From Coriobacteriales bacterium (GTDB lineage: Bacteria; Actinomycetota; Coriobacteriia; Anaerosomatales; JACRBU01): a DNA stretch of 41,208 nt. Location: positions 1-41,208 of the forward strand of contig JACRBU010000171.1 in the NCBI GenBank assembly GCA_016213085.1, read 5' to 3'. The position numbers and the translations under genes were made by a program. The notes under the pieces were generated by a model that was not told the DNA's origin, did not search any database, and saw nothing but the letters and a program-made list of their open reading frames with translations. This document shows positions 1 through 41,208 of this stretch, one piece after another (position 1 is the stretch's first letter; each line of letters opens with the position of its first letter).

Positions 1-6938: not shown

Positions 6939-7658
6939 ATGAGGAGATTCGCAGCGTTGCTCGCTGTGGCTCTGGCGTGCTCCCTCGCCATCCCCCAGCT
7001 CGCACTCGCCTTCGAGAAGGAGACCGTGGACGGCGTCGCGCCGCCCGAATACGACCTGCCCAAGGAGTCGCTGGGCTTCACCGAAGACCCTGACGCCCAG
7101 CCACGGCTGGGAGATGCGCCCCCGGATCGGATGGAAGCCCAGGGCGGCACAGGCGACGGACGCAACAACCTTTCGTTCGCGAAGTTCTCTACCGGCGACT
7201 ACTGCTGCGCGTTCAGCAATGCGATCGGGCACGCGGGTCTGTTCGACGCAGATCTGTTCGGCGGCAACGTCTACAACAAGTGCATGCACAGCGCGAACAC
7301 GAGACCGGTCAATGGTGTTCAGCTGGAAGCACCGATGAAGTACCGGCAATTCGACCGGGCCTTCGGCGTCTGGGTTCCGCGGGCCGGCCGCAGCAAGCGC
7401 GTCTCAGCTCGCAACTTCTGCAAGGCACAGCGAGGAGAACCCTACGACATCAGGTCCACGAAGAGCGACTACTCGAGGTGGTACTGCTCCAAGCTCGTGT
7501 GGGCCGCGTACAGGTCCGTCGGCTACAACCTCGATCCGAGTGGCGGCTTCTGGGTCACCCCCTCTGACCTCTACAAGGACGGCGACGCTGCGGTGTTCGC
7601 CAAGGGCTCGTCGGTACCTGCGGGGGGCGGTCTCAGGAGAGGCCGCCCCCCAACTTGA
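6939..7658 (+). CDS. Secreted permuted papain-fold (YiiX/YaeF, C92-like) amidase/peptidase
   Basis: GGAGGAGG lies upstream. The signal peptide is 'MRRFAALLAVALACSLAIPQLALA'. The order is 'GHAGLF' (His) first and then 'YCSKLVWAAY' (Cys), which is the permuted NlpC/P60-type arrangement. Confidence 0.6.
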   Translation: MRRFAALLAVALACSLAIPQLALAFEKETVDGVAPPEYDLPKESLGFTEDPDAQPRLGDAPPDRMEAQGGTGDGRNNLSFAKFSTGDYCCAFSNAIGHAGLFDADLFGGNVYNKCMHSANTRPVNGVQLEAPMKYRQFDRAFGVWVPRAGRSKRVSARNFCKAQRGEPYDIRSTKSDYSRWYCSKLVWAAYRSVGYNLDPSGGFWVTPSDLYKDGDAAVFAKGSSVPAGGGLRRGRPPT

Positions 7659-7671
7659 AGGGAGATTGCAG

Positions 7672-8790
7672 ATGGACGCCGCAGACCTCTCGAGGTGGTT
7701 TCGCCCGTCGTGGACGGTTGCGACCCTCACGCTGGCGCTGGTTCTTCTTGCGTCCGCGCTTGCGGGGTGTCGAGATGTCAAACCGGCGCGCGAGAACCCG
7801 GGTCCGCGCATAGTGATCCTCGCCGGCAGCAATCCCGCCAAAGTCTGGACCATCGATCCGAGCCGGCGTGAGGTTATCTCCAAGGTGAAGCTCAGGTCGA
7901 ACGCCGCGTTGTGTGACGTCGACGCGAACTCAGGCGCCATCGTGACGGGTCAATGCGGCGGCCTGGAGCAGGACGCTGACGACGTGGCCGGCATCGTCGA
8001 ACCCGGCGGCGGAAGGGCGCGTTACGCGCAGCTCAAGACGCCCAACCCCGTTGACGTCGCTGTCGTCGATGGCGTAGCCGTCATGCTTCACGGCTTCGAG
8101 CGCCGCGAGGGAGTCGTCGCAAGCAGCGTCGACGTGAAGTCCGGCAAGCTGATCACCGAGGGCTTCATGCGGCCTTATCCCCAGCGCATCGGGCGCTCGG
8201 GCAACCGGATCTTCATGACCTCGGCGGCGCCGAGCGATTCGCCGAGGGGGCCGCGGGCGGCGCTCTACACCGTGCAACCACGTACGCTGCGGGAGGAGAA
8301 GATCTGCGAGCTTGGCCTCTGGTCGGGAGTCCCCATTGCGGACGAGCAGTCGACGCTCACCACCCCGACGGTGCTGGTCATCGGGTTCGCCGACAACTCA
8401 TCTCCGCGCGGGAGGGCTCTCAGCAGTCAGTTGCTGAGGGTCGATCTGCGCTCGAAGAAGGTGATCCGGCGCGTCAGGCTGAGAGGCCTGAAGGCGGGGG
8501 CATTCGAGGCTTCGGTCCGTGGCGATAGGCTCGCCGTGCTCGACACGGCGACCGCCGCGCAGACAGCTCATGATGGGGTGATCATCTACGACTACCCGAG
8601 CTGTGCCCCCATAGCACGGGTCGCGAACGGCTCTCCCGGGGACGTGCTGGTTGCGGCAGGCGAGGTCCACGTCGCAGACATAGAGGCGGGTGTCCTCAAG
8701 CACTATTCGAAGGATGGCAAGCTCCGAGGCATCACCGAGGTCGGTGATCTCGGCGTGGCCGCCGACCTGAACGTCATCGGCGAGCCCTGA
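7672..8790 (+). CDS. Lipoprotein of unknown function (possibly beta-propeller-like)
   Basis: ATG 7672 follows GAAGGGAG. The lipobox is 'LASALAGC'. The track ORF starting at 7540 overlaps the previous gene. Confidence 0.55.
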   Translation: MDAADLSRWFRPSWTVATLTLALVLLASALAGCRDVKPARENPGPRIVILAGSNPAKVWTIDPSRREVISKVKLRSNAALCDVDANSGAIVTGQCGGLEQDADDVAGIVEPGGGRARYAQLKTPNPVDVAVVDGVAVMLHGFERREGVVASSVDVKSGKLITEGFMRPYPQRIGRSGNRIFMTSAAPSDSPRGPRAALYTVQPRTLREEKICELGLWSGVPIADEQSTLTTPTVLVIGFADNSSPRGRALSSQLLRVDLRSKKVIRRVRLRGLKAGAFEASVRGDRLAVLDTATAAQTAHDGVIIYDYPSCAPIARVANGSPGDVLVAAGEVHVADIEAGVLKHYSKDGKLRGITEVGDLGVAADLNVIGEP

Positions 8791-8971
8791 TTCGGAGCAA
8801 CGGGCCTCGACCACCTCCTGCGCCTGTCTCCATGCACGGCGCGGCCGTCCCGCGTGCGGTTTCGCATGAGAGGTGGAGGTGGAGATTCGGTGGAGAAGTC
8901 GGATAGCCTCATGTCACGGCGTAGACTTCGCAGCGCGTGGACACATACGTTTCACCGTGAGGAGAGACCCA

Positions 8972-9685
8972 GTGACCGCACCGGTTCGACGAATCCTGGT
9001 GGTTGAGGACGAGAAGGCGATTCGGGACGCCGTCGGGGCCTACTTGGAGAAGGAAGGCTTCTGGGTGACGCCCGCAGCCGACGGGCAGTCCGCGCTCGAC
9101 GAGTTCGGACGCCACAAGTTCGACGCCGTGGTGCTCGACCTCAACCTGCCGAAGCTCTCCGGTGAGGAGGTCTGCGCACGCATCAGGGACATCTCCGACG
9201 TGCCGATCATGATGCTCACCGCCAAGGGCGAGGTAGAGGACAGGATCGAGGGTCTCGAACTCGGCGCCGACGACTACCTCGTCAAGCCATTCTCGCCTCG
9301 TGAGCTGGTTGCTCGTGTGAGAGCGCTGCTGAGAAGGGCGCATGTCACCGAGGAACCTCAGCGCGAGAAGCTGGTCTATGGGCCACTCGAGATCGATGTC
9401 GCCGGACACCGGGCCTATCGTGACGGGGAAGAGATCGACCTCACGGCGAGCGAGTACAAGCTCCTGCTCACCCTCGCCCGCTACCCGGGGCGCGTCTATT
9501 CGCGAATGGAGCTCGTCGAGAAGGTGCTCGGCTACGATTTCGAGGGCTACGAGCGCACGATCGATTCGCACGTGAAGAACCTGCGCGCGAAGCTCGGCGA
9601 CGATCCGCGCCACCCGACCTTCATCTACACGGTGCACGGCGTCGGCTATCGGTTCGAGGCATCGCGCAGCGACAGCGGGCAGTGA
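8972..9685 (+). CDS. OmpR-family response regulator (canonical)
   Basis: GTG 8972 follows GAGGAGAG. The translation has 'RILVVEDEKAIRD', 'AVVLDLNLPKLSG', 'IMMLTAKG', 'DDYLVKPFSPREL' and the winged helix 'IYTVHGVGYRF'. Confidence 0.9.
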   Translation: MTAPVRRILVVEDEKAIRDAVGAYLEKEGFWVTPAADGQSALDEFGRHKFDAVVLDLNLPKLSGEEVCARIRDISDVPIMMLTAKGEVEDRIEGLELGADDYLVKPFSPRELVARVRALLRRAHVTEEPQREKLVYGPLEIDVAGHRAYRDGEEIDLTASEYKLLLTLARYPGRVYSRMELVEKVLGYDFEGYERTIDSHVKNLRAKLGDDPRHPTFIYTVHGVGYRFEASRSDSGQ

Positions 9686-9688
9686 CCG

Positions 9689-11059
9689 GTGAACAACTCG
9701 CGCACCACGCTCGCTCGGCGTCTTGCGGTCGCGTTCGCGGCCGTGGCTGCGATGACCGCGCTCTTGACGGCGGTCCTTGTGTCCGTGTCGTGGGACGTAC
9801 AGTTCGACCGCTACATCCGCAGCAATCTCGAGAGCGTGGCTCAGAGCTGGGCGCAGGTATTCGCTAGCGGCTACCAGCAAACCGGCACGTGGGAGGGCGG
9901 ATGGCTCGCCAACGTTCCGAGGTTCGGCATGATGCGCGGCGGCATCGGACTCGAACTCCTCGACCAGAACGGTCGGGTACTCATGCAAGACCTCGGGTTC
10001 CAGCGCTATTTGACCGGGGGGCCGGGTCAGCTTCAGCAGCCTGAGGGGCCGGTGGTCGAGACCCCGGTGCTGGTTGACAACCAGATCGTCGGCACCGTGC
10101 GCGTCTGGTCTCCAAGTACTGGACGCCTCCAAAGCGACATCGACGAGCGTTTCAGACGCGCCGCGCTCTGGGCGCTCGGAACCGCCGCCCTGCTCGCAGT
10201 CGCGCTCGCGACAGCGGTCGGTGTCTGGTACGCGCGCCGCGTCACGCGGCCGATCCTGCGCATCACCGAAACGGCCCAGGCCCTTCGCAGCGGCAACGAG
10301 CACGCCCGAACGAACATGGTCGGCGAAGACGAAGTCGGCTTGCTTGCGAAGACCTTCGATGAGATGGCCGATGCCATCGAGGCCGACCGCGAACTGGAAC
10401 GTCGCCTCACGGGAGACGTCGCGCACGAACTTCGCACGCCCCTCCAGGCGATACAGGCCACCGTCGAGGCGATGCAGGACGGCGTGCTCCCAGCCGATCC
10501 CGAGCGTCTCGAGGTCGTCCGGAACGAGACCGTCAGACTCGGCAGGCTCGCCGACGGGATCCTCGAATTGACTCGGCTCGAGCGCGGTTCGGTGCCCTTC
10601 TCGATGCAGCGCATCGACGTGGCGACGCCGGTGCGCGCCGCAGCTGATACCCATCGTGCGCTGATGGAGTCGCTGGATCTCGTGATGACCGTCGACATCG
10701 TCGAAGGACTTCACGTGATGGGCGACGACGAGCGCCTGCGCCAGGCTCTCGGCAACTTGCTCAGCAATGCCGCCCGATACACGCCCGAAGGCGGGCGCGT
10801 GGAGGTCTCGGTTCGCAAAGAGACGGATCAAGCGGTCATCACCGTTGCCGACACGGGAATCGGCATCGCCGAACAGGACTTGCCGAGGGTGTTCTCGAGG
10901 TTCTGGCGCGCTGACGAGGCTCGCTCGCGCGCCACCGGTGGCCTGGGAATCGGGCTGTCGGTCGTCAAGGAGATCGTCGAGCGGCACCACGGGACGATCG
11001 GCGCGCGGCGACGCGATGGCGACGGGAGCGTGTTCTCGATCCGACTTCCGCTCGCGTGA
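9689..11059 (+). CDS. Sensor histidine kinase (2 TM, HAMP, HisKA, HATPase_c)
   Basis: It starts 4 nt after the regulator's stop. The H-box is 'VAHELRTPL', the N-box 'LLSNAARYTPEGG', and the G-boxes 'DTGIGI' and 'GGLGIGLSVV'. Confidence 0.9.
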   Translation: MNNSRTTLARRLAVAFAAVAAMTALLTAVLVSVSWDVQFDRYIRSNLESVAQSWAQVFASGYQQTGTWEGGWLANVPRFGMMRGGIGLELLDQNGRVLMQDLGFQRYLTGGPGQLQQPEGPVVETPVLVDNQIVGTVRVWSPSTGRLQSDIDERFRRAALWALGTAALLAVALATAVGVWYARRVTRPILRITETAQALRSGNEHARTNMVGEDEVGLLAKTFDEMADAIEADRELERRLTGDVAHELRTPLQAIQATVEAMQDGVLPADPERLEVVRNETVRLGRLADGILELTRLERGSVPFSMQRIDVATPVRAAADTHRALMESLDLVMTVDIVEGLHVMGDDERLRQALGNLLSNAARYTPEGGRVEVSVRKETDQAVITVADTGIGIAEQDLPRVFSRFWRADEARSRATGGLGIGLSVVKEIVERHHGTIGARRRDGDGSVFSIRLPLA

Positions 11060-11105
11060 GCCCGCTGCCGGTCTCGGGAGAGCGTGCGGCAGGCGACGCC
11101 TCAGC

Positions 11106-11504
11106 CTACGGCCCGCTGGCGTTCGGCGGCGCGGTTCCCCGCTGGTAGACCCGCACATAGCCGGCGGTTCCCTGAACCGGGTACGACTCGGCCACCGGTC
11201 CCTCGAACCACACGTCGACTCGCTGTCCGACCGTGATGCCGCGAGGCTCGACCTTCGCGCCGGTCTCGTCGACGACCTTCGTCTTGTCGGTCACGCTCAC
11301 GGAAGCCTTGTCTCCGACGGAGTAGCTCGTGCCCCCCGGGGCTTCGACCAGCATCACGATCCCGCCCTGCGCGGCGTTGTCGACGGCCGTCACGTCTCCT
11401 GAGATCGCGGGCTCGCCCTTCGGCGTGTTCGAGCAGCCGCTCAGAAGCAGGGCAGCGCTTACAGCCATGCAAACCGCGAACGTCATCGTACGTCCGGAAC
11501 GCAT
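11106..11504 (-). CDS. Small lipoprotein, DUF3221/YobA-like
   Basis: The lipobox is 'LLLSGC' and GAGAGGA lies upstream of ATG 11504. The mature part is beta-rich: 'GDVTAVDN...GIVMLVE...VDVWFEGPVAESYPVQGTA'. Confidence 0.55.
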   Translation of the reverse strand: MRSGRTMTFAVCMAVSAALLLSGCSNTPKGEPAISGDVTAVDNAAQGGIVMLVEAPGGTSYSVGDKASVSVTDKTKVVDETGAKVEPRGITVGQRVDVWFEGPVAESYPVQGTAGYVRVYQRGTAPPNASGP

Positions 11505-11662
11505 CGGGAATCCTCTCGCTGAGACCTATGCTCTCTGGTAAGACGTTCCTGTTAGCGCCGCGGTTCTCACGAGGAACCGCGACCTGACGCTGATCGCGCC
11601 GCGTCACGCACGAGGCACACGGTCTGGTTCGACGCCCGGAAGGCCGCTACGAAAGCGGTGCC

Positions 11663-12619
11663 TTGGTCTACGCTCTGGGGACAATCGGTTTCATTCTGCT
11701 GTTCGCCGGCGGGGAACTCCTCGTCCGGGGCGCGGTGGGCATCTCCAAAAGGCTCGGCCTCTCGGAGTTCCTCATCGGGCTGACGGTCGTGGGGTTCGCG
11801 ACGTCCGCTCCGGAGCTGTTCGTTTCGGGCAAGGCAGCGTTGGACGGACTCCCGAGCCTGGCGGTCGGCAACGTCGTCGGCTCAAACATCGCGAACCTCT
11901 CGCTCGTGCTCGGCATCGCGTCGCTCATCAGACCCGTGCGCTTCGACCGCTCCGACATCCGCCCGGACGCGATGATGATGCTCGCCTCGACCGTCGCTCT
12001 CGTCGCCCTGGGTTTCCTCGGCTGGATCGGGCGCCTTGCAGGCCTGTTCTTCGTCGTCGCTCTCGTCGCCTACGTCGGCTATTCGTACCGGACGGAGACC
12101 GCCCGAGGTACGGCCGAAGAAGATTGGCGCGATGACGAAGTGGAGGAGTTCGAGCCGGCCCCGCCGTTCGGGCCTTCGGTGCTGTTCGTCGTGGTGGGCG
12201 TGATCGCGATGCTCGCGGGAGCCAACTGGATGGTCAGCGGCGCCACGGAGATCGCTCGCGCGTTCGGCGTCTCCGAAGCGGTCGTCGGCTTGACGGTCGT
12301 CGCCCTGGGCACGTCGCTGCCGGAGATCGCGACCTCGGTGGTAGCTGCGGTCCGTGGGAGTTGTGACGTCGCCGTCGGTAACGTACTCGGGTCCAACATC
12401 TACAACATCCTTCTGATCCTGGGGCTGACCGGCATGATCAGCCCGGTCTCCATAGCAGCGGAGATCGCCCGCTTCGACCTGCCGATACTTCTGGCGCTCT
12501 CGGTCGTGGTCGTGGCGCTGCTTATGACCACGGGACGCCTAAGACGAGGAACCGGGATGGTGCTCTGCGCGGTCTACGCGAGCTACGTGGGCGTTCTGTA
12601 TGCGACCTCAGTGCTCTGA
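11663..12619 (+). CDS. CaCA-family Ca2+/Na+ (cation) antiporter, YrbG-like
   Basis: It carries two alpha-repeats: 'GFATSAPELFVS...GNVVGSNIANLSLVLG' and 'GTSLPEIATS...GNVLGSNIYNILLILG'. The start is a TTG. Confidence 0.85.
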   Translation: MVYALGTIGFILLFAGGELLVRGAVGISKRLGLSEFLIGLTVVGFATSAPELFVSGKAALDGLPSLAVGNVVGSNIANLSLVLGIASLIRPVRFDRSDIRPDAMMMLASTVALVALGFLGWIGRLAGLFFVVALVAYVGYSYRTETARGTAEEDWRDDEVEEFEPAPPFGPSVLFVVVGVIAMLAGANWMVSGATEIARAFGVSEAVVGLTVVALGTSLPEIATSVVAAVRGSCDVAVGNVLGSNIYNILLILGLTGMISPVSIAAEIARFDLPILLALSVVVVALLMTTGRLRRGTGMVLCAVYASYVGVLYATSVL

Positions 12620-12716
12620 GAGCGCGGCGCTTCGGGTATCTTCGTGCCAGCGATGACACCAGCTCGCCTTGGTGCTGTCGCGACTCGACCGGTCGGCAGC
12701 AACAGGGGAGCGGCGG

Positions 12717-12938
12717 ATGATCTTCGGGATTCCGTTCACCTTCACCCACGTGATCCTCATGGGCGTTCTTCTGTTCGCATTGCTCGCCTTCCAGATGCTC
12801 GTCGGACTTCGGAAGATCCGATTCAAAGGCCGCACGCATCAGAAGGTGCACAGGTGGACGGCGTGGGCGATCCTGGGCGTTGCCGTCGTCCACGGCCTGA
12901 CGGCGGCGACCGTCTACTTCGGGCTGAGGATCGGCTGA
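12717..12938 (+). CDS. Hypothetical small 2-TM membrane protein
   Basis: ATG 12717 follows GGGGAG. The hydrophobic stretches are 'ILMGVLLFALLAFQMLVGL' and 'WTAWAILGVAVVHGLTAATVYF'. Confidence 0.4.
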   Translation: MIFGIPFTFTHVILMGVLLFALLAFQMLVGLRKIRFKGRTHQKVHRWTAWAILGVAVVHGLTAATVYFGLRIG

Positions 12939-12952
12939 TTCCGCCGCCGCGA

Positions 12953-12969
12953 GCTTCGGCTACAATGAC
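12953..12969 (+). promoter_or_regulatory. Candidate promoter, GCTTCG-N2-TACAATGAC (-10 TACAAT at 12961-12966), upstream of purC
   Basis: A near-consensus -10 hexamer lies 72 nt before the purC GTG. The same 17-nt pattern recurs upstream of purL at 31118..31134. Confidence 0.4.
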
Positions 12970-13037
12970 CGCGAGCCGCGCACGCACCCCAGTCGCAGCC
13001 GCGCGGCCACCCCAGACGCCTGGCTCAAGGAGCACTC

Positions 13038-13943
13038 GTGCCGCAAACCCCGCTTCGCCCTGACGCCCAGGGCAAAGTCCGCGACATCTACGATCTCGGC
13101 GACCGCCTCTTGCTCGTCGCGTCAGACCGCATAAGCGCATTCGACGTCGTGCTTCCAGATCCGATCCCGTTCAAGGGAGAGGTGCTGACGAAGCTCTCGT
13201 TGTTCTGGTTCGATCTTCTCGGATCGACCGTCCCGAACCACTTCCTCACCGCGGACGTGTCGACCCTGCCCGCCGAGTTCGAGCCGCACCTTCCCTGGCT
13301 CCGGGGTCGTTCGATGATGGTGAAAAAGGCGCAGGTCTTCCCGGTGGAGTGCATCGTTCGCGGCTACCTCGCAGGCAGCGGCTGGAAGGAGTACCGGCAG
13401 CAGGGCACCGCCTGTGGAATCGGCCTGCCGCCGGGGCTTAGGGAGTCCAGCCGTCTCGATGAGCCGATCTTCACGCCTTCCACGAAGGCCGAGATCGGCG
13501 ATCACGACGAGAACATCAGCTTCGATCGCGCCGCCGAGATCGTCGGTCCCGATGCCGCCCGTCGCCTGCGTGACGCCTCGATCGCCGTCTACTCTCGAGC
13601 CCGCGAACACGCTGCCGAGCGCGGCATCATCATCGCCGACACCAAGTTCGAGTTCGGGACGATAGACGGCGAGATCACGCTCGTCGACGAGGTGCTCACG
13701 CCCGACTCCAGCCGCTTCTGGCCCGCCGACGATTACGAGCCAGGCCGCGCCCAGGCGAGCTTCGACAAGCAGTTCGTTCGTGATTGGCTCGAGGCCGCGG
13801 GCTGGGACAAGCGCCCGCCGGCGCCGACCCTGCCCGACGACGTTCGGGAAGCGACCTCGGAGAAGTACATCGCCGCCTACGAGATGATCACCGGTCAGGA
13901 CTTCGTTCCCGAGGGCGCCCCGATGCCCCAGACGGAGAGCTAG
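13038..13943 (+). CDS. purC: Phosphoribosylaminoimidazole-succinocarboxamide (SAICAR) synthase
   Basis: AAGGAG lies upstream of the GTG. The translation has 'GKVRDIYD...LLLVASDRISAFDV', 'IADTKFEFG' and 'DEVLTPDSSRFW'. Confidence 0.95.
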   Translation: MPQTPLRPDAQGKVRDIYDLGDRLLLVASDRISAFDVVLPDPIPFKGEVLTKLSLFWFDLLGSTVPNHFLTADVSTLPAEFEPHLPWLRGRSMMVKKAQVFPVECIVRGYLAGSGWKEYRQQGTACGIGLPPGLRESSRLDEPIFTPSTKAEIGDHDENISFDRAAEIVGPDAARRLRDASIAVYSRAREHAAERGIIIADTKFEFGTIDGEITLVDEVLTPDSSRFWPADDYEPGRAQASFDKQFVRDWLEAAGWDKRPPAPTLPDDVREATSEKYIAAYEMITGQDFVPEGAPMPQTES

Positions 13944-14443
13944 TGTCTCAACGCAGCCCACATAACCCTCGCTACCAGAAGTTCTCCAAGCCGAAGGGCC
14001 AGACGCGCAAGTCCGCCGCGGCAGCCAAGCCGAAGCGCGCGGGCAGTGCGCCTTCGACGTCCCGCAAGACGGGCGAGCGCTCGAGGCCGGCGGACCGCAC
14101 CCAGCGCTCGATCCCGGAGCTGCCGCCCGACGTGAAGGTCTGGCGCAACGTCTGGTGGGGGATGCTCGCGGCCGCGATCGCGACTTCCGTCGCGGCCCTG
14201 GTGCTGCGAGACAAGCCGCCGTGGAACACCGTCACGCTGGTCGTGGCGTACCTGCTGATCTTCGGCGGGATCACCATCGACTTCCTCAAGGTCCGGCCGG
14301 TTCGGCAGGCGCAGCTCGCGGCGGCTCGAGGCAAGCGTCCCGCGGCCGAAAGCAAGAAGGAAGCTGGCGGGAAGAGCAAAGAGGGCAAGGCCGAAACGGG
14401 GCCCAAAGACGAGAAGAAGTCGTCGGATCGACGAGAGGGATGA
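13943..14443 (+). CDS. Hypothetical membrane protein with Lys/Ala/Ser-rich basic tails
   Basis: GTG 13943 overlaps the purC TAG by 1 nt. Two central TM helices ('WWGMLAAAIATSVAALVL', 'VTLVVAYLLIFGGITIDF') are flanked by low-complexity basic segments. Confidence 0.5.
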   Translation: MSQRSPHNPRYQKFSKPKGQTRKSAAAAKPKRAGSAPSTSRKTGERSRPADRTQRSIPELPPDVKVWRNVWWGMLAAAIATSVAALVLRDKPPWNTVTLVVAYLLIFGGITIDFLKVRPVRQAQLAAARGKRPAAESKKEAGGKSKEGKAETGPKDEKKSSDRREG

Positions 14444-14447
14444 GCGG

Positions 14448-14681
14448 ATGGCGCGCTACGAGATCTTCGTGACGTACAAGCAGGGCATCTTCGACCCGCC
14501 GGGGGCTACCGCCGAGCGGGCTCTGCTCAACCTCGGCTACGAGGGCGTGGATTCGGTGAAGATCGGCAAGTTCATCCAGCTCGAAGCTGACGCCGATCAG
14601 GCGGCCGTCGCCGCGATGTGCGACAAGCTGCTCGCCAATCCCGTGATCGAGGACTACCGCATCGAGCGTGTGGAGGAGTAG
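14448..14681 (+). CDS. purS: FGAM synthase subunit PurS
   Basis: The product is 77 aa. 'VTYKQGIFDPPGATAERAL..LG' and 'LLANPVIEDYRIE' are typical of PurS. Confidence 0.9.
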   Translation: MARYEIFVTYKQGIFDPPGATAERALLNLGYEGVDSVKIGKFIQLEADADQAAVAAMCDKLLANPVIEDYRIERVEE

Positions 14682-14684
14682 CGC

Positions 14685-15365
14685 ATGATCCGCTTCGCTG
14701 TCGTCGTCTTTCCCGGCTCGAACTGCGAGCAGGACGTCGTGTGGGCCGCTCGCTTCCTTGGCCACGAGGCCGAGTACGTGTGGCACGGCGACACTTCACT
14801 CGAGGGCTTCGACGCGGTGGTGCTGCCCGGCGGATTCAGCTACGGCGACTATATCCGGACCGGCGCCGTCGCGCGCTTCAGCCCCATCATGTCGGAGGTC
14901 GCCCGCTTCGCGGAGCGCGGCGGGCCCGTGATGGGCATCTGCAACGGTTTCCAGATCCTCACCGAGGCGCACCTGCTGCCCGGTGCCCTGCTCCGGAACA
15001 AAGGCCTCAGGTTCATCTGCAGAGAAGTAGCGCTCCGCATGGAGGAATCCGTCTGCCAGTGGCATGACATCGCTCCCGGGACGATCGTCAACATCCCCAT
15101 CAACCATAACGAGGGCAACTACATCTGCGATTCCGAGACCCTCGACCAGCTTCGCACCAACGGCCAGATCGTGCTTCGGTATGCCGAGCCCGGCGGCGCC
15201 CCGAATGGTGCGCTCGACGACATCGCGGGTATCTGCAACGAGCGTGGCAACGTGTTCGGCCTCATGCCCCATCCCGAGCGGGTGGTCGATCCGGCAGTGG
15301 GGGGCACCGACGGACAGCCGTTCTTCACCGCGATCGTCAATCGGATCGCCGAGGTGGCCGGGTAG
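14685..15365 (+). CDS. purQ: FGAM synthase glutaminase subunit PurQ
   Basis: The translation has 'FPGSNCEQD', 'LPGGFSYGDY', 'GICNGFQIL' (catalytic Cys) and 'MPHPER'. Confidence 0.95.
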   Translation: MIRFAVVVFPGSNCEQDVVWAARFLGHEAEYVWHGDTSLEGFDAVVLPGGFSYGDYIRTGAVARFSPIMSEVARFAERGGPVMGICNGFQILTEAHLLPGALLRNKGLRFICREVALRMEESVCQWHDIAPGTIVNIPINHNEGNYICDSETLDQLRTNGQIVLRYAEPGGAPNGALDDIAGICNERGNVFGLMPHPERVVDPAVGGTDGQPFFTAIVNRIAEVAG

Positions 15366-15430
15366 CACCCGCGAACGGACCTCCGCGCGGCCGACGTGAA
15401 CGGGTTCCAGTGCGCTGGAAGGACGTGCGA

Positions 15431-15856
15431 GTGCATCAGAGCATCGACCTCGGAGGACCGGTTATCTGGTTCTTTTACGCGGTGTCGGGGGTCGCGATCG
15501 CCGGAGCCCTCTACCAGCTGATCGATGTTGCCCGGCGACGAGACGTCGACTACGGCACGTGGGGGCGCGCGGTCTGGATGCCCATCCCGCTCGCGTTCAC
15601 GTTCGGACTGCTCGCGACGCTTATCGGAGGCGTCCTTGGGTTCGTGCCGGTGACCACGCCGCTGTACGGCGGCTTCCTGTTCGTCATCATGATCGCCAAT
15701 CTCGTGCAGCTTCCCGTATACCTGTTACGCGTCACGTACCCTACCCCCCGCCGCGCGATCGAGCGGGCCAACAATGCTGGGGAGTCGGCGCCCGACTGGG
15801 CGTGCGACGCCCTCGATCAGCGGGACTGTGACAGTGTGCGGGCTCGGCAGGACTGA
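15431..15856 (+). CDS. Hypothetical polytopic membrane protein
   Basis: There are three or four hydrophobic helices. I prefer GTG 15431 (GGAAGGA 7 nt upstream) over the track start at 15410. Confidence 0.4.
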   Translation: MHQSIDLGGPVIWFFYAVSGVAIAGALYQLIDVARRRDVDYGTWGRAVWMPIPLAFTFGLLATLIGGVLGFVPVTTPLYGGFLFVIMIANLVQLPVYLLRVTYPTPRRAIERANNAGESAPDWACDALDQRDCDSVRARQD

Positions 15857-15992
15857 CCGCGCACCCGTCGAAGTCCGAGTGTGATCCACGAGTCGCCTTC
15901 AGACTGAGCGCAGCGGCAGGCGCAACGTCGCCGCCCGGAGCCCGTCTCGGCGGCTCGCCGACGCTGGAACGTGCGACGAGGCAGGCGAGGAC

Positions 15993-16661
15993 ATGGGCGA
16001 GATGCACGTGGTGATCGGGGGATACGGCCGAGTCGGTCGCACCCTGGCGTTGGAACTCGAATCCCAAGGCCACAGCGTCGCCGTCATCGATCACAGCCTC
16101 ACCGCGTTCGAGGACTTGGACGACGGTTTCGTCGGGGCGAAGATCATCGGCACCGTCTTCGACCGCGGCACGCTCGAGGCCGCGGGAATCGAGCGTGCCG
16201 ACGTGTTCGCCGCGGTGACAAGTGGCGACAACTCGAACATCGTTGCGGCACGGGTCGCTCGCGAGGAGTACGGGGTCACCCGAGTCGTCGCACGGATCTT
16301 CGACCCGCGCCGCGCCGAGATCTACCGCAACCTCGGTATCCCGACGATCGCCAGCGTGTCGTGGACGAGCGCCCGGCTCGCCGACATGATCGCCCACCCT
16401 GGGATCGAGAGCGTCTATCAGTTCGGCAATGGCGAAGTGGTCCTGGTCGAGGTCGCCGCCTCCGACGGACTGTCCGGACGCACCATCGCCGACATCGAGG
16501 GGAGCGAGCCCGTTCAAGTCGCGAGCGTCATGAGGGCGGGTGGGGCCATCCTGCCTTCGGCGAGCTTCGTCGTCGAGCAGGACGATGCCGTCTACCTCAG
16601 CGTGAGCCGTGAGAACCTCGCGGAGCTGGTGGAGCGCTTCACACGAAGGGACCCCTCATGA
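15993..16661 (+). CDS. trkA: TrkA/KtrA-type RCK protein (TrkA_N + TrkA_C), pair 1 member A
   Basis: 'VVIGGYGRVGRTLALEL' is a Rossmann GxGxxG motif, followed by 'VTSGDNSNIVAA'. The C-terminal RCK_C segment is 'LSGRTIADIE...VYLSV'. An alternative ATG lies at 16002. Confidence 0.85.
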   Translation: MGEMHVVIGGYGRVGRTLALELESQGHSVAVIDHSLTAFEDLDDGFVGAKIIGTVFDRGTLEAAGIERADVFAAVTSGDNSNIVAARVAREEYGVTRVVARIFDPRRAEIYRNLGIPTIASVSWTSARLADMIAHPGIESVYQFGNGEVVLVEVAASDGLSGRTIADIEGSEPVQVASVMRAGGAILPSASFVVEQDDAVYLSVSRENLAELVERFTRRDPS

Positions 16662-17332
16662 GGCTCCTCATCGTCGGTGGCGGCAAGACGGGCACCTATC
16701 TCGTTCGGAAGCTCCGGGGCGAGCACGAGATAACCGTGATCGAAGAGCGCTCCGACCACGCGGAGCTCTTTCGGCGGCACGTGCCGGACGTGACGATCCT
16801 GCGCGGTGACGGGTGCGAGCCGAACGTGCTCGAGCGCGCGGGCATCATCGACGTCGACTTAGTCGCAGCGCTCACCGGCGACGACGAGGACAACCTCGTC
16901 GTGTCGCTGCTCTCGAAGCAGACCTTCGGCGTGCCTCTGGTGTTCGCTCGCTGCAACCATCCGGACAACGAGTGGCTCTTCAACCGGAAGTGGGGCGTCG
17001 ACGTCGTCGTCTCGACCGCGAGCGTCATCGAGAGCCTCGTGCGCAAGGAAGTCCTCACCGGTGACACGGTCACGCTGCTGCAGATACACGCGGGCGACTT
17101 CGTGATCGACCAGCTCACGCTGCCCGAGGGAGCGAGCTCTGTCGGAAGGTCCATCGCGGAGCTGGAGCTGCCCGACAAGTCGCGCGTCATCACGATCACC
17201 TCGGCGGGCGAGGTCGACGTTCCGACGGGGGCGGCAGTACTTCGCAAGGGCGACGAGCTGCTGATCGTGACGCGCCCTGAGGACGAAGGCGCGCTGAGGC
17301 GGGCCTTCGGGGTGGAGGGGGAACTCCGCTGA
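16658..17332 (+). CDS. trkA: TrkA/KtrA-type RCK protein, pair 1 member B
   Basis: It shares an ATGA overlap with the preceding gene (16658-16661). The translation has 'LLIVGGGKTGTYLVRKL', 'LTGDDEDNLVVSLL' and the RCK_C segment 'SVGRSIAELELP...DELLIV'. Confidence 0.85.
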   Translation: MRLLIVGGGKTGTYLVRKLRGEHEITVIEERSDHAELFRRHVPDVTILRGDGCEPNVLERAGIIDVDLVAALTGDDEDNLVVSLLSKQTFGVPLVFARCNHPDNEWLFNRKWGVDVVVSTASVIESLVRKEVLTGDTVTLLQIHAGDFVIDQLTLPEGASSVGRSIAELELPDKSRVITITSAGEVDVPTGAAVLRKGDELLIVTRPEDEGALRRAFGVEGELR

Positions 17333-17430
17333 CGCGAGCGACACTACTGTCGCTTGAGCCAGGGCAGGAGACCCCGAGACCCCGGTGAATCCACTCCTAA
17401 GGCGAAGGCCGAACGCGCGAGCTTGGCGAG

Positions 17431-20331
17431 GTGGAGATGAGCGAGTTCACGGAAGGGTGCACCGGCAAGGAGTGCTCGCTGCTCCCGCCTTCCGCTGTGT
17501 TCGACTCGCTGGTGACCACCGAGTCCGGACTGACGTCGAGCGAAGCGGCCGACCGCCTCGAGCGCTTTGGCGCGAATGAGATTCGCGAGGTCAAGGGCAA
17601 GCCGATCATCCTGAAGTTCCTCGAGAACTTCTATCACCTCTTCGCGATCATGTTGTGGGTCGGCGGCATCCTGTCGTTCGTCGGTGGAATGCCCCAGCTC
17701 GGATGGGCCATCTTCGCGGTCATCTTCATCAACGCGATCTTCTCGTTCTGGCAGGAGTTCAAGGCAGAGAAGGCCACCGAGGCCCTCAAGCGCCTTATTC
17801 CGAGGAACGTGAAGGTCATCCGTGACGGCCAGACGAAGCAGATCTCCGCAGTCGACCTGGTTCCCGGCGATCTGATGGTCCTTGAGGAGGGCGATGCGAT
17901 ATCCGCTGATGCTCGCCTCATCGAGGAGTTCGAGCTACGAACGAACAACGCAACGCTTACCGGTGAGTCCGAACCCGTGCGCAAGAGCGCGACGCCCCAT
18001 GAGAAGCAGGGGCTGACCGAGATCGAGATGCCGAACCTCGTTTTCGCTGGGACCTCGGTCGCATATGGCGGAGGTAAGGCGGTCGTGTACGCGACCGGGA
18101 TGCAGACGCAGTTCGGCAAGATCGCGGAGTTGACCCAGAACGTCGAGACCGAACTCAGTCCGCTCCAGAAGGAGATGAGCAAGGTCGTCCAGCTCGTCGC
18201 GATCTTGGCCACCGCATTGGGCGTGGCCTTCTTCCTGCTTGGCTACTACGTTGTCGGGCTCGGGCTGATGGAAGGGTTCGTCTTCGCCGTCGGCATCATC
18301 GTCGCCAATGTCCCCGAGGGGCTGCTTCCGACCGTGAGCCTCTCGCTGGCGATGGGTGTGCAGCGGATGGCGGGCCGCAACGCGCTCATCAAGAAGCTCT
18401 CGTCTGTGGAGACCCTCGGCAGTACCACGGTCATCTGCACTGATAAGACCGGTACGCTCACGAAGAACGAGATGACCGTCAAGGACCTCTGGGTCGACGG
18501 GCAGCACATCGAGGTGGCTGGCGGGGGCTACGAACCGCAAGGCGGCTTTTCGCACGCGGGCGAGCCGCTCACCGAGCGGCAGCGCGACGCGCTCGAACTG
18601 CTGATGCGATCCGCTGCGTTGTGCAACAACGCGCGCCTCATCGAGCCGGATTCCAGTGAAGGTTCGTGGACGATACTCGGCGATCCTACCGAAGCGGCCC
18701 TGTTGGTGGCAGCGAAGAAGGCCGGGTTCGACTACGAGTCGGAGTTGGAGCGCAACCGGCGCATTTTCGAGCTCCCCTTCGATTCCGTACGCAAGCGGAT
18801 GACGACGATCCACATGCACAAGTTCGCGCGCATCGGCTACGTCAAAGGCGCGCCCAAGGAAGTCATCGACCTGTGCACGAAAGTCGCGATTCCCGATGGC
18901 ATCGTGCCCATGGACGAGTCGTTCCGCGAGAAGGCCGTCGCGCAGAACGATGCGTTCGCCAGAGACGGGCTCCGTGTGCTGGCGATGGCGTATCGGCCCA
19001 TCCAAGACGACGAAGACGAGTACTCACCCCTGGTGACCGAGAAGGACCTGGTGTTCGTCGGATTGATGGCGATGATGGATCCACCCCGAGACGAGGTTCG
19101 TGAGGCGGTCCATCAATGCCACACCGCGGGCATCCGGATCATCATGATCACGGGAGACTACGGACTCACCGCTGAATCGATCGCACGACGGATCGGCATC
19201 GTGCAGGGCGACGCCAGAATCATCACGGGCAACGAGCTCAACCGAATAGAACTCCCGGAGCTTGAGGCTGCGCTCGCGGGAGGAGAGGTCTTGTTCGCGC
19301 GCGTTTCGCCCGAGCACAAGATGCAGATCGCCAAGGCACTCAAGGAGATGGGGAACGTCGTCGCGATGACTGGCGACGGTGTCAACGACGCGCCCGCGCT
19401 CAAGGTCGCGGATATCGGGGTCGCGATGGGAATCGCGGGCACCGACGTGGCCAAGGAAGCGGCGGACATGATCCTTACCGACGACAACTTCGCAAGCATC
19501 GTGCACGCGATCGAGGAAGGCCGCGCCGTCTTCGACAATATCCGGCGGTTCGTCGGCTACATCTTCACGAGCAACATCCCGGAGATCGTGCCCTTCCTCC
19601 TGATGGTCATGTTCCGAATCCCGTTGGCCCTGACCGTCATGCAGATCCTGGCGATCGACCTGGGGACCGATATGATTCCGGCGCTAGCCCTCGGAACGGA
19701 GGCGCCCGAGCCGGGAATCATGCAAAGGCCTCCGCGACCACGCAAGGAGCGGCTGCTCAACAAAGGCATCCTGATTCGCTCGTACCTCTTCCTCGGAGTG
19801 ATCCAGGCTGCCGTCTGCATGCTGGCGTTCTTCTTCCTGTACTGGGTGAACGGCTGGCGGCCCGGCATGGACATGTTCGCGTTCGGGGAGATCGCTGTCG
19901 CTGGATCGACCGTCTACATCCTGGCGACGACGATGACGCATGGCGCGGTGATGACCACTCAGATCGGTAACGGCTTCGCGCAGCGGACCAACGTGCAGTC
20001 GGTGTTCAAGGTCGGGTTCTTCTCGAACCGCTTCCTCCTGTGGGGCATTCTCATCGAGATCATCATGTTCGCGGCACTCGTCTATGTGCCGGGGCTTGCG
20101 GGCGTGTTCCATCACGGACCGATCAACCTGTGGCCGGACTGGGCGTTCCTGTTCATGCTCGCCCCGACGCTTCTCGTTGCGGACGAGATTCGGAAGTTCT
20201 TCGTGCGGAGACGTCTCGCGAAAACGGCGGAAGTCATGGAGACTGATGGAGCGCAGGCCGCGATGGCCAACGTCGCGCACGCGGTGTCGGCGGCGGCCGA
20301 ACCGGCAGCGATCGAGGAGGGCACGACGTGA
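17431..20331 (+). CDS. P-type cation-transporting ATPase, P2 class with Na+,K+/H+,K+-ATPase-alpha-like ion-site motifs
   Basis: The core motifs are 'LTGESEPV', 'ICTDKTGTLTKNEMTV', 'MITGDYGLTA' and 'TGDGVNDAPALK'. TM4 reads 'VANVPEGLLPTVSLSLA', TM5 'YIFTSNIPEIVPFL' and TM6 'LAIDLGTDMIPALALGTE'. The start is GTG 17431 or ATG 17437. Confidence 0.9.
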   Translation: MEMSEFTEGCTGKECSLLPPSAVFDSLVTTESGLTSSEAADRLERFGANEIREVKGKPIILKFLENFYHLFAIMLWVGGILSFVGGMPQLGWAIFAVIFINAIFSFWQEFKAEKATEALKRLIPRNVKVIRDGQTKQISAVDLVPGDLMVLEEGDAISADARLIEEFELRTNNATLTGESEPVRKSATPHEKQGLTEIEMPNLVFAGTSVAYGGGKAVVYATGMQTQFGKIAELTQNVETELSPLQKEMSKVVQLVAILATALGVAFFLLGYYVVGLGLMEGFVFAVGIIVANVPEGLLPTVSLSLAMGVQRMAGRNALIKKLSSVETLGSTTVICTDKTGTLTKNEMTVKDLWVDGQHIEVAGGGYEPQGGFSHAGEPLTERQRDALELLMRSAALCNNARLIEPDSSEGSWTILGDPTEAALLVAAKKAGFDYESELERNRRIFELPFDSVRKRMTTIHMHKFARIGYVKGAPKEVIDLCTKVAIPDGIVPMDESFREKAVAQNDAFARDGLRVLAMAYRPIQDDEDEYSPLVTEKDLVFVGLMAMMDPPRDEVREAVHQCHTAGIRIIMITGDYGLTAESIARRIGIVQGDARIITGNELNRIELPELEAALAGGEVLFARVSPEHKMQIAKALKEMGNVVAMTGDGVNDAPALKVADIGVAMGIAGTDVAKEAADMILTDDNFASIVHAIEEGRAVFDNIRRFVGYIFTSNIPEIVPFLLMVMFRIPLALTVMQILAIDLGTDMIPALALGTEAPEPGIMQRPPRPRKERLLNKGILIRSYLFLGVIQAAVCMLAFFFLYWVNGWRPGMDMFAFGEIAVAGSTVYILATTMTHGAVMTTQIGNGFAQRTNVQSVFKVGFFSNRFLLWGILIEIIMFAALVYVPGLAGVFHHGPINLWPDWAFLFMLAPTLLVADEIRKFFVRRRLAKTAEVMETDGAQAAMANVAHAVSAAAEPAAIEEGTT

Positions 20332-20975
20332 GGATCGTCATCGGCGGGTGCGGCAGGGTCGGTGCGCTTCTGACCGCCCGGTTCGAATCGCAGGGGTACG
20401 AGGTCGCGGTCATCGACAAAGACCCGTCGAGCTTCAAGCGCCTGGGCAAGGGATTCAAAGGAGACACGGTCCGAGGCATGGTCTTCGATCGCGAGGCTCT
20501 CGATGCCGCCGGAATCGACCGCTGCGACTCGTACGTAGCTGTCACAAGTGGTGACAACTCGAACATAGTCTCCGCGACGGTGGCGCGAGACGTATTCCGC
20601 GTGCCGAAGGTCGTCGCCAGGATCTTCGATCCCCGACGCGCACAGATCTACCGGCGCCTTGGAATCCAGACGGTCTCCTCGGTGTCGTGGGCGGCGAACG
20701 AGATACTCTCGCTGGTCATGCATCAGGCGCTTGTTCGCGATGTTGTCCTGGGTGACGGTGAAGTGCAACTTGTGAAGTTCTCCGTGCCGCCTCGTCTCAC
20801 CGGGCGTACCCTCGCTGACCTTTCGAGCCCGGGAGAGCTTCTGCCCGTGGCAGTCGTACGCGGCGGACAATCGTTCATCGCGACATCGCAGGCTGAGATT
20901 CGTGAAGGCGACATCGTCGAGGTAGCCGTGCTGACGACGGCGATGGACCGATTCCAGCGCCTCATCGCTCCGTAG
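20328..20975 (+). CDS. trkA: TrkA/KtrA-type RCK protein, pair 2 member A (paralog of 15993..16661)
   Basis: Its GTG overlaps the ATPase TGA (GTGA, 20328-20331) and GAGGAGG lies 7 nt upstream. The translation has 'IVIGGCGRVGALL', 'VTSGDNSNIVSA' and 'ARIFDPRRAQIY'. Confidence 0.85.
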   Translation: MRIVIGGCGRVGALLTARFESQGYEVAVIDKDPSSFKRLGKGFKGDTVRGMVFDREALDAAGIDRCDSYVAVTSGDNSNIVSATVARDVFRVPKVVARIFDPRRAQIYRRLGIQTVSSVSWAANEILSLVMHQALVRDVVLGDGEVQLVKFSVPPRLTGRTLADLSSPGELLPVAVVRGGQSFIATSQAEIREGDIVEVAVLTTAMDRFQRLIAP

Positions 20976-20983
20976 GAGGAAGC

Positions 20984-21661
20984 ATGCAGATCGTCATCGT
21001 AGGCGGCGGGAAGCTGGGGTCCCACCTCGCGCGTCTTCTGCGTAGCAAAGGCCACGCGATCATCCTCGTGGAGATCGATTCCGATCGCTGCGACCTGCTT
21101 TCGGAGTCCATGGGCGATGTGAGACTGGTGTGCGGCGACGGCGACGAACCGTACGTCCTCGACGAAGCTGACGTACGTGCGGCCGACGCGGTGATCGCCG
21201 CCACCGGCCACGACGAGGACAACCTCGTCGTGTGTCTGCTCGCGAGGCTGGAGTACCGAGTTCCTCTCACGATCGCCCGCATCAACAACCCCCGCAACCA
21301 GTGGCTGTTCGACGAGCGGTTCGGCGTCAACGTTCCTGTGTCCACCGCCGAGGTCATCGAGGGAATAGTCGAGAAGGAAGTGTCCCTCGGCGACATCGTG
21401 ACCCTGCTCCGGCTTCAGGCGGATGACATGGCGATCGAGGAGCTGACATTGCCGGAGGACGCGCGGTCGGTCGGAAAGACCATCGCGGAGGTCGGGCTAC
21501 CGGGGAGCACGCAGGTCATGGCGATCATCTCGGAAGGGAAGATCGTCGTCCCGCGCGGCGATACCGTACTCAAGGCGGAAGACCAGCTTCTCATCCTCGC
21601 CAAGAGCGATGAGGAGAAGGCGCTACAGCGCGCATTCGGCGTGCACTCCGAGCCGAGATAG
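20984..21661 (+). CDS. trkA: TrkA/KtrA-type RCK protein, pair 2 member B (paralog of 16658..17332)
   Basis: AGGAGGA lies upstream. The translation has 'IVIVGGGKLGSHLARLL', 'ATGHDEDNLVVCLL' and the RCK_C segment 'SVGKTIAEVGLP...DQLLIL'. Confidence 0.85.
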   Translation: MQIVIVGGGKLGSHLARLLRSKGHAIILVEIDSDRCDLLSESMGDVRLVCGDGDEPYVLDEADVRAADAVIAATGHDEDNLVVCLLARLEYRVPLTIARINNPRNQWLFDERFGVNVPVSTAEVIEGIVEKEVSLGDIVTLLRLQADDMAIEELTLPEDARSVGKTIAEVGLPGSTQVMAIISEGKIVVPRGDTVLKAEDQLLILAKSDEEKALQRAFGVHSEPR

Positions 21662-21721
21662 GGCGAGAATCTATCGCACCAGCAAGCGCGGACGATTAGC
21701 CCCGACAGTGCGAGGATTCGG

Positions 21722-23269
21722 ATGGACCTGAAGCGAGCGTTCTCATGGGGTGGCGGCTACGCGTTCGCGATCGGTTTGGTTGCCGTCACCATCGTCGTCT
21801 TGCTCCCATTCCGGACACTGCTGACCGCTCCGACGGCGATGCTGATGGTGGTTCCGGCAATCATCCTGATCGCACGCTTGTCGGGCATTCGCCCCGCGGC
21901 CGTTGCCTCGGTGGTCGGATTCCTTGCCCTGAACTTCCTGTTCGTGCCGCCGTACTACCGGCTCACGGTGGCCGACTACCAGGAGTGGATCGCGCTCCTC
22001 GTGTTTCTCACCGTCGCGCTTTTGATCGGGCAGCAAACCGCGCAGTTGCGCCAGAGGGAGCGATCCGCGCTAGACCGGCAGAGTGAGCTCGCGTTCCTCA
22101 ACGACCTGTCGTCTCGGATCGTGTCCGCCGACTCCGCGGTGGCGACCGCCGACTTCATCGTGCGCAGGTTGACGAGCGCACTCGGCGCCTCGCGTGCGGT
22201 GCTCTTCGTATCGCATGTCCCCGGCGAACCCATCGCGATCGCGGAAGCTGGCGCTGGGGGTTCGCCCGAGGAGCTCAGCTTCGCCGCCTGGGTCATGCGT
22301 AACAGCAAGGCCGTCGGTCTCGGTCCTCGCACGGGGGACTTTCCAGCTCCCGCATCGGTGGATCCGGGGGAGGCCGTGCCCGGTCTCGTCGCCAGAGGGA
22401 TCTACCTTCCCCTTCAGACTTCGGACTCTATCGAAGGCGTGCTGCACGTGGTTCTCGGTTCCGCTGCCCTCCAGGGGTCGACGTCGCGGCTGCTGGTCGC
22501 TGTCACGAACTTGGCCGCAGGGGCACTCGAGCGCCAGCGACTTGAGGAAAGCGCGTCCCGGATCGAAGCTCTCAAGGAAGCCGATCGGCTCAAGACGACC
22601 CTTGTCTCGTCCGTCTCCCACGAACTCAAGACACCCCTCGCCGCAGCGACCGCACGCGTCACGGGACTGATCGAAGAGGGCGGAGACCTCGCCCAGGACC
22701 GTCTGCGACAAGAGCTCGTCGCCGTCTCCGACGACCTGGGACGCCTCAACGACTCGATCGGCGACCTTCTCGACCTCTCGCGCCTGGAGTCCGACGCCTG
22801 GAGGCCACACGCTGAACCACACGAGATCGGCGACATCCTGGGGACGATGCTCTCCAGGTTCCCTGCCGAAAGGCGCGATCGCGTGCGGTTCGTCCTCCCG
22901 GAGGACCTCCCGCCGATATGCGCAGACTTCGCTCAGATCGCACGCGCGCTCTTCAACCTGGTTGAGAACGCTCTAGACTACTCGCCTTCGGGGACGTTTG
23001 TGACCGTTGGTGCCGAGTCCCGCGGTCCAGACGTCATCTCATGGGTTGAGGACGAAGGCCCAGGCGTTCCTGACGACGAGAAGAACAAGGTGTTCGAGAA
23101 GTTCTACAGAGGCCGCTGGGCGGAGTCAGCCCCAGCAGGCACCGGCCTGGGTCTTGCCATCTCCCGCGAGATCGTTCGCAACAACGCCGGCCGCATCTGG
23201 GTTGAAGACGTCAGCCCGCATGGCGCACGATTCCTTGTGGCCCTTCCGACTGCGAGCTCCAGGGGGTAA
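21722..23269 (+). CDS. kdpD: KdpD-type sensor histidine kinase lacking the N-terminal KdpD/Usp sensor (DUF4118 TM domain, GAF-like, HisKA, HATPase_c)
   Basis: It begins directly with the TM bundle ('...LLPFR..LLTAPTAMLMVVPAIILIARLSG...FLALNFLFVPPYYRLTV'). The H-box is 'SVSHELKTPL' and the G-box 'GTGLGLAISREIV'. It sits beside kdpE and kdpFABC. Confidence 0.8.
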   Translation: MDLKRAFSWGGGYAFAIGLVAVTIVVLLPFRTLLTAPTAMLMVVPAIILIARLSGIRPAAVASVVGFLALNFLFVPPYYRLTVADYQEWIALLVFLTVALLIGQQTAQLRQRERSALDRQSELAFLNDLSSRIVSADSAVATADFIVRRLTSALGASRAVLFVSHVPGEPIAIAEAGAGGSPEELSFAAWVMRNSKAVGLGPRTGDFPAPASVDPGEAVPGLVARGIYLPLQTSDSIEGVLHVVLGSAALQGSTSRLLVAVTNLAAGALERQRLEESASRIEALKEADRLKTTLVSSVSHELKTPLAAATARVTGLIEEGGDLAQDRLRQELVAVSDDLGRLNDSIGDLLDLSRLESDAWRPHAEPHEIGDILGTMLSRFPAERRDRVRFVLPEDLPPICADFAQIARALFNLVENALDYSPSGTFVTVGAESRGPDVISWVEDEGPGVPDDEKNKVFEKFYRGRWAESAPAGTGLGLAISREIVRNNAGRIWVEDVSPHGARFLVALPTASSRG

Positions 23270-23277
23270 CGAGGATC

Positions 23278-23982
23278 GTGGGCGCTCCAGAACGCAGACC
23301 GCGCGTTCTCGTCGTTGACGACGAGGAGCAGATTCGTCGAGCGCTGCGCTCGATTCTCCAGGCTCGGGCCTACGACGTCGAGCTCGCCGAGTCAGCCGAA
23401 GCTGCACTCGAAGCGACCGCAGAGCGCACGCCGGACATCGTGATCCTGGATCTGACCCTGCCCGGCATAAGCGGTCTCGAAGCAACCAAGGAACTTCGAG
23501 AGTGGTATCACGGTCCGATCATCGTGCTGTCGGTGCGTAGCGGCGATGAGGACAAGATCGCTGCGCTGGATTTCGGTGCCGACGACTACCTGACCAAGCC
23601 GTTCTCGACGGGGGAGCTACTCGCGCGCGTGCGAGCCCTTCTTCGAAGAACCGCCGGGGCCGACACGTCCGTCAACGAGATCGCCATCGGAGACGTGGCG
23701 GTCGACGCTGCTCGACGCGAGGTGCTCGTTCGAGGGGAAACCGTTCACCTGACTCGCACGGAGTTCGACATCCTCGTGCTGCTCATGCGCAATGCCGGCA
23801 GAGTCGTGACCGCCAACATGCTGCTCGAACGGGTCTGGGGGCCTGAGTACTTCGGCGACACTCAGACGCTTCGAGCCCACGTCTCGCATCTGCGGAAGAA
23901 GATCGAGCGTCCCGGTGACGTGCCTCGCCACGTCCTTACGGAACCTGGCGTCGGGTTTCGTTTCGTCGGGCCCGACGAGTAG
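23278..23982 (+). CDS. kdpE: OmpR-family response regulator KdpE
   Basis: The translation has 'RVLVVDDEEQIRRAL', 'IVILDLTLPGISG', 'IIVLSVRS', 'DDYLTKPFSTGEL' and 'LTEPGVGFRF'. It lies immediately downstream of the kdpD-type kinase. Confidence 0.85.
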   Translation: MGAPERRPRVLVVDDEEQIRRALRSILQARAYDVELAESAEAALEATAERTPDIVILDLTLPGISGLEATKELREWYHGPIIVLSVRSGDEDKIAALDFGADDYLTKPFSTGELLARVRALLRRTAGADTSVNEIAIGDVAVDAARREVLVRGETVHLTRTEFDILVLLMRNAGRVVTANMLLERVWGPEYFGDTQTLRAHVSHLRKKIERPGDVPRHVLTEPGVGFRFVGPDE

Positions 23983-24168
23983 TCGTTCGCCCTTCGGGTG
24001 GCTCGTGCGCTCGTCCGCACTCCGTGAGGTAGGAGTCCCGCGTCCCGCGCAGAAGCCAACCTTCACGGATTCTTCACAGCTTGCGCGTTCCGCTTCACAC
24101 CATCACAACAGGAGCGCTCGCATACTCACGGAGTGAGTGCGGGACGCCTACCGGCACTGGGAGTCCAC

Positions 24169-24288
24169 ATGCCAATCGTAGTACCGATACTCATGCTCGT
24201 CACGATCGCCGCCGTCGGCTTGACGTGGGTGAGCATGACCAGACGCGAGAACGGCTCGCCGTATCGCGAGCGCGAGCGGAAGCGCTAG
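24169..24288 (+). CDS. Candidate 39-aa single-TM peptide (MPIVVPILMLVTIAAVGLTWVSMTRRENGSPYRERERKR)
   Basis: This ORF falls below the track's size cutoff. GGGAG lies 5 nt upstream of the ATG. The peptide has a hydrophobic N-terminus and a basic tail, and it sits in the kdpE-kdpF spacer. Confidence 0.25.
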   Translation: MPIVVPILMLVTIAAVGLTWVSMTRRENGSPYRERERKR

Positions 24289-24329
24289 TCGGTCCGCCGG
24301 ACCGGCTGTCTTCGAATCCTGGAGGAGAG

Positions 24330-24434
24330 ATGAACGTCTTGTTCGACATGCTCGTCGTCGCCGGAGTCGCGCTGTTCCTTGGCGTGTGCATGGGCTACGT
24401 GCAGCTCGCGGATCAGGTGGTGGGTGGCCGATGA
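24330..24434 (+). CDS. Candidate 34-aa single-TM peptide (MNVLFDMLVVAGVALFLGVCMGYVQLADQVVGGR)
   Basis: A strong GGAGGAG lies just upstream. Its stop overlaps the kdpF start (ATGA, 24431-24434). Confidence 0.35.
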   Translation: MNVLFDMLVVAGVALFLGVCMGYVQLADQVVGGR

Positions 24435-24520
24435 GCGCGGACGCGATCGTCGTCGGCATCGTCGCCTTCGGCGTTCTTGTCTACCTGGTTTGGGCGCTCA
24501 TCAACCCCGAGAAGCTCTAG
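24431..24520 (+). CDS. kdpF: KdpF, small stabilising subunit of the Kdp ATPase
   Basis: The 29-aa product 'MSADAIVVGIVAFGVLVYLVWALINPEKL' matches the KdpF pattern (hydrophobic helix followed by YLxxALxxPE+). It ends 9 nt before kdpA. Confidence 0.7.
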   Translation: MSADAIVVGIVAFGVLVYLVWALINPEKL

Positions 24521-24529
24521 GGAGCTTTC

Positions 24530-26257
24530 ATGCCTGTGAACGATGTCGCGTACTTCATCGTCTACTTCGTCCTGCTCGTCGCTGCCGCCGTCCCGCTCGG
24601 CATCTACATGAAGCGGGTGTTCGAGGGTGAGCGCACGTTCGCTCATCCGGTGCTCGAGCCCGTCGAGCGCGTCGTCTATCGAGTGACCGGCGTCGATCCC
24701 GAAGGCGACATGAGCTGGACGGGCTACGCCGCCGCGCTGCTCGCCTTCACCATGGCATGCTTCGTCGTCCTTTTCGCGCTGCTGCGCTTGCAAGGGTTCC
24801 TCCCGCTGAATGCCGGGGGAGTCCCGGGGATGACGACGGCGCTCGCATTCAACACCGCCGTTTCGTTCGTCACCAACACGAACTGGCAGGCGTACGCAGG
24901 CGAGGCCAGTGCGAGCTATCTCACCCAGATGCTCGGTCTCACATGGCAGAACTTCGTTTCGGCAGCCGTGGGCATCAGTGTCGCCGTCGCGTTCGCGCGG
25001 GGCCTGACACGCTCTGTCTGCCGAGGAATCGGCAACTTCTGGGTCGACCTCGTACGGTCGCTGCTGTACGTGCTGATTCCGATCAGCCTGGTTCTTGCGC
25101 TGGTACTCGTGTCGCAGGGCGTCATTCAGAACGTGAGCCCGTTCACGTCGGTCACGACACTCGAGGGTGCGAGCCAGACGATCGCCCAGGGGCCCGTGGC
25201 CTCTCAAGAGGCGATCAAGGAACTCGGTACGAATGGCGGTGGTTTCTTCAACGCCAACTCCGCGCATCCGTACGAGAATCCGTCACCGCTGACGAACTTC
25301 CTCGAGACCTTCGCGATACTCGTGATTCCGGCGGGGCTGACGATGATGTTCGGCAAGATGGCCGGCAACATGCGGCAGGGGTGGGTGCTCCTCGCCGCGA
25401 TGTTCGTCCTGTTCGCGGTCGGCCTGACGGCGATCTACGGGCTCGAACGCGCGGGGAACCCCAATCTCGCTCGAGCCGGTGCGGACATCTCCGCCGCTGC
25501 GGACCGTCCGGGCGGCAACATGGAGGGCAAGGAGGTCCGATTCGGCCAGGCCGGGACCGCTCTGTTCGAGAACGCGACGACGGCTGCGTCCTGCGGGGCC
25601 GTGACGGCGAGCCACGACTCGATGACCCCGCTCGCGGGCGGAATGACGATGCTCAACATCGCGCTTGGCGAGGTCATCTTCGGCGGCGTGGGTGCGGGAC
25701 TGTACGGGATGCTGATCTTCGCCATCCTGTCGGTCTTCATCGCAGGGCTGATGGTCGGGCGCACGCCGGAGTACCTGGGCAAGAAGATCGGCCCCACGGA
25801 CATGAAGCTCGCGATGCTCGCGATACTTGCGCTCGAGGCAGGCATCCTCGTGATCGCGGGTATCTCGGCGGTCACGCCTTCGGCGGTGGCTTCGGTCCTC
25901 AACGCGGGGCCGCACGGGCTCACGGAGATCCTGTACGCCGCCACCTCGGCCGTGGGCAACAACGGCTCTGCCTTCGGAGGGCTGAGCGCCAACACGACCT
26001 TCTACAACGTCGCGCTCGGCATCGGCATGCTCATCGGGCGCTACCTCTTCATCGTGCCGGTTCTCGGCATCGCTGGTTCGATGGCGTGCAAGAAGGTAGC
26101 CCCGCCGACGTCCGGCACCTTCCCGACGGATGGGCCGCTGTTCACCGGTCTGCTCATCGGCGTGATCGTCATCGTCGGGGCGCTCACGTTCTTCCCTGTC
26201 TACGCCCTCGGGCCCATCGTCGAGCAGTTCATGATGAACGCCGGCACGCTGTTCTAG
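24530..26257 (+). CDS. kdpA: K+-transporting ATPase subunit KdpA
   Basis: The N-terminal 'PLGIYMKRVFEGERTF' and the internal 'FNTAVSFVTNTNWQAY', 'GTNGGGFFNANSAHPYENP' and 'AVGNNGSAFGGL' are selectivity-filter-like motifs. Confidence 0.95.
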   Translation: MPVNDVAYFIVYFVLLVAAAVPLGIYMKRVFEGERTFAHPVLEPVERVVYRVTGVDPEGDMSWTGYAAALLAFTMACFVVLFALLRLQGFLPLNAGGVPGMTTALAFNTAVSFVTNTNWQAYAGEASASYLTQMLGLTWQNFVSAAVGISVAVAFARGLTRSVCRGIGNFWVDLVRSLLYVLIPISLVLALVLVSQGVIQNVSPFTSVTTLEGASQTIAQGPVASQEAIKELGTNGGGFFNANSAHPYENPSPLTNFLETFAILVIPAGLTMMFGKMAGNMRQGWVLLAAMFVLFAVGLTAIYGLERAGNPNLARAGADISAAADRPGGNMEGKEVRFGQAGTALFENATTAASCGAVTASHDSMTPLAGGMTMLNIALGEVIFGGVGAGLYGMLIFAILSVFIAGLMVGRTPEYLGKKIGPTDMKLAMLAILALEAGILVIAGISAVTPSAVASVLNAGPHGLTEILYAATSAVGNNGSAFGGLSANTTFYNVALGIGMLIGRYLFIVPVLGIAGSMACKKVAPPTSGTFPTDGPLFTGLLIGVIVIVGALTFFPVYALGPIVEQFMMNAGTLF

Positions 26258-26266
26258 AGGAGCACG

Positions 26267-28339
26267 ATGTCTGACTCAAGCCTCACCGATGCTCACGAGA
26301 CCAAGTCGGGTCGGCCGAAAGGCCGGTCGGTACTGGACCCGCAGCTCATCGGGCGCGCCACTATCGACGCGCTCGCTAAGCTCGACCCTCGCGACCTGTA
26401 TCGAAACCCTGTCATGCTCGTCGTCGAGATCGGCTCCGTCATCACGTCCTTCTATGCGATCGGCGCGGTCGCTTCGGGCTCCAAGGACACCGCGTTCTTC
26501 GTGAGCATCGCGCTCTGGTTGTGGTTCACGGTGCTCTTCGCGAACTTCGCCGAAGCGATGGCCGAAGGTCGCGGCAAGGCCCAGGCCGACGCGCTGCGAT
26601 CGATGAAGACGGACACCATGGCCAACCTGATGGTCTCAGGCCACACCGAGACCGTGCCCGCGTCGCAGTTGCGCAAGGGCGACATCGTGGTTGTCGAAGC
26701 GGGCGAGGTGGTCCCGGGTGACGGCGACGTCATCCAGGGCATCGCGTCGGTCGACGAGTCCGCCATCACGGGTGAGTCCGCGCCGGTCATCCGCGAGAGC
26801 GGCGGCGATCGCTCGGCGGTCACCGGCGGCACCAAGGTGCTCTCCGACCGGATTGTGGTGCGCATCACGTCGGACCCCGGCTCGACGTTCCTCGACAAGA
26901 TGATCTCGTTGGTGGAAGGAGCAGCGCGCCAGAAGACGCCGAACGAGATCGCACTCGACATCCTGCTCATCGTGCTCACCATCATCTTCCTGCTCGTCAC
27001 GGTGAGCCTGCAGGCGTTCGCGGCGTACTCGAGCGCTACCGTGCAGGTAAGCGTCTTGATCGCCCTGCTCGTCTGCCTGATTCCGACCACCATCGGCGGG
27101 CTGCTCTCCGCCATCGGCATCGCCGGCATGGACCGCCTCGTTCAGCGCAACGTGCTCGCCATGTCCGGCCGAGCGGTTGAGGCGGCTGGGGACGTAGACA
27201 CACTGCTGCTCGACAAGACCGGCACCATCACCCTGGGCAACAGGCAGGCTGCGGAGTTCCTGCCGGTCCCTGGAGTCACCGAAGAGCAGGTCGCGGCGGC
27301 GGCCCAGCTCGCATCGCTCTCCGACGAGACCCCCGAGGGCCGCTCGATCGTCGTTCTGGCGAAGTCGTTCGGTATCCGTGAACGGCATCTCGATCCCGAG
27401 AGCACGACGTTCGTCCCCTTCACCGCGCAAACGCGCATGAGCGGCATCGACGTCGGCGGCGAGACGGTCCGTAAGGGCGCCACCGACGCCGTGAAGGCAT
27501 GGGTGGAGTCCCTCGGCGGTCAGACGCCGCCCGAGCTCGACGCGCTCGTGCGGGGCGTCTCCGAGAAAGGGGGCACGCCGCTCGTGGTTGCCGAGAACGC
27601 GCGGGCACTGGGCGTTATCCACCTGAAGGACGTCGTCAAGGGCGGCATCCGACAGCGTTTCGACCAGCTGCGTGCGATGGGCATTCGGACCGTCATGATC
27701 ACCGGCGACAACCCCGTGACCGCTTCAGTCATCGCCAAGGAGGCGGGGGTCGATGACTTCCTGGCCGAGGCGACGCCGGAGAACAAGATGGAGCTTATCC
27801 GCACCGAGCAGGGCAACGGGAAGCTCGTCGCGATGACCGGCGACGGGACGAACGACGCTCCCGCGCTGGCTCAGGCTGATGTTGGCGTCGCGATGAACAC
27901 GGGCACGAGCGCGGCGAAGGAAGCCGGCAACATGGTCGACCTCGATTCCGACCCGACGAAGCTCATCGAGATCGTGGCGATCGGCAAGCAGCTGCTCATG
28001 ACGCGCGGGTCGCTCACGACCTTCTCCATCGCCAACGACGTCGCGAAGTACTTCGCGATCATCCCAGCGATCTTCATGGTGGCGTTTCCTGAGCTTGGCG
28101 CGCTGAACGTCATGGGCCTCGGCTCCCCGCAGTCAGCCATCCTGAGTGCGGTCATCTTCAACGCGCTCATCATCGTGGCGCTGATCCCGCTGGCCCTGAA
28201 GGGCGTCGCCTACCGGCCGGTGGGCGCGGGGGCTCTGCTTCGGAGGAATCTGCTCGTGTACGGCCTCGGCGGAATCATCCTGCCGTTCATCGGCATCAAG
28301 GCCATAGACATGATCATCGTCGCACTCGGACTGGGTTAG
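26267..28339 (+). CDS. kdpB: K+-transporting ATPase catalytic subunit KdpB (P1A)
   Basis: The translation has '[11 protein letters not shown]', '[14 protein letters not shown]', '[10 protein letters not shown]' and '[17 protein letters not shown]'. Confidence 0.95.
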
Positions 28340-28349
28340 GGAGCCGCTC

Positions 28350-28919
28350 GTGAAGCGCGCGTTCATCGTCTCCATCCGCATGGCATTCGTGACGCTGCTC
28401 GTGACGGGCGTCGTGTATCCGCTGGTCGTGACTGGGATCGCGGCGGTCGCCTTCCCGAGGCAAGCCGCGGGGAGCCTCATCGAGCGCGACGGCAAGATCG
28501 TCGGGTCCACCCTGATCGGTCAGGCCTTCTCGTCGGACCGCTACTTCCACCCGAGGCCTTCGGCGGCCGACTACGACGGCACCGCGTCCGGTCCCTCGAA
28601 CCTCGGCCCCACCAGCAAGAGACTCGCTGGGGACGTCTCAACGCGCGTCGACGAAGTCGTGGAGGCCAACCCGGGCGCCTCGAAGAGCGCCGTGCCCGTC
28701 GATCTCGTCACGGCTTCGGCGAGCGGGCTCGATCCGCACGTCTCGCCGGCTTCAGCGAAGCTGCAGGTCGCACGCGTGGCGAGCGCGCGAGGACTCACGG
28801 CCGAGCAGGTGCTGGGGCTCGTCGAGGAGCATACTGAGGGCCGACAACTCGGCCTGCTGGGAGAGCCCAGGGTCAACGTGCTCGAACTGAACATTGCACT
28901 GGACGAGTTCGGCAAGTAG
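28350..28919 (+). CDS. kdpC: K+-transporting ATPase subunit KdpC
   Basis: It has an N-terminal TM helix, then 'FHPRPSAA', 'ASGLDPHVSPASA' and 'RVNVLELNIALD'. Confidence 0.9.
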   Translation: MKRAFIVSIRMAFVTLLVTGVVYPLVVTGIAAVAFPRQAAGSLIERDGKIVGSTLIGQAFSSDRYFHPRPSAADYDGTASGPSNLGPTSKRLAGDVSTRVDEVVEANPGASKSAVPVDLVTASASGLDPHVSPASAKLQVARVASARGLTAEQVLGLVEEHTEGRQLGLLGEPRVNVLELNIALDEFGK

Positions 28920-28935
28920 CGCGAGGGAGGCGGAC

Positions 28936-30096
28936 ATGGCCGACGGGCAGGCGAACGACGACACGCAGAAGACGGGTCCGGTGGCCGGCGAGAAGAAGCG
29001 CGGCAGCCACAAGATCTTCCTCGGCTACGCGGCCGGCGTCGGCAAGACCTACACAATGCTCGCCGAGGCCCAGCGCCGCTACTCGCGCGGCGAAGACCTC
29101 GTCATCGGCTTCGTCGAACCGCACAAGCGTCCGGAGACCATGGCGCTCATGGAGGGCCTCGAGAGGGTCCCCACAAAGAAGGTCCCGTACCGGGGGACGG
29201 AGTTCGAGGAGCTCGATACGGATGCCGTGCTGGCGCGCAAGCCGGCGTGGGTACTCGTCGACGAGCTGGCCCACACCAACGTTCCCGGAACGCGTCACCA
29301 GAAGCGCTGGCAGTCCGTCGACGAGCTGCTCGACGCCGGCATCAACGTCATCTCCACCGTCAACGTCCAGCACTTCGAAAGCCTCAACGACGTGGTCGCG
29401 CAGATCACGGGCATCCGTGTCCGAGAGACCATCCCCGACCGCGTGCTGGACGAGGCCGACGAGGTCGTGCTCGTCGACATCACGCCCGAGGCGCTCATCA
29501 ACCGCCTCAAGCGCGGAGCGATCTACCAGCCGGACAAGGTCGATCAGGCGCTCACGCACTTCTTCCGCAAGGGCAACCTCGTTGCCCTTCGCGAGCTCTC
29601 GTTGCGCAAGACGACCGAGGAGGTCGACGAGGAGCTCGAACGCTTCATCGCAACGCATGACGTCGACAAGACGTGGGGTGTGCACGATCGCGTGCTCGTC
29701 CCGGTCACCGCACGACCCGCGAGCATGAAGCTCGTCAGGCGCGGCTACCAGCTCTCGCACCGGCTCGACGGCGACCTGTGGGTCATCCACGTGCGGCCGC
29801 CCGCCATGCTGCTCGGAGCGGCTGAGGAGCAAGCACTCGAGCAGCTCCGCAACCTGACGCGGGAGTTCGGGGGCCACTTCGTCGAACTGACCGGCGACAA
29901 TATCGCCACCGAGATCATCGAGTTCGCGCGGACGCACCAGGTCACGTTCATCGTGATGGGCCAGTCGGTGCGTAGCCGCTGGGACGAGATCCTCCACGGC
30001 TCGATCGTCACGAAGATCAGCCGCGAGACGCGCAATATCGACGTCGTGATCGTCGCCGGCGAAGACCACGTCACCGCGGAGTCGATGCCGACCTAG
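28936..30096 (+). CDS. Stand-alone KdpD N-terminal sensor domain plus Usp domain protein
   Basis: ATG 28936 follows GAGGGAGG. 'KIFLGYAAGVGKTYTML' is a Walker-A-like motif of the KdpD N-domain, followed by 'VDELAHTN' and 'GINVISTVNVQHFESLND'. The C-terminal Usp-like segment runs 'RVLVPVTARP...FIVMGQS...'. There is no TM or kinase part. Confidence 0.85.
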   Translation: MADGQANDDTQKTGPVAGEKKRGSHKIFLGYAAGVGKTYTMLAEAQRRYSRGEDLVIGFVEPHKRPETMALMEGLERVPTKKVPYRGTEFEELDTDAVLARKPAWVLVDELAHTNVPGTRHQKRWQSVDELLDAGINVISTVNVQHFESLNDVVAQITGIRVRETIPDRVLDEADEVVLVDITPEALINRLKRGAIYQPDKVDQALTHFFRKGNLVALRELSLRKTTEEVDEELERFIATHDVDKTWGVHDRVLVPVTARPASMKLVRRGYQLSHRLDGDLWVIHVRPPAMLLGAAEEQALEQLRNLTREFGGHFVELTGDNIATEIIEFARTHQVTFIVMGQSVRSRWDEILHGSIVTKISRETRNIDVVIVAGEDHVTAESMPT

Positions 30097-30185
30097 CTCG
30101 AAGCGCCGTTGGACGTGCCGGGTCGCATGGCACGGATCTTCGGGAGATCGGACGGCAGGTCCTTGCGGACGGTGGACAGGAGCAC

Positions 30186-30458
30186 CTAGCGGACAACAGC
30201 GAAGTAGCCGTGCGTGATCCTGTCTCTCATCCCGATGATGCCGGTCCAGTCGAGTTCGGGGTGTGATTCCCTGAACGCCGCTGGCAGATGCTTCGCGGCC
30301 TCACCCATGACCATGAGTTGGTACAGTACGTCGCCGTACTGAGGACCTCGCTCGTCGAAGATCTCCCGGTCAGTCGCGTGTGCTGTCTGGATGACGAGGT
30401 GTTCGGCGGCCTTGAGCATGTCGTCCAGGTAGTCCTGCCACTCACGCTCTCCAGGCAT
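30186..30458 (-). CDS. hepT: HepT (DUF86/HEPN) RNase toxin of a type VII toxin-antitoxin (TA) pair
   Basis: The product is 90 aa. It has the HEPN Rx4HxY motif in 'GMRDRITHGYF'. Its start lies inside the 3' end of the MNT gene (a 17-nt overlap). Confidence 0.8.
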   Translation of the reverse strand: MPGEREWQDYLDDMLKAAEHLVIQTAHATDREIFDERGPQYGDVLYQLMVMGEAAKHLPAAFRESHPELDWTGIIGMRDRITHGYFAVVR

Positions 30459-31005
30459 CCACAAGCTCCTTCGCCACGCGCGAACGGATTCTTGGTCGCA
30501 GGCTCTCAAGCGAGCCCGTGTCCGCCTTGCGTCCGAGGATGGCGTTGAGTTCCCGCTCGGCACCGAAGACGTTCTGGCGCGTCGATCGTTTGAGCTCGAC
30601 GATGAGGTCGACGTCGCTCTCCGCGGTTTGCTCCCCCCGCGCGAAGGAGCCGAACACCGCGATCCTCGTGATTCCGAACTTCGTCTGGAGTTCGAGCGCG
30701 TGCTCGCGGATGCGGGCTATCACCTCGCCGAGGTCGCGCACGGGTCGTGACTGGTAGGCGACCGTGCCATAGCCCGCGGCGCTCTCGGCCGCCAGTGACG
30801 TCCATCGCTCGGGCACGTCATCGATTCCGAGAGCCTCGGCAACCGCTGCCACCCGTTCGAGCGATGTGGTGCGGTAGGCGACAGACTCCCAACGCTGTAT
30901 CTGCTGACGCGTCAACCCCAGCCGAGCGGCGAGCTCCGCCTGGGAAAGGCCGTGCGCTCGACGTATCTGCACGAGTGCTGGTCCGATGTCAGCTACGGTT
31001 CTCAT
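30442..31005 (-). CDS. mntA: MNT-type nucleotidyltransferase antitoxin fused to an N-terminal XRE-family HTH
   Basis: The N-terminal 'IRRAHGLSQAELAARLGLTRQQIQRWES' is an XRE HTH. The C-terminal 'IAVFGSFARGEQTAESDVDLIVEL' is the GSx(n)DxD minimal nucleotidyltransferase motif. Confidence 0.8.
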   Translation of the reverse strand: MRTVADIGPALVQIRRAHGLSQAELAARLGLTRQQIQRWESVAYRTTSLERVAAVAEALGIDDVPERWTSLAAESAAGYGTVAYQSRPVRDLGEVIARIREHALELQTKFGITRIAVFGSFARGEQTAESDVDLIVELKRSTRQNVFGAERELNAILGRKADTGSLESLRPRIRSRVAKELVDAWRA

Positions 31006-31018
31006 ACGGTTGATTGTG

Positions 31019-31056
31019 CAACAGATAAGGTGTCAGAAGCAACATATATATTGTCA
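31019..31056. promoter_or_regulatory. Two 17-bp direct repeats, CAACA-N7-TGTCA (31019..31035 and 31040..31056), in an AT-rich patch upstream of the TA operon; candidate operator/promoter
   Basis: The repeats are caacagataaggtgtca and caacatatatattgtca. Their starts are 21 bp apart and they lie 14-51 nt upstream of the MNT start codon. This is the most AT-rich stretch I saw in the window. Confidence 0.35.
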
Positions 31057-31117
31057 TCGAGAAGAGAGCTTGCGCGCCGTGCAGCTTGTCTCCACGGCAC
31101 TCAGGTCGCGCGCTCCC

Positions 31118-31134
31118 GCTTCGCATACAATGAC
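31118..31134 (+). promoter_or_regulatory. Candidate promoter, GCTTCG-N2-TACAATGAC (-10 TACAAT at 31126-31131), upstream of purL
   Basis: It has the same 17-nt pattern as the site upstream of purC and lies 42 nt before the purL ATG. Confidence 0.4.
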
Positions 31135-31172
31135 GACGTCGCCGTAGCTTCGTGCCGTGAGGAGCCGCCCGC

Positions 31173-33428
31173 ATGGTTGAGACGCTCGCCCCAGAGCTCG
31201 CCCCCCAACTCGCTGAAGAACTCGGACTCACCATCCCTGAGTACGAGAAGATCTGCGAGATCCTGGAACGGAGGCCGAGTCTGACCGAGCTCTACATGTA
31301 CTCGCTGATGTGGTCTGAGCACTGCTCCTACAAGCATTCAAAGACCGCGCTGCGCATGTTCCCCACCGAGGGCGAGTACGTTCTTCAGGGGCCCGGAGAG
31401 AACGCCGGCGTCATCGGCGTGGGCGATGGTTGGGCGGTCGCCTTCAAGATGGAATCACACAACCATCCCTCGGCTATCGAGCCGTATCAGGGGGCGGCGA
31501 CCGGTGTGGGCGGCATCATCCGAGACATCTTCACGATGGGCGCGCGCCCGATCGCCTCGCTCGACTCGCTGCGGTTCGGCACGCTCGACAAGCCGAGGCA
31601 GCGCTATCTCTTCGAGGGCTCGGTCGCCGGCATCGGCGGGTACGGCAACTGCCTCGGCGTGCCGACGGTCGGCGGCGAGGTCTACTTCGACGAGGCCTAC
31701 GAGGGCAACTGCCTCATCAACGCGATGTCGATCGGCCTCATGCGCGAGGAGAACCTCACGCTCGCGGTCGCCGCCGGCCCGGGCAACCTCGTGCTGCTCA
31801 TCGGCTCGACGACCGGACGCGATGGGATCGGCGGCGCGTCGGTGCTCGCGAGCCAGGAGTTCGACGAGCGTGCCGAGGACAAGCGCCCGAGCGTCCAGGT
31901 CGGCGACCCGTTCGAAGAGAAGCTCCTCATCGAGGCGTGCCTCGAGCTGCTCGACCAGAAGCTGCTCGTCGGCCTCGGTGACTGCGGTGCCGCGGGCCTC
32001 ACGAGCTCGGCGAGCGAGATGGCGAGCCGAGGCGGGGTCGGCCTCGACATCGACGCCTGCAAGGTGCCGCAGCGCGAGGAGAACATGAAGCCGTTCGAGA
32101 TCATGGTCTCCGAGTCCCAGGAGCGCATGGTCGCCGTCGTGACGCCTCAGAATCTCGACGCCGCCCACGCGGTCTGCGAGAAGTGGGGCCTGCGCTCGAC
32201 GGTCATCGGCACGGTCACCGATACCGGGCGCTTCGTCGTTCGCGAGGGCGAGACGATCGTCGCCGACATGCCGGCACATTCGCTCGCGAGCGAAGCTCCC
32301 GTCTACCACCCGGACAAGGAGCGCCCCGCGTACCTCGACGAGGTCCAGGCCTTCGATCCGATGTCACTCGAGATGCCGAACGATGCCGCCGCGCTGACCG
32401 ACACGCTTCTCGGGATCCTCGCGAGCCCGAACATCGCCTCGCGCCACTGGATCTGGGAGCAGTACGACCACCAGGTCATGCTGAACACGGTGCTCCTGCC
32501 CGGGTGCGACGCGGCGGTGCTGCGCATCAAGGGCACCAAGCGCGCCATCGCCGCGTCGAGCGACTGCAACGGCCGCTACTGCTACCTCGACCCCTACGTC
32601 GGCGCCCAGATCGCACTGGCCGAAGCCGCGCGCAACGTGGCAGCGACCGGTGGAACGCCGGCGGCGATCACCGACTGCCTGAACTTCGGCAATCCCGAGA
32701 AGCCGGACGTCTACTGGACGTTCTATGAGGCGGTTCGCGGCATGGCCGACGCCTGCAAGGAATGGGGCATCCCGGTCATCAGCGGCAACGTGAGCTTCTA
32801 CAACGAGAGCTTCGGCCAGGCGATCTACCCGACGCCGACGGTTGGGCTTGTCGGTGTGCTCGAGGACGTCGACAAGCACGCGACGTGCGGGTTCAAGCAG
32901 GAGGGCGACGTCATCATCCTCGTCGGCGAGACCTATCCTGAGCTCGGCGGGAGCGAGTGGCTCAAGCTGGAGCACGGCAAGGTGCTCGGCAAGGCACCGG
33001 CTCTCGACCTCTCGCTCGAGCGGGCGGTGCAGCAGGTGGTCATCAAGGGCATCGGCCTGGGCTACGTGCAGAGCGCCCACGACTGCTCGGAAGGTGGCGT
33101 CGCGGTCACGCTCGCTGAAAGCTGCCTCGCCGGCGAGATCGGTGCCGAGGTCGCGCTCGACGACGACCTGCATCCGGTCGCATCGCTGTTCAGCGAGTCG
33201 CAGAGCCGCATCGTCGTGAGCGTCGCCGAAGAGGACGCGCAGGCGTTCGTCGACCTCATGCTCGACGCCGACGTCCCGTACAGCGTGATCGGCACCGTCG
33301 GCGGTGCGAGCCTCACGATCGAGAACAAGATCTGCGTCTCGCTCGAGGACATGCGCGACGCCTACGTGCCTGCTCTCGAGAATGCCGTCGCCGGGCAGCT
33401 CCAAGCCGAGGAGCTCTACGAGGGCTAG
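31173..33428 (+). CDS. purL: FGAM synthase large subunit PurL
   Basis: The translation has 'MWSEHCSYKHSK', 'ESHNHPSAIEPYQGAATGVGGIIRD' and 'VQVGDPFEEK'. Confidence 0.95.
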   Translation: MVETLAPELAPQLAEELGLTIPEYEKICEILERRPSLTELYMYSLMWSEHCSYKHSKTALRMFPTEGEYVLQGPGENAGVIGVGDGWAVAFKMESHNHPSAIEPYQGAATGVGGIIRDIFTMGARPIASLDSLRFGTLDKPRQRYLFEGSVAGIGGYGNCLGVPTVGGEVYFDEAYEGNCLINAMSIGLMREENLTLAVAAGPGNLVLLIGSTTGRDGIGGASVLASQEFDERAEDKRPSVQVGDPFEEKLLIEACLELLDQKLLVGLGDCGAAGLTSSASEMASRGGVGLDIDACKVPQREENMKPFEIMVSESQERMVAVVTPQNLDAAHAVCEKWGLRSTVIGTVTDTGRFVVREGETIVADMPAHSLASEAPVYHPDKERPAYLDEVQAFDPMSLEMPNDAAALTDTLLGILASPNIASRHWIWEQYDHQVMLNTVLLPGCDAAVLRIKGTKRAIAASSDCNGRYCYLDPYVGAQIALAEAARNVAATGGTPAAITDCLNFGNPEKPDVYWTFYEAVRGMADACKEWGIPVISGNVSFYNESFGQAIYPTPTVGLVGVLEDVDKHATCGFKQEGDVIILVGETYPELGGSEWLKLEHGKVLGKAPALDLSLERAVQQVVIKGIGLGYVQSAHDCSEGGVAVTLAESCLAGEIGAEVALDDDLHPVASLFSESQSRIVVSVAEEDAQAFVDLMLDADVPYSVIGTVGGASLTIENKICVSLEDMRDAYVPALENAVAGQLQAEELYEG

Positions 33429-33478
33429 CACGTCCGGTCCTCGGTGGCCTGCCGAGAGAGCCCTCCCTCAATGACACG

Positions 33479-33504
33479 AGAGGCCCCTTCGCGGGGCCTC
33501 TTTG
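33479..33504 (+). terminator. Intrinsic terminator-like hairpin after purL (agaggcccc-ttcgc-ggggcctct + ttg)
   Basis: A 9-bp GC-rich perfect stem with a 5-nt loop and a short T-run lies 51 nt after the purL stop. Confidence 0.55.
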
Positions 33505-33578
33505 CCGCTCACGCCCATTTCCTACTTGCGCAAACCTGCTGGCAGGAGTAATGAGGAGAGGGGGAGGAAGGGAGTGCC

Positions 33579-34301
33579 GTGTACGGCGAAGAGGCCGCGA
33601 CTCAACAGGTACCGGGGGATTCGAGGGAGCACGCCCGCGACAGCGGACAGGTCGCCGGGCAGCAGGCCTCCTCAGCGCACGCACCGCAGCCCATCTCAGC
33701 AGCTCAGACGGCGACTTCGTCGGGCAGCGGCGACGAGCCCGCCGAGCAGCAGAAGCGCAGCGGCCCTCGCCTCGACCTGCAGGCGACCATCACCGAAGAG
33801 GATCTCTTCAACTTCAACCGCGCGTGGGCGCATGTGACCGGCGAGCGCGGCCGGTCGGTCTGGATGTGGCGCGCGTGGGGCCTCATTCCCATCGTCGGAG
33901 GCGGCGTCATCATCTTCCTCGGCGACTACGTGCTCGGCGGTGCGCTGGTGGCGCTCGGCGTGGTGCTGGCGGCAGGCGCTGGCTTCTACCACCGCGCGTC
34001 GGTTCGGCGGGCGGTGGCCAAGCAGGCGTCCGGGCGCAACCCGGCGATGCTCGGGCCCCGGCGGGTCGTGATCGACCAGACCGGCATCTTCGAAGGCGGT
34101 CGCTATGACCGGCTTCAGGTGGCCTGGCCGGGAGTCGTCGACCTCGTTCTCGGGCAGGACGCCTTCTACGTCTTCTACGGCACGATGCAGGCGGTCATCG
34201 TTCCCAAGCGCGCGTTCCGCTCCGCCGCCGACTTCGAGCGGGCGGTCGGGCTGGTCGAGCGCTACATCGGCCGCCGGGCCACCAACGCCACGAAGGCCTG
34301 A
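33579..34301 (+). CDS. YcxB-like (two TM plus bPH-type C-terminal domain) membrane protein
   Basis: The GTG follows GGGAGGAAGGGAG. It has a disordered N-terminus, TM helices 'WGLIPIVGGGVIIFLG' and 'LGGALVALGVVLAAGAGFY', then '...VIDQTGIFEGG....VAWPGVVDLVLGQDAFYVFYGTMQAVIVPKRAF'. Confidence 0.5.
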   Translation: MYGEEAATQQVPGDSREHARDSGQVAGQQASSAHAPQPISAAQTATSSGSGDEPAEQQKRSGPRLDLQATITEEDLFNFNRAWAHVTGERGRSVWMWRAWGLIPIVGGGVIIFLGDYVLGGALVALGVVLAAGAGFYHRASVRRAVAKQASGRNPAMLGPRRVVIDQTGIFEGGRYDRLQVAWPGVVDLVLGQDAFYVFYGTMQAVIVPKRAFRSAADFERAVGLVERYIGRRATNATKA

Positions 34302-34307
34302 TGGCCC

Positions 34308-35417
34308 GTGGTGCGGCGAGGCATCGCAGCTCTGCTCGCCCTCGCGTTCGTCGCCAGCGAGGTGGCGGTCGCAGCGCCACTGCCGACCGTGGCGGCCACG
34401 ACCCCCGAGGCGTCTTCGTCCGCGACCCCAGGCATCGTCCCGACCGAAGCCGACGTCGCCGAGCCGGCTTCGGCCCTCGAGCCACCTTCCGCGGAGGCGA
34501 CGCCGGTTCCTGAGAAGCCAAAGCCGGCAGTCAAGTTCCGCAAGCCCAAGATCGCGATCCGCAAGGACCGGGCGATCACCTTGACCGGCACGCTCTCGTT
34601 CTCCGGCGGGATCGTTGCGTCCGACACGGTTCGAGTGCGCATCTACCGGTACCAGAAGGGGCGCTGGAAGCTTCGCTGGACGCGGAAGGCCACGAAGCGC
34701 CGGATCAACAAGCGCACCGTGCGCTGGCGCGTCGCATTCAAGCCGAAGATGCGTGGTCGATTCAAAGTGCAGGCGATGGCGAGTTCGTGGGACGGTCGCT
34801 TCCGCCGGGGCTTCTCGAGCCCTCGGCGATTCCGGAGCGTGTCGGCGCGCTATGTCGCCCTGACCTTCGACGATGGGGCCTGGACGACGACCGATCGCGT
34901 ACGGCGCGCTCTCGACCGTGGGGGCGCCAAGGCGACGTTCTTCATGGTCGGCCAGCACACGAAGTCCCATCGCGCGGCCGCGAAGCGGGTCGCCGGTAGC
35001 GGTCATCAGATCGCGGTCCACACGATGACTCACCCGATGCTCACCGGTCTCAGCAACGGCGCCATCCGCAGGCAGCTCGTCAACTGCCGGAAGCTCCTCA
35101 AGCGTGTGACCGGCAAGAACGCACGCTGGTACCGTCCGCCGGGCGGGGCGACGAGCTCCAGGGTCCGCCGGGTCGCCCGGTCGGTCGGACTGCGAGAGAT
35201 GATGTGGACCGTCGACACGCGCGATTGGACCGGCATCTCGGCAGGAACCATCCGGTCTCGCGCCGTTCGAGGCGCTCGACCGGGCGGCGTCATCCTCATG
35301 CACGACGGCGGCGGGAATCGGCGCCCCACGGCGGCGGCGGTACCCGGCATCGTCCGCGACCTGCGGAGCCGCGGCTACGACTTCGTGACGCTCGACGAGT
35401 GGGCCGCGCTCCGGTAG
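34308..35417 (+). CDS. Secreted polysaccharide deacetylase (NodB homology domain)
   Basis: The signal peptide is 'GIAALLALAFVASEVAVA'. The NodB motifs are 'VALTFDDG', 'IAVHTMTHP', 'WYRPPGG' and 'VILMHDGG'. Confidence 0.8.
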   Translation: MVRRGIAALLALAFVASEVAVAAPLPTVAATTPEASSSATPGIVPTEADVAEPASALEPPSAEATPVPEKPKPAVKFRKPKIAIRKDRAITLTGTLSFSGGIVASDTVRVRIYRYQKGRWKLRWTRKATKRRINKRTVRWRVAFKPKMRGRFKVQAMASSWDGRFRRGFSSPRRFRSVSARYVALTFDDGAWTTTDRVRRALDRGGAKATFFMVGQHTKSHRAAAKRVAGSGHQIAVHTMTHPMLTGLSNGAIRRQLVNCRKLLKRVTGKNARWYRPPGGATSSRVRRVARSVGLREMMWTVDTRDWTGISAGTIRSRAVRGARPGGVILMHDGGGNRRPTAAAVPGIVRDLRSRGYDFVTLDEWAALR

Positions 35418-35451
35418 GAGCTCGGCCGCTCTGCTCGACGCCTCCGCAGGC

Positions 35452-35868
35452 CTACTCGTGATAGCCGAGGTACGGCTCGCTTCGGTTGCTCGCGGGCTGC
35501 GAATCGCTCGCACGTGGCGCTTCCGGCGGCTGTGCGCCGTCGATCGCCGCGTGAGTGTTCGCGAATCCCGCCTGGCCGGCGGCCTCAGACGCGTGGATGT
35601 CGCGCTCCAGGGCCGCCGAAAGCGCCTCCACGTCATCGTGCACGCGGACCACGTATTGCGCGAGTGAGCGCTCGTCGGAGAAGCTGACCGCAGGGGACCG
35701 GCCGTCCACCACGAGCGGGTACGACGGCGCACGGGCCGCGCGCGTTGCGGCGGCGCGCGTCTGAGCGACCTCGCCCTTCAGCTCGCCGACCTGCATCGCG
35801 AGCGCTGCGATCGCGAGGAGCGCAGCGACCAGCCCAACGCTGAGGGCGCCTGTGACGAACCTATTCAT
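35452..35868 (-). CDS. Hypothetical N-terminally anchored protein with a coiled-coil-like segment
   Basis: I chose ATG 35868 (GTGGAG upstream). The TM helix is 'ALSVGLVAALLAIAALA'. The track ORF extends to 36108, which would run into the purF start region. Confidence 0.4.
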   Translation of the reverse strand: MNRFVTGALSVGLVAALLAIAALAMQVGELKGEVAQTRAAATRAARAPSYPLVVDGRSPAVSFSDERSLAQYVVRVHDDVEALSAALERDIHASEAAGQAGFANTHAAIDGAQPPEAPRASDSQPASNRSEPYLGYHE

Positions 35869-36026
35869 GCTCCACACCCCCGCTCCGAACCGTCCGACCG
35901 CCTTCGGCAGTCGCAACAAGCGGGCACCACGTATGTTCCCAGGCCAGCGGGTCGGCGCAGATGGGCCCTTCAGCGTGCTATCCTTGCTGCGTTCACCGCC
36001 CCTGTCGTAAGGATGTGCCTGCACGC

Positions 36027-37487
36027 ATGACCCCCAGCACGGACTGGATCCTGTCCGCGCCTGCCGACCATCCCGAGGAAGCCTGCGGCGTCTTCGGCGT
36101 ATATGCACCCGGTGAGGACGTAGCCCGGCTTACCTACTTCGCACTTCAAGCCCTTCAGCACCGCGGCCAAGAGTCCGCGGGCATCGCCGTGGGTGACGGC
36201 GAGACCGTCACCGCCACCAAGAACCTCGGGCTCGTGTCTCAGGCGTTCCGCGAGCACGACCTCTCGACGCTCACGGGCGAGGTGGCGATCGGCCACACGC
36301 GCTATTCGACCACCGGGTCGTCGACCTCGTGGGAGAACGCGCAGCCGCATCTCTCGGCGATCGGGCACCAGGTGATCGCTCTCGCGCACAACGGCAACCT
36401 TGTGAACACGGTGGAGCTGCGCGACGAGCTGCGCGGCACAAACGGCGTCCGCTTCCGCTCCACCACCGACTCCGAGGTCATGGCCACGCTCGTCGGCCAC
36501 TTCACGGAGAAGCACGGGTCGATCCGCGCGGGCATCCGCGACACGATGGAGCTCATCCGAGGCGCGTACTCGGTCGTCCTCTCCACCGAAGACGCGGTCT
36601 ACGCGTTCCGCGACCCCTACGGCATCAGGCCGCTCGTCATCGGCGAGATCGACGGGGTGGGCTGGGCGCTCGCGAGCGAGACCTGCGCGCTCGACATCAT
36701 CGGGGCGACCTACCTGCGCGACGTCGCTCCCGGCGAGATGATCAAGATCTCCGCCGAAGGGCTTCAGGCCGAGCAGGCCGTGCCTGCGGAGAACCCGTCG
36801 CTGTGCATGTTCGAGTTCATCTACTTCGCCCGCCCCGACTCGGTCATGAACGACTGCACGCTCTACGAAGCGAGACGCCAGATGGGCGGCGCGCTCGCCG
36901 GCGAGGCGCCCGTGGAGGCCGACCTCGTCATCGGCGTGCCGGACTCGGGCGTGCCGGCAGCCGTCGGCTTCGCGCAGGCGAGCGGGGTCCCCTTCGGCGA
37001 AGGGCTTGTGAAGAACCGCTACGTCGGTCGTACGTTCATCTCGCCGACGCAGACGCTTCGTCAGCAGGGCATCCGCCTGAAGCTCAATCCGCTTCCGCAC
37101 GCGATCCGGGGGAAGCGTCTCGTGGTCGTCGACGACTCGATCGTGCGCGGGAACACGACCCGCAAGCTCGTTCAGCTGCTGCGCGATGCGGGAGCCGCCG
37201 AAGTCCACATGCGCATCACCTCGCCGCCGATCGTCTGGCCCTGCTTCTTCGGCATCGACACCGACACGCAGGAGCAGCTCATCGCGTCCTCGAAGTCCGT
37301 CGAGGAGGTCCGCGAGTTCATCGGCGCCGATTCGCTCGCCTACCTTTCGCTCGACGCGATGGTCGACGCGACCGGCACCAAGCGCGAGGACTTCTGCCTC
37401 GCCTGCTTCAATGGCGTCTATCCGATCGAGATTCCCGAGACGGTCAAGCGCGGCAAGCTCTCCCTGGAGGTGGGCGAGACCTCATGA
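36027..37487 (+). CDS. purF: Amidophosphoribosyltransferase
   Basis: A propeptide precedes the catalytic Cys in 'ACGVFGVY'. The translation also has 'LQHRGQESAGI', 'GHTRYSTTG' and the PRPP loop 'VVVDDSIVRGNT'. Confidence 0.95.
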   Translation: MTPSTDWILSAPADHPEEACGVFGVYAPGEDVARLTYFALQALQHRGQESAGIAVGDGETVTATKNLGLVSQAFREHDLSTLTGEVAIGHTRYSTTGSSTSWENAQPHLSAIGHQVIALAHNGNLVNTVELRDELRGTNGVRFRSTTDSEVMATLVGHFTEKHGSIRAGIRDTMELIRGAYSVVLSTEDAVYAFRDPYGIRPLVIGEIDGVGWALASETCALDIIGATYLRDVAPGEMIKISAEGLQAEQAVPAENPSLCMFEFIYFARPDSVMNDCTLYEARRQMGGALAGEAPVEADLVIGVPDSGVPAAVGFAQASGVPFGEGLVKNRYVGRTFISPTQTLRQQGIRLKLNPLPHAIRGKRLVVVDDSIVRGNTTRKLVQLLRDAGAAEVHMRITSPPIVWPCFFGIDTDTQEQLIASSKSVEEVREFIGADSLAYLSLDAMVDATGTKREDFCLACFNGVYPIEIPETVKRGKLSLEVGETS

Positions 37488-38545
37488 GCGACAACGATTC
37501 GCGTCGGCCGACGACCTACCGCGACTCCGGTGTCGATATCGACGCGGGGGCCGAAGCGGTCGACCGGATCCGCGATGCGGTCCGAAGTACGTATCGCCCT
37601 GAGGTCATCGGCGACATCGGCGGGTTCGGCGGGTTCTTCTCCGCGGCCGCGTTCAAAGAGATGGACGATCCGGTCCTCGTCTCCGCGACCGACGGCGTCG
37701 GCACGAAGATCGAGGTCGCCAGGCTGGTCGGGCGCCTCGACACCGTGGGCATCGACCTCGTCGCGATGTGCGCGAACGACATCCTCGTGAGCGGCGCCGA
37801 ACCGCTCTTCTTCCTCGACTACATCGCGATCGGCAAGCTCGACCCCGACCGCGTCGAAGCCATCGTCTCCGGCATCGCCGAGGGCTGCCGTCAGGCCGGC
37901 TGCTCGCTGATCGGCGGCGAGATGGCCGAGCACCCGGGCGTGATGGCCGGCGACGAGTTCGATCTCTCCGGCTTCTGCGTCGGCGTGGTCGATCGCGCCA
38001 AGGCCATCGACAGCTCGAACGTCGAGGCGGGCGACGTGATCCTCGGCCTTCCCTCGAGCGGGCTGCACTCCAACGGCTACTCGCTCGTGCGGCGCGTCGT
38101 GGTCGAGGGGCGCGAGGAGGAGCTCAGCCTGTCGCGCGTCGACCTCGGCGGGGCGACGCTCGGCGAGGCGCTGCTCGAGCCGACGCGCATCTATGCGAAA
38201 GCGGTCCGTACACTGCTCGACGCCGGGATCCGGCCGAAGGCCATGGCGCACATCACAGGCGGCGGCGTGACCGAGAACCTCGCTCGCGTGCTTCCAGACA
38301 GCGTCGACGCCTCGCTCGTGCGCGGCTCGTGGCCCGTGCCGAAGGTCATCGATGCGGTGGTCGAAGCAGCAGCGCTGCCGGTCGACGAGGCGTATCGCAC
38401 GTTCAACATGGGCCTCGGTTTCGCGCTGGTGTTCGCCGCGGACGATGCGCCGAAGGCTGCCGCCGCGCTTCGAGAGGCAGGGGAGCGACCGTACGAGGTC
38501 GGCGACATCGTCGCCGGCACCGGGGAGGTGACCTACCGTGGGTAA
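37484..38545 (+). CDS. purM: AIR synthetase (phosphoribosylformylglycinamidine cyclo-ligase)
   Basis: It shares an ATGA overlap with the purF stop (37484-37487). The translation has 'YRDSGVDIDAG', 'GGFGGFF', 'DGVGTK' and 'GGEMAEHPG'. The upstream part of the 738-aa track ORF is frame read-through. Confidence 0.95.
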   Translation: MSDNDSRRPTTYRDSGVDIDAGAEAVDRIRDAVRSTYRPEVIGDIGGFGGFFSAAAFKEMDDPVLVSATDGVGTKIEVARLVGRLDTVGIDLVAMCANDILVSGAEPLFFLDYIAIGKLDPDRVEAIVSGIAEGCRQAGCSLIGGEMAEHPGVMAGDEFDLSGFCVGVVDRAKAIDSSNVEAGDVILGLPSSGLHSNGYSLVRRVVVEGREEELSLSRVDLGGATLGEALLEPTRIYAKAVRTLLDAGIRPKAMAHITGGGVTENLARVLPDSVDASLVRGSWPVPKVIDAVVEAAALPVDEAYRTFNMGLGFALVFAADDAPKAAAALREAGERPYEVGDIVAGTGEVTYRG

Positions 38546-39158
38546 TGCGATCCGCAAGCTCCGGATCGGCGTGCTCATCTCGGGATCAGGCACGAACCTG
38601 CAGGTCATTCTCGACGGGGCTGCCAAGGACGTCCTCGACGTCGACGTCCGAGTCGTCATCTCCAACAAGGCCGAGGCCTTCGGTCTCGAGCGCGCCCGCC
38701 AGGCCGGCGTTGCAGCGGTACACGTCGACCCGACGAGCTTCCCCGATGCTTCCGCGTACAACATCGCGGTCCGCGAGGTGCTCGTCGAGCACGGCGTCGA
38801 CTTTGTGGTGATGGCCGGCTACATGAAGCTGCTCGGAACCGAAGTCCTCGACGCGTTCCCGAACCGCGTCCTCAACATCCACCCCGCGCTCCTTCCGAGC
38901 TTCCCGGGCGCCCACGGCATCTCCGACGCCTTCGACTACGGCGTCAAGGTCACCGGAGTCACCGTGCACTTCGCCAATGCCGTCTTCGACGAGGGCCCGA
39001 TCATCGCCCAAGAACCCGTTCACGTCGCCGAAGACGACACGCTCGAGACGCTCGAGGCCAAGATCCACGAGGTCGAGTACCGGCTGTACCCCGCTGCGCT
39101 GCAGCTGCTTGCCGAAGGGCGGCTCATCATCGAGGGCCGCAAGGTGCGGATCCGGTAG
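38538..39158 (+). CDS. purN: Phosphoribosylglycinamide formyltransferase
   Basis: The translation has 'IGVLISGSGTNLQVI', 'VVMAGYMKLLG', 'LNIHPALLPSFPG' and 'VTGVTVHF'. It overlaps purM by 8 nt. Confidence 0.9.
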   Translation: MGNAIRKLRIGVLISGSGTNLQVILDGAAKDVLDVDVRVVISNKAEAFGLERARQAGVAAVHVDPTSFPDASAYNIAVREVLVEHGVDFVVMAGYMKLLGTEVLDAFPNRVLNIHPALLPSFPGAHGISDAFDYGVKVTGVTVHFANAVFDEGPIIAQEPVHVAEDDTLETLEAKIHEVEYRLYPAALQLLAEGRLIIEGRKVRIR

Positions 39159-39170
39159 AGAACTCGGAAG

Positions 39171-39194
39171 CTCGGAAGCGAGCCGACTTCCGAG
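39171..39194. terminator. Hairpin between convergent genes (ctcggaag-cgagccga-cttccgag); the left arm is tandemly duplicated (39163-39178)
   Basis: An 8-bp perfect stem sits in the 42-nt gap between the purN stop and the stop of the minus-strand gene. Confidence 0.45.
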
Positions 39195-39200
39195 TAGTCG

Positions 39201-40571
39201 CTAGAGGTACTTGGCCGCGTCTTCGGCGATGAAGTAGCGACGCTTGGGGTCGTTCGGTCCCGAACCGACCTCGACGACGAGCCCTCGCTCCACAAGCTGC
39301 GCAAGACGCTGGCGCGTCGCGCGCGTGGTGCGTCCGATCCGTTCCGAGATGTCGCGCGTTGACAGACCGTCGGCCTGCGCGAGCGCCGCCAGCGCCGTGT
39401 GGTCGAGTTCGTCGATCTTGGGCGGGGCGGTCCGCTCGAATCGCAGTGTCACGCGGAACCCGAACCCGATCTCCTCGAACTCCGGGTCCGGCAGACCGGC
39501 CTCCCGCATCGCCGCCGTCATGCGACCAACGCCGCTGCCCCACTGCTCGATGAGCTCGAGCTCGCGAAAGAGGCGCCCAATCACACGATTCCGGAGCTTG
39601 GACACTCCAGACAGGACGTCGGCGATCGTCAGTCCTGGCACGAGCATGCCCGGGTTGTCGATCTCGATCCGCTCGTCGTATATGGCGAGCCGAAGTGGTG
39701 CGCCGCGCTGACTGTAGTCCGCGTGAACGACGGCGTTCGTGACGCCCTCGCGTACCGCCTCCAGGGGGAGGGCCCAGACGCGGCGGCCACGTACACCGCT
39801 GATCTGCACGCCCATGGCGATATTCCGGGTCACGAACGCCATCGCCTCGTCCGGTAGCAGCGCGAGCGGGGTGCGTATGTCCCGAGTGTCGACGATCGTG
39901 CTCTTGTTCGTGCCGCGGAACCTGCCGGCCATGAGGTACGCGTCCGGGAAGCGCTCCGCGCGCTCTGGACCTCCTGCAGCTAGGAGGCCGGCTACCGTGG
40001 GGACTGATCGGCCCTGGTGTTCCGTCGTCGCGCGAAGGGAGCGCAGCGCACTGGCGTCAACTCGGCGTCCCAGGGCCTTGGAGAGAAGCTTCGAGTCAAG
40101 CGCGCGAGGCGTCAGGCCCACGACGGGCTCCTCGTCATATGAGGTCCCGGCCGCCGTTCGTCGCAGCTCCTCAATGAGCGGTCCGTCGGCTGCGCGGTTG
40201 GTGGAACCGACGCGGACATACGTCCCCTGCAAGGGGCCCAGCTTCGTGACGTGGTATGGCATCGCTGCGCCCGGATGGACGGTGATCGATAGAAGCGAGG
40301 TCGACCGCCAGGGGATCACCTCGATCTCCGGGAGGATCCTGGGTGAGATCCCGTCCGAGAGCAGGCTGACGATGCGCTCTTCGGCGTCGAGCGGGTCGGC
40401 GACCCCGATGACCTCGCGCGTTCGGTCTTCGACGCCTATCAGCACGGTCCCACCCGCGGTGTTGGCAAACGCCACGATCGTGCGCAGGATCGGCATCGGT
40501 GACGAAACGTCGCGCTTGAACTCGAGGGTCTTGCCCTCGTTCTGGGTCAGGATGTCATCGGGCGGTGGCAT
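39201..40571 (-). CDS. AlbA_2 (Schlafen-type divergent AAA) + HATPase_c_4 + C-terminal wHTH protein ('RecG-like' putative transcriptional regulator)
   Basis: The N-terminal 'EGKTLEFKRD......ILRTIVAFANTAGGTVLIGVED' is the AlbA_2 signature. The mid-region reads 'EAVREGVTNAVVHADY' and the C-terminal wHTH 'STRDISERIGRTTRATRQRLAQLVERGLV'. Confidence 0.8.
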   Translation of the reverse strand: MPPPDDILTQNEGKTLEFKRDVSSPMPILRTIVAFANTAGGTVLIGVEDRTREVIGVADPLDAEERIVSLLSDGISPRILPEIEVIPWRSTSLLSITVHPGAAMPYHVTKLGPLQGTYVRVGSTNRAADGPLIEELRRTAAGTSYDEEPVVGLTPRALDSKLLSKALGRRVDASALRSLRATTEHQGRSVPTVAGLLAAGGPERAERFPDAYLMAGRFRGTNKSTIVDTRDIRTPLALLPDEAMAFVTRNIAMGVQISGVRGRRVWALPLEAVREGVTNAVVHADYSQRGAPLRLAIYDERIEIDNPGMLVPGLTIADVLSGVSKLRNRVIGRLFRELELIEQWGSGVGRMTAAMREAGLPDPEFEEIGFGFRVTLRFERTAPPKIDELDHTALAALAQADGLSTRDISERIGRTTRATRQRLAQLVERGLVVEVGSGPNDPKRRYFIAEDAAKYL

Positions 40572-40723
40572 ACTACGAAAGTCTACTCAGAAGATACCAA
40601 GTACGCAATACTTCCTAGTAGCTGTCCGATGGGTCCGTGCCATTGCCCTCCACCCTGGGTAGCTGAAAGGCAACGCTTCCTTCACCGCGCACGCATGACC
40701 TGCTACGCTTCGCCGGTGTTCAC

Positions 40724-41208
40724 ATGGAAGTCACAAGCTTGGACGCTGAGCATTCGATGAACGACCCGAACGGTCGGGAGACCGACGCAAACCTGAATGA
40801 GGCCACATCGCGCAGGCGGCAGATGGCGTCCCGGCGTCCGGTCGAGGGCGTTCTCGAGAGCTCGGCAGCTCCTTCTCACCCGAGCGCTTGGCTGCTCGTA
40901 GCAGCCATCGTTGCCGCCGCGCTCGTCCAGGTGATCGCCGCACGGGCCCTGCTGCTGGGGTGGCACGGGACCGTCATCGGTTTCGGCGCCGATCTGCTGC
41001 TCGTGCTCGGAATCTACTTCCTCGCGTCGACGATAGGCCGCAGGGCCGGCGCGATTGTGCTTGCGGTCGTGGGAGTGGCGGTGAGCGCGCTCGTGCTCGT
41101 CGCCGCGATCTACCTTGCCTATTCCGACACGCTGCCGACCGTCGGATTGCTTCAGATCAGCGGTCAGGCCGGGACCGTCCTCGACAGCGTGGGCGACCTC
41201 TTCAAGTC
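40724..41208 (+). CDS. Partial (3'-truncated by the window) polytopic membrane protein
   Basis: The frame is open from ATG 40724 to the window end with no stop. Hydrophobic helices include 'WLLVAAIVAAALVQVIA', 'IGFGADLLLVLGIYFLA' and 'IVLAVVGVAVSALVLVAAIYLAY'. It is absent from the ORF track because it has no stop. Confidence 0.45.
   Translation, partial: MEVTSLDAEHSMNDPNGRETDANLNEATSRRRQMASRRPVEGVLESSAAPSHPSAWLLVAAIVAAALVQVIAARALLLGWHGTVIGFGADLLLVLGIYFLASTIGRRAGAIVLAVVGVAVSALVLVAAIYLAYSDTLPTVGLLQISGQAGTVLDSVGDLFK

What the first reader, a model, noticed from the sequence alone, without database searches (positions are those of the whole stretch)
17431..20331. The ATPase has Na+,K+/H+,K+-ATPase-alpha-type ion-binding motifs rather than SERCA/PMCA-type
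TM4 reads 'IVANVPEGLLPTVSLSLAMGVQRMA' (animal Na,K-ATPase: VANVPEGLLATVTVCLT...). TM5 reads 'YIFTSNIPEIVPFL' (Na,K: YTLTSNIPEITPFL; SERCA: SSNVGEV). TM6 reads 'ILAIDLGTDMIPALALGTE' (Na,K: LCIDLGTDMVPAISLAYE; SERCA: NLVTDGLPATALGFN). All acidic and polar ligands of the K+ sites (E in PEGLL, S-N-x-x-E, D-x-x-x-D) are present. Prokaryotic P2C-like pumps are barely characterised and have no beta subunit. This one sits in a K+-homeostasis neighbourhood, which fits a K+-handling role, either import or Na+/K+ exchange.
Basis: partly seen in the sequence, partly recalled or inferred. Interest (0 to 1): 0.65.

Follow-up and report, generated by a model that had tools for sequence, protein, structure and literature searches.

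The report
Bacterial sodium-pump relative with TrkA partners
A groundwater bacterium encodes an ATP-driven ion pump whose binding pocket matches the two potassium sites of the animal sodium-potassium pump, lacks that pump's third sodium site, and is genetically wired to potassium regulators, so it is probably a potassium importer from a large, untested bacterial sister family of our own sodium pump.

Summary
ORF 17431-20331 (+) is an intact P2-type ATPase. Its TM4, TM5 and TM6 read like Na,K/H,K-ATPase alpha and not like SERCA. Bootstrapped trees group it with animal Na,K/H,K-ATPases and a methanogen NKA-like pump, away from SERCA, PMR1, ENA1, PMA1/AHA2 and prokaryotic Ca-type pumps (99-100%; 78% on cytoplasmic domains alone). 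The similarity is therefore not convergence. The pump lies outside the NKA subclade proper.

- All site I/II ligands are present, but the Na+ site III determinants are not: D926 is Asn and W924 is Ile. Asn is the family norm (61/87).
- The conserved unit is pump plus a split TrkA (two RCK genes). In the window the genes are translationally coupled. The pair follows the pump in 40 of 76 relatives across phyla.
- Other family members instead carry a fused PtsN-like EIIA domain or sit behind KdpD/E-like regulators.

There is no beta-subunit docking loop and no KETYY tail.

Best reading: a beta-less, two-site ATP-driven K+ importer that exchanges K+ for H+ or Na+ and is gated by an RCK ring. Transport is untested. 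The closest published handle is S. mutans "Trk1 (trkB-trk-pacL)", which I could not verify by sequence.

The parts
17431..20331 (+). P2C-like P-type ATPase, 966 aa (alternative start ATG 17437). Phospho-Asp is D338. Cation ligands with pig NKA numbering in brackets: E296 (E327), Y710 (Y771), T713 (T774), S714 (S775), N715 (N776), E718 (E779), D743 (D804), T746 (T807), D747 (D808), Q844 (Q923), N847 (in place of D926), E876 (E954).
18298..18372 (+). TM4 motif IVANVPEGLLPTVSLSLAMGVQRMA. It is identical to NKA at V322, A323, N324, V325, P326 and E327.
19558..19701 (+). TM5-TM6 with YIFTSNIPE and IDLGTDMIP, the NKA-type site I/II ligands. S775 is Ser, not the tethered Lys of H,K-ATPases, and P778 is present.
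19954..19989 (+). TM8 TTQIGNGFAQRT. Q923 is kept, W924 is Ile, D926 is Asn and C930 is Gln, so the determinants of Na+ site III are absent.
   Evidence: site III determinants from PMC9463140
20328..20975 (+). RCK_A (TrkA_N + TrkA_C, 215 aa; matches the N-terminal half of TrkA). Its GTG start overlaps the pump's TGA stop (GTGA), and a GAGGAGG Shine-Dalgarno lies inside the pump's 3' end.
20984..21661 (+). RCK_B (TrkA_N + TrkA_C, 225 aa; matches the C-terminal half of TrkA), 8 bp after RCK_A. Together RCK_A and RCK_B amount to a split TrkA.
15993..16661 (+). Second RCK_A copy (45% identical to 20328-20975). It is orthologous to the RCK_A that follows a paralogous pump (ATPase') in relatives. In the window that pump is missing.
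16658..17332 (+). Second RCK_B copy (50% identical to 20984-21661), with a 4-bp overlap with the preceding RCK_A.
21722..23269 (+). Histidine kinase equal to the C-terminal half of KdpD (DUF4118-HisKA-HATPase_c), 60 bp after RCK_B.
23278..23982 (+). KdpE-like OmpR-family response regulator.
24431..24520 (+). Candidate kdpF (29-aa hydrophobic peptide MSADAIVVGIVAFGVLVYLVWALINPEKL).
   Evidence: by eye; no family search was run
24530..28919 (+). kdpA (24530-26257), kdpB (26267-28339) and kdpC (28350-28919).
28894..30096 (+). N-terminal half of KdpD (KdpD sensor domain + Usp) as a separate gene.

Best explanation
The gene encodes a catalytically complete, beta-subunit-independent P-type pump. It belongs to a large prokaryotic radiation that is sister or paraphyletic to Na,K/H,K-ATPase alpha subunits (P2C-like). 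Its membrane site holds the full two-site (I and II) constellation that occludes 2 K+ in Na,K-ATPase. It lacks the Na+-exclusive third site. The most likely cycle has four steps. In E1 the pump binds two H+ or Na+ from the cytoplasm. It is then phosphorylated on D338. E2P releases those ions outside and binds two K+. K+ triggers dephosphorylation and is delivered inside. This is a 2:2 exchange that is probably not electrogenic, and its physiological output is ATP-driven K+ uptake. The two translationally coupled RCK proteins, which together form a split TrkA, are proposed to build a nucleotide- or second-messenger-sensing ring that gates the pump directly. In other members a fused PtsN-like EIIA domain would do this job. 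Transcription is probably tied to K+ limitation through KdpD/E-type two-component systems. Shown here: gene integrity, motifs, clade membership, absence of the site III determinants, absence of the beta-docking loop, and the conserved pump-RCK-RCK gene order with start/stop overlap. Inferred: the transported ions and their direction, the stoichiometry, physical pump-RCK contact, and regulation by KdpDE.
For: Site table: the window reads VANVE / YITSNE / DGTD / QN / E954, against NKA VANVE / YTTSNE / DGTD / QD / E and SERCA VAAIE / YLSSNE / NVTD / EN / S. An independent HMMER alignment confirms the TM8 register. The clade is supported in 99-100 of 100 bootstraps, and in 78 of 100 on cytoplasmic columns only; the exact 87-tip clade has 172 of 200. 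The AF2 model has pLDDT 83, and its best structural matches are NKA E1 states with TM-score 0.75-0.76. Site III: D926 is N and W924 is I. In human alpha3 the same D-to-N change lowers Na+ affinity more than 100-fold without changing K+ affinity, and W924 is needed to form site III (PMC9463140 and PMC13607240). K+ linkage has five strands. (a) The pump stop overlaps the RCK_A start. (b) An RCK_A-RCK_B pair directly follows the pump in 40 of 76 relatives: 14 of 14 at 55% identity or more and 23 of 31 at 50-55%. These relatives span Coriobacteriia, Chloroflexota, Clostridia, Bacilli, Geobacteraceae and Desulfomicrobium. (c) Starting from RCK_A, every long-contig orthologue sampled sits right after a pump and none sits next to TrkH. 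(d) Duplicated modules each keep their own RCK pair (L001, L027, L096), and L087 has TrkH with its own TrkA genes as well as the pump with its own pair. (e) Some members carry an N-terminal PTS_EIIA_2 domain (E down to 2e-34) and then have no RCK pair. PtsN is a known regulator of TrkA, KdpD and YcgO (PMC13104625). KdpD-C-half/KdpE-like pairs sit directly upstream of the pump in Collinsella, Enorma, Bacillus marasmi and a Bacillota MAG, with no kdpABC within 8 kb. In the window the module abuts kdpD/E and kdpFABC.
Against: There are no transport, binding or expression data for any member, and only DNA runs hold this sequence. Ion selectivity cannot be read reliably from ligand identity; four carboxylates could also bind a divalent ion. 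Overall similarity to Ca pumps is close: TIGR01522 PMR1-type scores 637 bits against 648 for IIC, and LMCA1 scores 556 against 576 for NKA alpha3. The window keeps an intact RCK1-RCK2 pair whose pump has been lost, so RCK pairs can persist without a cognate adjacent pump. About half of the relatives, including Lactobacillaceae and S. ratti, have no RCK pair. No shared operator motif was found between the pump and kdp promoters. The tree is distance-based NJ, contains no P2B reference, and is poorly resolved inside the bacterial radiation. According to the literature, in S. mutans the putative Trk1 system is not the main K+ uptake route; Trk2 is (PMC7082836).
Confidence: 0.55

Rival explanations
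1. The pump's physiological job is Na+ (or H+) extrusion for salt, alkaline or pH stress. K+ is only a counter-ion or is not transported at all. It would be a bacterial functional analogue of ENA or Na+-ATPases, and the K+ genes nearby reflect general osmotic and ionic stress control.
For: The site I/II ligands that bind K+ in E2 also bind Na+ in E1 of NKA. Work on H,K-pump mutants suggests that a pump with site III destroyed and site I free does not select between Na+ and H+ on the export leg (PMC9463140). JGI labels some homologues at 70% identity or more 'potassium/sodium efflux P-type ATPase'. S. mutans pacL and trkB are induced together under presumed osmotic stress (PMC2957427).
Against: Every conserved contextual link points to K+ uptake control rather than Na+ handling: split TrkA, KdpD/E-like kinases, kdpFABC and PtsN-like EIIA. 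The D-to-N change at 926 lowers Na+ affinity more than 100-fold in NKA. ENA1 is distant, at 29% identity and outside the clade.
Confidence: 0.2
2. It is a Ca2+ (or other divalent cation) exporter, as automated annotation says (K01537 'P-type Ca2+ transporter type 2C', 'Ca2+-transporting ATPase', 'magnesium-transporting ATPase'). On this view the NKA-like motifs do not dictate monovalent selectivity.
For: Public names given to homologues at 70-80% identity. Full-length scores against PMR1-type and LMCA1 are nearly equal to those against NKA. A Na_Ca_ex gene lies at 11663-12619. The TM8 residue equivalent to D926 is Asn, as in SERCA.
Against: The two residues that distinguish Ca-type from NKA-type sites are NKA-type here: D at 804 (Ca pumps have N) and Q at 923 (SERCA has E). 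All prokaryotic N-x-x-T-D pumps and SERCA/PMR1 fall on the other side of a 99-100% split. The protein is below every Ca-ATPase equivalog cut-off: 637 against 798, 577 against 703, and 443 against 507. Four different names for near-identical proteins show that the annotation is guesswork. No Ca-related gene is conserved next to the pump in the 80 loci.
Confidence: 0.08
3. The RCK pair does not touch the pump. It is an ordinary split TrkA (CeoB/CeoC-like) that gates a TrkH/KtrB channel encoded elsewhere, and it is merely co-transcribed with the pump as part of a K+ regulon. The pump itself may still import K+.
For: RCK rings are only known to regulate channels and CPA2 antiporters (general knowledge; PMC12453120). 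The window keeps RCK1-RCK2 without their pump. Many family members work without RCK genes. S. mutans workers filed trkB-trk-pacL under 'Trk1'.
Against: No TrkH/KtrB is in the window or next to the module in the contexts read. The exception is L087, where TrkH has its own two full-length TrkA genes and the pump still has its own pair. The stop/start overlap implies stoichiometric co-synthesis. Duplicated modules keep separate, co-diverged pairs. The EIIA fusion shows that this pump family does take a covalently attached K+-linked regulator, and EIIA and RCK were mutually exclusive in all four contexts seen.
Confidence: 0.35

Closest known systems
Animal Na,K-ATPase alpha subunit (P2C; human ATP1A1, verified as P0271)
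   Same: The two share 35.8% identity over about 970 residues, the same fold (TM-score 0.75-0.76) and the same clade. TM4 VANVPEGLL is identical. TM5 has Y..TSNIPE and TM6 has IDLGTD. Q923 and E954 are kept, as is the juxtamembrane DE(I/V)RK..(V/I)RRR.
   Different: D926 is N and W924 is I, so there is no Na+ site III. The L7/8 loop is 44 residues against 61 and lacks the SYGQ beta-docking motif. There is no C-terminal KETYY; instead there is a disordered tail of about 35 residues. No beta or FXYD gene is present. The pump is coupled to RCK genes. It lies outside the NKA subclade (95-100%).
Gastric and non-gastric H,K-ATPases (ATP4A verified as P0301; ATP12A)
   Same: Same clade, 35.3% identity. 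Ile at position 924, as in the H,K pumps. The predicted operation without site III and without net charge movement resembles them (PMC9463140).
   Different: The window has Ser, not the tethered Lys, at 775, so site I is free. It has D, not E, at 804. D926 is itself replaced rather than neutralised by an Arg at 930; the window has Gln there.
Methanogen/archaeal NKA-like P2C pumps (Palmgren 2023; reviewed in PMC10654040 under 'P2C ATPases: what do they do in archaea?')
   Same: These are prokaryotic, beta-less, uncharacterised P2C pumps. The example L082 (Methanosarcinales) has the same TM4-6 ligands and a short L7/8 loop.
   Different: L082 keeps D926 and C930 and groups with animal NKA/HKA; the window pump does not. 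L082 has no RCK pair within 6 kb.
[quoted passage not shown]
   Same: As published, it is a P-type ATPase gene adjacent to two Trk genes with no TrkH (PMC7082836). SMU_1562 is a 221-aa RCK_N+RCK_C protein that binds c-di-AMP (PMC12453120). pacL and trk/trkB are co-regulated. This is the same gene content as the window module.
   Different: I did not verify this by sequence. Two primer-based genome scans did not retrieve the S. mutans locus, and the primary paper is not held. Whether PacL has the D-G-T-D / Q..N site is unknown. The literature treats it as a Trk system and not as an RCK-gated pump.
KdpFABC with KdpDE
   Same: Both are ATP-driven K+ uptake systems under K+-limitation control. KdpFABC is encoded next door, and KdpD-like kinases precede the pump in several genera.
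   Different: KdpB is a P1A ATPase that needs the channel-like KdpA. It gives only weak matches to the window pump: 104 bits to the kdpB model and 22-28% identity by tblastn. The window pump has ten predicted TM helices and its own canonical cation site.
TrkAH / KtrAB gating rings
   Same: RCK_A and RCK_B each have TrkA_N + TrkA_C. They align to the N- and C-terminal halves of full-length TrkA, and both carry GxGxxG.
   Different: The membrane partner encoded in cis is a P-type ATPase, not a TrkH/KtrB channel.

Membership tests
P2C ATPases (Na,K / H,K-ATPase alpha) | Phylogenetic grouping with NKA/HKA to the exclusion of P2A, P2D and P3A | tested here: met
   The split is recovered in 99-100 of 100 bootstraps under three distance models, in 100 of 100 on membrane columns and in 78 of 100 on cytoplasmic columns. 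The exact 87-tip clade has 172 of 200. The method is NJ only, and no P2B reference was included.
P2C ATPases (Na,K / H,K-ATPase alpha) | Membership of the NKA/HKA crown group itself | tested here: not met
   NKA, HKA and the methanogen pump L082 separate from the window pump and the other bacterial pumps in 95-100 of 100 bootstraps.
P2C ATPases (Na,K / H,K-ATPase alpha) | K+ site I/II ligands: E327, S775 (K in HKA), N776, E779, D804, D808, with TM4 carbonyls in VANVPEG | tested here: met
   All are identical to NKA. Across the 87-tip clade: E327 85/87, N776 78/87, E779 84/87, D804 85/87, and D or E at 808 in 87/87.
P2C ATPases (Na,K / H,K-ATPase alpha) | Na+ site III: Y771, T774, Q923, D926, supported by W924 | tested here: not met
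   Y771, T774 and Q923 are present, but D926 is N and W924 is I. D926 is found in only 4 of 87 clade members, all in the NKA subclade.
P2C ATPases (Na,K / H,K-ATPase alpha) | Obligatory beta subunit, docking on the L7/8 SYGQ motif | tested here: not met
   The L7/8 loop is 44 residues against 61 and has no SYGQ. No candidate single-pass partner is conserved next to the pump; the 148-aa ORF at 15410-15856 has no homologue in the related loci.
P2C ATPases (Na,K / H,K-ATPase alpha) | Curated HMM cut-off (NCBIfam TIGR01106 ATPase-IIC_X-K) | tested here: not met
   This is the best-scoring subtype model, but it scores 648.2 bits against a cut-off of 946.1.
P2C ATPases (Na,K / H,K-ATPase alpha) | K+-stimulated dephosphorylation and K+ counter-transport | not testable with these tools
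   This needs biochemistry.
P2A Ca2+-ATPases (SERCA / PMR1 / LMCA1 type) | Ca-site signature: N796 in TM6 (N-x-x-T-D), and E908 or equivalent in TM8 for two-site pumps | tested here: not met
   The window has D at the N796 position and Q at the E908 position. TM5-6 scores 1e-14 to 1e-6 against Ca pumps, against 1e-25 for NKA.
P2A Ca2+-ATPases (SERCA / PMR1 / LMCA1 type) | Curated HMM cut-offs (TIGR01116, TIGR01522) and P2B (TIGR01517) | tested here: not met
   The scores are 576.8 against 703.4, 637.1 against 798.3, and 442.6 against 507.05.
Generic P-type ATPase (HAD-IC) | DKTGT phosphorylation site, TGES, TGDGVNDAP, and the A/P/N/M domain set | tested here: met
   See (TIGR01494: 308 bits against a cut-off of 62.3). 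The AF2 model has pLDDT 83.
Trk/Ktr RCK gating subunits (TrkA/KtrA) | TrkA_N (Rossmann, GxGxxG) plus TrkA_C domains | tested here: met
   All four RCK genes have both domains. GxGxxG is visible in each. All are below the TrkA equivalog cut-offs because each is only half the length.
Trk/Ktr RCK gating subunits (TrkA/KtrA) | Partnership with a TrkH/KtrB membrane subunit | tested here: inconclusive
   No TrkH/KtrB is in the 41-kb window or beside the module in the relatives read. In L087 TrkH has its own TrkA genes. Whole genomes could not be searched.
S. mutans-type 'Trk1' (pacL + two Trk/RCK genes) | P-type ATPase gene adjacent to two RCK genes, without TrkH | tested here: met
   The window has this arrangement, as do 40 of 76 relatives. 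Identity with the S. mutans locus itself was not tested (searches failed).

The most novel reading that the evidence does not exclude
A TrkA-type RCK ring, or in other members a fused PtsN-like EIIA domain, binds and gates a P-type ATPase directly. As far as I could find, this mode of regulation has not been described for any P-type pump. In the same reading, this bacterial family preserves the state of the sodium pump before site III arose: a two-site, electroneutral (H+/Na+):K+ exchanger. The methanogen/eukaryote lineage would then have built the 3Na+:2K+ electrogenic pump from it through N926D, with W924 added later in animals.
Probability: 0.35. Interest if true: 0.8.

Novelty: new variant of a known kind. 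Interest (0 to 1): 0.62.

Why it matters
The Na,K-ATPase is among the most studied membrane proteins, yet its origin and the reason for its 3:2 stoichiometry remain open questions. A 2023 review lists 'what do P2C ATPases do in archaea?' as unsolved (PMC10654040).

This locus shows that the closest bacterial relatives form a large, phylum-spanning family. They have the complete two-site K+ pocket but Asn where the sodium pump has the site III aspartate. That gives a natural 'before' state for the third sodium site and a single-residue experiment to run (N847D, with or without I845W).

The family also comes with dedicated K+-homeostasis regulators: a split TrkA, a PtsN-like EIIA domain, or KdpD/E-like kinases. 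This suggests a third kind of bacterial ATP-driven K+ uptake beside Kdp, and a possible new class of RCK client.

On the practical side, public pipelines give proteins more than 70% identical to this one four contradictory names (Ca2+, Mg2+, K+/Na+ efflux). Cultured carriers of the pump-RCK-RCK module exist: Flexilinea flocculi, Thermoanaerobacterium butyriciformans, Bacillus marasmi, Collinsella and Enorma, and Anaerocolumna jejuensis. The questions are therefore directly testable.

Tried and rejected
1. Full-length scores cannot settle the subtype. NKA alpha3 scores 576 bits and LMCA1 556. NCBIfam IIC scores 648 and PMR1-type 637. I therefore turned to segment searches, a site table and trees.

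2. No maximum-likelihood tree program was available. I wrote a bootstrapped NJ routine and tested Kimura, gamma (a=1 and a=2) and p-distances, and separate column partitions. Resolution inside the bacterial radiation stayed poor.

I did not attempt a P2B reference.

4. Searching prokaryotic genomes with human ATP1A1 returned only one real archaeal relative, L082, plus two host-contamination contigs.

5. I searched the window for a remnant of the lost paralogous pump between purQ and RCK1 and found none.

6. The 148-aa membrane ORF upstream (15410-15856) was considered as a possible beta or FXYD-like subunit. It was rejected because it has no homologue in any related locus.

7. I looked for shared operator-like motifs between the pump, RCK and kdp upstream regions and found only chance-level 8-10-mers. 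The promoter and terminator scan was uninformative in this 65% GC DNA.

8. To verify that S. mutans pacL is the same family, I ran two published trkB primers as exact genome patterns. Both hit only unrelated MAGs. The Binepal 2016 paper and Palmgren's BBA paper are not held.

9. The S. ratti homologue L061 turned out to lie in an unrelated context, between an aldehyde dehydrogenase gene and ilvD.

10. Only DNA runs from a groundwater metagenome hold this sequence, so there is no expression evidence.

11. The structure tool returns no coordinates and does not model complexes, so I could test neither site geometry nor pump-RCK docking.

Full report
OBSERVATION. The public gene call starts two codons later, at ATG 17437 (P0001). 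The three quoted transmembrane strings are present verbatim at aa 290-314, 710-723 and 739-757. The protein has the full P2-type domain set: Cation_ATPase_N, E1-E2_ATPase, Cation_ATPase, Hydrolase and Cation_ATPase_C. It also has TGES, D338 in DKTGT, and TGDGVNDAPALK. It looks like a working pump and not a relic.

IS THE RESEMBLANCE SPECIFIC? Whole-protein scores do not decide the subtype. The best PDB matches are Na,K-ATPase alpha3 (576 bits), but the Listeria Ca2+ pump LMCA1 follows at 556. NCBIfam's IIC model (648 bits) barely beats the PMR1-type Ca model (637), and all subtype models are below their curated cut-offs. The ion-binding segments do decide it. TM5-TM6 alone gives E=1.1e-25 against alpha3 and 1.2e-23 against ATP12A. 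It gives 1.5e-14 against SERCA1, 2.8e-9 against LMCA1 and 1.5e-6 against SPCA1. TM4 is less discriminating.

REFERENCE PANEL AND SITE TABLE. They are human ATP1A1, rabbit SERCA1a, pig ATP4A, yeast PMA1, ENA1 and PMR1, and Arabidopsis AHA2. BLASTP identity of the window pump is 35.8% to NKA, 35.3% to HKA, 34.9% to PMR1, 34.8% to SERCA and 28.8% to ENA1. A genome scan with ATP1A1 retrieved one genuine archaeal NKA-like pump, L082 from Methanosarcinales. This is the kind of pump Palmgren describes as uncharacterised (PMC10654040).

I aligned 182 sequences: the window pump, nine close homologues, 141 full-length 50%-identity representatives from the exhaustive search, 24 pumps read from genomic loci, and the seven references. 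The ligand columns, in pig alpha1 numbering 322-325,327 | 771,772,774,775,776,779 | 804,806,807,808 | 923,926 | 954, read as follows.
- NKA: VANVE | YTTSNE | DGTD | QD | E
- HKA: VAYVE | YTTKNE | ECTD | QD | Q
- L082: VANVE | YVTSNE | DGTD | QD | E
- WINDOW: VANVE | YITSNE | DGTD | QN | E
- SERCA: VAAIE | YLSSNE | NVTD | EN | S

T772 contributes a backbone carbonyl, so the Ile there is not a concern (established structural knowledge).

The Na+-exclusive site III is not there. D926 is Asn. An independent ungapped HMMER alignment of TM8 confirms this: QIGN aligns with QIAD, flanked by the conserved GFF.NR. W924 is Ile and C930 is Gln. [quoted passage not shown] Converting an H,K pump into a Na,K pump requires S775, P778, W924 and C930 (PMC9463140 and PMC13607240). 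The window pump has S and P but not W.

This is the family norm and not a lesion. Within the 87-tip P2C-like clade, position 926 is N in 61 members, A in 11 and T in 5. It is D in only 4 (NKA, HKA, L082 and P0158), all inside the NKA subclade. Meanwhile Q923 is 86/87, D804 is 85/87, E327 is 85/87 and E779 is 84/87. Asn is also the SERCA residue at this position. The simplest inference is that Asn is ancestral and that D926, and with it the third Na+ site, is a derived trait of the methanogen/eukaryote lineage.

PHYLOGENY. With Kimura distances, 879 columns and 200 bootstraps, rooted on P3A, an 87-tip clade (172/200) holds NKA, HKA, L082, the window pump and all prokaryotic 'D-G-T-D' pumps. SERCA, PMR1, ENA1 and the prokaryotic 'N-x-x-T-D' pumps lie outside it. 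I also asked a simpler question: is there a split with {window, NKA, HKA, L082} on one side and {SERCA, PMR1, ENA1, PMA1, AHA2 and four prokaryotic Ca-type pumps} on the other? The answer is 100/100 on all columns, 100/100 on membrane columns and 78/100 on cytoplasmic columns only. It is 99-100/100 with gamma or p distances.

NKA, HKA and L082 separate from the window pump and the other bacterial pumps in 95-100/100 bootstraps. The protein is thus P2C-like in the broad sense and not a member of the NKA crown group. The limits are that the trees are NJ only, that no P2B reference was included, and that the interior of the bacterial radiation is unresolved.

STRUCTURE AND ACCESSORY FEATURES. An AlphaFold2 model built on 73 homologues has mean pLDDT 83 and pTM 0.73, with a disordered last 25 residues. 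Its top 27 Foldseek PDB hits are all Na,K or H,K-ATPases, and the best are E1 states (8jfz and 8jbk, TM-score 0.75-0.76). SERCA and SPCA follow closely. The TM7-TM8 loop is 44 residues against 61 in NKA/HKA and lacks the SYGQ beta-docking motif. The C-terminus keeps DEIRKFFVRRR but has no KETYY.

THE CONSERVED MODULE. The pump's TGA stop overlaps the GTG start of the next gene (GTGA at 20328-20331), and a GAGGAGG Shine-Dalgarno lies just upstream. That gene and the following one are each TrkA_N + TrkA_C proteins. They align to the N-terminal and C-terminal halves of full-length TrkA respectively, so together they form a split TrkA. A second such pair lies upstream at 15993-17332. RCK1 is 45% identical to RCK3 and RCK2 is 50% identical to RCK4, while A-type and B-type copies are only about 25-28% identical to each other.

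Across 80 related genomic loci, 76 pump genes have at least 1.5 kb of downstream sequence. An RCK_A-RCK_B pair follows directly, on the same strand with gaps of about 0-150 bp, in 40 of them. The breakdown by identity to the window pump is 14/14 at 55% or more, 23/31 at 50-55%, 1/15 at 45-50% and 2/16 at 38-45%. The carriers span Coriobacteriia, Collinsella/Enorma, Anaerolineae/Chloroflexota, Clostridia, Thermoanaerobacterium, Bacillus marasmi, uncultured Bacilli, Geobacteraceae and Desulfomicrobium.

I also ran the test from the other direction. Orthologues of RCK_A at 65% identity or more, sampled on long contigs, always sit immediately after a pump with the same 4-bp overlap, and never beside TrkH. 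The closest relatives carry two tandem modules (ATPase'-RCK-RCK-ATPase-RCK-RCK), and each RCK pair is orthologous to the corresponding window pair (L001, L027, L081, L096). In L087 a TrkH with two full-length TrkA genes sits upstream, and the pump still has its own pair.

TWO FURTHER K+ LINKS. First, at least five representatives or loci carry an N-terminal PTS_EIIA_2 domain fused to the pump: P0121, P0122, P0127 and P0245, and L029 and L038 (E about 1e-33). P0121 has exactly the window's site signature, and the PtsN-type AIPHA histidine motif is present in P0122 and P0245. None of the four EIIA-fused pumps whose context I could read has an RCK pair. PtsN/EIIA-Ntr is a known direct regulator of TrkA, KdpD and the K+/H+ antiporter YcgO (PMC13104625).

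Second, in Collinsella, Enorma, Bacillus marasmi and a Bacillota MAG the pump is directly preceded by a response regulator and a histidine kinase. The kinase's best model by far is the C-terminal half of KdpD (E 1e-60 to 1e-74), and there is no kdpABC within 8 kb. In the window the module is followed by a C-half KdpD kinase, KdpE, a candidate kdpF, kdpABC and a separate N-half KdpD/Usp gene.

MECHANISM. What is shown: an intact P-type catalytic core, an NKA-type two-site pocket, no site III, no beta docking, and a conserved, translationally coupled pump-RCK-RCK unit embedded in K+ regulation. What is inferred: the pump binds two H+ or Na+ in E1 and exports them, then binds two K+ in E2P and imports them. 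This is a 2:2 cycle with little net charge movement, and the RCK ring (or the EIIA domain) tunes activity to cellular K+ and energy state.

The choice of K+ as the imported ion rests on ligand identity with the K+-occluding sites and on four independent contextual links. The H+/Na+ ambiguity on the export leg follows from work showing that a pump without site III but with site I free loses strict Na+/H+ selectivity (PMC9463140). I put about 0.85 on P2C-like membership, about 0.55 on K+ import by exchange, and about 0.4 on direct RCK gating.

RIVALS. The first rival is a Na+- or H+-extruding stress pump (0.2). It shares the chemistry but not the emphasis, and the context speaks for K+ uptake control. 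The second is a Ca2+ or divalent exporter, as annotated (0.08). The D804 and Q923 columns, the tree and the curated cut-offs all contradict it. Proteins more than 70% identical carry four different public names, so that annotation carries no weight. The third is that the RCK pair serves a distant TrkH and is only co-transcribed (0.35; this is compatible with K+ import by the pump). The strongest point in its favour is that the window retains an intact RCK1-RCK2 pair whose pump has been lost, with no remnant.

COMPARISON WITH WHAT IS KNOWN. Archaeal NKA-like pumps are recognised from phylogenomics and explicitly flagged as uncharacterised (PMC10654040). [quoted passage not shown] SMU_1562 is a 221-aa RCK protein that binds c-di-AMP (PMC12453120), and pacL and trk/trkB are co-regulated. 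By description this has the same gene content, but I could not fetch that locus to check PacL's motifs. A full-text search for P-type ATPase + TrkA + RCK + operon returned nothing that describes RCK regulation of a P-type pump.

I therefore file the finding as a new variant of a known kind: a bacterial, two-site, beta-less P2C-like pump with dedicated RCK or EIIA regulators. The pump family and the gene adjacency have been glimpsed before. The missing site III as a family trait, the breadth of the module and its alternative regulators appear not to have been described.

VERDICT. Interest is 0.62. A P-type ATPase specialist would find the NKA-identical two-site pocket with a natural D926N, and the TrkA/PtsN wiring, unexpected. 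It makes the origin of the third Na+ site, and the idea of an RCK-gated pump, directly testable in cultured carriers. The function, however, remains wholly inferential.

Noticed in passing
window 13038-33428 (purC 13038-13943, purQ 14685-15365, purL 31173-33428): The whole K+ cluster is an insertion between purQ and purL of a purine operon; purF, purM and purN follow at 35961-39158. The same slot in relatives holds different cargo. L100 has one pump-RCK-RCK module. L096, L001, L027 and L081 have two modules, with or without a two-component system. The window has an orphan RCK pair, one module, and kdpDE/kdpFABC. This looks like a lineage-specific hot spot for K+ transport genes.
   Followed up: partly
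window 15993-17332: The RCK1-RCK2 pair is intact, with both Pfam domains and GxGxxG, but the paralogous pump (ATPase') that precedes its orthologues in L001, L027, L081 and L096 is absent. No remnant is detectable between purQ and RCK1.
   Followed up: yes
L001 3797-6616 (ATPase' paralogue); also L027, L081, L096: The paralogous pump of the tandem module has an altered pocket, YFQTSNVAE / IDLLTDQVP / Q..N. G806 is L, M809 is Q and P778 is A. This hints at a different ion preference for the second pump. In L081 it is split into 671-aa and 272-aa ORFs, either by a frameshift or by a long-read assembly error.
   Followed up: partly
window 21722-23269 and 28894-30096: KdpD is split into two genes placed on either side of kdpE-kdpFABC. 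The C-terminal half (DUF4118-HisKA-HATPase_c) lies upstream. The N-terminal half (KdpD sensor + Usp) lies downstream and overlaps the end of kdpC by 26 bp.
   Followed up: partly
P0121, P0122, P0127, P0245; L029 7473-10796; L038 7503-10778: These family members carry an N-terminal PTS_EIIA_2 (PtsN-like) domain fused to the pump. P0122 and P0245 keep the AIPHA phospho-histidine motif, while P0121 reads AIFHF. None of the four whose context could be read has RCK genes.
   Followed up: yes
P0132 (1255 aa), P0159 (1265 aa): Two representatives of a divergent subclade (YV[ST]HNE / D[GV]ME) have C-terminal extensions of about 300 aa with no Pfam match. By eye these look like tandem Usp-like alpha/beta units.
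   Followed up: no
P0234 (1706 aa): A single predicted protein fuses an HMA_2 heavy-metal-type P-type ATPase with a complete P2-type ATPase. It is either a real tandem fusion or a gene-calling read-through.
   Followed up: no
L083, L084 (Neglectibacter sp. X58 scaffolds, 713 and 512 bp): Two tiny contigs in a bacterial genome assembly encode fragments 78-90% identical to human ATP1A1. This is almost certainly host (mammalian) contamination of the assembly.
   Followed up: no
one search hit table (P0002-P0056): Homologues 70-80% identical to the window pump are named by JGI as 'P-type Ca2+ transporter type 2C', 'magnesium-transporting ATPase (P-type)', 'Ca2+-transporting ATPase' or 'potassium/sodium efflux P-type ATPase'. 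These are four incompatible functions for one orthologous group.
   Followed up: partly
cluster 2: The 90%-identity cluster that holds rabbit SERCA1a also contains many SH2B adapter protein 1 entries. This is probably chaining through read-through or fused gene models, and the cluster's membership is not homogeneous.
   Followed up: no
window 23983-24529: Besides the candidate kdpF (24431-24520), the kdpE-kdpA spacer holds two more short hydrophobic ORFs, MNVLFDMLVVAGVALFLGVCMGYVQLADQVVGGR and MPIVVPILMLVTIAAVGLTWVSM.... It also holds a run of TTCAC repeats (CTTCACGGATTCTTCACAGC...GCTTCACACC) that could be the KdpE operator.
   Followed up: no
window 30442-31005 (-) and 39201-40571 (-): An HTH_3 + nucleotidyltransferase fusion sits at the downstream edge of the K+ island. 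A Schlafen/AlbA_2 + HATPase_c_4 + wHTH protein follows the pur genes. Both are of the kind often found in mobile or defence contexts.
   Followed up: no
window 11663-12619: A Na_Ca_ex (CaCA family) exchanger gene lies just upstream of purC. The same arrangement occurs in the relative L081, so it is conserved synteny and not part of the K+ island.
   Followed up: partly
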